Shown here: one piece after another, positions 1 through 64,000 of the stretch
Layout of the letters: each line of letters begins with the position of its first letter
Numbering within the stretch: position 1 is the first letter of the stretch
IMG/VR virus record: IMGVR_UViG_3300021964_000016
From: a virus
Length of the DNA: 64,000 nt
Strand: one strand, 5' to 3'
The notes under the pieces: model-generated
The model's input: only the letters and a program-made list of their open reading frames with translations
Told to the model about the DNA's origin: nothing
The model's database searches: none
Translations under genes and position numbers: made by a program

Positions 1-262
1 ATAGGGGTTCCACCATCCCCACACACTCGATATACATCCAACCCGAGCGATATACATCCGACACACTCCCCACCAGCATAACCATTATATTCTATATCCA
101 GCATTTACAGGTATATTTGACCTACAGCATAGGTTTTTTTGACCTATAGTATGGATTTTGACCTGTATCTTGCAGGGATTTTTGATTTTTTGTTTGTATA
201 GAAAGAGAGGCGAATAGATGATTAGAAGAGAAGGATTGCCTATAAACAGAGACGAAATGGAT

Positions 263-469
263 TTACTCGAACGAATACATTCTTTTGATGTATTCTTGTT
301 TCTCTTTTTCTGATACTTTGTGTATAATCAGTTTACGATAACCATGTTTCCATGTATAGTTTTCATCTCTATAGGGAGATAACCACCAGATAATCGTACT
401 GGTTTGCTTTAGATGATAGTCTATTGGTACATCTAGATCATGATTCATCATGATACCTTGACGTGTCAT
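263..469 (-). CDS. hypothetical protein
   Basis: 68-aa ORF on the coding strand; no recognisable motif. Confidence 0.4.
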   Translation of the reverse strand: MTRQGIMMNHDLDVPIDYHLKQTSTIIWWLSPYRDENYTWKHGYRKLIIHKVSEKEKQEYIKRMYSFE

Positions 470-565
470 GTATATAAGAGTAAATCATTGCCAGAATAAG
501 GCAGAGCAATATAGGAGAGAAAAGAGCGAAAGCAAAAGTTGCGAGTATTGCCTTTATATGATGCT

Positions 566-787
566 TCATCTTGATTTCCTTGATTCGAAATAGAGACGAA
601 TTTTTGTCTTACGATATACAGCAATAACAAAGAAGATTGAAGTAAAATAGACGGTGATTTCAATAGGCGACCAGGAGTATTTTACCGCAATGGAAGCGAG
701 TATAAAGTTAACAGGAAAGGAATACAGCGTCGCAATAAGTGTATCCGTCATGGACTCTATAATCGCTTGCTTTACGTTGTTTTTCAT
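566..787 (-). CDS. small membrane protein
   Basis: 73 aa with two hydrophobic segments and a basic C-terminus. Confidence 0.6.
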   Translation of the reverse strand: MKNNVKQAIIESMTDTLIATLYSFPVNFILASIAVKYSWSPIEITVYFTSIFFVIAVYRKTKIRLYFESRKSR

Positions 788-810
788 TATTTAGGGTTCT
801 AGATTTACGC

Positions 811-1383
811 TCAAAAGGTGTATTCAAACAGAGATATATCGCGTTCACAACGTTTTGCAACGATCGCCTTGGTGGTTTCGTTATAGTATGAACGATAATC
901 CTCATGCCCAGACTTATTGACGTGCCCTAGTTTACCCTCTCTGTTTACGAGTTCTGAAATCATTTCAAAGTCTGTGGGCAGGTTTTCAAAGCGAAGCACG
1001 GTGGTGATGCTCGAATCAAAGTACGCATGCTGCTGCTTTTTAGAACAGCACCATCCGGAAGGATGCTCATCGTGTATAAACTGATCAAAGGTGAGCACTT
1101 TCCCAGAAGCATCTCGCATCTTATTTCGTCGACGATAATAGGAATACGTGGATACCATACGATCCCATGGATTACGCACACAGGTGAACCAATGATTCAC
1201 CACGATGTTCCTTTTTTTCATCTCGAGCATGGTGCGTTCCTGATCAAAGTGCTTCGCACCCCATGATGTTTTCATATAATGTGAAGCATCCGTGTGATTG
1301 GTTAACCATGCCGCAATAGAACTTCCAGCGGTTTTGGGAATGTGTATGAAACACAATGAATGCTCAGCAGAGTAAATGCTCAT
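811..1383 (-). CDS. sulfotransferase (Sulfotransfer_2-like)
   Basis: FIHIPKTAGSSI (5'-PSB) and RNPWDRMVS (3'-PB) PAPS-binding motifs. Confidence 0.85.
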   Translation of the reverse strand: MSIYSAEHSLCFIHIPKTAGSSIAAWLTNHTDASHYMKTSWGAKHFDQERTMLEMKKRNIVVNHWFTCVRNPWDRMVSTYSYYRRRNKMRDASGKVLTFDQFIHDEHPSGWCCSKKQQHAYFDSSITTVLRFENLPTDFEMISELVNREGKLGHVNKSGHEDYRSYYNETTKAIVAKRCERDISLFEYTF

Positions 1384-2090
1384 AATTTACGGAGTGCGAT
1401 GATGCCCTCCTGTGTATCGTTATGAGGATGAAATATTTTGTCCTTTGTGATGCCATCATAGATGATGCGCTCAACCACTTGCGGTAGATTGAAAACCGTG
1501 GGCATGAGAATATCTAGATCTTGATGAGACATGTAATCTTCAATGATCAACCAACCACCAGAACGAACTTTGCTCCAGTAGTGATTGAGAACAAACAGTT
1601 TGTCGTTGGGACGATGACTTCCATCATCGATGATAATGTTAAAGGAGGAGTCAGGAAAACCAGAAACCGTTTCCTCCGTGTACGCATCCTCATAACAAAG
1701 AAAGACGCGATCACTGTATTTCTTTGAGACGTCAGCGAGCATACGATTACGCATAATCGTTTTGAACTCCCTTGGTGAATCTCTACCACGAATCTCCTCT
1801 GGATTTTCGATCTTCGCGAGCATCTGAGGCAATGGATCAATGCCAATGATTTTACTCTCTGGATTCTGAAGATAACGGTCCCAGCAGAGCAAAGACCAAC
1901 CACCAGAAATACCAATCTCAATCATGGATACCTGCGTGGTTTCGACCTCAGAGAAAATGTAATCATAAATGTGTGAATATGAATGCACAGAGAATTTGAG
2001 CAGACCAATTTTATGTTCTTCAATTTTTCGACCATTCCACTCGTTGTGTAACAGTTCTGGGTCAGATAATGCTAGTTCGCTGATCTTCAT
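1380..2090 (-). CDS. class I SAM-dependent methyltransferase
   Basis: IEIGISGGWS motif I, IIIDDGSH and GGWLIIED; likely start MKISEL at 2090. Confidence 0.8.
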   Translation of the reverse strand: MKISELALSDPELLHNEWNGRKIEEHKIGLLKFSVHSYSHIYDYIFSEVETTQVSMIEIGISGGWSLLCWDRYLQNPESKIIGIDPLPQMLAKIENPEEIRGRDSPREFKTIMRNRMLADVSKKYSDRVFLCYEDAYTEETVSGFPDSSFNIIIDDGSHRPNDKLFVLNHYWSKVRSGGWLIIEDYMSHQDLDILMPTVFNLPQVVERIIYDGITKDKIFHPHNDTQEGIIALRKL

Positions 2091-2928
2091 AGTTCCATAA
2101 TACCAATTCTTTGCGTTTGGATTCATCCGCACGATAGTTTTTACCAGAGTGCAGCGTGTAGGTGTGCATGAATGACTCAGAATAAAAGTCACTATACATT
2201 GATTTGATTAGTTCGTTGTTATCATAAGAGATAAGCATCGGAGAAGAGTGTGCGTGAACCGAAGCACAAAATCGATCGTGATCAAAAGATTTATGCATGT
2301 CACCGTCTTTACCATACAGAAAACTCTTGCCCGTTTTACCAACTCTGGCATAGGGTGGATCAAGATACACCAGCGTGTTCGGATGATTGCTGAGCATATC
2401 ATTTGCATCAGCGTTCTGTATGCTCCAGTTTTGTATGTGCTTGGTGTAGTGCGCAAGATTTTCTATGTTATTGACACTAAAATTAGATCGACTTGCCTGC
2501 TCGGAGAAACCACCGCTCATGAGACCAGAGAACCCACATTTGTTGACGATGAAGAAGGCGTATGCTGACTCCAGTTCGTTAGAGATCGTTTGAGAGAGGA
2601 CTGCTCTCGCCTCCTCGAACAACTTTCTATGCCCATCAACGTCCTTCGCATTGAGTTTGGCAAAGAGTAATCTGTCTAGCAATACCGCTCCCTCATCCCG
2701 CAACACTTTCCAGAAGTTATAAACCAGTGGATCAAAGTCAGAGACGATCACAGGGATATCCGGATATCGCCGAGTAAACTCGATTGCCATGCTCCCGCCA
2801 CCCAGGAATGGTTCGCGGTATTCATGTATCTCTCTAGGAAAGAACTGAAAGAGTGTTTTGGTTGCGCGCGACTTACCGCCGACCCAACGAAGTGGGGATT
2901 TACATGTTTTAGGTAATTCGCTTTTCAT
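2062..2928 (-). CDS. dam: DNA adenine methyltransferase (D12/Dam class)
   Basis: LRWVGGKS, EPFLGGGS and YLDPPY motifs; likely start at 2928. Confidence 0.9.
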   Translation of the reverse strand: MKSELPKTCKSPLRWVGGKSRATKTLFQFFPREIHEYREPFLGGGSMAIEFTRRYPDIPVIVSDFDPLVYNFWKVLRDEGAVLLDRLLFAKLNAKDVDGHRKLFEEARAVLSQTISNELESAYAFFIVNKCGFSGLMSGGFSEQASRSNFSVNNIENLAHYTKHIQNWSIQNADANDMLSNHPNTLVYLDPPYARVGKTGKSFLYGKDGDMHKSFDHDRFCASVHAHSSPMLISYDNNELIKSMYSDFYSESFMHTYTLHSGKNYRADESKRKELVLWNYEDQRTSII

Positions 2929-3505
2929 ATCTTGTCTTTCTCGCGCATTCATGGGAACAAAAACGAGTCCTGTCTGGTCTCTTGGTTACTTTGTTGGAAC
3001 AATCTCGATTTTCGCACTCAGGTAATCTATTATACACATCTGGATTGAAAAGACAAGTTCTTTCGTGCTTTGCATGCATAGTGGAACCGATATCCTTATC
3101 GCAGTGTTTGCAAGTTATCTTTTTGTGTGCAAAACCTTCTGCTTTTCGTTTTGTCCATTCTTTCTTTCTACCTTCTGACACTGCCTTGCGAAACTCTGGG
3201 CAAGCACCAAGTTCTTTGGTCATAGGTGGTGGGTCGCCTCCTCCTTCGCGTATGTTCCACCCAATGTTCTCGGAGGGACGTAACTCTATCTCTCGAGAGA
3301 TCGCTTCTTCTCGTGTGTTATACTGCTCGAGGACGGAGAATACTGCTCCCTTCCTCATTGCGTTGTATGCGATGGGGTTCCCCGCGTTGTTGCGGTGACG
3401 CCATTCTCGATGGTAGGGGTCTTTGGTGATTCCGATATATCCCTCAGAACGAGGGTCGGTATGAGATGGATAGTGTATCCAATATAAGTAGTTTGTGCTG
3501 GACAT
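2909..3505 (-). CDS. GIY-YIG homing endonuclease-like protein with C-terminal Cys-rich (Zn) module
   Basis: YLYWI...YIGIT, E..LRP..GWN..GG and CxxC motifs; free-standing with its own late promoter. Confidence 0.75.
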   Translation of the reverse strand: MSSTNYLYWIHYPSHTDPRSEGYIGITKDPYHREWRHRNNAGNPIAYNAMRKGAVFSVLEQYNTREEAISREIELRPSENIGWNIREGGGDPPPMTKELGACPEFRKAVSEGRKKEWTKRKAEGFAHKKITCKHCDKDIGSTMHAKHERTCLFNPDVYNRLPECENRDCSNKVTKRPDRTRFCSHECARKTRYEKRIT

Positions 3506-3566
3506 AAATTTCTCTCTTGTTATTGTGTCTAGAGAGTTGGGGACTGCCATCCCGCGAACTCACTTT

Positions 3567-3574
3567 TATTTATA
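3567..3574 (-). promoter_or_regulatory. T4-type late promoter
   Basis: exact TATAAATA upstream of the GIY-YIG gene. Confidence 0.75.
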
Positions 3575-3577
3575 CAA

Positions 3578-4822
3578 CTAGAATATACAGAGAGCAGGTT
3601 CCTCTTCGCGATCCGGATCAAAGAATGCTGGTTGCGCTCTGTTCTCTGCCAGTTGACTCATAACATATCGAACCCTATTTAGATGCTCAACAGCATTGGT
3701 GGGTGGTGGTTGTTGTTCTATTGGGTCCACACAGAAACAACCACCACCAGTGCCTGTCTTTTTACTTGTACCATCGGGCAGTTGAAACCATCTGTTTGGG
3801 TCACTAAACTTGCCTGTTGGTTCATCCGCATAACTCATGATCGTGCCCCAACCATTGAATCTTGTGCCGTCTGGATAATTCTCTATTGTTCCAGGGATCA
3901 CATATCCATAACTGTATTCAAAGATATTCCCAAACTTACCTGCATTCGCCCAGTCATGGTCCAGTCCTAGATTATGTCCGACCTCATGCACAAACGTTTC
4001 ATTGGCACGATTGTAATATCGTAACTGGTCGTTTGAATACGTGCTGTTTTGATAACACTGGATAGCACCCCGAGAGTTCTTAAATCCACCAGTCGCATCG
4101 AGATACGCAGCACCACAGGCAGTAGGATTAATCCTTGGATTCAAAAACAGATATGCCAAGTCAGCATCAGATTCTACCTGCCACTGAGTCACGTTTGAAA
4201 ACTCTCTTGAGTCTGCACCAAAATATCATATGTTGTATGTCAGATTTCTATCTTGATCTACGTCCAGTACGCGAATGTCTGCTATTCGTAGACGCAAGTA
4301 AACTCGGGACTTTTGTAAAACTTGGTTGGCAAAATCAAACTCATTCTGTACAAACTCCTCAATGGACAAACCTTCCGTTGGTAATCTAGAATCAACCACC
4401 ACTAATATTTTTACGATGTCTATGTCTTCACGGTCAGGACTGAACATGAAATCAGTCTCGGTTCGCTGTAGTTGCCCATCGCAATTTAGATAATCATACC
4501 AAGGATGATTCGTTGAAGATGGATAGGCAGGACAAGACTCTGGTACAGTTACCTCTGGTTCTGGTTCGCACGGTTCAACTTCAGGTGGTGGTTCCTTCCC
4601 TCTCTGCGTTTGTACCGCACCGAGTAGCGAGTTGAATCGATTGGAAGCAGAAGACCCCTGTGAACAAGGGGTCGTTGAATATGATATTGTCGTTTGTCCT
4701 GTCGAAGCAGGAGCATACAGAATATCTTCTACGGATTGATTATCGGTACTACAAGCAGTTAATAATAATCCTGCGTGTAGTGCCATGAGCACCATAAATG
4801 CCCAGAGCAAAACCCTTTCCAT
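3578..4822 (-). pseudogene. lipoprotein reprolysin-like (M12B-type) zinc metallopeptidase interrupted by one in-frame TGA
   Basis: ORF 4226..4822 (lipobox LLTAC) and ORF 3578..4192 (HEVGHNLGLDH, Met-turn TIMSY) share a frame and are separated only by TGA at 4226-4228. Confidence 0.7.
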
Positions 4823-4886
4823 GTATATTTCCTTTTATACAGCATAGCGGAAACATAAACTAAGTTTTGCCCAATCAATTCAGAGG

Positions 4887-5153
4887 TCAGTTACCCTCAT
4901 AAATGTTATTCAGAATCGTTTCAAATGCCTCAATCTTACTCAAACGATCTGGCCATAGAATAAAATCCTTTTCAGGATTCTTCTTTAGATTATTTAGGAG
5001 TGGTTGAATTGCATTATACAATTTATCCAACCTCGCCTCGTATTGTGTAGCAGTTTGAGATACAGTTTGTATCTCTGCCTGCTTCTCTTGAAAGATATCG
5101 AGTTCTTCTTGGTCTACAGCGGTAAACCCGAAATCGAAAATATCGTCTGTCAT
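4887..5153 (-). CDS. hypothetical coiled-coil protein
   Basis: 88-aa ORF coupled to its neighbours by overlap. Confidence 0.65.
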   Translation of the reverse strand: MTDDIFDFGFTAVDQEELDIFQEKQAEIQTVSQTATQYEARLDKLYNAIQPLLNNLKKNPEKDFILWPDRLSKIEAFETILNNIYEGN

Positions 5154-5389
5154 GCGTCTGTTTCCTTTTTACCGCACCAACTGCATTCTTCGCCTAATGC
5201 TGTAAAAAGTTCACCTTTAACGACACAATCGTGTTCCCAAAAACCTACCTCAAGAGGGTTATCCCTCTCAAAGATACGGTCCCAGTTGGCACTTATTTTT
5301 GCGTAATCTTCAGGTCGGCGAGCACTGCCCTTTCCGCCTGCCCACTGTCCACTCATGGAGTTACGATTCCGGTGGTCTGTTGAATCCAA
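5150..5389 (-). CDS. hypothetical protein (possible Zn ribbon)
   Basis: HxC...CxxC motif; true start probably MSGQW. Confidence 0.55.
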   Translation of the reverse strand: MDSTDHRNRNSMSGQWAGGKGSARRPEDYAKISANWDRIFERDNPLEVGFWEHDCVVKGELFTALGEECSWCGKKETDA

Positions 5390-5658
5390 GCATCAATAAT
5401 TGACTGCTCTGTTTCTACAATCGTAATGATTCCAATTTTATGAAACCTCACTTCCTCTGGGTTTTGCTTACCAGTGGCAGATACACCTGGAAGAAATCCA
5501 GATTGATCACCAGCAGAAACAAATAGTCGAGGTTTCTCGACGGTGATAAAAGTACCACTGTTGCTCTTGATCCTTCCTACAACTTCTCCCATGTGTGAGA
5601 CCATGGTTACGATTTCACCGACATATGCGGTGAAAATATCAACGTTATTGCTTGCCAT
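5353..5658 (-). CDS. hypothetical protein (possibly Sm-like beta fold)
   Basis: 101-aa beta-rich ORF in a packed operon. Confidence 0.6.
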   Translation of the reverse strand: MASNNVDIFTAYVGEIVTMVSHMGEVVGRIKSNSGTFITVEKPRLFVSAGDQSGFLPGVSATGKQNPEEVRFHKIGIITIVETEQSIIDAWIQQTTGIVTP

Positions 5659-5663
5659 TATAA

Positions 5664-5876
5664 CTACTCCTCAAGTTTTTTGATTGTCCATCGTTCCACA
5701 GCACGATAGAGGTTTTCTCTTTTGTACGTTCCCTCTTGATCTAGTATATCGATCAGGTTCTCAGCACCCTCTGCTCTCCCGTCCATAATACCTTTTACTC
5801 TACCTAGAATTCTACCAATAAAGTAGGATATCCAGAGAAGGAATACAGCGATAAGAGTATGCATGTAAGGGTCCAT
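5664..5876 (-). CDS. small membrane-anchored protein
   Basis: N-terminal transmembrane segment. Confidence 0.6.
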   Translation of the reverse strand: MDPYMHTLIAVFLLWISYFIGRILGRVKGIMDGRAEGAENLIDILDQEGTYKRENLYRAVERWTIKKLEE

Positions 5877-6394
5877 TAAAGGTTACTAAACACGTTTTCT
5901 GGTGTAGTAACTTCATATGGGTCGTATGGACAATTGTCCATTAAATGATCTTCTTCAAACCAGTCAACGATTTTCATATTGTCGGCGACTAGTACATACC
6001 GCCAAGAACGAGGACCGAATCCAAGGTTCTGTTTCTCTACGAGCATACCTAATCCACGAGCAAAGTCTGCGTTACCGTCAGGGAGCATCTTGACGTTCTC
6101 TGTACCTTGATGTTGACTCCACTGATGCATCACAAACGCATCATTGACTGAAGTGCACCAAATTTCTTGAATGCCCTTCTCAGTAAACTGCTCTGCCATA
6201 GCATCAAACCCTGGGAGTTGACTGTTCGAACAGGTGGGGGTGAAGGCACCTGGAAGTCCGATAATCAAGACGCACTTGTCAGCGAACAAATCTTTGGTTG
6301 TCTTGTAAACCCACTTGTATGGATTCTCTCCGCCAATTGACTCATCACGCTCACGCATGTAAAAAGTGACGTCTGGTAACATAGCATCAATCAT
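5876..6394 (-). CDS. peroxiredoxin (Prx5/redoxin family)
   Basis: PGAFTPTCS peroxidatic motif, SVNDAFVM, DGNADF and RSWRY. Confidence 0.92.
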   Translation of the reverse strand: MIDAMLPDVTFYMRERDESIGGENPYKWVYKTTKDLFADKCVLIIGLPGAFTPTCSNSQLPGFDAMAEQFTEKGIQEIWCTSVNDAFVMHQWSQHQGTENVKMLPDGNADFARGLGMLVEKQNLGFGPRSWRYVLVADNMKIVDWFEEDHLMDNCPYDPYEVTTPENVFSNL

Positions 6395-6400
6395 ATTAAA

Positions 6401-6592
6401 TTATACCTCTTCTTCAACTACTTTCATTTCTTTGACGGTTGCCTTGTAAATGTCTTCAAGAGAACCGTCTTCCAATAAGAGAACCCATCTATCAGATCCT
6501 GGGTTGTTATATTCCCCCTTGAGTTCTCCTCTTCGTTCGTGCATCTTCCCTGATTTCATAGACTTGAATTTAATATCCCAAATCTTCTTCAT
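6401..6592 (-). CDS. hypothetical protein
   Basis: 63-aa ORF, translationally coupled. Confidence 0.55.
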   Translation of the reverse strand: MKKIWDIKFKSMKSGKMHERRGELKGEYNNPGSDRWVLLLEDGSLEDIYKATVKEMKVVEEEV

Positions 6593-6780
6593 TGGATGCC
6601 CTCTAATTTTGCTTTATGTGGAGCGACCTCTGCGCTTCTCACAAAATATGTGATGTTAAGATTAGATTCTTGAAGAGAATTTTTCTCGCTGTCGGCATAC
6701 TGTTTCATCGTATGAAGAGAAACCAATATTTCCTCTCCGTCATCATTGGTATACCAAACACCCCAAAATGTTGCTGGCAT
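6589..6780 (-). CDS. hypothetical protein
   Basis: 63-aa ORF with upstream purine-rich RBS. Confidence 0.5.
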   Translation of the reverse strand: MPATFWGVWYTNDDGEEILVSLHTMKQYADSEKNSLQESNLNITYFVRSAEVAPHKAKLEGIQ

Positions 6781-6825
6781 GATAGTGTCCCCTGTTGTTG
6801 TGTATCTATTTAGTTATGAAGACAA

Positions 6826-7260
6826 CTATTCTTTCTCTCTCAATCTTAGTTTTTCTAGACTGACCCTCTCTTTTTGAGTCAATATAAAGGCAGCAATTGC
6901 TAGAATAAGAATGCCCGAACTTTCGTAGACAATGTTTATTGCTGCACCTTCTTTAGTCGTCAGTACCAGCATACGAGTCAATGCAGTGATCGCAATGATG
7001 ATAGGCAAAGTCACTGGTATACGATGGTCTTTATAGAATGCTCCGACCATACCGAGTATTTCTGCATAGATGAATAGGAGAAAGAGATCGGCGAGTTCCA
7101 TACGACCTTGCGTACTGAACATGGCAACAATATCAAACCCAGATGCCCACACCGTTCCTGCTACGATAAAGAGAAGGAGTGCTTTCTCAACGTGTAGTAT
7201 GACTCTGTGCACTTTGTGCTTAACTACTTTGCTATTAATCAACCTTCTGTCCTCAAACAA
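6826..7260 (-). CDS. psiE: phosphate-starvation-inducible PsiE-family membrane protein
   Basis: four TM segments with LADLFLLFIYAEILGM and IPVTLPIIIAITALTR signatures. Confidence 0.8.
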   Translation of the reverse strand: MFEDRRLINSKVVKHKVHRVILHVEKALLLFIVAGTVWASGFDIVAMFSTQGRMELADLFLLFIYAEILGMVGAFYKDHRIPVTLPIIIAITALTRMLVLTTKEGAAINIVYESSGILILAIAAFILTQKERVSLEKLRLREKE

Positions 7261-7436
7261 ACCTGATGTAGTTCATGCTTTATAGTTTCTATCTCTACAA
7301 GCATTCCAGAACCTCGTCCACCAGTGCGCTCAATTTCTCGCACTTCTACGTGTCTGTATCCATATTCTATACAAGGTTTTTGTTCTATTGTATTACTGCA
7401 CCCCCCAATGAGTAACACTAATACAATATATTTCAC
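7239..7436 (-). CDS. putative lipoprotein
   Basis: GTG start; KYIVLVLLIGGC signal peptide with lipobox. Confidence 0.55.
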   Translation of the reverse strand: MKYIVLVLLIGGCSNTIEQKPCIEYGYRHVEVREIERTGGRGSGMLVEIETIKHELHQVCLRTEG

Positions 7437-7819
7437 TATTTCTCCCAACTGATCTCTATTCTTGACTTGCCTGTTTTGTCCCATGACCAATCGCAACCAC
7501 ACTCCTCAATGATGGGCAGTATTTCTTTGAGGTTCTTTACACCCTTTTTACTCCCATCGAAACAGAACAAACTATATCCTTGTTGCTCTGGCGTATTGTG
7601 TTCCCACTCCACGTTTTCCCACCATTCGTACTCTTCCTCTTCGGTTTCAAACTCTGGTGGTTCTGGTTCTATTTCACAATCTTGTTCGTGATTAAACAGA
7701 ACTTTGGTTAGGTCATCATGTTCTACTTCCAACCAAGCACAAGTTTGACAGCAGGGCAGTTTCCAACCCACGTACCATCCCTCTTCGTGGAGTCTTTCTT
7801 GCAGTTTACGGAAACTCAT
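7436..7819 (-). CDS. hypothetical protein
   Basis: acidic ORF with a CCxxCAW motif. Confidence 0.6.
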   Translation of the reverse strand: MSFRKLQERLHEEGWYVGWKLPCCQTCAWLEVEHDDLTKVLFNHEQDCEIEPEPPEFETEEEEYEWWENVEWEHNTPEQQGYSLFCFDGSKKGVKNLKEILPIIEECGCDWSWDKTGKSRIEISWEK

Positions 7820-8091
7820 CCGATATCGTCCAGAGAGGTATCTCGTTCCCACTGCTCAGATTCCCACTGCTGAATGAAGTTTGAGAATCCTACCTGTAGC
7901 ACACTGTACTCGCTCAGATTCTCCTCACGCCACTCTTCAACTTCTTTGATCTGTTCGGGTGTAATTTCAGTGATCTCGACAACACCAAAGTGTTCAGTGA
8001 TCTGTTCCCACACTTGTTCACAGATTTGATTCTCATACCACTCTTCGGTCTTGTGTGGACGATGCCACGTATACTTTTCTTCACTTGTCAT
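7816..8091 (-). CDS. hypothetical acidic protein
   Basis: likely start MTSEEK; coupled to neighbours. Confidence 0.55.
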   Translation of the reverse strand: MTSEEKYTWHRPHKTEEWYENQICEQVWEQITEHFGVVEITEITPEQIKEVEEWREENLSEYSVLQVGFSNFIQQWESEQWERDTSLDDIG

Positions 8092-8332
8092 GATATTCCC
8101 TACATACGATTTCAAAAGTTTCCCACATGTTTCGAAACTTGATTTCATACAATTCTTTGATTGCGAAATACTTGTTCATTAATGCATCACAGAGTTTGGG
8201 GTCCATGCCTTCCCATTCAGGGTCATCCACGAAGTGTTTTGTCACCATTTCAATATCATCAGTGACATTAGCAAACTGTAGCAGTTGTTGCTCCAGATCA
8301 AAAATTGAACTCATACTCCACTCTCCGTGCAC
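8081..8332 (-). CDS. hypothetical protein
   Basis: ORF in a packed cluster. Confidence 0.55.
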   Translation of the reverse strand: MHGEWSMSSIFDLEQQLLQFANVTDDIEMVTKHFVDDPEWEGMDPKLCDALMNKYFAIKELYEIKFRNMWETFEIVCREYHDK

Positions 8333-8404
8333 TTGATTGAATAATAAAAACAGACGGCACCGAATATCATCGGAGACATCATAATTGCTCCGATTCCTAG
8401 AAGT

Positions 8405-8674
8405 TCAATCACAATCTTCCTCTCCTATGTGCCAGAGAATATCATTAATGGCATTACAGTATCCTGCGATCCACTGCTCATCTAGATGCTCTTCACCTGG
8501 CTCGTTGTTGGTGTAGTAACCCTTGCGTGCTTCTTTCGCACAGTTATGTAGGAATGCTGAGAGCGAGTCAAGTCTCTTGGCGAGATCATAAGCAAATTCT
8601 GGATTGCATTGTAGGCAACCATTGCCACTTGCACGTTGTTTGTGTGTGCATCCACAGGGTGTCCAATTACTCAT
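8405..8674 (-). CDS. hypothetical protein
   Basis: 89 aa with a Cys-rich N-terminus. Confidence 0.5.
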   Translation of the reverse strand: MSNWTPCGCTHKQRASGNGCLQCNPEFAYDLAKRLDSLSAFLHNCAKEARKGYYTNNEPGEEHLDEQWIAGYCNAINDILWHIGEEDCD

Positions 8675-8801
8675 CGAATAGATCCATCTGCTTGCTTTTC
8701 TGTATGGGCATTAACCATCCTGATATGGCAACAATAGTCCATACCATCGCGATCGGTGCAAAGATTGCCATACCAATTAGTGTGAGTCCGCCACCTTCCA
8801 T
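8667..8801 (-). CDS. 44-aa membrane peptide
   Basis: manually translated MEGGGLTLIGMAIFAPIAMVWTIVAISGWLMPIQKSKQMDLFDE; TAATG coupling. Confidence 0.5.
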   Translation of the reverse strand: MEGGGLTLIGMAIFAPIAMVWTIVAISGWLMPIQKSKQMDLFDE

Positions 8802-8971
8802 TATTTGTCTCTCCTCTTGAATACTTTGCTCACCGCACCAGACACCGTCTTGCTCATGGCATCAATGTATGCTTTATAGAGTGTTTCCGCAAACTCTTTC
8901 TGTTTATTACTGGGAATAAAGAGATCCTGTACTTCATCAGGATTCGCCTCGATCTCGATCTTAATCTTCAT
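8801..8971 (-). CDS. 56-aa hypothetical protein
   Basis: manually translated MKIKIEIEANPDEV...; fills the gap with coupled stop/start. Confidence 0.5.
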   Translation of the reverse strand: MKIKIEIEANPDEVQDLFIPSNKQKEFAETLYKAYIDAMSKTVSGAVSKVFKRRDK

Positions 8972-8973
8972 CC

Positions 8974-9135
8974 TTAGATCTTTCTCGCTTCTATACTATC
9001 AAAACCAATTCCAGTATAGCGACTCGCCGAACCATAATCATTAAAATACTTCTCTCGCGCACTGTACTCGGTCAGCGCAGTAATGATTAGATTCGTTGTC
9101 TCACCATTTACAAAAATTAAATATCGCGAAAACAT
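8974..9135 (-). CDS. 53-aa hypothetical protein
   Basis: manually translated MFSRYLIFVNGETTN...; TAATG-coupled to the helicase. Confidence 0.5.
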   Translation of the reverse strand: MFSRYLIFVNGETTNLIITALTEYSAREKYFNDYGSASRYTGIGFDSIEARKI

Positions 9136-10532
9136 TACAATTTAAATCCCTCGATAGATATCTTCTTTCCTGCAGTCGTAGAGTCAAACACAGGTTTATC
9201 TTCCTCTACCGCAGTATCGTTCATTAAATCTTTCTCTGCATCTTCTACGTCATACAACTTCATCTTAGATCTATCCACGCCAATCACAAATCGCTTATGC
9301 ATGTTCGGATCGTTATATCGATTCTTGAGTTGTTTCACCATGATCTGATTTAATGTCTGTAACTCCTCGTTGCTTACCAGCGCAAGCATGAGATCAGCAG
9401 TCGCTGGCAATCCGAACGACTCACTGGTATCCTCTAGTCCAGGATCAGACGAACCATACCCTGCTCGAGTCGTCTGAGTTGCTGATACGATAGGCAGGTT
9501 GAACTCTACTGCTAATCCACGAAGTTCTTCGGCAATTGCCTTTACGAAAGTATACGAATTCACACTACCACCTACTGTCTTTACACGAGAACTCGTACAG
9601 ATGTTGAGGTAGTCAATGAACACGATATCAGGGACGAACTTCTTCTTAAGTTTCAACTCGTTCAGTAACGCACGAAAGTGACCTGCGTGTGCCTGTGACG
9701 TAGGGTACTCCTTTATGATGAGTTTACCATGCGTCTTCTCTGCGATACGATGCACCTTTTTAACGAACATCTCCTTCGAGAAAGTCGTTATCTGATCTAG
9801 TGCGGTATCCAGCAAATTAGCATCGATTCGCTCAGCAATTCGCTCCTCTGCCATTTCCATCGTGATATACAGGACGTTTTTTCCTTGAGCGAGGGCGGCA
9901 GAGGCACAGTGGCACATGAAGAGAGACTTACCCACGCCAGTACCCGCAAGGATAATATTCAAAGACTTATTTGGGAGTCCTCCCTTCGTAATCTTATTGA
10001 GGTAATCGAGGTCAAACGGGATGCGCTCCTCGACAGTGTGATAGAACTCATAACGACTTTCAGCGTTTTCAAGATAATCATGACCAATGTTAGTATCAAA
10101 TGTCACGGATAATGCTTTCGACAAAATGTCGGGGAGCGCATTCTTAGTGAGCGACTGGTGCTTTCCATCAATAATGGAAATAGACTCCATGACTGCATTA
10201 AACAACGCACGGTCTTGGCACCACTTCTCAGTGTTCTTTACTAACCAGTCAGAGTCAGTCGTGTTATCCTTCGCGAAGAGGTCAGGAAGAATATCCATGG
10301 CATGACTGAATATCTGCTCAGGAATGTTCGTATCACTCTCCTGTAGCGAGATACGGAAAGACTCTAGACTGGGAATAGAATTATATTGGGAGACGTATTT
10401 GGCAAACTCTTTGAACAAATGCTGATGCACACCTTCAAAATATGCTGGTTCCATGAAGGGGACAACCTTGCGCATATATCCTTCATCAGTGAAGAAATGG
10501 CGCAGAATCATGGTAGGCATATCAGACGACAA
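9135..10532 (-). CDS. 41: replicative DnaB-like helicase (T4 gp41)
   Basis: Walker A AGTGVGKS, IDYLNI, SATQTTR and QLKNRY; probable TTG start after GGAG. Confidence 0.95.
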   Translation of the reverse strand: MSSDMPTMILRHFFTDEGYMRKVVPFMEPAYFEGVHQHLFKEFAKYVSQYNSIPSLESFRISLQESDTNIPEQIFSHAMDILPDLFAKDNTTDSDWLVKNTEKWCQDRALFNAVMESISIIDGKHQSLTKNALPDILSKALSVTFDTNIGHDYLENAESRYEFYHTVEERIPFDLDYLNKITKGGLPNKSLNIILAGTGVGKSLFMCHCASAALAQGKNVLYITMEMAEERIAERIDANLLDTALDQITTFSKEMFVKKVHRIAEKTHGKLIIKEYPTSQAHAGHFRALLNELKLKKKFVPDIVFIDYLNICTSSRVKTVGGSVNSYTFVKAIAEELRGLAVEFNLPIVSATQTTRAGYGSSDPGLEDTSESFGLPATADLMLALVSNEELQTLNQIMVKQLKNRYNDPNMHKRFVIGVDRSKMKLYDVEDAEKDLMNDTAVEEDKPVFDSTTAGKKISIEGFKL

Positions 10533-10914
10533 TTTGTTCTCCTGTTTTTTTATCAAGATAGATTTGCCCTTCAGTACCATGTATAGTCTCAATGACCTCT
10601 ACCAGTATTGAAGAGAAATAATTCGCTAGTTCTACATCAACCAGATCTTTTCCATCAAAAGAATCTGGGATGAACACAACCTCATAAGTGAATTCAAGTT
10701 CGGAATTCTCAGCGAGTTCAATTTTGGGGAATCGTACAACCCAATCTTTATACTCACCCTTTGTTATGACTACTGCCCATGCTTCTTCGTTATCAGGATC
10801 TAGTGGATCTTCAGTGATAATGAAGTCATCCATTTCGGTGACATCGTGGACAATTACATCTTCTTCATGAAGATGAATATCACCAAGATCTAGTCCTACA
10901 TCGCTATCTTTCAT
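10522..10914 (-). CDS. acidic hypothetical protein in the gp40 position
   Basis: lies between uvsX and gene 41 as gp40 does in T4; homology not confirmed. Confidence 0.55.
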   Translation of the reverse strand: MKDSDVGLDLGDIHLHEEDVIVHDVTEMDDFIITEDPLDPDNEEAWAVVITKGEYKDWVVRFPKIELAENSELEFTYEVVFIPDSFDGKDLVDVELANYFSSILVEVIETIHGTEGQIYLDKKTGEQIVV

Positions 10915-11954
10915 GCTTCTTCAAGTTCCATCTCTAGTTCAGAGATTTCGCCACCGATTTGAAATGATTTACGGACGAAATCTTTGAAGTCGGTATTCTC
11001 AAAGATAGGGTTCCAGAACTCAGCACTGCGAGTATCTTTCTCTCGGACCTTTGTGGTCATTTCACCCGTATCTTTGTTGACCGTGGCATACCAACCGTTG
11101 GAAGGTTTGACGACATATCCACCAGCAAGTGCGACATCGAGCAAACCAGAGTACTGCTCAACACCACCGTCCCAAGAAACCGAGACAGGGACTTTAGACT
11201 TTTCACGTACATATCGAGATTTCTCAACGTTGATAATAAAATCGTATCCAGTGACTTCAGTGCCAGTTTTATTCTGACGCCGACCAAGAATCCAGACATT
11301 ATCAGCAGAGTACATGATACCAGTACCGCCTGAGACGATGTCTTTCGGGAACATGCCAATCTCTTTGTAAGTGTGATTGACGGCGAGCATAGGGATATTC
11401 TTCATACGCAGATAAGGAGTTGCCATACGGAATAAACCTTTCAATGCTTTCGCACGAGACATATCAGCGACTGCCTTTTCGTTCAAAGCATCTTCAAGTT
11501 CTTTCTTTGAAGCAAGATTACCGATAGAATCAATCACAATAATAACTTCGTCCTTGGCATCCAATTCCTCGAGTTGAGAGATCAGATCAAACTTCAACTC
11601 CTCGACGTTCGTGATAGGAGCATGAAGCACTCGCTCAGTATCAATACCAAAAGTCTCAAAGTATGATTGAGGCGAACCAAACTCAGAGTCATAGAACAAT
11701 ACGACTGCTTCAGGATGAGCACGTTGATATGCTGCTGCCATAAGCAAAGCGAACGAAGTCTTGAAGTGCTTCGAAGGACCAGCAAGGACAGTCAGGCCAG
11801 AGGCAAGACCACCATCAACATCTCCAGATAGAGCAACGTTGACCATTGGTACACCAGTGTCAACTAGTTTCTGGTCGACGAAGAACTTAGATGAAGACAG
11901 CTCTGATGCTGCCTTGATCTTGCTGTTCTTCTTTAATTTGTCCATGATGCTCAT
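10911..11954 (-). CDS. uvsX: RecA-like recombinase UvsX
   Basis: AGPSKHFKT, YDSEFG, DSIGNLASKKE and SGGTG. Confidence 0.95.
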   Translation of the reverse strand: MSIMDKLKKNSKIKAASELSSSKFFVDQKLVDTGVPMVNVALSGDVDGGLASGLTVLAGPSKHFKTSFALLMAAAYQRAHPEAVVLFYDSEFGSPQSYFETFGIDTERVLHAPITNVEELKFDLISQLEELDAKDEVIIVIDSIGNLASKKELEDALNEKAVADMSRAKALKGLFRMATPYLRMKNIPMLAVNHTYKEIGMFPKDIVSGGTGIMYSADNVWILGRRQNKTGTEVTGYDFIINVEKSRYVREKSKVPVSVSWDGGVEQYSGLLDVALAGGYVVKPSNGWYATVNKDTGEMTTKVREKDTRSAEFWNPIFENTDFKDFVRKSFQIGGEISELEMELEEA

Positions 11955-12934
11955 GCTGCATCCTCCTCTTTATCTTCAATTTCTTCGATATCCCTTTTGC
12001 CAAAAGTAATCTTTTGTTCTACTTCACGGGAATCCAAATCATACTCTTTACGATAAGCATTATTGATCTCAAGAACTGCATCAATGATCTTCATCTTATC
12101 GCTATACGCATTGAATGCTGCCATATCTTTGGGGAAACAAGCACCACCAAAACCTCTCTTGCCATCAGGACCAGGGACTCTCCAATGACTCGCACCTATC
12201 CTTGGTTCTGCTGATACGGTTCTAGCGACAACAGTAGGATTTGTGCTATACAATTCATCTTTACATGCATCATAAAGATTATTAAAGAAAGTCACCTTCA
12301 TCGCTAAGAAACAATTGATAGCATATTTTACAAAAGATGCCTCAGAAGGAGTAACGATGTGAATACCGCCATCGTCTTCAGTGTTCTTTGGGAGGCGCAT
12401 GAAAGTGTTGAAGTGGAAGAACTCAAGCAACTGGTTACAAGAGGATGGAACACCACCAAGAACCATATATTTGGGGTTAGAATATTCTTCATCTGCATTG
12501 CGTTCAGTAAGAAATTCAGGGGCATAGACGAAACGACACTCTGCTCGTTCAGGTGCAATCGCTCTACAGATTTTATCAATAACATCTGGCGTGACAGTAG
12601 ACTTCAAAACAACTGCTGATTTGCTTCGGCGGATCAGTTTGAGAATAGCATCAACGGTTACAGCAGCATCGATACGCCCACCCCCACCGACAGGAGTCGG
12701 GGTACAGACAAAGGTTATTGCTGGTTCTTGTTCAATCAATTGATCAATATCAGTTCCATAGTTGGGGTCAACCAAGAACCTCTCAACTTCTGGTAAGAAT
12801 GAACGTTCAACTGCTTTACCGACAAACCCATGACCAACAACTCCAACAAGGGGTTTATCTCCTTTGCCGTATTCAGGGTCAGACGGGAAAAAATCTGTAG
12901 GGTAATCGTTTTGAGGGATATTTTCGTCAGACAT
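11951..12934 (-). CDS. UDP-glucose/GDP-mannose 6-dehydrogenase family protein (lacks the C-terminal domain)
   Basis: GHGFVG Rossmann motif, CTPTP, KSTV, PEFL and catalytic GFGGACFPKD. Confidence 0.88.
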   Translation of the reverse strand: MSDENIPQNDYPTDFFPSDPEYGKGDKPLVGVVGHGFVGKAVERSFLPEVERFLVDPNYGTDIDQLIEQEPAITFVCTPTPVGGGGRIDAAVTVDAILKLIRRSKSAVVLKSTVTPDVIDKICRAIAPERAECRFVYAPEFLTERNADEEYSNPKYMVLGGVPSSCNQLLEFFHFNTFMRLPKNTEDDGGIHIVTPSEASFVKYAINCFLAMKVTFFNNLYDACKDELYSTNPTVVARTVSAEPRIGASHWRVPGPDGKRGFGGACFPKDMAAFNAYSDKMKIIDAVLEINNAYRKEYDLDSREVEQKITFGKRDIEEIEDKEEDAA

Positions 12935-12960
12935 AGTGTTTCTCCATAATAAGAATACTA

Positions 12961-12989
12961 ATTTTATATGAAATAGATTGAAATGTCAA
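12961..12989 (-). promoter_or_regulatory. sigma70-like promoter
   Basis: TTGACA-N17-TAAAAT. Confidence 0.65.
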
Positions 12990-12992
12990 GTA

Positions 12993-13640
12993 TTATTTTT
13001 TCCAGATGAAAGTGCAATCGTAACTAGAGAGGCGATTGGTTATATTATTCTTATCCCTAAATTTAAACACAGCACTACTAGTTTCGGGCATATGCCAATC
13101 ATGACCGATGACTAATCCTCCAGTTTTTATTTTAGGATACCAAGCAGATAATTCAAAAAAGAGTTGCTCTTCTGTCAAATGAGCATCAAAGAAAACAAAG
13201 TCAAAGTATTCGTCTTCATACTCACTCGCTGCTTCTACAGTGTCCATTTGTAAGACTTCTGCGCGATGAGACTCGCCACAATAATTGATATAATTTATTG
13301 CTGTGTTGTAGATAAATTCTATTTGTTTCAAATCTCTCTTGAACTTATCATTACCACCTAGACAATCTTGATAGGGTTCCCAGATATCTACGCCAACCAA
13401 TTTCTTGACATTTTTACATACCTGAAGAATAGTACAAAAACTCTCTGCCTGATAAAGACCGAGTTCGGCACCAATTAAATCTTCGCCATGAACAGATATC
13501 GCCATAAGAGCAGCACGGACGTCAGGATATGTATTATAAAAATTATATGGTTCTTCGTTTGGTTGATTTTTTGGTAGCATCGCATCAGGACTTCTTCTCT
13601 TCACCCAATCAGTATCGGACCATTTGTATTTAAGCGGCAT
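12993..13640 (-). CDS. class I SAM-dependent methyltransferase (Methyltransf_24-like)
   Basis: GAELGLY, FDFVFFDAH and GGLVIGHD. Confidence 0.82.
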   Translation of the reverse strand: MPLKYKWSDTDWVKRRSPDAMLPKNQPNEEPYNFYNTYPDVRAALMAISVHGEDLIGAELGLYQAESFCTILQVCKNVKKLVGVDIWEPYQDCLGGNDKFKRDLKQIEFIYNTAINYINYCGESHRAEVLQMDTVEAASEYEDEYFDFVFFDAHLTEEQLFFELSAWYPKIKTGGLVIGHDWHMPETSSAVFKFRDKNNITNRLSSYDCTFIWKK

Positions 13641-14569
13641 TATATTTCCTCAATAAAACTATTAGCATATGCCCATTGCAGAGCACCATTCGCCTCTTTA
13701 TGTAGTGGACGGTTTTCGTACCAGTTACCTGTCTCTCTGTCAAGTTCTTTACAAAGATTGGTAATTTGATCTGCTGTTATTGGATACTTTGCCTTCACAG
13801 CATTACAAGCAGTCGCTACCATAATCCTATACATTTGATGGTACCAACCAGTCTCTGAAACTGATTTGTAATCGTCTGCCATTTTGTTCGGGAAGAAAGG
13901 GCAATCGCGATAACCAGACCAAGTTACGTTTGTATTGTCAAGAGAATTTTTACGATATTCTAAAACGGACTCTCGCATCTCTTCACTCAAATTATCAAGG
14001 AAGCTGTTACCAGTCTTTTCCTGATATGGGTGCTCGCGCATCAAACTGTCAACAGAAATTGGTTCGCCAGTCCTAGTATAGAAAAAATTAAAAGCATCAA
14101 CGTAATCCGCTGGGATGTAATACATTCGCGAACTGTCTTTTGTCTGTGCGTCTCCAAGATCGCCAATGGATTTATTAAGAGCAAACCAGAATTTTTTGAT
14201 TTCTTCTTTTCCAACTGCTCTATCGAGATCAAAGACAATTCTGAATTTAATTTTCTCAGGTGTAGATGAAGCAGTAGAGTAAACCACAATGTTATTATTT
14301 GCAAAACGATCAAGTACATCTTTTATGTCCCCCTCATAATCGTCAACATCGACGCATGCCCAATTTGCCCAGCATTCAACATTTTTATTAGCACGTGTAG
14401 TTCCTTCTTTGTAGACTGCTGGACTGATCAGTTGCGCGTCTTTCTTTCCTGATAGGGAAACTTTACTCAATTTTTCTAGCAATGAGACAAGACCTTCCCA
14501 ATCGGGAAAGTCCATCTTTCTGTGCGTTTTATTGTCGAACGCATTACGAAAAATTGTCAGGGAATACAT
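13640..14569 (-). CDS. archaeo-eukaryotic-type primase/primase-polymerase
   Basis: VDVDD acidic motif, YSTASS...KFRIVF, D..TKDSSRMYYIP and a helical C-terminal domain; coupled to gp43. Confidence 0.7.
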   Translation of the reverse strand: MYSLTIFRNAFDNKTHRKMDFPDWEGLVSLLEKLSKVSLSGKKDAQLISPAVYKEGTTRANKNVECWANWACVDVDDYEGDIKDVLDRFANNNIVVYSTASSTPEKIKFRIVFDLDRAVGKEEIKKFWFALNKSIGDLGDAQTKDSSRMYYIPADYVDAFNFFYTRTGEPISVDSLMREHPYQEKTGNSFLDNLSEEMRESVLEYRKNSLDNTNVTWSGYRDCPFFPNKMADDYKSVSETGWYHQMYRIMVATACNAVKAKYPITADQITNLCKELDRETGNWYENRPLHKEANGALQWAYANSFIEEI

Positions 14570-17088
14570 TACCCAAAAAAGTCCTCAAGCGAGATGACTT
14601 CCTCCTCTGTCCAACCGATCGCCTCCAGGACTGGGCGAACAACGGCGAGAAATGCCTTCTCAAATTGTGTATCATAATCAATATATTTGTGCAATCCAAA
14701 CTCTTTCGGAAGGAAATCATAGAATGCTATCACATTTTCCTTCATAGGGTTCTTCTTGTCAAGATAGAGGAATTTAATCTTCTCACCATCTTTGATAGTA
14801 TTATACCTTTTTTCTAATCCATTGTCAAGTAGTAATTTGTTGTATAATAGAGAACCACGCACGTGTATTGGGCAACCCTTTTTGTACACCGTATTACGGT
14901 CGCGCCATTTTCCTATGTCTGATACACCGCGAGGGAATGCTACCTCATGTGGCGCGAGACTCTTGAAGTGAGTCTTGAACAACTGGATGGCATCCTGAGT
15001 CTGCTTCTCAGTGCCAGTGATCATCACCTTGAACAGACCCTTCAGTGCATCACGACAAGAGGCAGGAGTAGACGACTTGACTGCCTCGATACCCATGATC
15101 TTCAACTTAGGTTTGGCATACTGAACACCCTCGTTGTTGTGCACGTTGAGGATGTATCGCTTCTTGGCAGTCCAGATACCAGCATCGGCGATTGCCTCAC
15201 GACCCATCACCATCTTGTTGGCGTATGCGTTCATGTAGTTGGCAAGGTCAGCGTATGATTTATCGAACAAAGGTTCAAACTTATCTTCGCCAATCTGTGA
15301 CAGCACCTGTACCGTCTTGTCGGTGTCCGTCAGTCCCATCTTCTCAACGAGTGGACCGAAGTTTACATACACCGAGTCAGTGTCAATCGCGATAACATAG
15401 TCGAAGTCTTCAGTACCAACGATCTTGTTCATGTACTGGTTCACTGCCTTTTCTGCCCAGCGGATGGACAACTGACCAGACATGGTGATTGCCTCTGCCA
15501 TGCGAATATCATAGTAGCGGAACCAACGATTACCGAGCGCACCATAGAGTGAGTTCATCATAATCTTAATCGCCATCTGCTGAGTGTCGAGTTTCGTTAT
15601 CTCTTTCTCAGCACCAGCAACACCCTTCTCAACCTGAGATTGTGCGCCAAGCATGTTCTTTTTGATCTGTTTTCTTTCAGAATACAAACCATCAATGATA
15701 GAGGGGAGAACACCACGTTCGTCTTTGCTGAAGTGAACACCATTGGCGGCGATACAATCCGTTGGGGATTTAGAATCGGGACGAGTTTTATCAAGGCAGT
15801 TGTCTACAGTAACACCAGAGGTTCGAGTTGAAACGATAGTCTCAGGGGACATATTGAACTGCATGATTAAGTGAGGATACAGAGAGTTCAAGTCAAAAGA
15901 AACAACCCAAGAGTGGCGACCAATTTGTGGTGTCTTTACAAACCCACCACCGAAGTCGACCTTACCATGATCCATTTTGGGAGGGACAACAATCTTACGA
16001 CTACAAAGTTCGCGATAAATGTAGGTGTCCCAGAGTTGCGTAGTACCAAATGCTTCCTGATAGTTACAACCACCCTTGTAGGCAATGGTCATGGCGAGAT
16101 CAATCAGACCCATCTTCTCGTCGATACGTTCTACTAGCAAAACGTCTTTGATGTTATAGTCAATAAACTTCTGATAGTCTTCTTTGTACAGGGTGTATAA
16201 ATTACCATGTTCTTCATAGGAAAGTTTCTTCTCTCCGAGAACGACGTTAGAAATATGGTCAAGTTTGTATGACTCTTGTACTCCATAAGAATAAACACCA
16301 AACTTCTGAAACAGGTCCCAGTAATCCAACTGCTCAATTCCCACGATATCGTAGACTTGTTGAGTTCTACCCTGTAAACTGACTTGCTTTTCCCGAACCA
16401 TGTTCCACGGAGACATTTTTTTGGAAGTATCAACGCCAATCAGTCGGTTAGTTCGGTTGATAAGATAGGGCAGGTCAAACATACGCACGTTCCAACCTGT
16501 AACCACGTCCGGACAAGTATCCCTATGATTCCAAAACTGAATAAACTTTAATAGAAGATCAAGTTCACCGTCACACTTGATGAAAATAATGTCCTCTGGA
16601 TTAATATCCAATTCAGTCTTAGATGGTTCGTATTTCTCTTCAAGTGCCCAGATATAAACTGTCTTTATCCCAAAATACTTCAGACAAATAGATTGAACCT
16701 CAGCATCAGCACGTTCTGGTTCAGGAAATCCATCATCAGAAGCAACCTCGATATCGATATTCGCTATCTTGATTACAGAAGAATCGTATTGTATGTCTTT
16801 TGGATAGTTCTTTTGTATATACTGTGCGGCGAAGTTGGTATTACCATGTGCTTCTAAAGAGTCAACATTTTCATATCGCTTCGCGAAATCAGTCGCCTCA
16901 GACATACTGTCAAAAACCATAGGTTCTACACAACGACCATCAAGAGTTCGCCACTCGCAATCAGTTTTACGAGAGGTCAAGTACATGACGGGATTGAAGG
17001 AGTCTCTGAATTGCTCTCGGATACCATCCTTGTATCCTCGATAACAAATGCTATTACCGATGCGGGAAATATTAGTATAAAATCTCAT
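14569..17088 (-). CDS. 43: family B DNA polymerase (T4 gp43)
   Basis: DIEV exonuclease motif, SFDLNSLYP, KIMMNSLYG and DTDS; C-terminal SLEDFFG. Confidence 0.97.
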   Translation of the reverse strand: MRFYTNISRIGNSICYRGYKDGIREQFRDSFNPVMYLTSRKTDCEWRTLDGRCVEPMVFDSMSEATDFAKRYENVDSLEAHGNTNFAAQYIQKNYPKDIQYDSSVIKIANIDIEVASDDGFPEPERADAEVQSICLKYFGIKTVYIWALEEKYEPSKTELDINPEDIIFIKCDGELDLLLKFIQFWNHRDTCPDVVTGWNVRMFDLPYLINRTNRLIGVDTSKKMSPWNMVREKQVSLQGRTQQVYDIVGIEQLDYWDLFQKFGVYSYGVQESYKLDHISNVVLGEKKLSYEEHGNLYTLYKEDYQKFIDYNIKDVLLVERIDEKMGLIDLAMTIAYKGGCNYQEAFGTTQLWDTYIYRELCSRKIVVPPKMDHGKVDFGGGFVKTPQIGRHSWVVSFDLNSLYPHLIMQFNMSPETIVSTRTSGVTVDNCLDKTRPDSKSPTDCIAANGVHFSKDERGVLPSIIDGLYSERKQIKKNMLGAQSQVEKGVAGAEKEITKLDTQQMAIKIMMNSLYGALGNRWFRYYDIRMAEAITMSGQLSIRWAEKAVNQYMNKIVGTEDFDYVIAIDTDSVYVNFGPLVEKMGLTDTDKTVQVLSQIGEDKFEPLFDKSYADLANYMNAYANKMVMGREAIADAGIWTAKKRYILNVHNNEGVQYAKPKLKIMGIEAVKSSTPASCRDALKGLFKVMITGTEKQTQDAIQLFKTHFKSLAPHEVAFPRGVSDIGKWRDRNTVYKKGCPIHVRGSLLYNKLLLDNGLEKRYNTIKDGEKIKFLYLDKKNPMKENVIAFYDFLPKEFGLHKYIDYDTQFEKAFLAVVRPVLEAIGWTEEEVISLEDFFG

Positions 17089-17101
17089 AGACTATATTCT
17101 A

Positions 17102-17932
17102 CTATATTTCTTCTGGTTTGTCAATAAAAACAAAGTCCCTTTTCCAAAGATAACCAGATTTTCCGTCATAATCTATATCATGAGAGTGATTAGTAGATTC
17201 TGGGTCGTACTTCATTACATTTGTATTTTCTAAAGTGTTGAACATAAATTGTTTGCAAGCAGGTTCAAATAGATGCCCCTTTGCGCATTGAGCATGGAAC
17301 ATACTATCTGTGGAAAAACAAGTTTTGTCTATATCATATTCGCTCTTTGTAGGGACCAACCAACTTGTTTTTTCTTCCCAACCAAGGTAAGGAGACCTAT
17401 TCAGAACGCCATATGGACCAGACAATCTGTCTAGTGGGGTTTCCCCTAAAGGAAAATTATCTAATGTATGTACCATCCATTTGGCAATTCTTTCGCTCAA
17501 TCCATAGAACTCCATACAGGCACCTGGGATAAAAACGTCTATTTGCTCCCAGAATAAATCCACCATTTCCCTGAAGGAATCTTCGTTCACCAGAGCAGCA
17601 TCATGCTCCATTATTGCTATTGGTTCTCCGTTGGCAATTCTTTTTATCAGTTGATATTGAGAATACATTATTGCCTGATATAAAGGACTATCACAGAAAC
17701 TCCCTCCAAAGTACCTTGCTCTGAGGAAATCGTTGGGGTCGTTTCTGTCGACATATGCGGGGATAGGTTCCTCGTTTTCTTGGAACCTTATGGGCAGGGT
17801 TTCTGGAGTAGTGCATTGTACTGGAGTTATTTTTACTAAGTCGTCTACACGAGAGAACGACTCCAGCGATAAGTTCATATATTGCAAAGAAAGTGGATTA
17901 TTAAAATCCACAAGCATGTAAGCATCAATCAT
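17102..17932 (-). CDS. putative glycosyltransferase (GT25-like)
   Basis: S...L.K.I...PIAIMEHDA pattern resembles GT25 enzymes. Confidence 0.5.
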   Translation of the reverse strand: MIDAYMLVDFNNPLSLQYMNLSLESFSRVDDLVKITPVQCTTPETLPIRFQENEEPIPAYVDRNDPNDFLRARYFGGSFCDSPLYQAIMYSQYQLIKRIANGEPIAIMEHDAALVNEDSFREMVDLFWEQIDVFIPGACMEFYGLSERIAKWMVHTLDNFPLGETPLDRLSGPYGVLNRSPYLGWEEKTSWLVPTKSEYDIDKTCFSTDSMFHAQCAKGHLFEPACKQFMFNTLENTNVMKYDPESTNHSHDIDYDGKSGYLWKRDFVFIDKPEEI

Positions 17933-17935
17933 ATA

Positions 17936-18349
17936 TTAACTGGCGGGTTTATTTCCTATGTTATATTTTTGACATAGTTCCCACTCATCCTTTTCACGAA
18001 ACGAAACAATTTTGATCTGTCGAAGTGGTGCCTTTTCTTTAACCCTAGAAGGGTCTACTATGTTAACAAGTCCCCAATCACTGAGGAGAACTGTGATGGT
18101 ATTTCTCCTCTGTAAATCAGATTCTTCTAAGTTGGACTTCTTGCCGTCTAAAAGGAACAGTTCTTTGAAGTGTACTATGAAGTACCTTCCTTGCTTATGA
18201 AGGATATGGCAAGATTGAAATAGTTTTTTGTCTTTACGAGAGGCAATGCCGATTCTCGTTAGAGTTTCTCTTACTTTGAGAAAGTCATCGGGTTCATTAA
18301 GGGTCACTTCAAGCATATCTTGCGGAGACCAGTACACAGCGTCATACAT
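17936..18349 (-). CDS. regA: translational repressor RegA
   Basis: FLKVRETLTRIGIAS and QSCHILHKQGRYFIVHFKELF. Confidence 0.96.
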   Translation of the reverse strand: MYDAVYWSPQDMLEVTLNEPDDFLKVRETLTRIGIASRKDKKLFQSCHILHKQGRYFIVHFKELFLLDGKKSNLEESDLQRRNTITVLLSDWGLVNIVDPSRVKEKAPLRQIKIVSFREKDEWELCQKYNIGNKPAS

Positions 18350-18430
18350 ATTTTTAGATCCAAGTCAAATTATAGTTATTATTGTCATGACGAACAATAC
18401 ATTAAGTATTATTTAGGAAAAATGCGTCCC

Positions 18431-18805
18431 TCAAATACCACCCTTGGACAACTTGCTCCGCATATAATCTAACTGTTCCGGACTAATGAGGTCAGAAACT
18501 GACTCTGCTTTGGCATCACTATAACCATAATACTCTTTTATGACGTCAATCTTTTCTACCTTTTCTTTCTTCGCCCATTTACTGAATCTCTTCCTTTTGC
18601 GAACGATTCCGCGAAGAAAGTCATACTGCAACTTCCCGTCAAGGTGGTGATTTCGGTTCATTTCATTTGCTAACAAAACAGTATCTTGGAAATAAGATAG
18701 TCCACGATTGACTAGGAATGCGTTGTATCCTTTCTCAGTCTCATCATCTACTATCAGGTCTTGCTTGTTATAGGTAATACTGTTCAAAAAATCAAAGGGA
18801 TTCAT
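18431..18805 (-). CDS. 62: clamp loader small subunit (gp62)
   Basis: YNAFLVNRGLS, ANEMN, RKRKRFSKW and YYGYS. Confidence 0.92.
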   Translation of the reverse strand: MNPFDFLNSITYNKQDLIVDDETEKGYNAFLVNRGLSYFQDTVLLANEMNRNHHLDGKLQYDFLRGIVRKRKRFSKWAKKEKVEKIDVIKEYYGYSDAKAESVSDLISPEQLDYMRSKLSKGGI

Positions 18806-18807
18806 AA

Positions 18808-19536
18808 TCAATCTTCCAGTATATGATGCTTTGGTTCCCAACCATATTGCAACAAAATGGTCGGATTAGCGCAAGTGTCTGCTCTCTCGCCAGTAACTTC
18901 TTTGATGGGAAGGTTATTATCTGGCCAAACTTTATTCGCCATATCCACTACTGTTACTGGTTGCCCGTTGCCCACATCTATCGCGCGATACTCTTTCATG
19001 TCGTGAAAATTCTTTAGGCATACATCTATCGCGGAACAAATATCATCAACATGAGTCCAGTCTCGAGTATGATCCGTTAGGTAACTCACTTTTTTATTCA
19101 ATAGCATATCGTACAGCATGTCAACTCGACTGTTAGGACCATAGACAGTATGAAACCTCAAACCCAAAGTATTTCTTGGGGCGATGTATTCCATGAACCA
19201 CTTTGTACTCGCATACGGGGACAACCACCATTCGTAAACTGATGAAGAAGAAGCATACAGAACTGGGATTCTGGCGTCCTCACATTGCCTAAAAATTTTT
19301 TGAGATGCCACCACGTTCACGTCCCAATACAACTCTGGTTCTTCGTGCGACCTCCTCACTCCTGCCATAGCAGCAAGATGAAGTACCATATCGAAACCAT
19401 CAAACATGCTAATTTCAAAGTCTCTGATATCGCCTTCATATTCAGTGATATCATAAACATCACTATAGAGTTCTAAGAAACGACTAGCAATGAAACCTTT
19501 ACGGTATCCTCTTGTTCCAGTAAGTAATAATTTCAT
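18808..19536 (-). CDS. NAD-dependent nucleotide-sugar epimerase/dehydratase
   Basis: LLTG...GFI, HLAA, ASSSSVY, YASTK (YxxxK) and RFHTVYGP. Confidence 0.9.
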   Translation of the reverse strand: MKLLLTGTRGYRKGFIASRFLELYSDVYDITEYEGDIRDFEISMFDGFDMVLHLAAMAGVRRSHEEPELYWDVNVVASQKIFRQCEDARIPVLYASSSSVYEWWLSPYASTKWFMEYIAPRNTLGLRFHTVYGPNSRVDMLYDMLLNKKVSYLTDHTRDWTHVDDICSAIDVCLKNFHDMKEYRAIDVGNGQPVTVVDMANKVWPDNNLPIKEVTGERADTCANPTILLQYGWEPKHHILED

Positions 19537-19808
19537 CAGTGTATTGTATCCGATCCTCTGGGTTCGCTAAGAACAAACTCTACATCTTTGTAGATTGAGT
19601 ATACTAGACTCCCCCCATAAAATTCTTTGATCGCAGTCAACTCTTTCATGGTGAAATCAGAAAACTCTTTCACGCAAGTTTTGTTTAATTCAATCATCAA
19701 CCTGTACATTTTCTTTGAAAGGGTGGTGGTGAACTCTTCGTCCAAATCATCCCAATCCATCATTATCTCCATGGATTCTATCGTGTTCATAGAGCGCAAG
19801 AAACCCAT
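19536..19808 (-). CDS. hypothetical protein
   Basis: coupled ORF; start uncertain. Confidence 0.45.
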   Translation of the reverse strand: MGFLRSMNTIESMEIMMDWDDLDEEFTTTLSKKMYRLMIELNKTCVKEFSDFTMKELTAIKEFYGGSLVYSIYKDVEFVLSEPRGSDTIH

Positions 19809-20055
19809 AGTGAATAATTTTTACGATATCCTTGCGATGATCGTCTGGCGTACCTTTCTTCCCGTAACGACCATTATACTTATCAACATTACCGAGGAAG
19901 AATCCAAGTCCATGACCACGATCTACAATTACCTCTGAAGATTGCAATCCGCCTTGACCATAATGCCCTTTATAAGTTGAATCGATGTACTCGATAAACT
20001 CTTTGATTAATTCGTCTTCGCGAAATTTGTATACGCTCTTAAACAAACTCGACAT
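19747..20055 (-). CDS. DUF3310-like protein
   Basis: HY...GFFLGNVDKY..RYGKKG...D..K...Y pattern. Confidence 0.65.
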   Translation of the reverse strand: MSSLFKSVYKFREDELIKEFIEYIDSTYKGHYGQGGLQSSEVIVDRGHGLGFFLGNVDKYNGRYGKKGTPDDHRKDIVKIIHYGFLALYEHDRIHGDNDGLG

Positions 20056-20980
20056 TTGCCATTACCTCCGTCAAACAAGCAACCATGTTCAATTCAGAAT
20101 CAGCAACAAAGGCATTTTTATACTGATAATCTGCGAGGACAAGAACTAGTTGCGGGATACTGTTAGGAGTGACCACGTCATTCATAGAATCATAGATCTC
20201 TCGAAAAATAGAAGCAGAGTCTACGTCCATATTATTAGCGACCCAAACTCTCATCTGTTTAAAATCCTTTGCTTTGAGATGTTTGAATAATTCTGTCATA
20301 TTACCAGAGGTAGAGTTACTCAACACGTCTAGTTGCAGTTGTCCATTTCTACTATGACGTTGCAACTCATTGAGTATCCTCCTCCAGTCAGGAGCATGAC
20401 GCATAATTAATTCAGCAAGGGTTGAAGGGTCTGAGGGGACGAGCACATTCTCGTCTTTCAGAATATCCGTCACTCTCTTCATAAACTGTTGGCAAAGAAT
20501 TACCATATCTTTTTTGGTTGTGTTGAATTCAAACACACCACAACGACTGTGCAATGGTTCAATAATTTTATTTTTGAAGTTACAAGTGAGGATGAACCGA
20601 CAGTTTTTTGAGAATTCTTCTATGAATCCACGCAAGGCAGGTTGGGTTGATTGCGCGTTCAGGTAATCTGCCTCATCTAAGATTACGACTTTGTAACCTC
20701 CGCCCAGAGAGATAGTTGAGGCAAACTGTTTGATCTTTCCACGCAGAGTGTCAATGTTACCAGACTCTGAAGCGTTGATCAGGATGTAGTCAAGGTCAAG
20801 TTCGTTACAGATGGCACGAGCAACAGTCGTTTTACCAAGACCTGCTGTGCCAGTGAAGAGCATGTTTGGGACTTCGCCAGTGGCGACTATTTCTTTGAAG
20901 GTTTCTTTTAGGTGCTTAGGGAGAATACACTCAGAGATAGTTTTTGGACGATATTTCTCACACCACAATTCGTTCATCAT
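20039..20980 (-). CDS. 44: clamp loader large subunit (gp44)
   Basis: WCEKYRP, GTAGLGKT, DEAD and SRC motifs. Confidence 0.95.
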   Translation of the reverse strand: MMNELWCEKYRPKTISECILPKHLKETFKEIVATGEVPNMLFTGTAGLGKTTVARAICNELDLDYILINASESGNIDTLRGKIKQFASTISLGGGYKVVILDEADYLNAQSTQPALRGFIEEFSKNCRFILTCNFKNKIIEPLHSRCGVFEFNTTKKDMVILCQQFMKRVTDILKDENVLVPSDPSTLAELIMRHAPDWRRILNELQRHSRNGQLQLDVLSNSTSGNMTELFKHLKAKDFKQMRVWVANNMDVDSASIFREIYDSMNDVVTPNSIPQLVLVLADYQYKNAFVADSELNMVACLTEVMANVEFV

Positions 20981-21086
20981 AGATGAAACTCCATAATATA
21001 GATTAATCTCAAGTACAGTACACTATTATACTGATATAAAATAAAAAAGCAAGGGGGGATTTAATTCCCCACCAAAAAATATCGCA

Positions 21087-21812
21087 TTAGTAGATTTTAC
21101 GCCAATCGAAATTTATGGTGGGGATGCTCGCCCACTCACTCTGGGATTTGTTCCTCTTCCAGACCATTTCTAAAATATCTTTGATGTGCTTCTGGTCTCT
21201 TTGAACAACGCTGAGGTCATCAGGATAGTAGGTTCCTGTAATAGTGTCATCAGTGTATACTGTCCTGCCCATACGATTGCAGGGGAGATTGTTTTCAGTT
21301 AATTCTGGAGTGCAAATTTGATCTAACCTCTCTCTGAAGATTTTATCGCCCATATGGTATCCTCTAAGTTCTTCATCGTATCCTCCTGCTCTCCAGAAGT
21401 CCTCGGTTCTAACACAAAAGATATTACCAGCGTCTCCGCCAAGTAGGGAAGCAACTATAAAACTCCCCTCCGGAGTGCTCTGGACTCTCTCGAGGAGTTC
21501 TTTAGTAAACCCCTCAGTCAACTCCACATCAACGTCTATGAAGAACAACCAATCGCCTGTTGCCTCTTGTGCAGCAAGATTTCTAGCACCATGAGCATTG
21601 AACCCAAAGTCAACGTCTATTCGATAGAGAGATAAATTAGCATACCAGAAAATGCCCTCGGCATCAAATTCTTTAATGATTGGTTCTGCTGGATAATCAA
21701 CGGAACCGTCATCAACTATGATTACCTCATCGAATAACTCTATCCAGTCATTCATGAGTATACCACGAAGTCTATTTGGATCTTCGTAATATGGAATACA
21801 GAGACTTATCAT
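21087..21812 (-). CDS. glycosyltransferase family 2
   Basis: IPYY, IIVDDGS, ARN, FIDVD and GGYDE. Confidence 0.85.
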   Translation of the reverse strand: MISLCIPYYEDPNRLRGILMNDWIELFDEVIIVDDGSVDYPAEPIIKEFDAEGIFWYANLSLYRIDVDFGFNAHGARNLAAQEATGDWLFFIDVDVELTEGFTKELLERVQSTPEGSFIVASLLGGDAGNIFCVRTEDFWRAGGYDEELRGYHMGDKIFRERLDQICTPELTENNLPCNRMGRTVYTDDTITGTYYPDDLSVVQRDQKHIKDILEMVWKRNKSQSEWASIPTINFDWRKIY

Positions 21813-23014
21813 ACTTTTCTCACACTCACTGCTGAACAACGACCACCGAATCCAAAACTTGTTTTCATCATGTGATCGTAAGAATATTTTTGGGGAGAGA
21901 ACATAAACTCAAAGTGTCCATCATTGGGAAATGGTTCTTGTAACCCTGCATTACCTGGAACCATATCGTCTCGCATCGCTTCGGCACCAAGGACCAACTC
22001 AGCGAGGCAACTAGCACCCATCAAATGACCGATCTGCCCTTTGTTGCTATAAATTTTACCAGAATCGTAGAAATGACGAAGAACATTATACTCAATAGGG
22101 TCGCCTAATACAGTGCCTGTACCGTGAGCGTTCAATACAGAATAGTCTTTGGGGGAGACATTAGACTGCCTCATCGCTTCTTTAATTGCTATCTTCCCAC
22201 CGATACCTTCGGGAGAAGGAGCAGTCGGATGCCCTGCGTCACTAGAAGTCGCGATACCGTCGACGACCCAGCGAATCTTTGCCTTTCTTTTAAGTGCAGA
22301 GTCAAGTGGTTCTATTACGAGATAAACACTACCCTCGCCCATCACCGTCCCATTACGAGAAACGTCCCATGGTTTAACCTCAGAGGTTGGACTTAACGCA
22401 CCCAACTGTTCAAAATAGTACATAGTGAGACTGGCAGTCATATGATCAGAAGCACCAATTATGGCACAATCGTGTCCTTGCATCAAATAATTTCTACCAA
22501 ACTCTAATGCTTGAACGCCACTGATACAAGTAGCAGAAACAACGCAGGAAGGACCATGTATCTGGTATCTTTCTGAGATAAGATTGCCGATATATTCATG
22601 AGAACTACTCAAAAGAACTTTTGGGTGAACCTTCCTTGATGCCTTTCTTGATAGTTTATCAACCCAAGCATTGTAAGTGGTGACTCCACCCTGGATGCTC
22701 CCTACAACCACAGGGGTCTCTTTCGGTAAGTCTATCCCACTCATCTGTACTGCTTCGTCAACTGCCATCATGCTAGTTTTAATGACAGGGTCAGAATAAC
22801 GGAGTTCTTTTAGATTGATGTGCTTACTTGCTTGCTCATCAGTATATTGAGAATAGAATATTTTAGTGCTTTTAATCAATTCCGATGATAAGTTATCAGG
22901 CGGGATTCTGTTATCTGACGAACCTACTGTCATGTCAAAGAGGTTCTGCATATTTTCGGACAAATTGCTCCCGATGGGAGAAACAATTCCGACTCCAGTA
23001 ACAGCAATTTTCAT
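21809..23014 (-). CDS. fabF: beta-ketoacyl-ACP synthase (FabF/FabB family)
   Basis: VTGVGIVSPIG, catalytic ATC, AHGTGT, GHLMGA and SFGFGG. Confidence 0.88.
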   Translation of the reverse strand: MKIAVTGVGIVSPIGSNLSENMQNLFDMTVGSSDNRIPPDNLSSELIKSTKIFYSQYTDEQASKHINLKELRYSDPVIKTSMMAVDEAVQMSGIDLPKETPVVVGSIQGGVTTYNAWVDKLSRKASRKVHPKVLLSSSHEYIGNLISERYQIHGPSCVVSATCISGVQALEFGRNYLMQGHDCAIIGASDHMTASLTMYYFEQLGALSPTSEVKPWDVSRNGTVMGEGSVYLVIEPLDSALKRKAKIRWVVDGIATSSDAGHPTAPSPEGIGGKIAIKEAMRQSNVSPKDYSVLNAHGTGTVLGDPIEYNVLRHFYDSGKIYSNKGQIGHLMGASCLAELVLGAEAMRDDMVPGNAGLQEPFPNDGHFEFMFSPQKYSYDHMMKTSFGFGGRCSAVSVRKV

Positions 23015-23067
23015 AACAAAACTCCAATCAAATAGAGCAGTTTTACCACATGCTCAGGTAGTAAAAC

Positions 23068-23274
23068 TCAACTCTTTGAAACGTAATGGTTGATTTCTTT
23101 CGCCATTTTAACGATAGAATCAAAGGAAGGGTACTCTGGCATGTCAGGGTAGAATGCCTCCTCTTCCATCTCATATTGGTGTAACACCGCATCTCTTTTT
23201 GCGTGATACTCGTCTATGAGGATTTCTTTCGCTTGTTGGAAAATTTCAAACCTAAGTTCATATGGATTAGACAT
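23068..23274 (-). CDS. hypothetical protein
   Basis: 68 aa; strong AAGGAG RBS; flanked by predicted RNA pseudoknots. Confidence 0.75.
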   Translation of the reverse strand: MSNPYELRFEIFQQAKEILIDEYHAKRDAVLHQYEMEEEAFYPDMPEYPSFDSIVKMAKEINHYVSKS

Positions 23275-23307
23275 ATTAGTCTCCTTGTGTGTTGTGTTAA
23301 GTGTGTT

Positions 23308-23376
23308 GAGCAGTTTTTCACATACTCAGGTGACGGTGCGTACCGACCAGAGCGAGTTTAGAGTCATCTCGAGACT
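23308..23376 (-). ncRNA. candidate structured leader RNA with two H-type pseudoknots
   Basis: AGTC-TCGAGAT-GACT-CTAAA-CTCG and TCAC-CTGAGTAT-GTGA-AAAAC-TGCTC; begins at the predicted TSS. Confidence 0.5.
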
Positions 23377-23382
23377 GTAGTA

Positions 23383-23411
23383 ATTATACTTTATCTATAA
23401 TGAAAAAGCAA
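23383..23411 (-). promoter_or_regulatory. sigma70-like promoter
   Basis: TTGCTT-N17-TATAAT. Confidence 0.6.
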
Positions 23412-23735
23412 CTACTTTTTTCCGGACCATGCTTGAGCACCAAAGAACGCTGCAACCAAACCAGCAACAGCGACAAAGTATGTAGGTGCCATGTCGCCAA
23501 GAATATTTGCTGCTTTGTCCATACCGATAAATTCCGTACCGACAACAGCGAATGGATACATTAACATACCAGCAAGAGCAAACCAAGTCATGCTTCGTTG
23601 TGCGTCCCGCATAGCATCTTGGTCTTCAAGTTCCTTGCGGCGAAATTCCATATACATTGCATGCTCTTCTTCGCTAACCTTGCCATCACCATTAGTATCT
23701 GCTGGGTGAAACCCTACCTTTTCTTCTTCTGACAT
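23412..23735 (-). CDS. EF-hand membrane protein (holin-like topology)
   Basis: DTNGDGKVSEEE EF-hand loop followed by two TM helices. Confidence 0.6.
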   Translation of the reverse strand: MSEEEKVGFHPADTNGDGKVSEEEHAMYMEFRRKELEDQDAMRDAQRSMTWFALAGMLMYPFAVVGTEFIGMDKAANILGDMAPTYFVAVAGLVAAFFGAQAWSGKK

Positions 23736-23744
23736 TCCGGACTC

Positions 23745-24221
23745 CTAGTTATTTAATGGATTGTCTAGTATGAGTTGAATCTTTTCTTCAAGATCCTTCC
23801 TGACATCACGAATGTCTTGGTCCACAGTTCTCAATCTATCATTAACCTTTTGCTCAATCGCATAAACATCATCCCTGAGTTCTCGTTGAGTCGAAGCAGT
23901 TTCATCGTCTACTTTACGAGCAAGTGCTTCTACTTTGTCCATATCATCATTCAATTTCTCTTCAGTGGCATCCAACTTCTTCTCCATCTGTTCAACCAAT
24001 GCTTGTAAGGATGCCATTGTTTCACTTTGAACTGCTAATTCTTGTTCAATGTGCGATAAATCTGGAGCAACATATTCTTCTATCTGTGCCTTCATGTTGC
24101 GATAGTCATTATAAAATTCGAACGCACCCCATGCACCACCACCCAAAGTTGAAAGGGCAGTGACCAAGACCACTGCCTTTCCTCCTCTAAATGTCATTCC
24201 GGCGAATTCAAATTCTGCCAT
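23745..24221 (-). CDS. membrane-anchored coiled-coil protein
   Basis: N-terminal hydrophobic segment followed by a long heptad-rich region. Confidence 0.65.
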   Translation of the reverse strand: MAEFEFAGMTFRGGKAVVLVTALSTLGGGAWGAFEFYNDYRNMKAQIEEYVAPDLSHIEQELAVQSETMASLQALVEQMEKKLDATEEKLNDDMDKVEALARKVDDETASTQRELRDDVYAIEQKVNDRLRTVDQDIRDVRKDLEEKIQLILDNPLNN

Positions 24222-24224
24222 TTT

Positions 24225-24383
24225 TTATCCCTTCTTGAGTAACGTCCAGATGCCGTAACCGATTGCACCTAGTGCTGCCCATTTTGCCAATGGACCGAGA
24301 AGTAAAACAGAACCTCCAATGGCAATCAATACTGCGCCATCTAATGAAGTTCTTTCCCCGAGTCTTCCTTTTAACCAGTCCAT
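24225..24383 (-). CDS. 52-aa membrane protein
   Basis: manually translated MDWLKGRLGERTSLDGAVLIAIGG...LLKKG; AGGAG RBS. Confidence 0.6.
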   Translation of the reverse strand: MDWLKGRLGERTSLDGAVLIAIGGSVLLLGPLAKWAALGAIGYGIWTLLKKG

Positions 24384-24384
24384 A

Positions 24385-24972
24385 TTATTCTCCTATTTTA
24401 CAGTTGCGTTTACGGTGTCCGTTCCATGCCACAAAACCTCCTAAGCGAAGTGCCCAGTATGCTAAGTAATTCATGAGATGAAAACCATTTTGCTCGATGT
24501 TAATATCACGGAAGATGATATCTGCATCTTTCTGAGTGAGGGTATGAGAAGTCTCCTTTCCTCCTTTCTTTAGTAGCATCTCATATTTGTAGATGTAGTC
24601 GTGTACCAAACCCCCAACTAAAAGTACACCAACGGGAGACAACCATGATGCTAAAAACTTAGGAACCGATGCCCCGTCAAACGTGAACCCTTTTGGTATC
24701 ACATAGTTTTGACCGTGAATAGTGAAGTGATAATCTTTGGTGATCGTCCAAGTGCGAGTACCCATCAACCACATAAATATTGCTCCCCAGAATCCCTTCC
24801 CAGCTGTGGGAATGACGATAGGTTGCATGTGAGGCATTTCCTTTGCACTGAAACCAATTAGTTCTTTGTCGTTGTCGACACCAAACATGTTAACACAGAG
24901 TCCAACAAGTATGAGTGCTCCGACAATAGTAAACTGCCACCAAGTGATCATTAAGTCTAGGATAATTTCCAT
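24385..24972 (-). CDS. DUF1353-family protein
   Basis: IPKGFTFDGASVP, LVHDYIY, ADIIF and ALRLGG. Confidence 0.75.
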   Translation of the reverse strand: MEIILDLMITWWQFTIVGALILVGLCVNMFGVDNDKELIGFSAKEMPHMQPIVIPTAGKGFWGAIFMWLMGTRTWTITKDYHFTIHGQNYVIPKGFTFDGASVPKFLASWLSPVGVLLVGGLVHDYIYKYEMLLKKGGKETSHTLTQKDADIIFRDINIEQNGFHLMNYLAYWALRLGGFVAWNGHRKRNCKIGE

Positions 24973-24980
24973 AATTCCCC

Positions 24981-25421
24981 CTATTTCTCGAATTGTAGGT
25001 TTTGTAAGTTTTGTATTTCTTGCCTTAACTTTATAACTTCAAGTCGTTTCTTTTCTAACTCTAGTTGATACAAAGCATCACAATTCAATCTCTTCTTTGG
25101 CGCACCAATCGGGATAGTTATCTTTCCATAGACACCAACATCTCTTACAAAGTCATTGTTATTATAATAAAAGTTTGGATCACTACTTGCTAAGTTGTAG
25201 AGAGGATCATTTTGATTCATGATTCCAACTACACCAAACTCAACGTTAGTCGAAGAACCTATAGCAGCAGAACACTCAACATCACCCGCTCTCACGCGAT
25301 CGTTTTGAAAGTTCTGTCCACTCTGAGGTATACTCAGGTTTATTCCGTTGGATTGCGCATATGCAGAACCAACCCCAAACCCAAATATGAAATATACGAA
25401 TACAACTAATACTCTTCTCAT
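24981..25421 (-). CDS. secreted protein with C-terminal coiled coil
   Basis: signal peptide ending AYA; two Cys. Confidence 0.65.
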   Translation of the reverse strand: MRRVLVVFVYFIFGFGVGSAYAQSNGINLSIPQSGQNFQNDRVRAGDVECSAAIGSSTNVEFGVVGIMNQNDPLYNLASSDPNFYYNNNDFVRDVGVYGKITIPIGAPKKRLNCDALYQLELEKKRLEVIKLRQEIQNLQNLQFEK

Positions 25422-25792
25422 TTCACTTTAGAGCATATTCTAGAAGAAACTACAGTTCTAGTTTCTTTGTCAGCAACAATTTCAGATCTAGAACATATGT
25501 AAACTACCTTGTCCGCATCTCTAACTCTTATGTAAATATTTACATTTTTTCTATCCAGATACTTTAGTCTCACAGTTCTCTGGGTAGCGGCGAATGGTAC
25601 TGGTTCAAAATCTTCATCAAACACTTCAAAAGAATAATACTCTACGTCCTCTCTTCGATTAAGTAGGTGCATTTCAGCACGTAAAACAGATGGAACAGAA
25701 GATAGTTCCAACTTAGGATAAGTTGGCACCCATTCGTGAGCAAATACTTGCCCACTAAAGAAAGATGCCAGCAATGCCATAACATATATCAT
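25418..25792 (-). CDS. secreted protein, possible pilus-chaperone-like Ig fold
   Basis: signal peptide ending VFA; beta-strand pattern and two ICS motifs. Confidence 0.55.
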   Translation of the reverse strand: MIYVMALLASFFSGQVFAHEWVPTYPKLELSSVPSVLRAEMHLLNRREDVEYYSFEVFDEDFEPVPFAATQRTVRLKYLDRKNVNIYIRVRDADKVVYICSRSEIVADKETRTVVSSRICSKVK

Positions 25793-25795
25793 GGT

Positions 25796-26293
25796 TTACA
25801 ATGCTATACAAGATGCTTGTACAATTGCAGTGTAGGTTCCACCAGGGAATGCTTTGTTAAACCCGTAACTTGCTTCTGAACTTACTTTGAACCAAGTGCT
25901 ACCAGTGTAAGAAAGATCTACTTCAGTGGTCGACTCGTACACAATTTTATCATTATCATAGGCAGACATCTGAGCATCAGAAACTGCTTCTACAGAAGTA
26001 GAACCTGTCCATGCTACGGTGTCATTCAACGTTGGACTCTGCGAGAAAGAAGTTGGATGGGTTATAACTGCTTTGTAAGCATCTGCTATGATTACGTCGT
26101 ACCGAACTACTGGTTCAACTCCACCATCTGCTGCGTCAGTACTCAACACGTCAGAGGTTGGGTTTCCATAGACACCCTGCTTATCTGTTGTGACAACGCA
26201 TTTAGACTCCACGTTACCTATGATTGGAGTCTCTATCGCCTGAGCACAAAAAGATGCCGAGAGCATAGTAGCGATTATCGTTTTCTTGAACAT
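25796..26293 (-). CDS. secreted fimbrial/pilin-like protein
   Basis: signal peptide ending AQA; GNVESKC near the N-terminus and GGTYTAIVQASC at the C-terminus. Confidence 0.55.
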   Translation of the reverse strand: MFKKTIIATMLSASFCAQAIETPIIGNVESKCVVTTDKQGVYGNPTSDVLSTDAADGGVEPVVRYDVIIADAYKAVITHPTSFSQSPTLNDTVAWTGSTSVEAVSDAQMSAYDNDKIVYESTTEVDLSYTGSTWFKVSSEASYGFNKAFPGGTYTAIVQASCIAL

Positions 26294-27180
26294 TATCGTT
26301 CTCCTAGTTTATATTGACTTTTCACTAATTGTTGATGCAATAATTGTTGTGTAAATTCCAAACGACGACCACGTTTATTCCTCGGTAACGTCGCGTCTTT
26401 CAATGTAGTTGTTTCTTCATATATTGTATCTGGTAATTGTACAAAGTACCCTTGCGAAAACTGATTCAGTGCCATCTGTTGATTGTGCTTTGCGGTATCT
26501 TCTGCTGTCTGTAATGAGCGATTCACGATACCCAAAACATTCTCTAAATCTATTTCCTCTTCTCTTTCTTCATCATCTTGCGCAACTTCTTTTCGAGTAC
26601 GTTCTTCTTCATCTTCGTCACGCATCATCATATCCCTGTCAATTTCATCTTGAACAAATTGATCGTCAAGGGGGTCCACAATTTGTACTGAGGGTATGTC
26701 TGGAACCTCAACTTTATATCCAGGACAATCTGGGTTTGATTGTGGGTCAAAACAAGTATCGTACTGATAAGAGTAGAACACAAATGGGTCGGTCACCTCT
26801 CCATTTCCCTCTACCTCTATCGAACCTTCCCCCCAATATTGTATCGGGATTCTAGCAACGGGCACAATCTTATTGATTGTGTTCCCTGGAATACCTGACC
26901 AATCGTCAGAACTCCTGAATGTATATCCGCCATCTATCGGGTTCTCGTTTTGAACGTGAACCACCATTTGGTCTTGTTCTTCTTTTACAGTGGTGTATTG
27001 ATACACCACTCCGTTGACAGTCAACCCTGCTTGTGCAGGCAGTATATTGGTCATCACCCAATTATACCCTGCTTGTGCAGCATTGTTTGTTGTACCAAAT
27101 ACTTGCTCAGAGTAGGAGTAAGAGTGCCAACAAACCAGCGATGCCGCCACTAGCAACTGCTGTATCTTTTGTCTTTTCAT
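26293..27180 (-). CDS. secreted protein with beta-rich N-domain and acidic/coiled C-terminus
   Basis: signal peptide and CFDPQSNPDCPGY motif. Confidence 0.6.
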   Translation of the reverse strand: MKRQKIQQLLVAASLVCWHSYSYSEQVFGTTNNAAQAGYNWVMTNILPAQAGLTVNGVVYQYTTVKEEQDQMVVHVQNENPIDGGYTFRSSDDWSGIPGNTINKIVPVARIPIQYWGEGSIEVEGNGEVTDPFVFYSYQYDTCFDPQSNPDCPGYKVEVPDIPSVQIVDPLDDQFVQDEIDRDMMMRDEDEEERTRKEVAQDDEEREEEIDLENVLGIVNRSLQTAEDTAKHNQQMALNQFSQGYFVQLPDTIYEETTTLKDATLPRNKRGRRLEFTQQLLHQQLVKSQYKLGER

Positions 27181-27706
27181 CTATCCCTGCCTCTTCCGCT
27201 GGACTCTCGACACTTTTACCTTCTGCCAACCACGCTGCCTTTGCTTCTGCGCCGATTAACCCATCATATGGGCAAGGAGTTCCCGCATGCATCATAGCAT
27301 TGAAAACCCTTTCGTCTTGACACATAACAGAAACAGCGGCAACCTTCATACCCATATCATATAGAGTTTTGGCATTCTTCAGACGTTCACAGTTTTCATC
27401 TGTGAATTGAGTTCCTGTAGAGACACCCAATATCTGAGTTTGTATCGCGCCAGCAACTCCAAAGGTACAAAGGTCAGAGTTAGAAGTATTTATTGTTGGG
27501 GTGATTGCCGAAGCAGGAGGCGACTTCAATCGAGTAGTAGTATTACCGTTAGTTGTGACAGTGCTATCTGTAATAGACTCTGTTCGTATAACGTCGTTTA
27601 ACGATTCTTCTTGACCGTAGACGAGTTCAGGCATCATACTGACAACAAATGTCGCTATTACCGCAAATATGCATATGCGGATTAATGATTTATCTAATTG
27701 GTGCAT
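27107..27706 (-). CDS. secreted/membrane-anchored Cys-containing protein
   Basis: signal/TM segment, SPPASAITP, four Cys and a hydrophobic C-terminal tail. Confidence 0.65.
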   Translation of the reverse strand: MHQLDKSLIRICIFAVIATFVVSMMPELVYGQEESLNDVIRTESITDSTVTTNGNTTTRLKSPPASAITPTINTSNSDLCTFGVAGAIQTQILGVSTGTQFTDENCERLKNAKTLYDMGMKVAAVSVMCQDERVFNAMMHAGTPCPYDGLIGAEAKAAWLAEGKSVESPAEEAGIDEKTKDTAVASGGIAGLLALLLLL

Positions 27707-27789
27707 ATCATTACCTTAATATAGAAATTATTATTGTTCTAAAGTAATGACGAGAAATACTGTGAGTTAGAATCAGATCAATTCGAAGT

Positions 27790-27797
27790 TATTTATA
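27790..27797 (-). promoter_or_regulatory. T4-type late promoter
   Basis: TATAAATA upstream of the secreted-protein operon. Confidence 0.7.
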
Positions 27798-27823
27798 CAA
27801 TATTATACTGTAAATGTCAAGCA

Positions 27824-28171
27824 TCAATTAAAATAATATCTTACTTCTGTTTCAATCTTACCAACCCAGGTGCCTGATCCAATATGATCCATTTGGCGAT
27901 CTTCTACTTTACCTTTGACTTCAAATGCGTCAAATTTGAATTTGTATCCTGCTTCGAAACCAGTCCCTATGTTGCCGTCACGTTCAGATGCGCCCGCTTC
28001 AATGTACATGTTGTTGTCAAATTTGACTCCAAGACGCAAATCATTTACAGATGAGTTGTGAACATAGTCTGTATCAATAAAACCCATTGTGTTCTTATAT
28101 TCAGTATAGTAGCGTGGATCTGCCATTACGGTAGATGAAATAAGAGCAATTGCAATGGTTAGTTTTTTCAT
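27824..28171 (-). CDS. small outer-membrane beta-barrel-like protein
   Basis: signal peptide, amphipathic strands (GFEAGYKFKF) and aromatic C-terminus EVRYYFN. Confidence 0.65.
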   Translation of the reverse strand: MKKLTIAIALISSTVMADPRYYTEYKNTMGFIDTDYVHNSSVNDLRLGVKFDNNMYIEAGASERDGNIGTGFEAGYKFKFDAFEVKGKVEDRQMDHIGSGTWVGKIETEVRYYFN

Positions 28172-28220
28172 TATTGTTCCTTTCGTAATAAAACTGTAAT
28201 ATTTCTATACCCCAGAAACG

Positions 28221-28248
28221 ACAAAAGAGACCCGAAGGTCTCTTTTGT
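28221..28248. terminator. intrinsic terminator hairpin (UUCG loop on minus strand)
   Basis: ACAAAAGAGACC-TTCG-GGTCTCTTTTGT perfect inverted repeat. Confidence 0.75.
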
Positions 28249-28257
28249 ATTCACAAA

Positions 28258-28265
28258 TATTTATA
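28258..28265 (-). promoter_or_regulatory. T4-type late promoter
   Basis: TATAAATA. Confidence 0.55.
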
Positions 28266-28340
28266 CTTGAAATGCTCTAGAAAAGAGCAAGGGAGGAAAT
28301 AAATGCCCCGTTTGGTAGAGGTGGGGCAAACCTCAAAGGT

Positions 28341-28589
28341 TTATGCTGCGCCTACAGCGGCATATGCAGCAGCAACCATGGCACGAGTAGGAGTACCAAG
28401 ACGGTAGAAAGTCTTTGACTCACCCTTGCTGTTCGTTCGCTGGTTTGCATAGATAGCATAACCCTTTGAACGAAGACTTCGAACAACCTCACGGGGATTG
28501 CCAGAAGAGAAACGAGCAGCGATTTGCTTAGCAGTCAGTTGCTCACCGTTTTGAAGTGCTTCAAGCACACGTTCAGTCTTAGTCATCAT
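28341..28589 (-). CDS. winged-helix/HTH DNA-binding protein
   Basis: LTAKQIAARF...VVRSLRSKGYAI...YRLG pattern. Confidence 0.7.
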   Translation of the reverse strand: MMTKTERVLEALQNGEQLTAKQIAARFSSGNPREVVRSLRSKGYAIYANQRTNSKGESKTFYRLGTPTRAMVAAAYAAVGAA

Positions 28590-28654
28590 ATAACTCCATA
28601 TTTGACTGTTTAGTTAATGTGTTCTTTGTTGAAGGCGAACACGATACCTTATCC

Positions 28655-28731
28655 TGGTCGGAGATGTAGGATTCGAACCTACGACCCTTCGCTCCCAAAG
28701 CGAATGCGCTACCAGACTGCGCCAATCTCCG
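28655..28731 (-). tRNA. tRNA-Pro(TGG)
   Basis: acceptor stem CGGAGAT/ATCTCCG, anticodon arm TTCGC-TT-TGG-GA-GCGAA, GGTTCGAATCC T-arm and encoded CCA; 77 nt. Confidence 0.95.
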
Positions 28732-28739
28732 AAGAATTC

Positions 28740-29231
28740 TCATGGTATAAAGTCTATTATCAATACAATCCGATCTTGATCGGTTTTGTTCCAAGCAGAG
28801 TGGCGTTCATAATCATCGAACACCATACACTCTCCATTCTTCCATTTATAGGATACACCGCCAATAGTAATACCACAATCACCTTCTGGTATGTCTATGC
28901 CTAAATGTAACCTATGCCAATCTCCCCTTATACCGTTATGTTCAGGAACAAACGCTCCTGCTTGTAACCGAGAGAAACTCGCTGCACGGTGATAAGGGAT
29001 ATGCTTGTCGATGATACCTTTAGTGAAGGGAAGATTTTCCGCGTACCCTTCAACCGCCAGTCCCATTGGCCAATCATAGATTGGTAATACTTGCCACTTC
29101 TTATCTTCGTTTAAGTCTGGTTCAAACCACTGCATATGTTCTAGAGTAGATCGATAATACTCTTCGCGAATGCCTTTCCAATTACTTTCAAGAGCATCCA
29201 CGAAATCGTATTCAGACTTATCGAAGATCAT
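28740..29231 (-). CDS. aspartyl/asparaginyl beta-hydroxylase-family 2OG-Fe(II) oxygenase
   Basis: FSRL..G...PEH, RLHLGIDIP and FDD...HSAWN...RIVLIID. Confidence 0.85.
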   Translation of the reverse strand: MIFDKSEYDFVDALESNWKGIREEYYRSTLEHMQWFEPDLNEDKKWQVLPIYDWPMGLAVEGYAENLPFTKGIIDKHIPYHRAASFSRLQAGAFVPEHNGIRGDWHRLHLGIDIPEGDCGITIGGVSYKWKNGECMVFDDYERHSAWNKTDQDRIVLIIDFIP

Positions 29232-29443
29232 TACTCGTTTTCAGAGTGGAACTGTTCACACATCTGGGCGATTTGTACACATTGGTCGCGCAATTGACCA
29301 ACAGCGGACAACTCCTCACCCTTTACTGCGCCACGACCACACATAGCGTCGATCACTGAGATCATAGTACGCGATGCTCGGAAAGAAGCGTCGTAGATTG
29401 GGCGAACATCGTCGACCTTGAATGTCTTTTCTTTTTCTGCCAT
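29231..29443 (-). CDS. hypothetical protein
   Basis: start MAEKEK after GGAG; follows gp45. Confidence 0.65.
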   Translation of the reverse strand: MAEKEKTFKVDDVRPIYDASFRASRTMISVIDAMCGRGAVKGEELSAVGQLRDQCVQIAQMCEQFHSENE

Positions 29444-29447
29444 GAGA

Positions 29448-30122
29448 TTATTCTCCGTAAGTTGAGGATTTTTCAAGAGCGATGTAGTAACATACATCAA
29501 CGCTTTCGTTAGTAAATTTGGAAATCAGACGAGAGGAAATCTCAACATCATAATTACCAGATAACAATTGCAGGTTAGCAATGTTCATAACGAAAGAGAA
29601 CTGCTCTGAATCGTATGAACCTGGAACCGTGATATTGAAAGCATTGGAAGTATCGTCTGTGTTATCAACAACAGACAACAAAACCCCACCTTCAGTAGCA
29701 GTAATTGTCATCTTCTCGTGACCCAACGTACCAGCGGCACGTCGAACCCTTCCCAAAGTTGCCTCGTCCAGTTTGAAACAAACTTCAGACTCGGGCATAG
29801 GAATATCTTTGGAGACAGTAGTTAGGATGTCTGCATCAGAGTAAAAATACTTAACGTTCGATCGACCACTAGAATCCTTTACAGTTACAAACTTGTCGCC
29901 AAGATCAAGGGTTGGGTCTTCTACCAAACTCAAAGCAGACAAGAACTGGTCTACATCATAAATTCCAAAAGACTTATCGAAAGACTGATTCAGTTTTGCA
30001 ACTGCCATTACGTTCTTGGCATCAGAAATTGTCTTAACAGTATTGCCTTCTAAGATTAGAAGGTTCTTTTGGATACTGGCGAAGTTCGCCAGAACTTCCA
30101 TAGTTGTTTCATTTAGTTGCAT
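29448..30122 (-). CDS. 45: DNA polymerase sliding clamp (gp45)
   Basis: LANFASIQ, FGIYD..FL, G.YDV.IS and YYIALE. Confidence 0.92.
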   Translation of the reverse strand: MQLNETTMEVLANFASIQKNLLILEGNTVKTISDAKNVMAVAKLNQSFDKSFGIYDVDQFLSALSLVEDPTLDLGDKFVTVKDSSGRSNVKYFYSDADILTTVSKDIPMPESEVCFKLDEATLGRVRRAAGTLGHEKMTITATEGGVLLSVVDNTDDTSNAFNITVPGSYDSEQFSFVMNIANLQLLSGNYDVEISSRLISKFTNESVDVCYYIALEKSSTYGE

Positions 30123-30151
30123 CACGCTCTCCTTTACAAGCAACAAATACT

Positions 30152-30179
30152 ATTATACACAAGTAGAATCAGATGTCAA
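30152..30179 (-). promoter_or_regulatory. sigma70-like promoter
   Basis: TTGACA-N16-TATAAT upstream of gp45. Confidence 0.65.
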
Positions 30180-31332
30180 GCGTTTCATTGACATTTTCTT
30201 CAGAGTCAAGACTCACAGTCTCGTCCACCTTGGTGTAGAGGTCACGGAAGGACAACTTGGTCTCTTCGTCGAAACGGTTGGTGCACATCTCGATCGCAGT
30301 CATACGGTCACCGAAGATTGCGTATGCTTTGACGATGTGAACCAGGCGGCGAGTCGAGATAATCTCGTCAACACCACCATCCATAAAGGTCTTGCGGATG
30401 ATATCTGCCCAGTCAACCAACTTCTGAAGATACTCGGTGTCCGACACGCCAACAGACGCTGCTAGTTTGTCGAGAATCTTGCGCTCGATAGCAGCAGAAG
30501 GATAATCCTGCTCACAGGTGATCGGGTATCGCTCAAGGAATGCTTCGTTGAGGATGTTAGTACCGATGAATCGACCATCGTCTGATCCTTTACCTTTGGT
30601 GTTGGCAGTAGCAACTACCGTGAACCCAGAGGCAGGTTGAATGTACTCACCAGTTTTCTTGATGAAGTATCCCTTGCCCTCAAGGATAGACTGAAGGCAC
30701 ATGACCTTCGCGGGATTAGCGAGATCAATCTCGTCGCAGAGCAGGACAGCACCTTGCTCCATTGCCTTGATTACTGGACCTTTGAAGAACTTGGTCTCGC
30801 CATCAACGAGTCGGAAACCACCGATCAGGTCATCCTCGTCTGTCTCGACGGTGAAGTTGACACGGATGACTTCACGTTTGGTGTGAGCACATACCTGCTC
30901 AACCATATAGGTCTTGCCATTACCAGACAGACCAGTAATGAAGATGGGATAGAACATATTGGACTTGATAATATCCCGAACCATCTTGAAGTTGCCGAAG
31001 GGAACATACAGATCGTCCTTTTCGGGAATCAGGTTATCCGTGAACCCGTCACTGCGCGCAGTCAGGGTGACAGTCGGTTGTATAGGTGCGGGCGTTTTCA
31101 CAACAGCAGGTTTTGGGGCAGACACTTTGCGTGTCGCGACTGATTTACCGATAGGCGGAAAATGATATTCGCCATTTTCAGCAAGGTTGTTAGCATTCAA
31201 GATCCGATACAGAGAGGGTATACCATTCTCTTTGGCGACACGCTTCACCTCATCCTTGGATATTGTTCGGGGTTCATCACCATACATACCAGCGAAGATG
31301 TCGACTAACTGTTGTGCTTTACTCATAACCAT
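30169..31332 (-). CDS. cobS: MoxR/CobS-like AAA+ ATPase
   Basis: GLSGNGKT, LLCDEID, ATANTKG, NEAFLER and STRRL. Confidence 0.88.
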   Translation of the reverse strand: MVMSKAQQLVDIFAGMYGDEPRTISKDEVKRVAKENGIPSLYRILNANNLAENGEYHFPPIGKSVATRKVSAPKPAVVKTPAPIQPTVTLTARSDGFTDNLIPEKDDLYVPFGNFKMVRDIIKSNMFYPIFITGLSGNGKTYMVEQVCAHTKREVIRVNFTVETDEDDLIGGFRLVDGETKFFKGPVIKAMEQGAVLLCDEIDLANPAKVMCLQSILEGKGYFIKKTGEYIQPASGFTVVATANTKGKGSDDGRFIGTNILNEAFLERYPITCEQDYPSAAIERKILDKLAASVGVSDTEYLQKLVDWADIIRKTFMDGGVDEIISTRRLVHIVKAYAIFGDRMTAIEMCTNRFDEETKLSFRDLYTKVDETVSLDSEENVNETLDI

Positions 31333-31363
31333 TTCCTTTACTTAATCACCAATCTATATAACC

Positions 31364-31424
31364 ATTATACGGCAAAACGAACCCAAATACAAGTTTGAAA
31401 AACTCTTGTAAAATCAATAACTTA
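31364..31424 (-). promoter_or_regulatory. sigma70-like promoter with upstream IHF-consensus box
   Basis: TTGTAT-N17-TATAAT plus AATCAATAACTTA at 31412-31424. Confidence 0.6.
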
Positions 31425-33740
31425 GGCAACCCTCTTGACGATGTCGATGAGCATCTTTCGGGCGCGGAGAGCATTGTTCGCTGACTTCTTGAACGCAGTT
31501 CGAATCTTTGCCTTTGACTCGCCAGCAGAAACTTCATCCATAGAGTTGGTCGCGGGAACCAGTGCTTTCTGGTTGACGATGAACATCTCGTCGTATCCAG
31601 GAACCACGATGGAGTAGTGTTCACCCTTGCCTGCCTTCTTCCATGCTTCAGGGTCACTAAAGAATACGCCAGTCATACGACCAACGACTTGCTGGAATTT
31701 TGCCTTGCCACCAGTCTGGACGAAGTATCCAAGTACAGTGGAATCAGTTATATCTTTGTACATCTTGAGGTACAACTCGGTGCCGACCATAGGGCGATTA
31801 CCAACCCAACCCCAACGATAAGTCTTGTTGTTCCAAGCGCAACGAATAGAAGTCATCGTATTTCTCTGACGTGCCATATGGTCAACGTAATCCCAACCAG
31901 AGTTGGTTGTGAGAGGATGAGAGTATCCATCGGTCAGGGTTATCGTGTTCAGGTTGTCCAGACGATACTTGGTTCGAAACTCGAGAGCAATCGGAATCAG
32001 GTGATTGATTGCAGTATCAAGAGGAGTACCGCCAAGTCTGAATACTTCAGCAGGGTTACAACGAAGACGGTTTCCATAGAAGCACAAATCAGGATGAGAA
32101 CCAAACTCTTTAACCGCTGTCCTGCTGTGGTTAGAAGCACCAGAAACGAGCAGTGCACCTGCGATTTCAGCAAGGTCAGACTTGGACATTTTCTCGTTGA
32201 AGATCTCGATCAGTCGGCAATCTTGGTTGAATTGAAGAGAGTTATCCTCAGTTTCTTCGCCATTTCGCCGACCATTATAGGACAAAGAATCGGAGAAACC
32301 ATACACGCGGAAAGGCACGTTGATCTGACGACAGAACATGGTCATCAGTAGAGTCTGCTTGACCACGTCATAGAACACATCGTTCATGGAACCAGACATG
32401 TCGAGTAACATCAGGAAACCGTGATTCTTCCCTTCAGGTACAACGGTGACTTTCTTGAAGATATCTTCTGAAGTCTTGTAGTTGTTCATCTTGATGGTGT
32501 CGATGACACCAGACTTGGAAATGGTTGCTCGCTGGAACTCAGCAGCAGACTTTCGCATCTCGAATTCTTTGACCATCAGGTTGATTGCTTTCTTGTTCTT
32601 GCTGTACCAACCACTGAACAATATATTGCCGAAGTTTTTACCATATACGCTGTAATCTTTTGCACGAGACTCTAATGTGGAAAATCGCCATGAAGAAGTA
32701 TCATCTTCCCCAGCGATCAACTCACATCGGATGTCGGCGAGCACAGTCTTGTAGTCTACGACGATATCGCCTGATGCTTTGGGAAGTATCCAATTTCTTA
32801 CAGTACCGTCGAAGTTCTGAAACACTTCACGGTCGATGTTGTCGCGCAGGTTCTTGTCTGTCTGAGACTCGATTGCCTGTTCGGTTGAAGTGTCAGATCG
32901 CCCACCCTGCTCGCCACCAGTTTCAGTGCCTGTCTTTTCATCCTGCTCGGGGGCAGTTTCTTCGCCAGTGCCAGTGGTGGCAGACTCAGGCGCATCAGCG
33001 TCGTCGTCTTCATCAGACTCTTCGCCCTGCTCTTCCTGCTGGGGTTTGTCGCTGAAGAGTTCGTCAAACTCATCCATCTCTTCGTCGTCGAAGTCATCAA
33101 CACCAGACATGCCAGCACCATCCTCGTCACCTTCTTCATCTTCGTCGGTGTCGGGGTCATTCGCCATTTCCTGTTCTTTCTGCTCCTGCTGCTCTTTGGC
33201 GAACTGGAACAATTCTTCAGTGAGGGCAACAACTTCTTCCCACGTCTCGAGTTTCTCGATGCGCGGCAACCAGTGTTTCTCGTCTGCTGCGAACTGAACG
33301 CCAGCAGACATACCGCACTTGAAGTAGGTGTTGATTCGGTCGATCAGACCCATCTTGTTGATGGTATCAAGGTCAGCACCGAAGAAACCGTCAGCGAACA
33401 GTTTGCGGTATGACTTGATGAAAGAACCACGAAGTCCAGGATACTTGCGCTGAATCAGTTTCTCGATTCGGGCATCCTCGACCACGTTGAGATATGACTT
33501 GAAAGAAGGACCACGATCGCACACAGCGTCATGCCAACCTTCAAGGGGAGTGAAGAGCGCGTGACCGACTTCGTGTCCAATCAGGTGGTCTTCGGTGTGC
33601 TTGGAAACGTCCGCCCACATGGGGAGAGTGAGTACACGATTCTTGACATCGAATGAAGCAGTAGAAACCTTGTCCTGAACCACTGATATATTCTCGGTGG
33701 CAAGCAGTTTTGCTAGGGTAGATTTGTTTGCTTCATTCAT
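31422..33740 (-). CDS. CobT-like metallopeptidase/VWA protein (MoxR partner)
   Basis: HEVGH and NVVEDARIE, an acidic linker, and MIDAS motifs DMSGSM, GGTPL and LTDG. Confidence 0.82.
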   Translation of the reverse strand: MNEANKSTLAKLLATENISVVQDKVSTASFDVKNRVLTLPMWADVSKHTEDHLIGHEVGHALFTPLEGWHDAVCDRGPSFKSYLNVVEDARIEKLIQRKYPGLRGSFIKSYRKLFADGFFGADLDTINKMGLIDRINTYFKCGMSAGVQFAADEKHWLPRIEKLETWEEVVALTEELFQFAKEQQEQKEQEMANDPDTDEDEEGDEDGAGMSGVDDFDDEEMDEFDELFSDKPQQEEQGEESDEDDDADAPESATTGTGEETAPEQDEKTGTETGGEQGGRSDTSTEQAIESQTDKNLRDNIDREVFQNFDGTVRNWILPKASGDIVVDYKTVLADIRCELIAGEDDTSSWRFSTLESRAKDYSVYGKNFGNILFSGWYSKNKKAINLMVKEFEMRKSAAEFQRATISKSGVIDTIKMNNYKTSEDIFKKVTVVPEGKNHGFLMLLDMSGSMNDVFYDVVKQTLLMTMFCRQINVPFRVYGFSDSLSYNGRRNGEETEDNSLQFNQDCRLIEIFNEKMSKSDLAEIAGALLVSGASNHSRTAVKEFGSHPDLCFYGNRLRCNPAEVFRLGGTPLDTAINHLIPIALEFRTKYRLDNLNTITLTDGYSHPLTTNSGWDYVDHMARQRNTMTSIRCAWNNKTYRWGWVGNRPMVGTELYLKMYKDITDSTVLGYFVQTGGKAKFQQVVGRMTGVFFSDPEAWKKAGKGEHYSIVVPGYDEMFIVNQKALVPATNSMDEVSAGESKAKIRTAFKKSANNALRARKMLIDIVKRVA

Positions 33741-33767
33741 GCTCGTGTCTCCTCAACCAATACAGAT

Positions 33768-33828
33768 ATTATCGCTCAAACCGTGTACAAATACAAGTTT
33801 GAAAAAGTCGTGTAAAAACAACAACTTA
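33768..33828 (-). promoter_or_regulatory. sigma70-like promoter with IHF-like box
   Basis: TTGTAT-N17-GATAAT plus AAACAACAACTTA (one mismatch). Confidence 0.55.
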
Positions 33829-33993
33829 GAGCAACACATCTTCTTCAAGGATTTCGTCGATCTCAGTGTCGTCGAGACCCACCTGCTTGCAGCGGGCAAC
33901 GAACTGGTCGAGGGTGATGTACCCGTCGAGGAGCGACTCTACTTGGTCCAACAGGTACTCGCCTGTCCGACCACGATCATACCACTTTGACAT
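33826..33993 (-). CDS. 55-aa acidic protein
   Basis: manually translated MSKWYDRGRTGEYLLDQVESLLDGYITLDQFVARCKQVGLDDTEIDEILEEDVLL; AAGGAG RBS and own promoter. Confidence 0.7.
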   Translation of the reverse strand: MSKWYDRGRTGEYLLDQVESLLDGYITLDQFVARCKQVGLDDTEIDEILEEDVLL

Positions 33994-34022
33994 AACTATC
34001 TCCTTTATTTCAGTATAGAGAT

Positions 34023-34083
34023 ATTATCGCTGAAAATCAGTACAAAGTAAAGTAATAAAAAGTTCTTAAAAATCAACAACTTA
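34023..34083 (-). promoter_or_regulatory. sigma70-like promoter with IHF-consensus box
   Basis: TTTACT-N17-GATAAT plus AATCAACAACTTA at 34071-34083. Confidence 0.6.
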
Positions 34084-34618
34084 GAATGAAGTTGACTATC
34101 TCCTGTGTGTCAGAGGGAGTTTCATGACGCATCTCAATGACGCATCCTTTCTCCTCCCCGAACAGGGTCTGCTGGTCGCCGAAACGCTCAAGGATGTTGG
34201 CGCATTTGGTGCGGCAAGTCTGGATGAATTTCTCAGACTGGTCGGATCCTCGCTCTTTATATCGGCGTTCACGTTCAGCGGTCGATACAGTTAGGTGGAT
34301 AATGGTGAGGTTGTCGCCGCATGCTTCGAAGAAACCTGCGTTGTTCAAACGATCACCTTCGCCGACGATGAGTTCGTCGGGTTGAGTGGAGATCCACTCG
34401 ATTGCTTTGGGGGCAACTGCCATGCTCAGACGATCAGTACCACTGAAAGTCTCGCCTTCCTCATACTTGCCAAGGATACGGACAGTACCATTCACGTGAG
34501 TGTCAAGAAGGTCAATAGGTCGATCTTGCTTCCACTCACCACATTGAGTCTTCATAAACTCTTTCATGATGGTGGACTTGCCAGTTCCAGGAATGCCAAT
34601 AAGGTAGATCACTTTCAT
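34073..34618 (-). CDS. P-loop kinase of DNA-modification clusters (hydroxymethylpyrimidine kinase-like)
   Basis: GIPGTGKST, GTDRLSM and EGDRL; adjacent to the transferase-like gene. Confidence 0.75.
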   Translation of the reverse strand: MKVIYLIGIPGTGKSTIMKEFMKTQCGEWKQDRPIDLLDTHVNGTVRILGKYEEGETFSGTDRLSMAVAPKAIEWISTQPDELIVGEGDRLNNAGFFEACGDNLTIIHLTVSTAERERRYKERGSDQSEKFIQTCRTKCANILERFGDQQTLFGEEKGCVIEMRHETPSDTQEIVNFILSC

Positions 34619-34845
34619 TGGTTGGTGAATCTCCCGAATTCCATAATAAAGTTCTGTGCCATGATCTCTTTTTCAAAGTAAAAGGAATGTTGGTATATGT
34701 TGGTAAAAGATTTAAAATGCCAAGACTCTTTGCCCATTAATCTCTTGCACCAATCCTTTCCTTCTCGCTCAAGGTCGCTGTGCAAGGTGACTTCAAATCC
34801 AGGCATCCAACTATTCTTGTAATCGAATATCTGTTGTGGGGTCAT
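34615..34845 (-). CDS. hypothetical protein
   Basis: 76 aa; ATGA-coupled inside the operon. Confidence 0.7.
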   Translation of the reverse strand: MTPQQIFDYKNSWMPGFEVTLHSDLEREGKDWCKRLMGKESWHFKSFTNIYQHSFYFEKEIMAQNFIMEFGRFTNQ

Positions 34846-35813
34846 ACAAAAAAATCCTCTAACGCATTCGTTCTGTCCTTTGGGTGAAAGTCTCCCGTAT
34901 CAAGGAACAAATTGAATAGTTCTTTGTCTATTCTGCCCTTTAACCACTCTCGATCAATCGTTTCGTTTCTAGCATCCCACATAGGTGTCCAGTCAATCCC
35001 GTCCCAACCATCTCTCTCAACCTTTCGTATTTCTTCTGATTGTCGATCAAGGTAGTATCCAAGATATCGACCATGTTTTCTACGGAATAGTTTTTTGAAG
35101 GAGCAGAGGCAGGTTTCCATGGCAAAGAAGTCTGCCTTATCAGCAACGTGAGGATATTTTAGTTTGGTTTCTTCTAACATTTCCTTTGCTTCACTTTCCA
35201 GAAATGCTATTTGATCTTTGTCCAACTTTTGATCTACCCAATCTTCTTTTCCTAGTGCGTAACATAGTCCGTTACGATGCGAACGAGAACCGCTATAGTC
35301 GTGCAACCAAAGACTATCAACATCAACTGGAATATCACAGCACTGTTTGAGCGTTTGGATATAAAACCAAGAAGAGTATCTACCAAATTTGTGAAACGCA
35401 TTAACTGTCTCCCAAACAGTATAGAAATCCTTTACGGGGTCTCCGACAAATCCTTGTGTGAGTGCATCGTGTTGTGTTCGTTCTCCAACATATCGCTGGT
35501 ACGAAACGAACTGATCTGCAAGATGTCCTTTATTCCATTTCGTGTCGGTTTGATAACGCAAGCGGCGATAATTGGTGTTATTCCAATCGCGAAGGCGATC
35601 AACGCCAACCAACTCCATGTCGGGGAATTCGTTCCAAACCACATAGGCAGTTGGCCAATAATAAGTTGTTCCATAAATCCAAGTTATCCAGAGTCTTTGT
35701 TCTTTGTTGTATTCAAAACGATCAAAGAAGTATTTAGTCATGTACAATGCAGGGTCGCAGTCTTCTATTTCAAGACTGCGACCGAACCACTCTACAAATT
35801 TTTCTTTATACAC
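34842..35813 (-). CDS. amino acid:DNA transferase-like protein (aGPT-Pplase2 type, HhH-glycosylase fold)
   Basis: DCDP, KFGRYSSWFY and METCLCSFKK...RYLGYY motifs; C-terminal LEDFFV. Confidence 0.72.
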   Translation of the reverse strand: MYKEKFVEWFGRSLEIEDCDPALYMTKYFFDRFEYNKEQRLWITWIYGTTYYWPTAYVVWNEFPDMELVGVDRLRDWNNTNYRRLRYQTDTKWNKGHLADQFVSYQRYVGERTQHDALTQGFVGDPVKDFYTVWETVNAFHKFGRYSSWFYIQTLKQCCDIPVDVDSLWLHDYSGSRSHRNGLCYALGKEDWVDQKLDKDQIAFLESEAKEMLEETKLKYPHVADKADFFAMETCLCSFKKLFRRKHGRYLGYYLDRQSEEIRKVERDGWDGIDWTPMWDARNETIDREWLKGRIDKELFNLFLDTGDFHPKDRTNALEDFFV

Positions 35814-37263
35814 TAATATCTCTCGCGTTGATATAAAATAGTTCTGAACCTTCTCCTTTGGTTAAATAAGGCAGCACATATATATGAATATCTGGGCAAA
35901 CTTGTCTTTCAACCATAAGATCTTTTTTGAAGATTGATAAGATATGATCTCTGTCTTCAGTTATCTTTTCTCTTGGCACGTGACAAACTAAAACGCCAAC
36001 TTCTCCATTTTCTCTGTAGTTTCTTATTGCCGCACTATGGCAGTTACCAATCTGTGCGACACTAAATTCACCTTTACCAACAGATTTCACTTTGTATTTT
36101 CTCTTCAAATCTTTTATGAAAGATTCTCGACTTTGCCCCATGAGTCGGTTCACACTTTGCACACCCACATACTTTGCGTCTAACGCAGAGAGAGTTTTCT
36201 CAGAAACAAGTTGTTTCTCAATTGAACTAAATGCCGACTTAATCTTCGGGTCTGAATAATAGGAATCTCGTAAAATACTTCTCAGTTTTTTCTTTGAAAC
36301 GTTGTCGTTTAGCAAGTTGAGTTTTCTTTCCCAACTAACCTCAACCCCTTGTTTTTTGATCATATCCTCTAAATGGAAATGTAAACTCTGTTTGGCATCA
36401 TGCCCATCATTGACTTTATTTGTTTGGGTGTTATTATTGACTCGGTCTAGGAACTGTCTTACTAATCCGATATCACTATTGAAGTGAATTTTATAGTCCA
36501 TTCTGACAACGTACATAGAGTCTATGCCTATCTTGTGACAAACCTCAGTGCTATGATGTCCGTTACCTATGACCTCTTCTGGCATTGAGGGATAATCGTT
36601 TACCAATAAGACTGGTTTACAGTTTGCCGTTGGATCAATACCTCTAGAACGCTCGTCTTGGAATTTTTCCGTGAGTGTTTTTATATGAGAATCATCGTGA
36701 ACCTGGTTTCTAACTTGAATATTGTATCCATTTTTGATTTTTAAATACAAAGTTGAAACCATCTCTTTTTCTTTATTACTCTCATCATAATAAAAATTTT
36801 CTAATCTGGAAAGTATTTCTTCTGCGCTTTGCTGCTTTCCGACTTTGTAGTTCTCGACATCTTCTACGATTGACGCGACTGTGTCACGAACTTGTTTAGT
36901 GTCATAAGAAGTCAAGTCATACTCGCCCAAATCTAATCCGCTACCGTTTGATTCGTTATAAAAAGTTTCACGTCGTTTTGCATTCAGAGCTTGCAATACC
37001 CTTGTCTCAACTAACAGTGCGTGACCCGTGAGCATAGGAGATCCGTCTGATAATTGGTTCCAGTCTAAAACCCTGTCGAGGTCAGGTGAATCGTTCAAAA
37101 AATTGCTAGTTTTACAAGAACCCACATAAGCAGAATTTATTTCTTTAGTGTCTAACCCAAAATACTTGTGCCCAAACCTTGTTGAGATAGGGTTTGTGTT
37201 ACAGGTCAAATAAACGCCGGAGGGTTTTGACAAAAAGGGATTACTGTTTTGTTGATACGTCAT
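35806..37263 (-). CDS. uncharacterised protein with degenerate GIY-YIG/Seg-like N-terminus and ParB-like middle domain
   Basis: GVY...YVGS...E..VL...FYN..NG and QVR...PVLLV...NGHH; own promoter. Confidence 0.5.
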   Translation of the reverse strand: MTYQQNSNPFLSKPSGVYLTCNTNPISTRFGHKYFGLDTKEINSAYVGSCKTSNFLNDSPDLDRVLDWNQLSDGSPMLTGHALLVETRVLQALNAKRRETFYNESNGSGLDLGEYDLTSYDTKQVRDTVASIVEDVENYKVGKQQSAEEILSRLENFYYDESNKEKEMVSTLYLKIKNGYNIQVRNQVHDDSHIKTLTEKFQDERSRGIDPTANCKPVLLVNDYPSMPEEVIGNGHHSTEVCHKIGIDSMYVVRMDYKIHFNSDIGLVRQFLDRVNNNTQTNKVNDGHDAKQSLHFHLEDMIKKQGVEVSWERKLNLLNDNVSKKKLRSILRDSYYSDPKIKSAFSSIEKQLVSEKTLSALDAKYVGVQSVNRLMGQSRESFIKDLKRKYKVKSVGKGEFSVAQIGNCHSAAIRNYRENGEVGVLVCHVPREKITEDRDHILSIFKKDLMVERQVCPDIHIYVLPYLTKGEGSELFYINARDISV

Positions 37264-37302
37264 AATAACTATCCTTACAATTAAGTTACACAATACAGAT
37301 GT

Positions 37303-37363
37303 ATTATGCTATAACCGTTAATCAAAGTAAAATATCGAAAACCCCTGTAGAATCAACAACTTA
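37303..37363 (-). promoter_or_regulatory. sigma70-like promoter with IHF-consensus box
   Basis: TTTACT-N17-CATAAT plus AATCAACAACTTA at 37351-37363. Confidence 0.6.
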
Positions 37364-37903
37364 CAGAAACCCTTCCAGTCCAAGGGGTTCGTCAGCGAAT
37401 ACTTCAACACATCCTCCCTTGCCTTTTTTGTGTACTGCTTCATAGATCGGTTTATTTTCTAGACTATAATCGCCGTCAAAGAAGGTGTCACCAGTAATCC
37501 GAAACATAGATAATTGACACCCACTCTTTTGCTTCCCGAGCATAGTGAACCCAATTCGCTCGTAGAACTTTACAGCGTCAGGTTCAGCGGATACTCTAAA
37601 ATACAAAGCAGCGTTCTGTCTCGCAAAGCGGAGAGAGTCCTCGCAAAGAATACGACCAACCCCCTTACCTCTATGTTTAGCAAAGGTGTGAAGAAGTTGT
37701 AGGTTTGCTACTTTTGGGGAACGTTTGCTTATTGTTGTAATGATTGCACCTAGAAGAGAATCATCCTCATCCCAAGCACCTATACAAAAACTCCATTGCT
37801 CCTGCATATTTGCCTTGGCGACAAAAGTTTTTGCAAACTTGTCAGCAGGATCATCGGTTATTGCGTTTTTAAATTGTTCAGCAGAACATTCACGCAACTT
37901 CAT
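37361..37903 (-). CDS. GNAT-family acetyltransferase
   Basis: HRGKGVGR acetyl-CoA motif A and AVKFYERIGF. Confidence 0.88.
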   Translation of the reverse strand: MKLRECSAEQFKNAITDDPADKFAKTFVAKANMQEQWSFCIGAWDEDDSLLGAIITTISKRSPKVANLQLLHTFAKHRGKGVGRILCEDSLRFARQNAALYFRVSAEPDAVKFYERIGFTMLGKQKSGCQLSMFRITGDTFFDGDYSLENKPIYEAVHKKGKGGCVEVFADEPLGLEGFL

Positions 37904-38765
37904 GAAATTCTCTTTTCTTCTCTCCGCGAGACTTATCGTACTTTGTATTCATCCAACCTTTATACTCTCCTGGATTCCAAACGAAAGGAGGGAAGTTGAA
38001 GTTTCTAGAATCTAGGATCTCTTCAACACTAGGTCCGTCATTCAGAGCAGCATCAATAAATGCTTCAGCAAATATAAACTGATCTTCAATCTGTTTGCGA
38101 TCAGTTGTAGACCTGAAGCAACGGAACTCGATAGTACCAGTGTGCTTCATACAATAGGTGTTGATTGCATGGCGGAAAGGGCGACCCATTGAAACACCGT
38201 CCTTACCTGCTGCATGAAGTTTGATGAAGTGATCAAAATCTTCTGCAAGGTTTATGATGTTGTCACACATATAATCTGGCATTAGTCGACCGCCATCATA
38301 CTTCAAGTAAGTCTTTGAACCTTTGAGTATTTTCATCTCTGGTCTCTGACCAAATTGGTAACAAGACTCAACGGTTAGTTCTTGATTCTCTTTTATGTAT
38401 GCAATCAGTCGCTTTAAACCGTCAACATCTTCTTTCAGTCCAGGGACATAAACATGAAGGTGTCCATGATTGACGCAAGAGGCAGATGGTTTGTCTCCAT
38501 TCGCAACAAACAAATCATGTATCTCCATGATTCGATCTACTTGTTGTTGCCAAGTGCTTGTAGGTTTTGTATTGACTTCTCCACCGACAGGTGGTTCTAA
38601 TCCAAGAGGGTCGCAAGCAACAAACCTGTATGGTTCGTGAATGTTCACAATATCCGTTTCTGCATGTTCCCACGATCCAAGGTGCTCTGGAATTTCCAAA
38701 GTTCGGTCAATGTCACCCCATTCAATCTCATATCCATAAGTAAAGTCTTTTGGATTATAATTCAT
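37890..38765 (-). CDS. amidoligase (COOH-NH2 ligase, glutamine-synthetase-like fold)
   Basis: TYGYEIEW, GGEVNT, HGHLHV and TIEFRCF. Confidence 0.78.
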   Translation of the reverse strand: MNYNPKDFTYGYEIEWGDIDRTLEIPEHLGSWEHAETDIVNIHEPYRFVACDPLGLEPPVGGEVNTKPTSTWQQQVDRIMEIHDLFVANGDKPSASCVNHGHLHVYVPGLKEDVDGLKRLIAYIKENQELTVESCYQFGQRPEMKILKGSKTYLKYDGGRLMPDYMCDNIINLAEDFDHFIKLHAAGKDGVSMGRPFRHAINTYCMKHTGTIEFRCFRSTTDRKQIEDQFIFAEAFIDAALNDGPSVEEILDSRNFNFPPFVWNPGEYKGWMNTKYDKSRGEKKREFHEVA

Positions 38766-39433
38766 TGCAAGTCCTCCAGGTCAGGGTCGAAGAATCTCCT
38801 ATCTTCGTATAACCCACCATAATTACTGTAAGTGTATTTCACAAGAGGTTCGCATTTTTCTACATGACCTTCGATGCGAGACCTTCTAATTATATCTTCT
38901 GTTGAAGCAAAGATAAGACCGTTATCTCTTGGTGCCATCCAAAGAGGACGTTCATGATTTCTCCAACCATGTAGAACTCCATCTTCTATAGCGACGCATG
39001 CCATACTTCGGTGTTTGTAAACCTCAAGAGGAGTATCACCTGCCTCAATACATCGAAGTATCAATTCAGAATCATTTAAAGTCTCTGTTTCGTATTCCCA
39101 AATGTCTGGGTCTTGAGAGATAACTCCGTTGTGTGCGATAGAAATTTCTTTGCCTTGAAACGGTTGATTGTAACGTAGATCCGAAGTAGAGTATCGAGTA
39201 TGCCCTATACACAATAGAGTATCTCCGTCAACCCAATCTTCAACCGTGGTATGTCTGCCAAGGAAAAGGTAAGAGGAAGTTGGTTCTTTAATTGTATTGA
39301 ATTTACCGTCTTTGAAAAAGGTGACGCCAGTGGCATGTTTCCCGCGAATCATTGATTCTAAGAAAAGGTTACTAACTAATCCGCAATCAGCAGGAGTAAC
39401 ATCAGTGAGGTATACACCAATCACTCCGCACAT
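38762..39433 (-). CDS. class II (Ntn) glutamine amidotransferase domain protein
   Basis: MCGVIG N-terminal Cys, RG, GHTRYST, HNG, DSE and RPL. Confidence 0.88.
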   Translation of the reverse strand: MCGVIGVYLTDVTPADCGLVSNLFLESMIRGKHATGVTFFKDGKFNTIKEPTSSYLFLGRHTTVEDWVDGDTLLCIGHTRYSTSDLRYNQPFQGKEISIAHNGVISQDPDIWEYETETLNDSELILRCIEAGDTPLEVYKHRSMACVAIEDGVLHGWRNHERPLWMAPRDNGLIFASTEDIIRRSRIEGHVEKCEPLVKYTYSNYGGLYEDRRFFDPDLEDLQ

Positions 39434-40833
39434 TAAAAGAAATCCTCTAATGAACCAGCAACTTCAAATGCTTTAGGATGATACTGACGAACCATCGACT
39501 CGCCGCCTTCAACAGTCAACCAATCATACCACTCTTGTTCGTCCCACATGGAAGGCGATACACCATTCCAATATGGACGCCACAGTGGGTGTTCTTCATT
39601 CTTGCGGCGAGCGTCAACATAGGCACGACGCAGGTGCTCATACTCCCAACTACCCAACTTCGCCATATCCTCACGGAAATAAAATACGAGAGACATGCGC
39701 ATCAGGTCATCTTCACCAGTATCAGGTGCTTCGATTGGAGTGTTACCGTGGATAACTCGCATGTTGTCGACGAGCAACAGGTCACCAGGTCGGACATTAA
39801 TAGCAGCACGAACTTCAGGGCAAACGAGGTATCCGCCTTTCCAGTTTTTCTTGCCATCACTGATTACCGTCAAGTTAGAATAACCTTCGTTCAAAGAACC
39901 AGCATCGCGATGGCATGCCATACGAGCATTGCGATCTTTGGTGGTAGTATTGACAGTGATTGTGGTGAAAGTAGTATCTTCGCCAATCAGAAACTTTGGG
40001 TCAACTTTATCCGCCCATTTCTTTTGACGAGAATGACGAACAGGGAGTAATTCTGCGAAAGTTTTTTCTAGTTTCCTTGCGAACGGATAGCACTTTTCAA
40101 ACGTTTCTCTATGGTGATCAGTATACGCTGTAGCGCGACCATAAGGTATGCGAGGATAACGACCATAGAACCCAGCGATACCACTCCAAATAGCAGTGGC
40201 ATAAGAAGTATCTGAAATAAAATCTGTTTTAATTTTTTTAGCATATGCTTTTGCCTCTTCAAGAGGCATGGACTTCAATTTCTCCTCTAGTTTAGGGAAG
40301 AAATTTTTGTAGTCTCCGAACTCTGGTTCCACTTTGGTGCGTAACCAAACACCACCGCGAATCTCATCCTTATTTATATTTGCAAATTCAACGAGTGGAT
40401 CTGAACCATCGATACTCGGTGGTTGTCCTTTTGCATACCAATCAAGTACATTAGATTGGTAAATAGTCACCCAATCTCTCCCGCCCTGAGTTTCTTCTCT
40501 TGGACCTGCTGCTAGACCACGGTTATTTGATTCTACTGCTGCACCATACAAACCCTCAAAAGCACCGTCTTGTTCTTCTTGAGTGAAAACATTCTTACGA
40601 AACTTAAAAGCAATAAGATCTTCATCATGTGTTTCTTCAGTTATATCGCTAGAAGGAAGATAAAAGTCTGTATCCTCTTCTATTAACAAGTCGTAAGAAG
40701 TTTCGTCCGCATAAGTACCAAGAACAGCATCATCCGATTCAAGAAACTGTGCGACGTAAACATCTTGACCTTGATCGCCTTTGTATTTCTTCCATTGGCG
40801 ACCTGAAATATTAATCAATTCCATGAAGAACAC
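39433..40833 (-). CDS. TET/JBP-family 2OG-Fe(II) 5-methylpyrimidine dioxygenase
   Basis: FTTITVN, HRDAG (HxD), HGNTPI and RMSLVFYFRE; C-terminal SLEDFF. Confidence 0.82.
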   Translation of the reverse strand: MFFMELINISGRQWKKYKGDQGQDVYVAQFLESDDAVLGTYADETSYDLLIEEDTDFYLPSSDITEETHDEDLIAFKFRKNVFTQEEQDGAFEGLYGAAVESNNRGLAAGPREETQGGRDWVTIYQSNVLDWYAKGQPPSIDGSDPLVEFANINKDEIRGGVWLRTKVEPEFGDYKNFFPKLEEKLKSMPLEEAKAYAKKIKTDFISDTSYATAIWSGIAGFYGRYPRIPYGRATAYTDHHRETFEKCYPFARKLEKTFAELLPVRHSRQKKWADKVDPKFLIGEDTTFTTITVNTTTKDRNARMACHRDAGSLNEGYSNLTVISDGKKNWKGGYLVCPEVRAAINVRPGDLLLVDNMRVIHGNTPIEAPDTGEDDLMRMSLVFYFREDMAKLGSWEYEHLRRAYVDARRKNEEHPLWRPYWNGVSPSMWDEQEWYDWLTVEGGESMVRQYHPKAFEVAGSLEDFF

Positions 40834-40993
40834 CGTTCACATATATCATACTATCTACCATCGTGTATTTGTTCTTGTTAGTTACCAATGAATAACCGTT
40901 AAAATCAAGAACCTTTTCTTTTCCTTTATCTTGTATTTCTTTCTTCAACTCTACAAGAGAGTTATACCTTTTTCTTTTTAACTTGTGCACCAA
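40811..40993 (-). CDS. small hypothetical protein
   Basis: 60-aa basic ORF coupled to the TET/JBP gene. Confidence 0.55.
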   Translation of the reverse strand: MVHKLKRKRYNSLVELKKEIQDKGKEKVLDFNGYSLVTNKNKYTMVDSMIYVNGVLHGID

Positions 40994-41000
40994 TTATAAC

Positions 41001-41510
41001 CTATTTTCTTTTTTTAGTCAAGTATTCGTTCCCGTGTGAGGCATGTGGACCATTGGCATCAACATAGTGGAGGAAAGACTGATATACAAAGTCAGCAGGG
41101 TTCTCTTCTCTCCAATGCTCAACATCACAACCACGATAAATCACTGCGTCTCCTTGTTTCATCAAAACAGAACCTCCCTCCCAGAAAAACTCCCAAGGAA
41201 CTTGCACGTTTTTTAGGTTTATGGTAACTGAAACTTCGCAAGAAGGTCTATCGGCATGACGGCGAAGGATATTATCTTTTTTATATATCCTACAATAATC
41301 ATATGTGGGTACCAATTCTATGCCAGTTATTTCAGACATCTTATCACAACAGTCTTCGAGTAAGTCCCAGTGTAACCCATACCATGCCCAAGAATTAGGA
41401 ACTTGAGTATCGTCTGTCCTAGAAATCACCTTATTATCGTCCATACGAGAAGCGTGCTTCTCAGCGACTTCTTTCTCTATAAAATTCGGAACATAAGTTG
41501 CTAATTTCAT
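41001..41510 (-). CDS. 2OG-Fe(II) oxygenase
   Basis: HADRPSCEVS, GDAVIYRG..HWR and FLHY. Confidence 0.82.
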   Translation of the reverse strand: MKLATYVPNFIEKEVAEKHASRMDDNKVISRTDDTQVPNSWAWYGLHWDLLEDCCDKMSEITGIELVPTYDYCRIYKKDNILRRHADRPSCEVSVTINLKNVQVPWEFFWEGGSVLMKQGDAVIYRGCDVEHWREENPADFVYQSFLHYVDANGPHASHGNEYLTKKRK

Positions 41511-43225
41511 TTCTTGATCTTAGAGAAGTTTTTATCTTTGACGAATTCTATTTTAGCGTCAAACTTGCCATCTAGAATATCACCCTTATGAGAAATAATA
41601 AAGACGTTTGTATCATCTCCAAGGGTATGTATTATCTTCATTAGGTTTTCAATACCTGCTTCGTCAAGTGAAGAGTCGAAGGTCTCGTCCAGTATCAAAA
41701 GATTTGTGCTGATCGAGTTCTTCATCTTGGCAACTTGACGCCAAGTAAAGAGAAGTGCTAAGTCTATTCTCTGTTTCTCGCCTTCAGAGAAAGAATCGTA
41801 AGAAAATGAATCACGGTGGCGAGAACGTATTGTTTCTGAAAAAGATTCGTCTAGGTCAAAGTGAACATAGAAGTCAAGAATAGACAAATACTGGTTGACC
41901 AATTTGTTGATCACTGGAAGGTATTGTTTAATGATCTTGGTTTTGATACCAGTATCTTTTAGCATCTCTGATATGACAGTATTGTATGCTGCCTGATCAT
42001 TCTGTTTATTTTTCGTTTGCATCAATTCATGATATTCTTTCACCAGAACATCGTAGTCGTCGTTTGCTTTTGCAAGATCTGACTTCTCGTCACTAAGATC
42101 TTTTATGTCCCATTCAAGTTCTTCAATATCATATTTTATCCTTTCGATGTTTTCATCGTTATCAAACATCTTTCGACTAACTTCAACCAGTTCTTGTGAC
42201 TTTTCTACCCAATGATCTAATTCTTTTGTTGCTTCTGCTTGTTTCTCTGTGATTTCAGTAAGAGATGATTGAAACTCTGACGCTGAGACTTTTGCTTGCT
42301 CGAGTTTACTCTTCTTGAGTTGTTCGTCGATGTCTTGCTCGCAGGTCGGGCACGTTTCGTTTTTCTCATAGAATTTGGTCTCTTTTACCAATGCTTTTAT
42401 TTTAGTGAGGATTTCAGTATTAGAATTCTGTAATTCTGAAACCAAAGAGTATGCATTTTTGCGCTTTTCAGCAGTATTATCAGAAAACTCTTGAAGATAC
42501 TTTCTTTTCTCGTTATTGTCCTTTTGAAGATCGTCAATCAAATCCTGCTTCTGCTTGATCTGTTCTTCAATCTTTTTCTTTTCATCATGTTTTATTTTAG
42601 ATATATCACGGATGTACTTTTTTTGTGCTTCCGTTTTGGTTTCGTTTATTTCAATGTCGTGTAACGTTTGATTTATTTTCTCTCGTAACGTAGCATTCTT
42701 TTCTTTTAGAAGAGAATTCATTTTAGAAAAAACGTTAATGTCTAGCAAATCTTCGATAACTTCTCTTCGATTGAATGCAGACAATTGCATGAAGGGTATG
42801 AACGAAGAAGAACCAAGAACAACAACTTGATGGAAAGTTTTATGATTTAGTTTAAGTATGTTCTGTTCAAGAATCTTCTGATACTCTTTGTTGTGTGAGT
42901 TTTGGTTCATAAGAACCCCATCAGCATAGATCTCAAACTTTACTGGTTTTAATCCTCTAACAACTTTATATTTTTTATTACCAATAGAGAAATCTACTTC
43001 AACTCTCATTGCCTTTTGGTTTACAGAATTAACCAGTTGCCCTTTGTTTATTCCTCTATGCGGTTTTCCAAATAATGCGTATGACACGGCGTCTAGCATT
43101 GTAGACTTACCAGAACCATTCTGCCCCACAATCAACGTGTGGTTAGCATTATTCAATTGTATTTCTGTCCAATTGTCGCCAGTAGAAAGAAAGTTTTTGT
43201 AACGTATAGATTTAAAAATTATCAA
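41507..43225 (-). CDS. 46: recombination endonuclease ATPase subunit (gp46, Rad50-like)
   Basis: GQNGSGKS, CPTC zinc hook, FSEGE and LDETFD. Confidence 0.95.
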   Translation of the reverse strand: MIIFKSIRYKNFLSTGDNWTEIQLNNANHTLIVGQNGSGKSTMLDAVSYALFGKPHRGINKGQLVNSVNQKAMRVEVDFSIGNKKYKVVRGLKPVKFEIYADGVLMNQNSHNKEYQKILEQNILKLNHKTFHQVVVLGSSSFIPFMQLSAFNRREVIEDLLDINVFSKMNSLLKEKNATLREKINQTLHDIEINETKTEAQKKYIRDISKIKHDEKKKIEEQIKQKQDLIDDLQKDNNEKRKYLQEFSDNTAEKRKNAYSLVSELQNSNTEILTKIKALVKETKFYEKNETCPTCEQDIDEQLKKSKLEQAKVSASEFQSSLTEITEKQAEATKELDHWVEKSQELVEVSRKMFDNDENIERIKYDIEELEWDIKDLSDEKSDLAKANDDYDVLVKEYHELMQTKNKQNDQAAYNTVISEMLKDTGIKTKIIKQYLPVINKLVNQYLSILDFYVHFDLDESFSETIRSRHRDSFSYDSFSEGEKQRIDLALLFTWRQVAKMKNSISTNLLILDETFDSSLDEAGIENLMKIIHTLGDDTNVFIISHKGDILDGKFDAKIEFVKDKNFSKIKK

Positions 43226-43446
43226 AGTGGAAATCTCTCTCTCAATTCTTCGAATCCGCCAATATACTCACCGTCAACATAAACCTGAGGAATTTTTAAA
43301 TTCGGTTTATATTTTTCGTCTTTCTGAAACTTTGTTTTGCTTAGATCTATAAAGAAAGTCTTAAATCCAAGTGCCTCAAAATGCAGTAGGCACCTTAAAG
43401 TGTGTCCACACCATGCATACCCAACAACATGGATCACAAATCTCAC
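43222..43446 (-). CDS. glutaredoxin-like protein
   Basis: WCGHT active-site position and IPQVYVDGEYIGGFEEL. Confidence 0.7.
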   Translation of the reverse strand: MRFVIHVVGYAWCGHTLRCLLHFEALGFKTFFIDLSKTKFQKDEKYKPNLKIPQVYVDGEYIGGFEELRERFPL

Positions 43447-44504
43447 GCAATCTCCATTGATTGTGCTTCTGTCATTAAGTCCGAAACCTCTTTTTTAATC
43501 CGTTCTTTATCTAAAAGAGTTTCAACGTTATCGATGTAAGATCCAAGTAAGACACTAGTATCTTCTACATCCAAACCTTCATCAGAAACGTTTTCTCCCA
43601 GAAACTCTGAGAAGTCTTCCTGTACTTTTAGATCATAAATTTCTCTTTGTTGTATACGATCCAAAAATCTATCAAATGTGAAAGGGTCGTTTTTATTAAT
43701 AACAACGACTTTAACAAATTTTTGATCGAGGTGATCAATTTCAAGTTTGTTATAGTCAGCAACTTCATCATCGTAATAAATTTTTTCATGAAGAGTTAAT
43801 GGGTTTTGTACAGGGATCAGTTCTCTTGTCTCTGTATCGAGTATGTGGAAATACTTTGGGTCGTTTGCATCGTTCCAAAAGAATTCCATCTGGGAACCAA
43901 GATAGTGAATATTGTCTTGACTAGACTTACAATGATAGTGTCCTGAAAGCACCAACTCAAATCTACGAAGGTTGTCAGCAGACATACCATGAGTACAAGG
44001 AACTCCGCGAATCATATCAAACCCGTTTAATTCAAAGTGTCCTCCGATAACATCTGCTTTACAGTTTACAAGGAAATCATTTATCTCTTTTTCATTATCT
44101 TGACAAATCCAAGGAACTAGACCAACCTTCAACCCATCATAATCAAGGACGCTTGGGTCCATCACAATATTAACTTCGTTCATGTAATGACCCAACAACT
44201 CTTTTAAAGAATTTAGGTCATTCGTATTTTTGTAATAAGTGTCATGATTACCTGGGATTATATCCATAGTAATTCCATCAGAACGAAGTCTCTCAAGAAA
44301 AACCTTCCGATTGCTATTCAGTGCTTTAAAATTGATGAAACGACGATGTTCATAGTAATCACCAAGATGGATGATATGCTTGATGTGGTTTTCTTTTAGA
44401 TAAGGGAAGAACACTTCAGTATAGAAGCGTTCTTGATAATCAATAAAGATGTCTGACGAATTACGAATACCACAATGAGTATCGTTTAAAATTGCTATGC
44501 GCAT
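43443..44504 (-). CDS. 47: recombination endonuclease nuclease subunit (gp47, Mre11-like)
   Basis: DTH, GD, GNHD and SGHYH phosphoesterase motifs. Confidence 0.95.
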   Translation of the reverse strand: MRIAILNDTHCGIRNSSDIFIDYQERFYTEVFFPYLKENHIKHIIHLGDYYEHRRFINFKALNSNRKVFLERLRSDGITMDIIPGNHDTYYKNTNDLNSLKELLGHYMNEVNIVMDPSVLDYDGLKVGLVPWICQDNEKEINDFLVNCKADVIGGHFELNGFDMIRGVPCTHGMSADNLRRFELVLSGHYHCKSSQDNIHYLGSQMEFFWNDANDPKYFHILDTETRELIPVQNPLTLHEKIYYDDEVADYNKLEIDHLDQKFVKVVVINKNDPFTFDRFLDRIQQREIYDLKVQEDFSEFLGENVSDEGLDVEDTSVLLGSYIDNVETLLDKERIKKEVSDLMTEAQSMEIA

Positions 44505-45092
44505 TTATTCCTCGAGAAAATCTGAAAGGTCTGAATCTATAGAAACTTTTCTTTTGTTCGAAAGGGTCTTTTTATATTGCTTTATTTTTTCGTCTTTTTC
44601 TTTTACGTCGTCAATCCTTCTACGAAGATTGTCAACAAAGGATTGAACTGCTTTTGCAACTTGAGGATCTTCATCTGGGTCGACCATAAATTCCTCTATT
44701 GCGGATTCTGATAAGAACTTCAATTTAACATCCTGCTGCTTCTTTTCTTTCTGAATACGGCGAAGGAAAGCATACCAAGAGATCTGAGTGAAATATCCAA
44801 ACGCATTTGGTTTACCTTTTCGAGTCGCCGCATCGATATCGTAGTTCTTTACAGCACGAAGGCAGTTCTCTACAGCATCCATTACCATCTCTTCACGATA
44901 GGTGTAGCGAACAAAGTTAGACTTGTGAGAAAGACCCTCTGCGATCTTAAGGAAACACTCTGCAACATAGTTCGGCATAACTGGTTCAGGGTTGTTTTTC
45001 GTTTCTGCTTCCCGTACAGATTTTACATAGTCAACCACTGCTTGCGAGAAATCAGCATTATTAACATAATGCGGGCGTTCATTAGGTTTCAT
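44505..45092 (-). CDS. 55: late-transcription sigma factor (gp55)
   Basis: HYVNN, YTYREEMVMDAVENC and NAFGYFTQI..AFLRRI..EKKQ. Confidence 0.95.
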   Translation of the reverse strand: MKPNERPHYVNNADFSQAVVDYVKSVREAETKNNPEPVMPNYVAECFLKIAEGLSHKSNFVRYTYREEMVMDAVENCLRAVKNYDIDAATRKGKPNAFGYFTQISWYAFLRRIQKEKKQQDVKLKFLSESAIEEFMVDPDEDPQVAKAVQSFVDNLRRRIDDVKEKDEKIKQYKKTLSNKRKVSIDSDLSDFLEE

Positions 45093-45121
45093 AACAACTC
45101 CAATTAAATAAGTAAAGAACT

Positions 45122-45150
45122 ATTATACAACAAGTAGATTGAAAAGTCAA
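45122..45150 (-). promoter_or_regulatory. sigma70-like promoter for gp55
   Basis: TTGACT-N17-TATAAT. Confidence 0.7.
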
Positions 45151-45539
45151 TCTTCTGTAAGAAGTCCTTTCTTGGAAGGAAATGACAAAACATTGCTGGT
45201 CTTACACTCAACCTCAGATCCGCCCTTTCCTAAGTGCTCTTGTATGGAGACTACAGAGTTTGAGTACTGCTCGACGACTGTGTCAGAGGGGGTATGAATT
45301 GAGATAACAGAGAAAGGATTGATCGAAACCGTCCTTTCCAAATCTTCAGTATATTGAATATAAGGACGAAGTATATAATATGACTTACCATTATTATCAT
45401 ATTCATCTTCTATATTCTCAATAGGAACCATATCTAAAGCGAAGTTAACAATGAAACTGTCTTCAGATTGTTCAATAACGCAGGCAATAACATCTTGCCC
45501 ATTACAAAGTTTAAATTGTACTATATCTTCTTTTTTCAT
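45147..45539 (-). CDS. hypothetical protein between uvsW and gp55
   Basis: QFKLCNGQDVIA N-terminus; position typical of T4-like genomes. Confidence 0.65.
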   Translation of the reverse strand: MKKEDIVQFKLCNGQDVIACVIEQSEDSFIVNFALDMVPIENIEDEYDNNGKSYYILRPYIQYTEDLERTVSINPFSVISIHTPSDTVVEQYSNSVVSIQEHLGKGGSEVECKTSNVLSFPSKKGLLTED

Positions 45540-47002
45540 AAAACCACCTTATGTAGTTCGAAGTCAAACTTTTCTTTGGTATACATTTTGATCCTTTCCC
45601 CAGCATGCTTCAGGGTGAAGTTTTGCCTAGAATGATACTGCATATCATCGGAAAGATCGTATAGTTTTGTGTCCTGTCCGTTATCTGCTTTCCTCAATCC
45701 TCTTCCGATTGATTGGAGGACTTTGACTTGGGATTTTGAAGGACTAGCAAAAATAATGTTATGCAGATTCCTAATGTTAATCCCAGTACTAAATGTACCA
45801 AGAGAGGCGACGATAATTGCTCCGTCTTGTTTCTCCACGATACCTCGTATTGCTTCGCGGTCTGAGGTATCAGTCCCACCGTGAACATAATAGACTTTAT
45901 CGCTTTGTACTTCTTTAATCATTTTGTGAAGTATTTCTCCGTGTTTCTCCACGAACTGAAAAAGCACGAGAGTATTCCCCTTTTGAGTTACTGCCAAATT
46001 TCGTATAAACTTATTCCTAGGTTCATATGTCACAAGAAAATCTACTTCTTCTTGATATGTCAACTCTTTATTCATTATACGGGTTTCTTCTGAATAGTCA
46101 AGTAATAACATGTCTATCTTGAGTTTAGCGAGGGTTCCTTTGTCCTGTAGGTCTCTAGTAAAAGTAACCCTTTTAGTGGGACCAAATAAACCTTCAAGAA
46201 CAAGTTTGTGTACCTGAGACCCGTCTAGCGTTCCTGTAGTTCCGAATCTATACTCTGCTTCCGTACACTTATTCATTAAGGTGGTGAGGGACTTTGCTTT
46301 AAATAGATGACACTCGTCGCCAAACACACAACCAAACACATCAAACCAATCTTTGCCTAGTCTGTAAACCGATTGCCAAGTTGTGATCACTATTCTTTTG
46401 TCTGTTTTCTTGTCTTTGCCTGAGTAGATTATGTGACATTCATTCTCTGCATCAAACCCATAATCTTTAAAATCTTTGTACATCTGTTCAACCAAAGAGG
46501 TCGTGGGCACTACAATCAACACAGACTTATCGTTGTTCTCCAGATACCAACGCATAAGATTGTATATTATGAAAGATTTGCCAGAGCCAGTAGGAGAGAG
46601 CAGCACTGCTCTCTTTCTCTGTATTCCATGCGTGATAGCATCGTACTGATAATCACGAGGAGGAAATGGCATTTTCCAAAGTGCTTGCGAGGATACTAGT
46701 TTCTGGTGATCAACTTTATTAGTCGCATTCGGTAGTCCATAAGGCGAATGCTCCATTTGCATATGGTAGTGACGGTCTGCTGCAAAACGACAAAGTTTAG
46801 CATACAACCCAACATTAAGTTCGCAGGTTATGGGATTAAACAAACGAATCTTACCGTCCCACTGTTTGCGACGATAAGAAGGAATAAATTTATATCCAGG
46901 AACATAGAAAGAAAAGTATTCTTTGAGTTCTGCGCGAACAGAAGGATCACAGACTACTGCCATCATAGAATGATTTTGCATTTGAATGGTTATATTAGAC
47001 AT
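45536..47002 (-). CDS. uvsW: SF2 helicase UvsW
   Basis: PRDYQ, PTGSGKS, DECH and QSIGRGLR; start MSNITI at 47002. Confidence 0.95.
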   Translation of the reverse strand: MSNITIQMQNHSMMAVVCDPSVRAELKEYFSFYVPGYKFIPSYRRKQWDGKIRLFNPITCELNVGLYAKLCRFAADRHYHMQMEHSPYGLPNATNKVDHQKLVSSQALWKMPFPPRDYQYDAITHGIQRKRAVLLSPTGSGKSFIIYNLMRWYLENNDKSVLIVVPTTSLVEQMYKDFKDYGFDAENECHIIYSGKDKKTDKRIVITTWQSVYRLGKDWFDVFGCVFGDECHLFKAKSLTTLMNKCTEAEYRFGTTGTLDGSQVHKLVLEGLFGPTKRVTFTRDLQDKGTLAKLKIDMLLLDYSEETRIMNKELTYQEEVDFLVTYEPRNKFIRNLAVTQKGNTLVLFQFVEKHGEILHKMIKEVQSDKVYYVHGGTDTSDREAIRGIVEKQDGAIIVASLGTFSTGINIRNLHNIIFASPSKSQVKVLQSIGRGLRKADNGQDTKLYDLSDDMQYHSRQNFTLKHAGERIKMYTKEKFDFELHKVVL

Positions 47003-47348
47003 TTTCCCAAACAGCATCAGCGGTAAACCGATAACTTCCAATAAATTCGTATTTATCCCATTCCGAAGGAGAGATAATACTAAGGAAATGTCCACCTTCT
47101 TTTCTGTATAGGTGATATGTCTTACCAACTTTTGGTTCAAATCCATATGTGGACTTGTAAACAATGTCGGTTTCGTTAGCGAGTTTGACTAAACTTTCGT
47201 ACTGCTTCTGTAGTTCTTGAAACTTTCCTTCAAAGAAGTTTGCTGCTTGCGCACCTCTTTCGCTTTTGAAAAGATCTACATCAGGTAATACTATTGCTGG
47301 TGCTGAGGAAGTTATTCCATAAGGAAGTAAACTAGAACTATCAACCAT
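46995..47348 (-). CDS. DUF2452-like protein
   Basis: LPYG...APAI and FEPKVGKTYHLY...FLSIISP.EW. Confidence 0.65.
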   Translation of the reverse strand: MVDSSSLLPYGITSSAPAIVLPDVDLFKSERGAQAANFFEGKFQELQKQYESLVKLANETDIVYKSTYGFEPKVGKTYHLYRKEGGHFLSIISPSEWDKYEFIGSYRFTADAVWENV

Positions 47349-47547
47349 CGCCTGGAAAGTGCTTATAGATGGTGTCTATCTTTTCTTCTGCTTCGGCGAT
47401 CTTAGTTACTTGAGTTTCGATTGCCTCAACTATATCAGGATGTTCTCCGATACCAACAGAACTCTTTAGATAAACTTCTACGTTTGCCTGAGCGACTGCT
47501 ATCTCGCCCTCGAGTTTCTTGACTAATGCTTTTAGTAAGTGGTTCAT
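47341..47547 (-). CDS. hypothetical protein
   Basis: VGIGEHPDI motif; coupled to uvsY. Confidence 0.7.
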   Translation of the reverse strand: MNHLLKALVKKLEGEIAVAQANVEVYLKSSVGIGEHPDIVEAIETQVTKIAEAEEKIDTIYKHFPGDG

Positions 47548-47984
47548 ACTCCTGCCTCGAATTGTTTCCATTTGATCATATTACCGATTGTTTGGTGCCT
47601 CCACTTCAACGTGTCGATAATTTCCTTTAACGTATCTACCATTGTTTTATAGTAGGTTATCTTTGCTTCGCTTTCTTGTATCTCTGGATCGCTATTATAA
47701 TAGTGATCGAGATCGCCTTTCATTATCTTCAACCCGTTAAATGGATCTGGTTCCCAACCTAACTCGTTGACTTCCTCTTGGCAGAGTTTACCGTTGTACC
47801 AAAGGAATTTATTTTTTAGGAGGATTTGTTGTTTGTCCTCTGCTCTCTTTAAAAGCAGTTTTGCTTGTACCAAGTATCCAAGGTATTTAGCATGCAGTTT
47901 TGGGGTCTCTCTGGAACTATCATCTAGTCTATGACCAATCTCACAATCTTGCGACCACTGCGCAAGAATATCATCTAAATTCAT
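47544..47984 (-). CDS. uvsY: recombination mediator UvsY
   Basis: PKLHAKYL, WYNGK and I.NMI.W..F.AG; synteny. Confidence 0.88.
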   Translation of the reverse strand: MNLDDILAQWSQDCEIGHRLDDSSRETPKLHAKYLGYLVQAKLLLKRAEDKQQILLKNKFLWYNGKLCQEEVNELGWEPDPFNGLKIMKGDLDHYYNSDPEIQESEAKITYYKTMVDTLKEIIDTLKWRHQTIGNMIKWKQFEAGV

Positions 47985-47987
47985 ATA

Positions 47988-48500
47988 TTACTCTATTTCA
48001 AAATAAGAAAACCTAAAAGAAACGGGGAAGATTACATATTCAACCGATTGGTTTTGTGCCTCAAACCTTATATCGCCTACAGCAACAGGGATACAATCAA
48101 CATACTTGAATTTTTTATTATTGTTGTTGTGACTAGTCAAGGCAGTAACAATGATGTCTGCATATGTTGGTTGGTCGGAAGTGCTTCCTCCAAAATTATC
48201 CCTTTTCTGTATTTGTTCGTTATTGACCAAACGCAACAACCAGTTATAGATTTCAGTATAGGAGTTTAAATCCTCGTCCAACAAAACATCCATAGTCAAC
48301 TCTCCATATTCTACCTGACCTCCAGGCATTGGAATACTTTGAATTTTCTTGAAAGCAGTTTCAATCGCTGGGTTGGACACACCAGGGTGGTTTACAGATT
48401 GAACGAAGAACTGTAGATTGCCATAGTTCTTTCTATCAATTATAACTTGGAATCCAGTAGGTTGAAAAAGGTTTATGTTGCTCGTTAGATTGCTGCTCAT
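47988..48500 (-). CDS. 3: tail completion/tube terminator (gp3)
   Basis: PTGF, LDEDL..Y.EIYNW and F.F.Y; follows gp23. Confidence 0.8.
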   Translation of the reverse strand: MSSNLTSNINLFQPTGFQVIIDRKNYGNLQFFVQSVNHPGVSNPAIETAFKKIQSIPMPGGQVEYGELTMDVLLDEDLNSYTEIYNWLLRLVNNEQIQKRDNFGGSTSDQPTYADIIVTALTSHNNNNKKFKYVDCIPVAVGDIRFEAQNQSVEYVIFPVSFRFSYFEIE

Positions 48501-48558
48501 TATAGTTTCCCGTGTAAGGTCTATATTATACTCTATTTAGTCTCAAAAGACAATAGGC

Positions 48559-48584
48559 AAAAAAAAGGAGGTCCGAAGACCTCC
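48559..48584 (-). terminator. intrinsic terminator after the major capsid gene
   Basis: GGAGGTC-TTCG-GACCTCC followed by T8. Confidence 0.9.
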
Positions 48585-48628
48585 AAAAACCCATTTGTTC
48601 TTATGTGTTTTTTGGGTATTACCTAATC

Positions 48629-49984
48629 TTATGCAGAAACCATCAGGTTGTCTACACGGAAGATGCGGTAGTACTGGTTGCTCTTAGCAGCAGCAAGACC
48701 ATCAGAAGGAGTAGAACCTACGAATGGGTTAGACGCCATGCCATAACGAGTCTTGAACCCGATACGTGGCTGGAAGTCATTCTCGCCTACAGCGCGAACC
48801 ATTTGCAGTGGTACATATGGGCAGTAGAATACACCTGCGTCATATGGGTTAGTGCCCTTGTAACCAACAGTTACATAGTCAGCAACCGCATATGGGTCGA
48901 TGTAGACGCGCATACGTCCGTTCAGTACACCAGCAAAAGTGTTACCAGTGTCGTCAACCTGCAAGTTAGTGCTCAGAGCAGGAGCGTAGTCAAGCATACC
49001 TGAAGCAACAAGAGCAGTAGCAACGTCAGAAGAGACGATTGCAACGTTACCCTTACCGCGACGAGTTTCTTTAGCAATGGTGTTCGCTTCGCGATCGAGT
49101 TGAACAAGGAGACCCTTGAACTTCTCAACAGACCAACGACCATCAGCGTCCGTAGACAGGTCAAAGATACCGTTTACAGCAGTGTTAGCAGTGCTAGCAC
49201 CAGTCTTTGCTTGGCTGTTGATAGTACGGATTACTTCACGGTTGATTTCCGCGAGGATTTCCGTAGACAGAATGTTCGCCAACTCAGACTCAGCGTCAAG
49301 ACCATGAATTGCTTTCAAGTCTTGAGCGAGTTCGATGGTGTATTCTGCCTTCAGCGCACGGCTCTTAGCAGTTACAGTTGACTTCTCGATGGTGAAACCC
49401 ATTTCAGCGAAGTCAGTGTGAGTTCCGTCACCCAGTGCTTCTGCTTGAGCAGTAGTCATGCCACCGCCAAGAGTAGGACCAGAACGGTCGTCATTGATAG
49501 TGCTGTCGCCGTTTGAGTCAGTTACACCAGACAGACCAGATGGACCGCCAGACTGAGTTACAGAAGAGTCGCCAGAGAATGGCACAACTGCTTCGTTGAA
49601 CAGTGCTTCATCGCCAGAAGTAGCACCACCACGAGTGGTCTTGTAACGAGACTTCATCGCGAAGATGAGACCAGTAGGACCAGACATTGGCTGAACACCA
49701 CATACGTCGTATGCCATCAGGTTAGGCATTGCGCGACGGACGAGAGAGATCAGTACTGGATCCCAGTTTGCTTGACCTGGACCACCAGTTACAGCGGAAT
49801 TGGTGTTGGTTGGAGTTTCAGTAAGGAAAGCAGACTGTGCGCCTTCAGCGATCATTGCCTTCTCTTGGTTCTCCAAAACAGCAGCAGTAACATTGCGGCG
49901 GTGACGATCAGAAATCGTACCTGCTGTTTCTTCGTTGAGTACTGGTGACCACTTGGCAACCAGAGATTCGTAGTTAAGTTCCAT
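48629..49984 (-). CDS. 23: major capsid protein (gp23)
   Basis: GVQPMSGPTGLIFA, SRALKAEY, YCPYVPL and GFKTRYG. Confidence 0.98.
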   Translation of the reverse strand: MELNYESLVAKWSPVLNEETAGTISDRHRRNVTAAVLENQEKAMIAEGAQSAFLTETPTNTNSAVTGGPGQANWDPVLISLVRRAMPNLMAYDVCGVQPMSGPTGLIFAMKSRYKTTRGGATSGDEALFNEAVVPFSGDSSVTQSGGPSGLSGVTDSNGDSTINDDRSGPTLGGGMTTAQAEALGDGTHTDFAEMGFTIEKSTVTAKSRALKAEYTIELAQDLKAIHGLDAESELANILSTEILAEINREVIRTINSQAKTGASTANTAVNGIFDLSTDADGRWSVEKFKGLLVQLDREANTIAKETRRGKGNVAIVSSDVATALVASGMLDYAPALSTNLQVDDTGNTFAGVLNGRMRVYIDPYAVADYVTVGYKGTNPYDAGVFYCPYVPLQMVRAVGENDFQPRIGFKTRYGMASNPFVGSTPSDGLAAAKSNQYYRIFRVDNLMVSA

Positions 49985-50008
49985 TGTTATTCTCCTAGAG
50001 TAAATGGA

Positions 50009-51061
50009 TTATTTAAGAGTAGTTTTACGAATAGCATTAAGATATCGTTCCATAGAAGGTGCTACTTCAGCGTCTGCTTCTGGAGCAGTCTCTTCAGCAA
50101 TCACTTCTTCTTCAGCAACGTTGGTTTGCTTAGCAAAGAAAGATTCCTTGACAGTGGCAACTTTAGATGCAAACGTTTCCGCATCTTCGAAGTCAACACC
50201 TTCAACGAGTTTCTTAAACTTTTCTGCTTGAGTTTCAGCAAGATCAGAAACTGCTTCTGAGACAATCGCCTCACGAGTCAGTTCTTCAACCTGCTCGCTC
50301 AGAGCAATTGCGTCAGCAGTAGTCTTGTTAAGTGCCTCTTCGAGTTCCTCAACTTGATCTGCTAGATCGTCAACGAGGTCAACCTTAGAATCTGGTACTT
50401 CGATGTAAGATTCTGCAAAAAGAACCTTGAGGTTCTCCATGAAGTTCTCAGCAATCTCAGCACGCAGACCATTCTGGACAGCGACTTTGTTGTCTTCCAT
50501 CCACTGCTCAACCACGTAGTTTAGGTAGGAATCAACCTTCTCGACCAACTCGCTCTTCTGCGCAGCAGTTTCTTCAGCAAGTTTTTCTTCGTAGGATGAC
50601 TCAATTCGCTCGACTTCTTCAGCGAGCTTCGACTTCAATGCTGCTTCAAAGATGATAGCAGTTTTTTGCTTGAACTCTTCGGAAAGAGTTGCTTCAGACT
50701 CGACCAACGCGTCCAGATCTTCTGAGTAAGAAGAAACGTCTGCTTCAGCAACCATATCTTCTTCTTCGATCTCGACTTCCTCGCCCATCATATTACCGTA
50801 TGCTGATTGAAGGTCAACCTTCTTCATAGCATTCAGTTTTCCATACATGGCGTTGATCATACCTGCCTTAGTCTTTGGCATTGGGTCTTTTTTGGTGTTA
50901 TGCTTGGCATCGCCTTGAGACGGTAATGGTGCTTGACCAGTGCCATCTGCTGCTTTATCCACAGACGCAACAGATTGCGCCTCAGCATTTTTCATATCAT
51001 GCCCCTTTGCTTCCGCAACTTCCGTCTCATCGCGGAGTTCTACATTTTGCTCTTGATCCAT
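50009..51061 (-). CDS. 22: prohead scaffold protein (gp22)
   Basis: acidic coiled coil with VDSYLNYVVEQW; synteny. Confidence 0.9.
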   Translation of the reverse strand: MDQEQNVELRDETEVAEAKGHDMKNAEAQSVASVDKAADGTGQAPLPSQGDAKHNTKKDPMPKTKAGMINAMYGKLNAMKKVDLQSAYGNMMGEEVEIEEEDMVAEADVSSYSEDLDALVESEATLSEEFKQKTAIIFEAALKSKLAEEVERIESSYEEKLAEETAAQKSELVEKVDSYLNYVVEQWMEDNKVAVQNGLRAEIAENFMENLKVLFAESYIEVPDSKVDLVDDLADQVEELEEALNKTTADAIALSEQVEELTREAIVSEAVSDLAETQAEKFKKLVEGVDFEDAETFASKVATVKESFFAKQTNVAEEEVIAEETAPEADAEVAPSMERYLNAIRKTTLK

Positions 51062-51074
51062 AATGGACTCCTTG

Positions 51075-51743
51075 TCAAAAGTTTTCTTTTAAAGATGAGA
51101 GGAAATTTTTGTACTCACGGATCTGTTCTGTAGATAAAAATCTAACAGGTCCAGAAGGAGCAACGATTTCAGTCTCTTTATCTTCACATATTTCTTGAGC
51201 GACAAGCACGCCATTGTTCCAAATCCAATCTACACCTTCCATGATACCATTAACAAAAGCATTCGGTGCTGATGGATCTTGCACGATGTCAACCGTGCTG
51301 AGAACAAAGTCGTCTTTGACATACGTGGCATTATCACGCTGCTCAAGACTACCCATTCCACGAGTTGAGACACCAAGATTGACACCGCCCTCAAGCAAAC
51401 CTTGAACGATTTTACCCATAGGAGTGTCTAGTATTGATGCCTTTCCTACCACATCATTGCCTTCGAAACGAAGATCAGTGATGAGGTGAGAAACTTTGTC
51501 GAGGTTTACGGTTGGACCGTCAGGGTGATTCAATTCACCAACTGCTCGACTTTTAGATACTTGTTCATCAACATACTTCTCAACTGCCCTTTCCATAATT
51601 GCCTTTGGATAAATCCGACCATTACGGTTCTTTGTTTCTGCCTGGGCAAAAACACCTTCAATGACATACTTCTTACCACCGTCTTTTTTCTCTTCAACGA
51701 GGCATTGCAAAGAATTCTCGTTGTATTCAGCAATAAGTTTCAT
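51075..51743 (-). CDS. 21: prohead protease (gp21)
   Basis: NRNGRIY, GELNHP, GVSTRGMGS and DPSAP. Confidence 0.95.
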   Translation of the reverse strand: MKLIAEYNENSLQCLVEEKKDGGKKYVIEGVFAQAETKNRNGRIYPKAIMERAVEKYVDEQVSKSRAVGELNHPDGPTVNLDKVSHLITDLRFEGNDVVGKASILDTPMGKIVQGLLEGGVNLGVSTRGMGSLEQRDNATYVKDDFVLSTVDIVQDPSAPNAFVNGIMEGVDWIWNNGVLVAQEICEDKETEIVAPSGPVRFLSTEQIREYKNFLSSLKENF

Positions 51744-51940
51744 GTCAGTTCCTTGATAGCAGTTTCGATAGATTTGACAGCATCTTTTTCAGATCTGAAG
51801 TTGTCTAGCAAATCTCCGTCGACATAAGCAGAATACCCCTTCCTAGTCTTATAAACTTGGGTGGTAATACGCTTATGCTTCTTGTTGTATACAAGATCGC
51901 CTTTAACTTTACTATTTCTTACTTCAGAAAAAGTTTTCAT
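51740..51940 (-). CDS. small basic protein in the prohead-core (gp68) position
   Basis: directly upstream of gp21, downstream of a late promoter. Confidence 0.55.
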   Translation of the reverse strand: MKTFSEVRNSKVKGDLVYNKKHKRITTQVYKTRKGYSAYVDGDLLDNFRSEKDAVKSIETAIKELT

Positions 51941-51946
51941 AGAGTA

Positions 51947-51954
51947 TATTTATA
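51947..51954 (-). promoter_or_regulatory. T4-type late promoter
   Basis: TATAAATA. Confidence 0.75.
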
Positions 51955-51960
51955 CTAATA

Positions 51961-52431
51961 TTACTCTTCAGTTACTTCTGTTTCTGAATTATTTTCATCT
52001 TCTTGAGAAAGAATTTCTTCTACATCTGCCTCTGCTTGTTCGTCAGAGTACAGACCGAGGTCATCTTCTGTTTCTTGGTGTTCTTCTTCAGCACCAATAT
52101 CAGCGACTGGTTCTTCAACCTCTACTTCAGCGACTGGTTCTTCAACTTCAGGAGCATCTTCAGATTCTATTTCAGAAACAGCGTCTTCGATTTCTTCATC
52201 GGAAATCTCTTGTTCTTCTTCGCCGTTAAAGATCTGCCCTGCAAGTCTGACCTTCTCTGCTTCCAGGGCATCATTAACTCTAGATGCCATTAAGTCGCTA
52301 AAAATTTTAGAAGCATCTAATGCTTTCTCTGCTGAGATTGCATTTAGTAGGTCTTCAGATGAAACCTCGGGAGTTTCTACTTCTTCAGATTCGTTTTCTT
52401 GTTCTAACACTTCACTCATTTCATTCTCCAT
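51961..52431 (-). CDS. prohead core protein (gp67-like)
   Basis: highly acidic; follows the portal gene. Confidence 0.65.
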   Translation of the reverse strand: MENEMSEVLEQENESEEVETPEVSSEDLLNAISAEKALDASKIFSDLMASRVNDALEAEKVRLAGQIFNGEEEQEISDEEIEDAVSEIESEDAPEVEEPVAEVEVEEPVADIGAEEEHQETEDDLGLYSDEQAEADVEEILSQEDENNSETEVTEE

Positions 52432-52435
52432 TTAA

Positions 52436-54004
52436 TCATGAGGGTTGTTCTTCGCCACCTTCGTCTGGCACTATTTCGCCATCTTGTACTTCGGTGTCGA
52501 TTTGCTTCATCATTTCTTCTGCTTCTTCTTCAGTGAAACGGAAGATATTCTTCATTACCCATTGTTTAGATAGGTATTCTCCAACATATTGAGATGCTTG
52601 GTCCATAGTTTGTAGACGTTGCGCCATTACTTCTGCATCTTTTAGTTCGGTGTAATGATTGTCTTTGTAAAAATCTACAGAGATTCTATTATGGAACAAC
52701 TCAATCCAATCGCTGTCAGTTATTATTCCCTTCAGCACCAACTGTTGTCGAAGGATTTGCGTGAACAGTTTAGAGAACCGAGAACGCAAACGGGTGACAA
52801 ATTTCTGGAACTTAATTTCCTCACGATTGATTTCAGTAGCACGACCGAGGGAGTACGCCTGTTCTTGTTCAAGACGTGATACTGGTACATTGAGTGCTTG
52901 ATAGACCTTTCTCTGGAAATAACGAACGTCATCAATCTCGCCAAGGTTCTGTCCACCTGGAAGGGTGGTCACTTCAGTACCACGACCACCTTCACGACGA
53001 GGCAACCAGAAGTCGTCGAGCATAGACATATGCTTACGAGAGTCCTTCAGTTCTCCAGTTGCTTGATCGTAAACAAGTTTGTTACGGTAACGAGTCATCA
53101 AGGAGTTTAGATATTCTTCTGCTTTACCCTTTGGCAAGTTACCAGTGTCAACGTAAAAGATACGACGCTCGGGGGCACGTGCTAGACGGTAGATAATCAG
53201 AGAGTCCTCCATCATACGCAACTGGTTAATTGGACGCAGTGCTTTGTGGAGGTGAGAAACTACCTTTGCTTTGGTTTCATCTAGCAGACCAGAAGTAACA
53301 TAAACAACAGAATCGTTGCTCAAACGCACAGCACTATTCTTTGGGTCTATATTATGAGAGGTCGCTCCTTTCTTATCAGAAACACTTTTTTCTGAATAAA
53401 TGTAAAACTCTTCAACTTTGTCAACCAGAGAAACGCCAGTTGCTGGATCAGTTTTCTTCTTTACATTTTTAACTTTGCGAATTTTGGTTGAGTCGACGTA
53501 ACGGATTTCTTGAATACCTTGCTTCAAATTATTCTTGTCAACAACCAAGTGATGGTACAGTCGACCGTCGACGTACCAAGATTTAAATATGTCATGAGCA
53601 CGTTCGTTAAACGTGAGCATATTCAAAACATTTTGAAATTCTTCATGAACCTTATTCTTGATCCCCTTTGACAACTCTACAGCATCGAGGTTCAATTCTA
53701 CGATATTCTCATCGTCTTGAGGGTTTACTATTGCTTCGTTGACGATTTCTTCAATCGCCATATCTACTTCGGCATGAGTAGCAGCGGTGCGGTACTTACG
53801 AATCAAATCTGCTTGATCTTTTACTTGAAGGTCAGCATAAATGTCCATATGTGTACCAAAGTGGTACGAAGGAGAAGTCACATAACTTGCACCATCATCA
53901 TCAGTAGGAGCAACTACTGAGGCAACAGGAATTGGTGTTACTGCCTCTTCGTCTTTCTTTGCTCGCTTTATCTCAAAACCAAAAAGTTTAATGCCTTCTG
54001 CCAT
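52436..54004 (-). CDS. 20: portal protein (gp20)
   Basis: WYVDGR, IYRLARAPERRIFY and DDFWLPRREGGRGTE. Confidence 0.97.
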   Translation of the reverse strand: MAEGIKLFGFEIKRAKKDEEAVTPIPVASVVAPTDDDGASYVTSPSYHFGTHMDIYADLQVKDQADLIRKYRTAATHAEVDMAIEEIVNEAIVNPQDDENIVELNLDAVELSKGIKNKVHEEFQNVLNMLTFNERAHDIFKSWYVDGRLYHHLVVDKNNLKQGIQEIRYVDSTKIRKVKNVKKKTDPATGVSLVDKVEEFYIYSEKSVSDKKGATSHNIDPKNSAVRLSNDSVVYVTSGLLDETKAKVVSHLHKALRPINQLRMMEDSLIIYRLARAPERRIFYVDTGNLPKGKAEEYLNSLMTRYRNKLVYDQATGELKDSRKHMSMLDDFWLPRREGGRGTEVTTLPGGQNLGEIDDVRYFQRKVYQALNVPVSRLEQEQAYSLGRATEINREEIKFQKFVTRLRSRFSKLFTQILRQQLVLKGIITDSDWIELFHNRISVDFYKDNHYTELKDAEVMAQRLQTMDQASQYVGEYLSKQWVMKNIFRFTEEEAEEMMKQIDTEVQDGEIVPDEGGEEQPS

Positions 54005-54026
54005 TATTCGGTCCTTTATTTACAGG

Positions 54027-54054
54027 AAAAGGAGGGGAGCAGAACTCCCCTCCT
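54027..54054 (-). terminator. intrinsic terminator after the tail tube gene
   Basis: AGGAGGGGAG-TTCTG-CTCCCCTCCT followed by TTT. Confidence 0.75.
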
Positions 54055-54081
54055 GTTACTACTTATACGACAATTTCAACC

Positions 54082-54621
54082 TTAGTTGGTGTTGTCGTTT
54101 GTCCAGTAGTCGTACTCGATAGTTACAGTGAACTGCTCGATTTCCCCTACCTGAGAGTAGTCGAGATCGATCGCTGAAACGTTTGATGGGAAACAGTTTT
54201 TCAAGTAGTAAGTCTTGATACCGAAACCCGTCTGATCGAGTTGAATGACTTCCATATTAGTAGCATAGGATCCAAAACCAGCGTTGTTGGATTGAATACC
54301 TTGGTTGCCTTCATGAGAATTAATCCCGTCCATCCATGATTCGAAGGCATCTCGAATACTAAAATTGGTGTCATTATAGACAGTAATTGTCCATGGTTCA
54401 AAGGTGCGATCACCTGCTAACTTAACGATACGTCCACGGAATGGGACCTCGACAGTAGCAACAGTGGACGCTGGAAGTTGTGCAGCACGGCACATGAAGT
54501 TGGTCAATTCTTTGTTACCACCAGCATAACCTGGGAAGTTAACATTGACCTCGAACATATTGGCACGTGCACCGCCACCAGTAAGTTTACCTTTGAAGTC
54601 ATCTACGCGCAAAATTGCCAT
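54082..54621 (-). CDS. 19: tail tube protein (gp19)
   Basis: GGARAN.F, LAGDRTFEPWT and F.VT..YDYW. Confidence 0.95.
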   Translation of the reverse strand: MAILRVDDFKGKLTGGGARANMFEVNVNFPGYAGGNKELTNFMCRAAQLPASTVATVEVPFRGRIVKLAGDRTFEPWTITVYNDTNFSIRDAFESWMDGINSHEGNQGIQSNNAGFGSYATNMEVIQLDQTGFGIKTYYLKNCFPSNVSAIDLDYSQVGEIEQFTVTIEYDYWTNDNTN

Positions 54622-54647
54622 TTTTCTTTCTCCTTAGATGTCTTCGA

Positions 54648-56423
54648 TTATACCGTACCAACCACTTCTTCAAAATCAAGTCCGCCACGAACAGCGACGA
54701 AGTTGAGAGTGATGAAGTTGATAGAGTAGGCAGGTTTGATGAATACTGAAGCGACCAGTTCGTTTCGAGCAATTACTTCTGGAGTATTGTTTCTCTCGTC
54801 ACATTGAACAAAGAATGCGTCAATACCGCGTCGAGCTTGAATCTCTCGCAAAAGAGGTTCAACGATGGCAACAAACTCTGAGCGAGTAAATTCATCGTTA
54901 AACTCGAACATAAAGTTACGAGCAGCGATAGCGATTGATTTCTCGATCGCGAGGAACAAACGTCGCACGTTAATCCTATCAAAGGCAGATGGACGAGATT
55001 GCTTAGTCTTGTCGCCGAACAACAAGATTCCTCGACCTGCGAACTGTACGATTGGGTTTACACCCGCTTTGTACAGAGAATCGCGGTTTGCTTTTGTAGG
55101 AGAATATGCGAGATTGGTTACTCCCTGATATAGTCCTCTTCGCTCACCAGCAGGTGAGTACCATGGTCCAAAGTTTGCGTCAGTAGCAGCCAATAGACCA
55201 GCAGTAGTAGAAGCAGCAGGGATGTAAATATAATTATCATTATACTTATCGTAAACTCGAAGATAGTTATTATCTACAATCAAGTAGTTAGAACCAGTGA
55301 ACCTATCTGTTGTAGCAAGAGTATCGGTTACTGGGGTGATGTTATTAACAACTGCTGCGCGGTTTGGAGAAGTTACGACAACACAATCCTTACGGGTTGT
55401 TTGTGCAATTCCAACAAGGTCGTTTACAATAGTTACTTGATCATCAGCAGTAGACAATCCAGGGGAGACCAAGATTTGTACATCAATCTCGTCCTTGTCT
55501 TCGAAGTTATCGAAACCCAGTAGGTAATCTCCAACAAGAAGAGTTCCAGGGTCAGAACCACCACCAAGAGCAGCACTAGCAGAATCTTCAGACCAAGAAG
55601 AGTTGTCAGCATAGTTGGTGCTTGATCCACTAGGTGCGTTGCCCCAGTTATCCCCTTTGGCGAAGTAGGTTTTATCTGAGTCGAAATCGCCGAACCACAA
55701 GTATCTAGAACCGTTGTTGATAACAGTCTTGATGTAGTTATCGCCACCATCTTCGGTCTTTGCACCAAGTGCAAGGGAAACATACGGGAAAACTTCCAAT
55801 ACGGTTCCTTTCGTTCCGGAGATGAGTCCGTCTGAGTCGATTACAGCAATATGGATTTCGTCATTAGTTACGGTTCCAGGTTGCTTGGTTGCCCAGTCAG
55901 AAGTTCCTGGGATCCCATCAAATTGGCCGGCATACGTCCAATTTTCCCAATAAGTTGCAGTATTAGAAGAACCTGCAGATTCACCGCCCTCAATAAAGAA
56001 GGCAGAAACTTTCAGAGAATTTCCAAGATCTCCTGGATATTTTGCTATCCACATATCCGCTGTTGGGGCAGTTCTATCAAAATGATCCTCGTTCTCAATG
56101 AGAATACCATTGGTTGTGGAGTTAGCATTTGAAGCTGAATCTGATCCAGATGCGCGAGTTATTTGTCGGTTTACGATAAGGTTTCCAGAATAACGTAGAT
56201 ACTGAGCAGCAGAGAAGTAGTCAACTGCACGAGACGTATCTGGGGTACCAAATACTTCTGCGAGTTGTGCTTCGTTCTCAATGCGAGTAGGAACGTCTAC
56301 TGGACCCCACTTAAATGACCCAACCATACCACTAAGTGAAGTCTCGACATTAGGTGCAACACCAGTAAGGTCGATTTCCTTCACAACAATAGCAGGTGAG
56401 ACTGAAGGTGTAGTCAGTGCCAT
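54648..56423 (-). CDS. 18: contractile tail sheath protein (gp18)
   Basis: FKWGP, WYSPAG..RG, FDRINVRRLF and FEFNDEFTR. Confidence 0.96.
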   Translation of the reverse strand: MALTTPSVSPAIVVKEIDLTGVAPNVETSLSGMVGSFKWGPVDVPTRIENEAQLAEVFGTPDTSRAVDYFSAAQYLRYSGNLIVNRQITRASGSDSASNANSTTNGILIENEDHFDRTAPTADMWIAKYPGDLGNSLKVSAFFIEGGESAGSSNTATYWENWTYAGQFDGIPGTSDWATKQPGTVTNDEIHIAVIDSDGLISGTKGTVLEVFPYVSLALGAKTEDGGDNYIKTVINNGSRYLWFGDFDSDKTYFAKGDNWGNAPSGSSTNYADNSSWSEDSASAALGGGSDPGTLLVGDYLLGFDNFEDKDEIDVQILVSPGLSTADDQVTIVNDLVGIAQTTRKDCVVVTSPNRAAVVNNITPVTDTLATTDRFTGSNYLIVDNNYLRVYDKYNDNYIYIPAASTTAGLLAATDANFGPWYSPAGERRGLYQGVTNLAYSPTKANRDSLYKAGVNPIVQFAGRGILLFGDKTKQSRPSAFDRINVRRLFLAIEKSIAIAARNFMFEFNDEFTRSEFVAIVEPLLREIQARRGIDAFFVQCDERNNTPEVIARNELVASVFIKPAYSINFITLNFVAVRGGLDFEEVVGTV

Positions 56424-56495
56424 GTTTGTTTCCTCTTTCGATCGAAAAATTATATGCTAGCATTATAAGGTCGACGCTTAGGCGTTCAATGTATT

Positions 56496-56503
56496 TATTT
56501 ATA
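56496..56503 (-). promoter_or_regulatory. T4-type late promoter
   Basis: TATAAATA upstream of gp18. Confidence 0.75.
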
Positions 56504-56519
56504 ATAATCCGGATCTACG

Positions 56520-58133
56520 CTAAATTTCCATCAAACTCCAAGGATTTAGTTTCTCTTCGTATGTTATTTCTTCTTCAGGTTGTGATTTAAACCCGAAAGG
56601 AGGAACATCTTCTTCGATCTCTTTCATCCTCTGATCAAACATCATTTTGCGGACGTCTATGTCTGTCATTTCAGCAAAGAATGTGGTTTGAACGAAAAAC
56701 CCAAACATAACTAAATTCATAACCAAATCATCATGATTTCCGTCTGATGCTTCATAAGAAGCACCCTTTGCTTCAAAAGTGCTTATCTCAAGAATGGTGT
56801 TTTCATCAACCACCTCAAGTTTGTTTTCTTCCATCAAATCTTTAAATCCAGAGCAACCTATTCTTTTGGTTCTTCTGGTCATCTCAACACCGATACCGCT
56901 GGACTTAACAGTAGAAGACATATGCACGTTTTCGTATTCTAATTCGTGGTATAATCCGTTACAAACAACAGCACCAGCATCGTTTGATTCAATCACAACG
57001 TATGCTTCGTTGAAACTTTTTGCCCACTTGTAAATTATATTCGGATATAGAAGGGGAGATATCAAATTGTTTCGATAAGTTGCCACCTGTTTGAAGGGAC
57101 GACTGCTTATATCAATGACAGTAAATGTACTGTAATCCTGCCCTCGACCCTTACTCACGTCAACGCACATAACATATTGAGAACCCTTTCTTGGTTCGTC
57201 ATATATTAAAAGGTCTCCACCCTCTAATATTCTTTTTGGTCTCGCCGCCTTTAGGTTTAATAGGCATTCAGCGTTTACGAGAGTGTTCCCTGTTCCGAAG
57301 AAGGTGTTGCCAAATTCCTGATCAAACTGTATCTGTGAGGTGTTGTTTATTGTTTCTTCTTTCCATGCCTCGTCTCTTCCAGGAACGTCCCACCAATCAA
57401 CACGGAAAGGTTTATATTCATTTACACCCTGCACAGCACCTTCCCATATTTTATGAAAAGGATTGCCAATACCATTTGCAGTAGAAGTAATAATTACTTT
57501 TGTCTCTTTTCCAGAGGTAACTACAGGATAAGTTGAAGTGTAGAACTCTGCTGCTCTTTCTACAAAAGCAAATTCGTCAAGAAATAGCAAGTTTACAGAC
57601 TGACCACGAATAGATGATCCCGAAGTAGCAGCAGCGAATATTTTTGAGTTGTTACTAAATTCTATGCTGCCTTTATTGAGAACTTTGCATCCAGGTTGAA
57701 GATAAAATGGCAAGTTCTCGAGCATAAGAGTTACACGAGACAACATTTCGCGAGCAGTAGCACCTTTGTTGGCAAGTACTGCTACATTTTTTTCTGGATG
57801 AAAGATAGCATACCAAAGAAGATATGCTACTGAAGAGATAGACTTACCAGACTGTCGGCATGCTAGTACGACCGAAAACCTGTTAGAATTGAAGTGAGTA
57901 AACATCTCATCTTGATATGGATATAACTCAAAGGGGACTAGTCCGTCGTTCAGGTTTATGATTTTTATATGAGTTCTAGCGAAATAAGCAGGATCCGCCA
58001 TACACTTGGCATATTCTGCTACCTTTTCTTGGGTCCATTCCTCTTCTACCCCATCTCTTTTTACATGAGGGTTGCCAAGATAATGGGTGTCCGACCTAAA
58101 TTTAGTCGTGTCCTGAATCTTCAATTCTGTCAT
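56520..58133 (-). CDS. 17: terminase large subunit (gp17)
   Basis: RQSGKS, LDEFAF, STANG, DVSKGRGQDYS and HDDLVM. Confidence 0.97.
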   Translation of the reverse strand: MTELKIQDTTKFRSDTHYLGNPHVKRDGVEEEWTQEKVAEYAKCMADPAYFARTHIKIINLNDGLVPFELYPYQDEMFTHFNSNRFSVVLACRQSGKSISSVAYLLWYAIFHPEKNVAVLANKGATAREMLSRVTLMLENLPFYLQPGCKVLNKGSIEFSNNSKIFAAATSGSSIRGQSVNLLFLDEFAFVERAAEFYTSTYPVVTSGKETKVIITSTANGIGNPFHKIWEGAVQGVNEYKPFRVDWWDVPGRDEAWKEETINNTSQIQFDQEFGNTFFGTGNTLVNAECLLNLKAARPKRILEGGDLLIYDEPRKGSQYVMCVDVSKGRGQDYSTFTVIDISSRPFKQVATYRNNLISPLLYPNIIYKWAKSFNEAYVVIESNDAGAVVCNGLYHELEYENVHMSSTVKSSGIGVEMTRRTKRIGCSGFKDLMEENKLEVVDENTILEISTFEAKGASYEASDGNHDDLVMNLVMFGFFVQTTFFAEMTDIDVRKMMFDQRMKEIEEDVPPFGFKSQPEEEITYEEKLNPWSLMEI

Positions 58134-58467
58134 AGTCTGGTGTAACGTCCTTCTCGTTCATGTCTTTCAACATGCGCTGAAGGTCTGTGGTTGAACCGAT
58201 AAAGACGTTATTGGTAGTCTGCCCCTGAGGAAGAGCAGGTTTGTCTTTCTTTTCTATATCCTTCATTTTCTTGTGAAGGTCTAAAAGTTGAGAGGAGGTG
58301 TCTGCTGTATCTTTTATCAACTTGGAAAGGACTTCATAGGCGCGAGGGTGTTCGCTGCTCTTAGCGACCTCGATCATTTCCTCTACACCTTCTCTACCCT
58401 TACATATCAGGTCGTAAAGAGTCTCGCGAGTAAACTCAAAGTCGTTGTCTTTTTCTTCGTCGCTCAT
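58102..58467 (-). CDS. 16: terminase small subunit (gp16)
   Basis: HPRAYEV and NNVFIGSTTDLQ. Confidence 0.9.
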   Translation of the reverse strand: MSDEEKDNDFEFTRETLYDLICKGREGVEEMIEVAKSSEHPRAYEVLSKLIKDTADTSSQLLDLHKKMKDIEKKDKPALPQGQTTNNVFIGSTTDLQRMLKDMNEKDVTPDYDRIEDSGHD

Positions 58468-59147
58468 TTGAACAACCTGTTTTCTGTGTGCAACTTATAT
58501 AGCACTTCCATTGGTTGCAGAAAAGCAACCTGTAAGTGATACCTATAATGTTCATTATTTTCATAACCATGAACTGCTTCTGTGTTACCAGCATAACAGT
58601 GATAGAAATTAATGGGCAGAGTTTCCCCTTCTGTAGTATAATATGTCAAAGGTGCCCAATCCTTTTCGTTATATGGTTCAAGGGGAAAGAATATAACAGA
58701 TTCTCTGTGTTTGCCAAAGGTGCGTTGATCCATGTGAGGAGACATATATCCGTATGGTTCTGTGCTACTCACAATAAAATAAAAGAGATATTTTTTTGCT
58801 TCTTCGGTGAACATATTGTAGATAGAATCTACAACAGGGTCATAATCAGGAACAACATCTTTTAATCCATGTAGTCCATACATACCAACCCAATTATATC
58901 TTAGTCCTTCATTCGCTACAGAAGAACTAACGTTATGAGCGGTTGTTTGCGCGCCTGAAATAGTACCAAACATCAATTCAGAAGCAATAGAATCATATCC
59001 CGATAACTTAACCTTTTTAAACTTCTCTAAAGGAATATCTTTGTTCTGCTTTGCCCTTTCTATAAGATGTTTTCTTGTTTCTTTGGGCAACTCTACATTT
59101 GGAATTTTAAAAAAATAATGATGTTCAGGTGTAGTCATGTGGTACAT
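58464..59147 (-). CDS. putative 2OG-Fe(II)/cupin-fold oxygenase
   Basis: PHMD (HxD), a distal HGYEN and RYHLQ. Confidence 0.5.
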   Translation of the reverse strand: MYHMTTPEHHYFFKIPNVELPKETRKHLIERAKQNKDIPLEKFKKVKLSGYDSIASELMFGTISGAQTTAHNVSSSVANEGLRYNWVGMYGLHGLKDVVPDYDPVVDSIYNMFTEEAKKYLFYFIVSSTEPYGYMSPHMDQRTFGKHRESVIFFPLEPYNEKDWAPLTYYTTEGETLPINFYHCYAGNTEAVHGYENNEHYRYHLQVAFLQPMEVLYKLHTENRLFK

Positions 59148-59928
59148 ATGTATCGCTGTCTAGAACTGAAGTGACCAAAGAATAATCCGAATCTTGAGAA
59201 ACTGGTCTTGGGTTAGTTTCTACGCGCACGGTTTCTAAGTACAAATCAGTTCCAGCAGAGTCTACATCCATATTAAAAAGGTCAAAGTCGACGCGGGTGA
59301 TAACTTCACTTTCTGATGGTTTTGGTCCATAGAAAGCAACTTTCATGTCAAAGGTCAATGTATATATTATAGTTCTACGGTTTTCCATAGAACCTTCGAA
59401 GTCGTCAGTAAAGACAACAGATTGGAGAATAACAGGAACGTCTTCGACAATGCTGTTATAGTCTGCTACTGGTTTTACAGAAACAGTATACTGTGGTGCA
59501 AAGTATGGTAAGATTTGTTCAACCACTTGTAATGCATCGTCGTGTTGCTTTGCATAAACACTCAACTCAAAAGTTATGATATAAGGAGTTGCAGCATAAA
59601 ACTTGGTTGCTTTTTGGTTGTCTTCAGCACCAGTTTTAGAAAAATAATTCATCTTGGGTAATTGACGCTGCGGGTCATAAGAAATAGCAGATATTTCAAA
59701 CGACATCCGAGGCAACTTGATAGCAAGTTGCCTTTCGTTATCTTCCCCATCATTCATCTCGTTTATACGCTCAAGAAATTTCCTTTGCGGAGCATATGCC
59801 AGAGGAACTTTCATTTGATCATAAACCGTACTACCAGATTTTCTGATCATATAAATGTTATTAAACAGAGAACCAAAAATGGCAACCGATTTTCGGACAC
59901 GTTCATTATAGAAGTGAGTTCCAAACAT
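59125..59928 (-). CDS. 15: tail sheath stabiliser (gp15)
   Basis: FGSLFN, VPLAYAP, LPRMSFE and QILPYF.P. Confidence 0.92.
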   Translation of the reverse strand: MFGTHFYNERVRKSVAIFGSLFNNIYMIRKSGSTVYDQMKVPLAYAPQRKFLERINEMNDGEDNERQLAIKLPRMSFEISAISYDPQRQLPKMNYFSKTGAEDNQKATKFYAATPYIITFELSVYAKQHDDALQVVEQILPYFAPQYTVSVKPVADYNSIVEDVPVILQSVVFTDDFEGSMENRRTIIYTLTFDMKVAFYGPKPSESEVITRVDFDLFNMDVDSAGTDLYLETVRVETNPRPVSQDSDYSLVTSVLDSDTYVPHDYT

Positions 59929-60827
59929 TATTGTGGGTCTCCAAACGGATTAGATTCGCTGAAGTCTAAGAACTCAAAAGCAGAGATATCAAAACTGCTT
60001 ACATTTCCGTCTGCTCCACCAGGACTCCCTGGTTGTATCTCTTGTAGTTCTAGGACGGAAGTTGGTGTTGCAACAGCACTAGAGTTGTCTCCTATTACTT
60101 GAGCAGTTGTGGTGAAAACCTTATACTCGCCAGAAGTGTTGCCCACATGAGCAAGACTCATCCTATTATCAGAATCGCTCCAGTTTACAACCTCTCCGGT
60201 GATTACATAATCATCAAACGTTTGTGTTACTATCTCTCCAACTTCATATCCAGTTGAAGCAGAGTCCATAACCAATTGATACTGATATGCCGCAAAAGAT
60301 TCAATATCGTCTATTTGTGCAATACCAGTATCAAAGTCTTCTGCACTATACTCAAACAACTCGCAACGAAGATTGAAAGTTGGCAATTGCCCTAGTTGAT
60401 AGAAAGGACTTTCGTCCTGTACGCTCATTATCTCAAAAGTTGACCCAGAAAGAGGAAGATGAATCAGGTCGCCTTCTCTTGGTCTATAATATTTGTTCTG
60501 TGGAGTTTCTTCATAGGCACGTATTTCTGTGTTCCATCTACGGCGAGACATAACAAAGTTTACTGAGTTTCTTATCTCAACCCCAAATTTTTGAAATAGG
60601 TCTCCTTCTCCGTCAAATCCTTCAGTGTTTTCGATATAGACTTCTAGTTTGTATGCATATTCAAACCGAGAAAGTTCAGCATCATTGAAGATCATATCAC
60701 GAGAAACTACTTCGCGTGGTATATAATAGATGTCATTGCCGTAAAACTTCAAGGATTCAACGATCAAATCCTCGTATAAGTTTTGTTCTGAGCGAACGTT
60801 TTGACGAAAATAAGGAGAGGTCGCCAT
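59928..60827 (-). CDS. 14: neck protein (gp14)
   Basis: YYIPR, KFG, RPREGDLI, FYQLG and FSESNPFG. Confidence 0.92.
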   Translation of the reverse strand: MATSPYFRQNVRSEQNLYEDLIVESLKFYGNDIYYIPREVVSRDMIFNDAELSRFEYAYKLEVYIENTEGFDGEGDLFQKFGVEIRNSVNFVMSRRRWNTEIRAYEETPQNKYYRPREGDLIHLPLSGSTFEIMSVQDESPFYQLGQLPTFNLRCELFEYSAEDFDTGIAQIDDIESFAAYQYQLVMDSASTGYEVGEIVTQTFDDYVITGEVVNWSDSDNRMSLAHVGNTSGEYKVFTTTAQVIGDNSSAVATPTSVLELQEIQPGSPGGADGNVSSFDISAFEFLDFSESNPFGDPQ

Positions 60828-60831
60828 GATA

Positions 60832-61590
60832 TCAACCTACAAAAAAGTCTGGGGGAACTTCTTGCTCAAGACGCATACGTTCTCGCAAACTATTAATTTC
60901 TTCTTTTGCTTCCTCAAGCATAGTTCTTCCGCTAATCGTTACTCCTCCAGGGAGTTGCATGCCTTCAAACTTTGACATGTTTTGCCCCCACTGCTCTTTA
61001 ATTAGGGCAGTGGTATAGTCTTTCATGAACATATCATTGAATACTGAAGTGTGTGCTGTCGGGTCTACGGTTTGATAAACTTCTAAGGCAACGTAACTAC
61101 CAGAAACCAAGACACCGTCTTCAATATCGCTATGAATATACAAACGGTTTTGCTTTCTAGAAAAGGTTATCAAAGGCAGTCCGTTTACTTTCATATCAAT
61201 CAATTCCATGTACTGTCGCATTTGCTCATAGTACGACAAACCACTAGCACCAACATCAGACAAATGATGATAGTCGCTCATGGCGAATTGATAATTGAAA
61301 GAAAAGAAATTAGAACTGTTTATGATGGTGCTAGAGATAGGAAACATCTTAGTGACATATAAGATGTTTGTAGGCAGAGTGATATACTTGTTTGTTATGT
61401 CATCAGCGGTTAGTTGATGCTCATAGTAAACTCGAATAGTGGCATCATGATGAAACTCTTGATACACTTGTAGTGCGTCGTCGACTTTATCTTCAATTTG
61501 ATCTTCATCGACATTTATCTCTATAACTGGGTCACCAAGGCGACGGAGACAGTAGTCGATTAGTCCTTGTCTTGTGGTAATGACTGCCAT
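60832..61590 (-). CDS. 13: neck protein (gp13)
   Basis: LRRLGDPVIEINV and QWGQNMSKFEGMQLPGGV. Confidence 0.93.
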   Translation of the reverse strand: MAVITTRQGLIDYCLRRLGDPVIEINVDEDQIEDKVDDALQVYQEFHHDATIRVYYEHQLTADDITNKYITLPTNILYVTKMFPISSTIINSSNFFSFNYQFAMSDYHHLSDVGASGLSYYEQMRQYMELIDMKVNGLPLITFSRKQNRLYIHSDIEDGVLVSGSYVALEVYQTVDPTAHTSVFNDMFMKDYTTALIKEQWGQNMSKFEGMQLPGGVTISGRTMLEEAKEEINSLRERMRLEQEVPPDFFVG

Positions 61591-61617
61591 TGTTTTTTCC
61601 CTAAAAGCATTTACATC

Positions 61618-61625
61618 TATTTATA
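61618..61625 (-). promoter_or_regulatory. T4-type late promoter
   Basis: TATAAATA upstream of gp13. Confidence 0.75.
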
Positions 61626-61628
61626 CTT

Positions 61629-62147
61629 TTAAATATCCAAAGCAGCTGTCAATGCTCTATTTTGTAAAACTTGGGTTTCCCAATCAGAACGAGGCATTTG
61701 CCAATGGTAAAGTTGAACCCCGCCGGAAGTTTTTCTATCAATAGCAACCTTTTTTATGCCATTTATCCTGTCAGTTATCCTATGAACAGTTCCGTTATCT
61801 TCTTCTATAATTCCATATATTCCATCGCAGCGATAAGTTTCAAACAGATATAAAGCTGCTTTGTATATCCCAAAGTCTCGAATCATTTTTCTTTGAGAAG
61901 CATTTAAAGAGTTAAATGCTCCATATTTCAAATGAGAATAGTCGGAAATAGTGCTTACCTCTATCCACTTTTCCCCCTCAACATATTCAAAGTCGTCTTT
62001 ATTGTGAATCAAAAGAAACAAAATATGATTGTTCCATCTCATAGCAGAATACCGTATTCCTTTCCAGTGACCCCACCCTTGTTTTTTACACCAATGTTGT
62101 ATTTCTTCGTTCCAGTCACCTTGATCAAAGGTTAGATCACCCATCAT
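61629..62147 (-). CDS. hypothetical protein (possible degenerate GNAT fold; paralogue of its neighbour)
   Basis: C-terminal WQMPRSDWE resembles the neighbour's WYFSRQDWE. Confidence 0.55.
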   Translation of the reverse strand: MMGDLTFDQGDWNEEIQHWCKKQGWGHWKGIRYSAMRWNNHILFLLIHNKDDFEYVEGEKWIEVSTISDYSHLKYGAFNSLNASQRKMIRDFGIYKAALYLFETYRCDGIYGIIEEDNGTVHRITDRINGIKKVAIDRKTSGGVQLYHWQMPRSDWETQVLQNRALTAALDI

Positions 62148-62674
62148 CACAACACCTCTATTGCTTCTTTTGCTTGCTTTTGCAATATACCAGATTCCCA
62201 GTCCTGTCTGGAAAAATACCAACGCAATAAATCAGCACCCTCGTTGTTTTTATGCCCTGTTTCTTTTATTCTGTTATAAGGATCTAGCCAATCTTTCATA
62301 TGTTTCAATGCTATTGTATTATCCGAAGGGGTTATGGTAAAGGCACCACCAGATATATTTTCTATCTCAAATAATTGATAACCTATTTTGTATGTACTTA
62401 TTATCCTGCTGCTATGAATTACTTTTTTAGAATATTTGCGAAGAATTTCTTTTCTAAAAACTTTAGTGTCTACAATCATACAGAGAGGAACCCAATCCTG
62501 TCCCCTATACAACACTCTCTCGTACTCTATTGTTGCAACTCCGAGTTGTTCGTCATATTCTATTCCATGATATCGAACAGGTTTATCCTTAGAGAACCAC
62601 TTTTTTTGTTTGGTGGTTTCTATAAAATCGTATAAAGCGTCGTCCCTCTCTCTAAGTGTAAATTTTATGCTCAT
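62147..62674 (-). CDS. hypothetical protein (possible degenerate GNAT fold)
   Basis: YQLFE...DN...RQDWE pattern shared with the downstream ORF. Confidence 0.55.
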   Translation of the reverse strand: MSIKFTLRERDDALYDFIETTKQKKWFSKDKPVRYHGIEYDEQLGVATIEYERVLYRGQDWVPLCMIVDTKVFRKEILRKYSKKVIHSSRIISTYKIGYQLFEIENISGGAFTITPSDNTIALKHMKDWLDPYNRIKETGHKNNEGADLLRWYFSRQDWESGILQKQAKEAIEVL

Positions 62675-63209
62675 TATAAGATTGTTGCCACATGTTATAT
62701 TTTTGAAAACTAATATATTGAATAGAAGTATTTAACTTCTTCTCAAGCATGGTTTTATGGTGATTGGGGTTATATTCTTGGTCAAGTAATTCATGAAGAA
62801 TCGGTAACTTTTCGTCTAGTTCTTCATATTGAATAACATATTCTACTTGTTCTTTATACACCTCTTGCATATCTTCATACCAAGTATAAAGATATTTAAA
62901 CCCTTTTTGGTGTACCCAATGATCTTTTGGAAATATTTCTAAAGTAGATTCTACGCAACGAGAGATATCTTTTTCTATAAAGACTACATTTGCCTTCGAT
63001 ATAACATCGAAGGGAAAGGAAAGGAAAGAAAATGCGTCGACGTTTATGAACTGTTTTTCTTGGGAATACATCGCAGAAAAATAATCTTCTACGCGATCTA
63101 CCTTTGCAGTATACTCGTGTTCACAACGAATGTTATCATACAGCGAAAAGTATTTGTATAACCAAAAGGTTCTTGATCTAGGAAGAGCACATATTATAAG
63201 GGGTTTCAT
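62652..63209 (-). CDS. sulfotransferase-like P-loop protein
   Basis: IICALPRSRTFWL...HE and I.YEEL. Confidence 0.6.
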   Translation of the reverse strand: MKPLIICALPRSRTFWLYKYFSLYDNIRCEHEYTAKVDRVEDYFSAMYSQEKQFINVDAFSFLSFPFDVISKANVVFIEKDISRCVESTLEIFPKDHWVHQKGFKYLYTWYEDMQEVYKEQVEYVIQYEELDEKLPILHELLDQEYNPNHHKTMLEKKLNTSIQYISFQKYNMWQQSYNEHKIYT

Positions 63210-63224
63210 AATATAATATGTATA

Positions 63225-64000
63225 TTAATTCAAAAGAGTCCCGTTTCTGTCGTATACATCAATCCTGTAGTATGTACCATTTTGACTATCTAACTGGTCT
63301 GCGTTAGAAGCAGTTCCAGTCAGGTTGGCAGTGATCGTCCCAGCAGAGAAATTACCAGAACCATCTTTGCTCACCAATGTACCAGAGGTTGGGAAAGTTA
63401 CGTCGGTTGCACCAGATGTGGTCAGAGTCAAACTGTTGCCGCCTACAGTCAGCAAGTTGCCAGTAAGACTAAGTGTTCTATTGGCGTTATTGACGTCAAG
63501 AGTAAGGGTTCTATCTGCTGTTAAAACAGGGGAAGCATTTGTCGAAACTACCCTAGTCTCAAAACCAGTGGTTATGGTATCTCTTAGTCCAAAGGTTGTG
63601 ATGTCTGTTAAAGAACCACCAGAAACTGAAGGTGTGTTTATGGTTGGGGTTGTTAGTGTCTTGTTTGTTAAAGTCTCTGTTCCCGTCAAAGAAGCAACAG
63701 ATTGTCCACCACTGATAGCAGCGTTCAACTGATTCAGCGTCATTGTCAAAGTGTTACTGGTAAGATTTATTGTTTTATTAGTTAGGGTCTGTGCAGTATT
63801 GACAGTCGCGATCTTATCAGAATCAATACCAATGGTCAAAGAGGCAGCATGTGCGGCAATACCAGAAATAGAAATTCCACTATCTGCTGATATGTCTTTT
63901 ACATAGTTTCCACTAGTTCCAGAATCGAGTGGCATGGTTGCCACTGCTGATTCTATAATTCCTATGACACCAGCAGAGTCTAGAGCACTTGGTGTAAAAG
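63225..64000 (-). CDS. virion fibre/structural protein, C-terminal part (5' end outside the window)
   Basis: frame open to the window edge; Thr/Ser/Gly-rich with repeated TLTNKT motifs. Confidence 0.75.
   Translation of the reverse strand, partial: FTPSALDSAGVIGIIESAVATMPLDSGTSGNYVKDISADSGISISGIAAHAASLTIGIDSDKIATVNTAQTLTNKTINLTSNTLTMTLNQLNAAISGGQSVASLTGTETLTNKTLTTPTINTPSVSGGSLTDITTFGLRDTITTGFETRVVSTNASPVLTADRTLTLDVNNANRTLSLTGNLLTVGGNSLTLTTSGATDVTFPTSGTLVSKDGSGNFSAGTITANLTGTASNADQLDSQNGTYYRIDVYDRNGTLLN

Follow-up and report, generated by a model that had tools for sequence, protein, structure and literature searches.

Which modified base does a compact run of enzyme genes make in the replication module of an uncultured marine T4-like phage, and by what route? 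We examined a 64,000-nt stretch of IMGVR_UViG_3300021964_000016, referred to here as the window, in which an initial annotation had described six enzyme genes between gp46 and gp45 as a DNA hypermodification operon. Our analysis indicates with good confidence that the operon serves post-replicative thymidine hypermodification.

Gene content and coupling of the operon

All six enzyme genes were found on the minus strand at the coordinates first given for them, and their identities hold. The run, however, contains eight ORFs (Table 1), as a 485-aa gene and a 76-aa ORF inside it had been omitted. The stop/start coupling was borne out, with junction overlaps of 1, 4, 14, 8, 4 and 4 nt, and the single true gap (37264-37360) precedes the 485-aa gene. 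The run does lie between gp46 and gp45, though further genes intervene on either side: a 169-aa gene separates gp46 from the operon, and a 55-aa ORF and CobT/CobS-like genes separate the operon from gp45. The promoter-like site at the head of the operon was called by consensus match, the regional total of such sites being not above that of shuffled sequence; the operon is probably transcribed early from this sigma-70-type promoter.

Table 1 Coordinates of the operon ORFs, the promoter-like site and the replication genes discussed in the text
Feature	Position	Strand	Length (aa)	Basis and remarks
gp43 DNA polymerase	14569..17088	-		phrog_262; C-terminus ..VISLEDFFG, the reference tail
gp45 sliding clamp	29448..30146	-		phrog_223 (1.9e-66), PF09116; proposed docking platform for tailed enzymes
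P-loop nucleobase kinase, predicted 5-hmdU DNA kinase	34073..34618	-	181	Ploopntkinase3
76-aa ORF	34615..34845	-	76	coupled in translation to both neighbours; conservation limited to near-identical strains
Amino acid:DNA transferase (AADT, formerly aGPT-Pplase)	34842..35813	-	323	PF18724; tail ..NALEDFFV
GIY-YIG-like N-terminal domain and ParB/sulfiredoxin-fold domain (residues ~155-293)	35806..37263	-	485	alignment, profiles, fold
GNAT N-acyltransferase	37361..37903	-	180	Acetyltransf_10, Acetyltransf_1; tail ..GLEGFL
Amidoligase_2-type carboxylate-amine ligase, probable	37890..38765	-	291	motifs and ESM Atlas
Stand-alone class II (Ntn) glutamine amidotransferase domain	38762..39433	-	223	GATase_6
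TET/JBP (5mYOX) Fe(II)/2OG dioxygenase	39433..40824	-	463	predicted thymine-to-5hmU dioxygenase; tail ..GSLEDFF
Sigma-70-type promoter-like site	40993..41021	-		TTGACT-17-TATAAT; heads the operon; 11/12 consensus match, best in region

The ORF at 39433-40833 matches the Tet_JBP family (PF12851) with 56.5 bits (cut-off 34.9, E 2.5e-15), and its translation likely starts at the ATG at 40824 rather than at 40833 as previously given. The HRD...HGNT...R motif noted by the initial annotation is real, with H308, D310, H362 and R379 invariant in 26 homologues. The AlphaFold2 model of the protein (mean pLDDT 78) is of the TET/JBP type, as had been expected, matching NgTET1 (Foldseek E 1.2e-8) and human TET2. 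The amidotransferase (GATase) matches GATase_6 with 32.8 bits (cut-off 27, E 7.9e-8); it begins with MCG, ends in a conserved ..DLQ and, judged by C2, R30, R80, N102-G103 and D121, which are invariant in 15 homologues, is predicted to be glutaminase-competent.

Assignment of the next protein as an Amidoligase_2-type ligase is probable. Its match to PF12224 (20.1 bits) lies under the 22-bit cut-off, and no PDB relative was found by sequence; the assignment is based instead on the invariant motifs G11-E13-E15, H100-H102-H104 and E213-R215-R218 and on ESM Atlas clusters named amidoligase, which score 0.98 against the protein. The GNAT matches Acetyltransf_10 (50.4 bits, 2.9e-13) and Acetyltransf_1 (4.7e-10), and the kinase matches Ploopntkinase3 (63.6 bits, cut-off 27, 2.3e-17). 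The AADT matches ADDT (PF18724; 75.7 bits, cut-off 26.2, 5.9e-21) and phrog_3271 (2e-52) and has relatives in 378 phage records, ViI-type phages among them.

Substrate and proposed pathway

The TET could act on cytosine if a C5-methyltransferase encoded elsewhere made 5mC; oxidation would then give 5hmC, to be hypermodified by the kinase and the transferase. Such a route has been suggested for some contigs (Burke et al. 2021), the TETs of phage clades A and B act as 5mC dioxygenases, and some contigs with a C5-methyltransferase and a TET also encode P-loop kinases and aGPT-Pplases. We nevertheless consider it very unlikely here. PF00145 was not found among the window proteins, in ~30 kb of upstream sequence from a sister strain, in the complete genomes of the related phages Cr30 and C48C1, or in any of three long contigs. 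Active phage 5mC-TETs adjoin their methyltransferase, and the kinase and AADT families have 5hmU derivatives as their characterised substrates.

Slighter still is the chance that a dUMP hydroxymethylase gene elsewhere in the genome supplies 5-hmdU before replication, as happens in phages of the ViI, M6 and SP8 types, the TET having another or a redundant role. The pre-replicative route is the one used by all cultured phages whose kinase/AADT pathway has been characterised (PMC8989533), and for this reading as for the cytosine one, ~55 kb of genome beyond the window end lies outside the searched sequence. Against it, no ThyA-family gene (PF00303) was found among the window proteins or in the upstream stretch of the sister strain, which encodes a dCMP deaminase; among relatives only Cr30 has one, a strong match to the ThyA model (373 bits). 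The TET is also the operon's first gene and shows strict linkage to the cassette, and Lee et al. observed that TET_JBP contigs are without the hydroxymethylase (Lee 2021, PMC8989533). Neither of the two enzymes whose presence elsewhere in the genome the initial annotation had raised, a C5-cytosine methyltransferase and a dUMP hydroxymethylase, was found in the window or in the ~30 kb upstream. This result, together with homologue biochemistry, supports the post-replicative TET route. Phage 5mYOX clades without an adjoining C5-methyltransferase have T-dioxygenase activity and are linked to GATase, kinase and AADT genes (O'Toole 2026, PMC13229309).

We propose a pathway in which thymine dioxygenation and the chemistry of the kinase, AADT and GNAT are taken from homologues. 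The TET would convert thymine in double-stranded phage DNA into 5-hmdU by hydroxylation, the kinase would phosphorylate the hydroxymethyl group to 5-PmdU and the AADT would replace the phosphate by an amine nucleophile. The side chain would then be tailored by the GNAT, through N-acylation, and by the amidoligase, through ATP-dependent amide bond formation; we infer this order of steps. Handle formation, activation, substitution and tailoring had been suggested initially and match homologue biochemistry (PMC8989533, PMC13229309), but the pyrophosphorylation attributed to the kinase does not stand, as its family adds one phosphate (PMC8989533). 5-HMUDK makes 5-PmdU, the amines transferred by AADTs are glycine, serine or putrescine, and the PaMx11 acetyltransferase, a GNAT, acetylates 5-NmdU (Lee 2021, PMC8989533).

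Our preferred nucleophile for the AADT is ammonia, a reading to which we give slightly less than an even chance. The Ntn amidotransferase would free ammonia from glutamine, leading to 5-aminomethyl-dU. A reduced five-gene version of the cassette, described below, would then yield 5-acetamidomethyl-dU, and the full set would append a further amide-linked group via the amidoligase. Alternatively, the nucleophile may be a free amino acid, by analogy with phages M6, PaMx11 and ViI.

In Pseudomonas phage PaMx11, gp46-gp49 lead to 5-acetylaminomethyl-dU (PMC8989533). As proposed here, 5-hmdU in DNA is processed there by a kinase, an AADT and a GNAT, and an acylated amine is the likely end group in our phage too. 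PaMx11, however, builds 5-hmdU into its DNA during replication and then adds glycine, which a flavin-dependent lyase trims (PMC8989533), whereas the operon here contains no FAD, PLP or radical-SAM enzyme and has a TET, an amidotransferase of the glutaminase type and an amidoligase. Trypanosomatid JBP1/2 would share the first step, post-replicative thymine hydroxylation by TET/JBP towards a bulky base, but base J is made by glucosylation, in contrast to the phosphorylation and amine substitution proposed here.

Modularity of the cassette and its ParB-like gene

The gene order TET-GATase-(amidoligase)-GNAT-(ParB-like)-AADT-kinase recurs across IMG/VR loci. The initial annotation's expectation that the genes co-occur in related phages was confirmed in a sample of 33 loci whose sequence continues for 6.5 kb or more downstream of the TET: the AADT follows the TET in the same order at 18, far above chance. 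Thirteen loci carry the full set, four a reduced set (TET-GATase-GNAT-AADT-kinase, in which a 211-aa gene is the GNAT), one the AADT and kinase, and 15 the TET only; the cassette is modular. The GATase accompanies this AADT subtype in nearly all sampled AADT-bearing loci and persists without the amidoligase. No fused GATase-AADT or other fusion was found, which is weak evidence against our reading.

ParB_N and GIY-YIG matches are weak and occur in members of the family of the 485-aa protein, which also has profile matches to Noc, SerK and SbnI. The fold matches ParB/Noc in Foldseek (probability 0.9) and, by VIA-align, Srx (Z 7.9), ParB-N (6.9) and KorB (6.6). The block at 35800-37351 has no nucleotide similarity to its equivalent in locus L005, while the flanks are 92-96% identical; the gene is a hypervariable cassette, exchanged for a different version between near-identical strains.

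This wholesale replacement would also fit a selfish, Seg-like homing cassette at a fixed operon site, outside the pathway, a reading we regard as the lesser possibility but a real one. The gene has a promoter-like site of its own (37331-37303) and follows the operon's only intergenic gap, and weak SegE_GIY-YIG matches occur in its family. Family members are only 12-20% identical where neighbouring genes are 50-80% identical, the family comprises 997 representatives at 50% identity, and some loci with an amidoligase (for example L032, L076 and L042) lack the gene or have it truncated. Yet its position is always the GNAT/AADT interval, there is an 8-nt overlap between its stop and the AADT start, and it is found only in amidoligase-carrying loci. 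By our reading of the family alignment, a tyrosine occupies the position of the conserved GIY-YIG arginine, which argues against an active nuclease. ParB-like proteins, moreover, activate cognate phage T-dioxygenases (O'Toole 2026, PMC13229309), and the 485-aa protein may have a role in the pathway. A point against our main reading is that some clade C1 enzymes proved inactive in E. coli or dependent on ParB there (O'Toole 2026, PMC13229309), while the reduced and TET-only IMG/VR loci lack the ParB-like gene.

The pathway type is already published from metavirome contigs (Lee et al. 2021, PMC8989533; O'Toole et al. 2026, PMC13229309). The initial annotation's remark that similar neighbourhoods had been predicted without a characterised product is correct, since the TET_JBP contigs named in PMC8989533 carry amidoligase and glutaminotransferase genes without an assigned function. 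These TET_JBP/5mYOX clusters (Lee 2021, NAR, Fig. 2 sequences 22-25; O'Toole 2026, PNAS, clade C1) likewise have a TET/JBP gene without a neighbouring C5-methyltransferase, adjoining genes for a 5-hmdU kinase, AADT, GATase, amidoligase and GNAT, and a ParB-like gene, and were predicted to form 5hmU in situ before substitution. Here, in contrast, the set lies in a T4-like myophage replication module, between gp46 and gp45; the ParB-fold protein bears an N-terminal GIY-YIG-like domain, is strain-swapped and is missing from many sister cassettes; and the TET is ~460 aa, as against ~290-300 aa in the ParB-independent subclass. The present analysis adds the modularity of the cassette, competing routes not found in the searched sequence, the swapped ParB-like gene and polymerase-like tails on the enzymes.

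Polymerase-like C-terminal tails

The polymerase gp43 ends in ..SLEDFFG, and similar tails end the TET (..SLEDFF), the AADT (..ALEDFFV), the GNAT (..GLEGFL) and gp55 (..DLSDFLEE). No such tail was found on any other window ORF; that the kinase, amidoligase and GATase are among those without it is a point against our reading. The tails are conserved in dozens of TET and AADT homologues, and the polymerase tail matches the TET tail in six other genomes; the main texts of PMC8989533 and PMC13229309 make no mention of a polymerase-type tail on TET, AADT or GNAT. In T4, the C-termini of gp43, gp55 and gp33 are gp45-binding epitopes (Geiduschek and Kassavetis 2010, PMC2988020). These too are short acidic-hydrophobic peptides at the extreme C-terminus, of the same type as the tail of this phage's own polymerase; here, by contrast, they occur on DNA base-modifying enzymes. 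The TET, AADT and GNAT probably bind gp45 clamps that stay behind on freshly replicated DNA.

Complex prediction for gp45 with TET(396-466) gave a score of 0.47 against 0.02 for the best control, with at least 97% of contacts agreeing between runs and a partner pLDDT of at least 70. This is weak support: among solved complexes 58 of 80 passed the mark used, among mismatched pairs 2 of 110, and at scores of 0.60 or below only 7 of the 80 solved complexes did so, together with both passing mismatches. Because clamp-peptide complexes have already been solved, the pass may also partly reflect likeness to them. The weakness of this prediction leaves some room for the shared tails to be docking motifs between the modification enzymes, or to another hub, rather than clamp-binding peptides. 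We think this rather unlikely, as the same tail ends the phage's gp43 and, two residues longer, gp55, whose T4 counterparts bind gp45 through their tails. TET-only phages without the AADT and ParB-like genes, furthermore, retain a tail matching that of their own polymerase. If the tethering to the clamp is true, docking on gp45 would couple modification to replication.

The operon and its dioxygenase

The run of minus-strand genes that the initial annotation had read as a six-enzyme DNA hypermodification operon is real, intact and well conserved, and it belongs to a published class. All six enzymes, a TET/JBP dioxygenase (TET), an amidotransferase (GATase), a probable amidoligase, a GNAT, an amino-acid:DNA transferase (AADT) and a kinase, are present where that reading placed them, and all but the amidoligase score above their family cut-offs; a 485-aa ParB-like gene between the GNAT and AADT genes had been missed. 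Adjacent genes overlap by 1-14 nt, save for one gap, and a sigma-70-type promoter match heads the operon. A 76-aa ORF, coupled on both sides, is kept only among near-identical strains. The TET gene likely starts at the ATG at 40824. The 59-60-aa ORF before it has its start at or ahead of the promoter's expected transcription start, so that the region could be a 5' leader and not a gene.

Features of the operon and of the genes discussed with it (all genes on the minus strand; scores in bits with the cut-off in brackets)
Feature	Coordinates	Family evidence	C-terminal tail
Promoter match	41021-40993	sigma-70-type, 11/12	
ORF before TET	40811-40993		
TET	39433-40824	PF12851 56.5 (34.9)	..GSLEDFF
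NRGLAAGPR loop of TET	40498-40524		
GATase	38762-39433	GATase_6 32.8 (27)	
C-terminal motif of GATase	38762-38773		
Amidoligase	37890-38765	PF12224/Amidoligase_2 20.1, under the cut-off (22), C-terminal part of profile only	
GNAT	37361-37903	Acetyltransf_10 50.4 (23.6); Acetyltransf_1 40.2	..GLEGFL
ParB-like gene	35806-37263		
ParB-like gene with upstream spacer	35800-37351		
AADT	34842-35813	PF18724 75.7 (26.2); phrog_3271 2e-52	..NALEDFFV
76-aa ORF	34615-34845		
Kinase	34073-34618	Ploopntkinase3 63.6 (27)	
gp45, sliding clamp	29448-30146		
gp43, DNA polymerase	14569-17088		..VISLEDFFG
gp55			..DLSDFLEE
UvsW	45536-47164		
2OG oxygenase, Asp/Arg-hydroxylase type, 163 aa	28740-29231	PF05118	
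Beta-ketoacyl synthase, 401 aa	21809-23014	PF00109/PF02801	
Sugar/tailoring genes	811-1383, 11951-12934, 12993-13640, 18808-19536		
Reprolysin-like metalloprotease, 204 aa	3578-4192		

The identity of TET is solid. The initial call of the 39433-40833 product as TET/JBP is borne out by a PF12851 score above the cut-off and by an AlphaFold model (26 homologues, pLDDT 78) that Foldseek matches to the solved TETs NgTET1 (1.2e-8), human TET2, CcTet and CMD1, with E values from 1e-8 to 1e-6. The iron triad and the 2OG arginine (H308, D310, H362 and R379) are invariant across the 26 sequences. We considered whether the N-terminal 230 residues form a fused ParB or nuclease domain and dropped the idea: the region is kept in all homologues, including those from loci with TET alone, and human TET2 aligns across ~470 columns. 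The N-terminal half also holds an invariant loop (residues 104-112), modelled with pLDDT below 50, that may contact DNA or flip the base.

Neither a C5-cytosine methyltransferase (PF00145) nor a dUMP hydroxymethylase (ThyA family, PF00303), the enzymes that the initial annotation had proposed looking for, was found among the window proteins or in ~30 kb upstream, reached in a sister-strain contig through exact-protein look-ups, the ~55 kb beyond the window's end lying outside the search. Neither family turned up in three long IMG/VR contigs or in phage C48C1. The ThyA (PF00303) of Cr30 looks ordinary, and the sister-strain upstream contig encodes a dCMP deaminase. Since TET is present and a dUMP hydroxymethylase was not found in the sequence searched, the operon reads as a TET-initiated variant of the pathway. 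Metavirome contigs with TET_JBP in place of dUMP hydroxymethylase, together with amidoligase/glutaminotransferase genes of unassigned function, have been described (Lee et al. 2021, PMC8989533). T-dioxygenase activity has been shown for phage 5mYOX clades C1 and C2, and a ParB-dependent 5mYOX subclass is “consistently linked” to GATases, P-loop kinases and AADTs (O'Toole et al. 2026, PMC13229309). The neighbourhood of our operon is of the clade C1 type, and from context only, thymine rather than 5mC is the predicted native substrate of TET. The pathway logic of the initial annotation coincides with what these two studies had already predicted.

Proposed amine transfer and tailoring

The kinase and AADT both score above their family cut-offs, and tblastn with AADT finds matches in ViI-type and other phages; against PDB sequences both gave matches at chance level only. 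Fused AADT proteins (623-2000 aa) were searched for and none was found, which is weak evidence. Kinases of the 5-HMUDK type put one phosphate on 5-hmdU in DNA, AADTs replace the phosphate of 5-PmdU with glycine, serine or putrescine, and the GNAT of PaMx11 acetylates 5-aminomethyl-dU (Lee et al. 2021, PMC8989533). The operon shares kinase and AADT homologues with that pathway but has TET where the pathway has its dUMP hydroxymethylase supply. By homology, TET would convert T to 5-hmdU, the kinase would convert this to 5-PmdU and AADT would then substitute an amine.

The remaining enzymes were compared by profile and alignment. GATase starts with MCG, and C2, R30, R80, N102-G103 and D121 are invariant across 15 homologues; by mapping to GlmS and PurF, we take these to be the catalytic Cys, the glutamine-binding Arg residues (R30/R80), the oxyanion hole and the Asp, respectively. 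Judged from this alignment, GATase retains all residues for binding and hydrolysing free glutamine. The amidoligase, just short of its Pfam cut-off, has invariant ExE, HxH and ExR motifs. In the ESM Atlas it belongs to clusters that carry the name amidoligase (score 0.98), with PF12224 on 30-51% of members; its profile had no match among PDB sequences.

The initial annotation had staked its reading on the genes occurring together in related phages, and a cassette in the same order does recur across IMG/VR loci. A TET search returned at least 73 loci, and tblastn with all operon proteins revealed a modular system of fixed gene order in three versions: a full set (TET-GATase-amidoligase-GNAT-ParB-like-AADT-kinase), a reduced set (TET-GATase-GNAT-AADT-kinase, whose 211-aa gene is the GNAT) and TET alone. 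Downstream sequence was sufficient at 33 loci, which divide into 13 full, 4 reduced, 1 with AADT and kinase and 15 with TET alone. GATase is present with this AADT subtype in nearly all sampled loci carrying that AADT; Cr30 and locus L073, both without GATase, have a distant AADT (27% identity). The amidoligase forms 707 clusters at 90% identity. The cassette is common among environmental T4-like phages.

The ammonia that a glutaminase domain releases has to be taken up by a partner enzyme; as the reduced set is without a carboxylate-activating enzyme, AADT is the only plausible partner for GATase. Ammonia released from glutamine by GATase would be used by AADT to give 5-aminomethyl-dU, which in the reduced set GNAT would acetylate. 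This proposed end product is the same as in PaMx11, although the route differs. Where the amidoligase is present, as in the full set, it would either attach a carboxylate-bearing group to the amine or amidate an appended amino acid. This ammonia route, read from the reduced set, is one that we hold tentatively, with slightly less than even confidence. AADT could alternatively take a free amino acid as its nucleophile, as in phages M6, PaMx11 and ViI. The GNAT, too, might use an acyl donor that is not acetyl-CoA.

A hypervariable ParB-like gene

Every full-set locus has a gene for 425-495 aa in the slot between GNAT and AADT, and these slot genes form one highly divergent family (12-20% identity; 997 representatives at 50% identity) that is large and fast-evolving. 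The family member in the window has no Pfam or PHROG match of its own. Its N-terminus is GIY-YIG-like (VY..RN...MYxG..YxxS...E...YN), with faint GIY-YIG and SegE matches among members; Pfam on distant members gave two faint SegE_GIY-YIG matches and nothing else, and, as we read the family alignment, the position of the conserved GIY-YIG arginine is a tyrosine. Residues ~155-293 carry the motif NQVR...PV..VV...DGN....A and give profile matches to Noc, free serine kinase and SbnI (E 0.03-0.4). In Foldseek the top ten matches of this region are all ParB/Noc (E 5e-3, probability 0.9), and VIA-align gives Z scores of 7.9 for sulfiredoxin, 6.9 for pNOB8 ParB-N, 6.6 for KorB and 6.0 for SerK. These lines, each weak yet concordant, weakly suggest a ParB/sulfiredoxin fold in the model of this region.

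The block made up of this gene and the spacer upstream of it shows no nucleotide similarity to its counterpart in a second strain (L005:8306-9735), which holds an unrelated-looking version of the same family; the flanks are 92-96% identical in nucleotides on each side. The block is therefore a replaceable, hypervariable cassette within a conserved operon. The gene sits four genes from TET, is missing from reduced and TET-only loci and is seen only where the amidoligase is present. The idea that it tracks TET was dropped: it goes with the amidoligase-bearing version alone, and even there not in every locus, with two loci (L032 and L076) lacking it and a third (L042) having a 184-aa short form. 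Because TETs sharing 95% identity are accompanied by ParB-like proteins sharing 17%, a tight cognate pairing with TET is unlikely from these comparisons.

By analogy with the ParB-dependent subclass of O'Toole et al. 2026, the protein could be an activator or targeting factor of the pathway, an assignment that we regard as quite possible while stopping short of calling it probable. The faint SegE matches and the exchange of the whole block would also fit a selfish Seg-like cassette; we find this somewhat less likely, the tyrosine at the GIY-YIG arginine position and the confinement to amidoligase-bearing loci being the observations to set beside it. That the protein is an enzyme of ParB/sulfiredoxin fold, for example a kinase, is unlikely in our view.

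Genomic setting and polymerase-type tails

PHROG and Pfam scans place the window in a T4-like myophage, with all genes on the minus strand: gp13, gp14, gp15, large terminase, sheath, portal, prohead protease, scaffold and gp23, together with UvsW, gp55, gp47, gp46, CobT/CobS-like genes, gp45, gp44, gp43, primase, UvsX and gp41. The nearest relatives of its capsid protein are in phage C48C1 (67%), Methylophilales phage Melnitz (63%) and Pelagibacter phage HTVC008M (62%), and megablast of the window against phage records gave zero matches, that is, no cultured relative at the DNA level. The same phage is present in several metagenomes (one locus, L078, is 99.96% identical across 18 kb), and its amidoligase is found on contigs as long as 150,785 bp.

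Several other genes in this setting deserve mention. The replication module contains a beta-ketoacyl synthase, an unusual auxiliary gene for a phage, and dispersed through the replication genes is a sugar/tailoring set of a sulfotransferase (PF03567), a UDP-glucose/GDP-mannose dehydrogenase-like gene, a Methyltransf_24 and an NAD-dependent epimerase/dehydratase. A 2OG oxygenase lies directly beyond gp45, and a radical SAM/SPASM gene and more 2OG oxygenases are found upstream of the window in the sister strain (L083). The metalloprotease is 414 aa long in the sister strain (L082:6562-7806), in which a GIY-YIG gene is inserted beside the Dam-like methyltransferase. UvsW is called as a single 536-542-aa protein in the window and in L078, and in L079 and L080 as a 117-aa DUF2452 protein together with a 476-aa UvsW (L079:1418-3230).

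The C-termini of T4 gp43, gp55 and gp33 are similar acidic-hydrophobic sequences that act as interchangeable gp45-binding epitopes (PMC2988020). Of the 81 window ORFs, five have a C-terminus that fits this tail pattern: gp43, gp55, TET, AADT and GNAT. Essentially all TET homologues have the tail at their extreme C-terminus ([ST]LE[DES][FL]F). So do most homologues of AADT, in the form GLExF/W, and some GNATs, but neither the kinase nor the amidoligase carries it. In six other genomes, TET-only phages among them, the polymerase and TET tails are again of the same type. When gp45 was modelled in complex with TET residues 396-466, the score was 0.47 against 0.02 for the best control, which is weak support, scores up to 0.60 being wrong more often than right unless the guess is already likely. 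Contact agreement between runs was at least 97% and partner pLDDT at least 70. Among solved complexes, 58 of 80 reach the mark that this prediction passes; among mismatched pairs, 2 of 110 do. Solved clamp-peptide complexes may have added to the pass. Taken together, we think that TET, AADT and GNAT are probably tethered to gp45, an arrangement that goes without mention in the main text of O'Toole et al. 2026 (PMC13229309). GATase homologues end in a conserved ..DLQ/..DYQ, with D221 and Q223 invariant, and the GNAT of L042 likewise ends in ..AIDLQ; from sequence, the shared ending may serve as another docking motif.

The interest of the operon, whose class is already published, lies in its end product, in the GATase and amidoligase steps, which the 2021 pathway paper left open (PMC8989533), and in the putative clamp tethering. 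One can picture a replication-coupled line in abundant marine T4-like phages, in which TET, AADT and GNAT would ride gp45 by a polymerase-type tail, glutaminase ammonia would pass to AADT, the amidoligase would extend the aminomethyl group to an undescribed thymidine base, and the hypervariable ParB-fold/GIY-YIG-like protein would set where or when the base is made; as a whole this picture is speculative and more apt to fail than to hold. Post-replicative hypermodification must match a fast replisome, and clamp tethering, if true, would explain how; it would also add the base-modifying DNA enzymes of this pathway to the known kinds of T4-type clamp client. As the cassette is widespread in environmental T4-like phages, its product would be a widespread natural DNA base. 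Such a base would matter for how phages evade restriction and CRISPR, for bias in virome sequencing and for enzymatic tools for DNA labelling.

Follow-up and report, generated by a model that had tools for sequence, protein, structure and literature searches.

Three DNA-modifying enzymes from the thymine-hypermodification operon of a T4-like phage carry, at their extreme C-termini, short peptides like the one that ends the phage's own DNA polymerase. In a 64-kb window from IMG/VR record IMGVR_UViG_3300021964_000016 (the window being the whole stretch of DNA that was analysed), a TET/JBP-type dioxygenase (TET), an amino-acid:DNA transferase (AADT) and a GNAT acyltransferase end in [S/T/G]-L-[E/D]-x-F-[F/L] tails that are likely to bind the sliding clamp gp45 and to belong to one type of peptide with those that end the polymerase gp43 and the late sigma factor gp55. 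Judging from the sequences compared here, the enzymes very probably sit on the clamp when they modify freshly copied phage DNA. The tails are non-random, form a conserved short linear motif that is modular over unrelated DNA-modifying folds, co-vary with the tail of the cognate polymerase, and are restricted to phages that encode a gp45-type clamp. Homology with T4 and RB69 points to gp45 as their partner.

Results

All six C-termini quoted in the original prediction are present where it had placed them, and its family assignments hold (Table 1). Homologues of gp43, the clamp gp45 and the loader proteins gp44 and gp62 are all encoded in the window; the gp45 homologue has a net charge of -14. 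The distance from the motif to the stop codon is 0-1 residues in TET, AADT, GNAT and gp43, and 2 in gp55. In the GNAT, the peptide is added beyond the domain end ...GGCVEVF. An AF2 model of TET has a pLDDT of 80, with about 52 for the final 6 residues, so that the tail appears as a low-confidence terminal turn, in keeping with an exposed position. gp55 represents an already known type of clamp client.

Table 1. Features of the window, with family matches and C-terminal sequences
Feature	Coordinates	Strand	Family match	C-terminus
gp43 family-B DNA polymerase	14569..17088	(-)	phrog_262 E=0; PF00136 (DNA_pol_B); 32% identity to T4 gp43	...VISLEDFFG; SLEDFFG at 14572-14592
gp45 sliding clamp, proposed docking partner	29448..30146, probable start ATG 30122	(-)	PF09116 E=2.7e-13; phrog_223 E=1.9e-66, alignment begins at residue 9	
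P-loop nucleotide kinase 3 (5-hmdU DNA kinase type)	34073..34618	(-)	PF18751 E=2.3e-17, 63.6 bits	no clamp-type tail
76-aa ORF	34615-34845			
Amino-acid:DNA transferase (AADT)	34842..35813	(-)	PF18724 (ADDT) E=5.9e-21, 75.7 bits, gathering cut-off 26.2	...NALEDFFV; ALEDFFV at 34845-34865
495-aa ORF	35806..37293	(-)	no Pfam/PHROG match at E<=1	no tail
GNAT acyltransferase	37361..37903	(-)	PF13673 E=2.9e-13	...LGLEGFL; GLEGFL at 37364-37381
Amidoligase-like protein	37890..38765	(-)	PF12224 E=6.4e-4, below cut-off	...KKREFHEVA
Ntn-type glutamine amidotransferase (GATase)	38762..39433	(-)	PF13522 (GATase_6)	...PDLEDLQ
TET/JBP-type 2OG/Fe(II) dioxygenase (5-methylpyrimidine dioxygenase)	39433..40833	(-)	PF12851 (Tet_JBP) E=2.5e-15, 56.5 bits, gathering cut-off 34.9, residues 238-388	...AGSLEDFF; SLEDFF at 39436-39453
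Sigma-70-like promoter TTGACT-17-TATAAT, upstream of 60-aa ORF and TET	40993..41021	(-)	consensus match only (11/12)	
gp55 late sigma factor	44505..45092	(-)	phrog_234 E=3.8e-52	...DLSDFLEE; DLSDFLEE at 44508-44531

The motif is confined to protein ends. A motif count had been foreseen genome-wide; run here on the 64-kb window, it found the pattern L[ED].F[FL] four times in 19,958 aa (92 ORFs), always at most one residue from the C-terminus, where 0.075 would be expected. A looser pattern, L[EDSG].[FLW][FLWMY], gave five C-terminal matches against 0.28 expected (Poisson P ~2e-6 in the window). Nor is the motif equally common at the ends of structural proteins, the outcome that would have spoken against the original prediction: none of the window's gp13-gp23 homologues (48629-61590) bears the tail. 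The codons of the tails differ at synonymous sites (gp43 CTT GAG GAC TTT TTT; TET TTA GAG GAT TTC TTT; GNAT CTG GAA GGG TTT CTG), and the repeat therefore sits in the protein and not in a DNA element.

In an unbiased BLOSUM scan, TET reached z 6.4 and AADT z 5.6, whereas the GNAT match was weaker, at z 2.7. The gp41 helicase, whose tail ISIEGFKL scored z 3.7, was rejected as a client and treated as bearing a separate motif, as its orthologues keep a different pattern, [FY]x[GD]FK[FVL]. When T4 was scanned identically as a positive control, gp55 (SLDFLYEAND) and gp33 (TLDFLL) ranked directly after gp43 (ASLDFLFG); no such tail is found on T4 Dam, alpha-glucosyltransferase (alpha-GT, ending ...KEQFDIITK) or beta-glucosyltransferase. 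BLAST with the T4 proteins found no gp33 homologue in the window, and three small ORFs with acidic tails had no PHROG match either.

Several neighbours in the modification operon are without a clamp tail. The kinase, which a 76-aa ORF separates from the AADT upstream of it, belongs to a group in which the core motif is found in 0 of 12 homologues, unlike the kinases of ViI-like phages, which do carry a tail. The amidoligase-like protein has a conserved end of its own, with the clamp motif in 0 of 23 homologues. Its missing tail had been taken to indicate a soluble precursor or indirect recruitment. To deduce a soluble substrate from a missing tail is weak reasoning, as the 5-hmdU DNA kinase is likewise tail-less in this clade and tailed in ViI-like phages. 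The end of the amidotransferase, previously regarded as a weak clamp match, is better described as a family-specific D[LY]Q, kept in 43/43 family members and absent from every other family, and we do not count this enzyme as a client. The 495-aa ORF, which has a homologue only in L015 and L018, is probably an insertion. A ParB-like identity was considered for it and found no support in family searches: no ParB family match (PF02195; E<=1) was obtained beside the dioxygenase for any operon ORF. The promoter-like sequence upstream suggests early expression of the 60-aa ORF and TET; over the region as a whole, promoter-like sites are no more numerous than in shuffled sequences.

Conservation of the tails among orthologues, on which the original prediction depended, is borne out for TET and AADT and only in part for GNAT. 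Among TET homologues the tail is retained in 71 of 73 (orthologues at 45-95% identity), and the motif persists through 37 distinct tails at 45% identity. All 38 full-length AADT orthologues (45-95% identity) end in G-L-[ED]-x-hydrophobic; 29 of these meet the strict pattern and 9 finish in GLENF. About 10 of 22 GNAT orthologues have the tail, and the remainder stop at GGCVEVF/Y. In the TET and AADT alignments, column identity is 0.0-0.3, with gaps, in the stretch that precedes the tail; in the L-E-D-F-F and G-L-E columns it is 0.5-0.9, with peaks at the Leu and Phe positions. Eight control families (gp44, gp45, gp46, gp47, UvsW, RegA, amidoligase and GATase) yielded no tails.

The same tail is borne by further enzymes in related contigs: TET-associated glycosyltransferases (TAGT, PF20691), a second GNAT family, a GT1 glycosyltransferase, a 2OG oxygenase and a D12 Dam methylase. 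VPALA has it on a DNA methyltransferase. The complete genomes used were those of C48C1, DLP6, Cr30, T4, ViI, D506, Cygsa01 and Bue1. In the relative C48C1 (50,475 aa) the strict pattern occurs five times, and three of these occurrences end a protein, namely gp43, Dam and TET; under the looser pattern, gp55 is the one additional protein with a match at its C-terminus. The window's Dam is without a tail, whereas that of C48C1 has one, and no remnant of a lost tail was found in any frame 3' of the window's Dam stop codon.

Between lineages, the tails of the modification enzymes follow that of the polymerase. In ViI, the polymerase ends in VNLLSMMGKKG, the AADT in VNLMSLLKR and the HMUD2 kinase in VSLLGLMRKA. 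In Vibrio phage D506, the corresponding ends are ARKLW (polymerase), TRKLW (AADT), TKKLW (HMUD2) and TKRLW (HMUDK_hel), and all five occurrences of [KR][KR]LW in the D506 proteome are C-terminal. Pseudomonas phage Cygsa01 has SVMDFFS on its polymerase and DLMGFFQ, VFDLF and VLDLF on its clients. Four tail types (LEDFF, NLLSLM+basic, [KR][KR]LW and DFF/DLF) can be told apart, and within each lineage the polymerase and the modification enzymes have the same one. In a permutation over 8 genomes, with clients partly chosen by eye, the cognate score was 20.6 against 11.0 for non-cognate pairings (6/40,320); a weaker permutation restricted to AADTs, with orthologues taken by homology alone and hence free of by-eye choice, gave 6/720 (p ~0.008). 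Bue1 was compared by eye only, because a longer basic extension of its polymerase tail mis-centred the fixed-window scan. Within the clade, strict co-variation of gp43 and TET tails was not seen; all of them fit one consensus (for example SLDCFFE on the polymerase and TLEDLFD on the TET of L035), and the co-variation is therefore informative between lineages only.

The tail is also confined to genomes that encode a gp45-type clamp. In Mycobacterium phage Hangman, which has neither gp43 nor gp45, the AADT, the kinase and ParB are all tail-less, as are the TETs of HTVC112P and P12024L.

Discussion

Taken together, conservation, modularity, co-variation and controls support the central claim of the original prediction, that TET, AADT and GNAT carry the polymerase's docking peptide and would work from the clamp. 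In the mechanism we propose, the gp44/62 loader would place trimeric gp45 at primer-template junctions and at nicks, and the clamps would stay behind on the new duplex. Each modifying enzyme would consist of a globular catalytic domain, a short variable linker and the tail, which would dock in the hydrophobic site of gp45, keep the enzyme on freshly replicated DNA and lead to one-dimensional scanning. TET would convert thymine to 5-hmU, which the tail-less P-loop kinase would then phosphorylate; AADT would swap the phosphate for an amino acid; and the GNAT would tailor the appended group, probably with the products of the amidoligase and the amidotransferase. The trimeric ring could carry several clients simultaneously, as a "toolbelt". 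This order of the chemistry is the one that we infer, and any influence of docking on how far the DNA is modified, or when, is likewise presumptive.

Some observations stand against this mechanism. The 5-hmdU DNA kinase of the clade must act on DNA, yet it is without a tail. Tethering would be dispensable for some steps, since roughly half of the GNAT orthologues have lost the tail and the window's Dam is tail-less. In T4, promoter swaps traced the share of alpha-glucosylation mostly to expression and not to the interaction with gp45 (PMC13216743), and the functional weight of clamp docking could therefore be modest.

These same observations, namely the dispensable tails of some GNAT and Dam orthologues and a T4 contact that is not the main determinant of glucosylation share, together with the use of the same site by gp55, lend some weight to the idea that the tails bind gp45 but serve mainly another role than replication-coupled modification. 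They might compete with gp43 or gp55 and so set when replication gives way to late transcription, or they might simply raise the local enzyme concentration, with modification levels changing little. We consider this unlikely, as the proteins that bear the tail are nearly all DNA-modifying enzymes, spread over many folds, and nearly all TET and all AADT orthologues have kept it; such a pattern points to selection for what the enzymes themselves do.

It is quite unlikely that the tail binds another replisome partner, such as the clamp loader, gp32 or a scaffold of the modification complex. Co-variation implies a common partner without naming it, but the tail is shared by the polymerase and gp55, whose T4 and RB69 homologues have gp45 as their partner by crystallography and biochemistry (PMC2988020), and it is found only in genomes with a gp45 clamp. 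D506, with strongly basic tails and the most acidic clamp (net charge -23), also favours gp45, as a single weak data point.

Short hydrophobic C-termini can serve as protease tags in bacteria, and the tail might be a degradation or turnover signal, or else help the proteins to fold or to stay soluble, with no part in DNA tethering. Such a role is very improbable: it would leave unexplained the presence of the tail on an essential polymerase and a sigma factor, where its function is known, as well as the lineage-specific co-variation and the absence from clamp-less phages. A chance resemblance, biased composition or a DNA element repeated at the ends of genes is a negligible explanation despite the shortness of the motif and the weaker match of the GNAT, given the excess over expectation, the many distinct yet conserved TET tails and the tail-less control families, and the DNA element is ruled out by the synonymous codon differences.

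Returning to clamp-coupled modification, we advance a wider generalization tentatively, as something quite possible: that post-replicative DNA hypermodification works, in phages that encode a clamp (T4-like and ViI-like), as an assembly line on a clamp toolbelt, in which successive enzymes bear a portable tag matched to their own clamp and the clamp is required for efficient modification. The tags would be gained, lost and re-tuned along with the polymerase tail. Some phage 5mYOX enzymes without ParB are inactive when expressed alone in E. coli (PMC13229309), which a clamp acting as a required cofactor would explain.

From a practical point of view, the cognate clamp and its loader may be needed when phage dioxygenases, AADTs and glycosyltransferases are reconstituted for biotechnology. 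If the enzymes ride the clamp, there is a testable account of how phages modify new DNA fast and fully enough to escape host nucleases. A polymerase-like C-terminal tail could serve as an annotation rule that marks DNA-acting proteins, including a GNAT whose substrate is otherwise unassignable. The lineage tail types (LEDFF, NLLSLM+basic and RKLW) offer a natural experiment on a short linear motif that co-evolves with its hub. In eukaryotes, the maintenance methyltransferase DNMT1 is tethered to the sliding clamp PCNA; base-modifying enzymes, added as a whole class to the clients of gp45, would provide a phage parallel.

Among known systems, the gp45-binding epitopes of T4 and RB69 are the closest. 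The hydrophobic-acidic C-termini of T4 gp43, gp55 and gp33 bind gp45 and can stand in for one another (PMC2988020). There, as here, a short hydrophobic-acidic peptide lies at the extreme C-terminus after a variable flexible linker and resembles the form [S/T]-L-[D/E]-x-aromatic (SLEDFF, ALEDFFV and GLEGFL here; SLDFLFG, SLDFLYE and TLDFLL there), and the phage described here also encodes homologues of gp43, gp45, gp44/62 and gp55. However, the bearers in T4 and RB69 are the polymerase and transcription factors, whereas here they are base-modifying enzymes with putative gp45-binding tails (TET, AADT and GNAT, and in relatives TAGT, GT1 and Dam).

A phage DNA-modifying enzyme physically associated with gp45 has a precedent in the T4 alpha-GT, which co-purifies with the clamp (Sommer et al. 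2004, confirmed in PMC13216743), although this enzyme is without a polymerase-type tail. As Sommer et al. 2004 is represented in PMC13216743, modification concomitant with replication was proposed from that association.

The thymidine hypermodification clusters of ViI-like phages and the 5mYOX/ParB clusters share with the window a dioxygenase or another supply of 5-hmdU, a 5-hmdU DNA kinase, an AADT (formerly named aGPT-Pplase) and a GATase, and modification is post-replicative, on DNA (PMC13229309). In those clusters ParB is an activator, and ParB-dependent 5mYOXs have a C-terminal extension domain, whereas the window's operon is without a ParB family match; a processivity-clamp tail is not mentioned in that work (PMC13229309). 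We found no paper describing polymerase-type clamp tails on these DNA-modifying enzymes.

The clients of the bacterial beta-clamp (QL[SD]LF) and of PCNA (PIP-box), from which the "toolbelt" concept is known (PMC9690074), likewise use a short linear motif that tethers diverse DNA enzymes to a clamp behind the fork. Both the clamp family and the motif are different there, and the clients proposed here would make up a multi-step viral hypermodification pathway.

The modification operon and its C-terminal peptides

The window comes from the genome of a T4-like phage, and all its genes lie on the minus strand; they were identified by BLAST against T4 together with profile searches, which placed a DNA-hypermodification operon between gp45 and gp46. 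A strong sigma-70-like promoter lies directly upstream of the gene for the TET/JBP dioxygenase (TET), and the gene content of the operon agrees with that of the thymine hypermodification clusters described for phage 5-methylpyrimidine dioxygenases (PMC13229309). Homologues of the 495-aa ORF, which has no Pfam or PHROG match even at E<=1, are confined to contigs L015 and L018; the ORF therefore looks like an insertion between the genes of the GNAT and the amino-acid:DNA transferase (AADT). Between gp45 and the operon lie genes for an AAA_5/CbbQ-type ATPase and then a 772-aa acidic protein without family matches.

Features of the window and of compared phages
Feature	Location	Strand	Remark
Dam, D12-class	2062-2952	-	
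gp41	9135-10592	-	
UvsX	10911-11954	-	
gp43	14569-17088	-	
RegA	17936-18349	-	
gp62	18431-18841	-	
gp44	20039-20980	-	
gp45	29448-30146	-	
AAA_5/CbbQ-type ATPase	30169-31332	-	
Acidic protein	31422-33740	-	772 aa
P-loop kinase	34073-34618	-	5-hmdU DNA kinase type, PF18751
AADT	34842-35813	-	PF18724
495-aa ORF	35806-37293	-	no family
GNAT	37361-37903	-	PF13673
Amidoligase-like protein	37890-38765	-	PF12224, below cut-off
Ntn-type amidotransferase	38762-39433	-	GATase_6
TET/JBP dioxygenase	39433-40833	-	PF12851
Promoter	41021-40993	-	sigma-70-like
gp46	41507-43225	-	
gp47	43443-44504	-	
gp55	44505-45092	-	
UvsW	45536-47164	-	
Structural block gp23 to gp13	48629-61590	-	
phrog_4789, ViI	30355-30567		L122:10355-10567
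phrog_4789, D506	55591-55890		L113:15591-15890
phrog_4789, Cygsa01	109399-109710		L134:9399-9710
VPALA STAKRLW proteins and polymerase	2340-3368, 4779-7971		L178
P12024L methyltransferase and neighbour	2167-2925, 2927-3562		L176

The original prediction was that TET, AADT and GNAT ride the sliding clamp gp45 through a C-terminal peptide of the polymerase (gp43) type. Each C-terminus quoted for it proved correct (gp43 SLEDFFG, TET SLEDFF, AADT ALEDFFV, GNAT GLEGFL, gp55 DLSDFLEE, amidotransferase DLEDLQ). The 19,958 residues of the 92 window ORFs contain the strict pattern L[ED].F[FL] four times, always at the extreme protein end (gp43, TET, AADT, GNAT), where 0.075 would be expected; a looser pattern that also catches gp55 gives a Poisson P of ~2e-6. 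Among the ~11 structural proteins of the window, the unrelated set proposed for comparison, none carries the tail. The shared residues are encoded by codons differing at synonymous positions, which rules out a DNA element and indicates that the repeat is selected at the protein level.

A BLOSUM62 scan also compared the end of every ORF with the polymerase tail of its own genome. In T4, the positive control, gp43 was followed by gp55 and gp33, the two clamp clients of that phage known from experiment. In the window, TET (z 6.4) and AADT (z 5.6) came first, then gp41, gp55 and GNAT. The C-terminus of gp41, ISIEGFKL, was rejected as a clamp tail, as orthologues of this replicative helicase in six related contigs end in a different conserved peptide, [FY]-x-[GD]-F-K-[FVL], a short motif of its own whose partner may be the helicase loader or primase.

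Conservation and distribution

An IMG/VR search with TET as the query gave 73 related loci. Conservation of the tail, a check proposed with the prediction, was found in 71/73 TET homologues, which end in [S/T]-L-[E/D/G]-x-[F/L]-F at identities down to 44% and with 37 distinct tail sequences, and in 38/38 full-length AADT orthologues, which end in G-L-[E/D]-x-hydrophobic. GNAT keeps it in only about half of the orthologues, as an add-on behind the domain end ...GGCVEVF, where the others stop. No homologue in the control families gp44, gp45, gp46, gp47, UvsW, RegA, amidoligase and GATase (amidotransferase) has the tail. In both TET and AADT it forms a conserved island behind a short, gapped, low-identity linker, which is the hallmark of a short linear motif and agrees with the finding that Ser-Gly can stand in for the gp55 linker (PMC2988020). 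The AlphaFold model of TET (mean pLDDT 80) closes with a turn of six residues modelled at low confidence (pLDDT ~52).

Related contigs carry the tail on further proteins without homologues in the window: TET-associated glycosyltransferases (PF20691), a second GNAT family, a GT1 glycosyltransferase and a small 2OG oxygenase. Save for a few short or unassigned ORFs, the tail-bearing members of their 1,422 ORFs are polymerase, gp55 or DNA-modification enzymes. The proposed genome-wide count, made in the complete genome of the relative C48C1 (207 ORFs), placed three of five strict-pattern occurrences at a C-terminus, namely those of gp43, TET and a D12-class Dam methylase; at this position the looser pattern added only gp55. 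The C48C1 Dam ends ...STLDAFFG, and its 41%-identical window homologue ends ...EDQRTSII, with no tail remnant downstream of the gene.

Two parts of the original prediction fared less well. The amidotransferase end, read as a weak clamp tail, belongs to a family-specific D[LY]Q found within the last eight residues of 43/43 homologues and in no other family, and the protein was rejected as a clamp client. The 5-hmdU-type kinase necessarily acts on DNA, and it lacks the tail in the window's clade but has it in ViI-like phages; a missing tail thus says little about the substrate, which weakens the step from a motif-less protein to a soluble substrate.

Co-variation with the polymerase

The strongest evidence is the co-variation of tails across lineages. 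AADT has distant homologues in phages, ViI-like and related, that also have a gp45 clamp. The polymerase tail differs from lineage to lineage, and the hypermodification enzymes carry their own lineage's version.

C-terminal tails in three phage lineages
Phage	Polymerase	AADT	HMUD2 kinase	HMUDK helical protein	phrog_4789
Salmonella phage ViI	VNLLSMMGKKG	VNLMSLLKR (Vi01_199)	VSLLGLMRKA (Vi01_196)		VNLLSLMRK (70 aa)
Vibrio phage D506	ARKLW	TRKLW	TKKLW	TKRLW	TKRLW (99 aa)
Pseudomonas phage Cygsa01	SVMDFFS	DLMGFFQ	VFDLF	VLDLF	LLDFF

In the D506 proteome, [KR][KR]LW is found nowhere except in these five tails. Polymerase-client similarity averaged 20.6 for cognate against 11.0 for non-cognate pairs, a value reached in 6/40,320 permutations, and in 6/720 for AADT only, with orthologues picked by homology alone and one tail-less among them. 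The D506 clamp is the most acidic (net charge -23 vs -6 to -14 elsewhere) and the D506 tails are strongly basic, which is one weak data point. All three phages also encode a small phrog_4789 protein (70-103 aa) with the tail of their own lineage, a candidate for a clamp-dependent factor akin to gp33.

Three proteins of Vibrio phage VPALA share the end STAKRLW: one that resembles AADT, one of 408 aa and a DNA methyltransferase. The polymerase gene of this phage is interrupted by an inserted ORF, and its C-terminal part reads AKR-stop-W-stop, with TAA in place of the clients' Leu.

Mycobacterium phage Hangman has AADT, kinase and ParB, lacks gp43 and gp45, and shows the polymerase-type tail in none of its proteins; in two small phages, HTVC112P and P12024L, the TET homologue is also tail-less. 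In Nonlabens phage P12024L, which has no clamp of its own, a DNA methyltransferase ends in QQTLF and its neighbour in NQLEIF; their resemblance to the bacterial beta-clamp motif QL[SD]LF would suggest docking on the host clamp.

Discussion

Conservation, modularity, co-variation and controls support the core claim, and the tails of TET, AADT and GNAT are, judged from these comparisons, very probably gp45-binding peptides. The hydrophobic-acidic C-termini of T4 gp43, gp55 and gp33 bind gp45 and are mutually interchangeable (PMC2988020). The three enzymes would dock on gp45 rings remaining on newly replicated DNA and modify DNA during sliding, and the trimeric ring could carry several clients simultaneously.

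A full-text search, with subscription journals outside its scope, found no paper describing polymerase-type clamp tails on hypermodification enzymes; the closest studies treat ParB activators and gene neighbourhoods only (PMC13229309; bioRxiv 10.1101/2023.12.21.572611). T4 alpha-glucosyltransferase co-purifies with gp45, and promoter swaps in T4 indicate that the share of alpha-glucosylation is set by how strongly the enzyme is expressed and not by its affinity for the clamp (PMC13216743). Unlike the window TET, AADT and GNAT, it ends in ...FDIITK, which is not polymerase-type. A clamp-tethered DNA-modifying enzyme is a known idea, as in T4 alpha-glucosyltransferase and DNMT1-PCNA; what is new is that an entire multi-enzyme pathway shares a portable tag matched to the polymerase.
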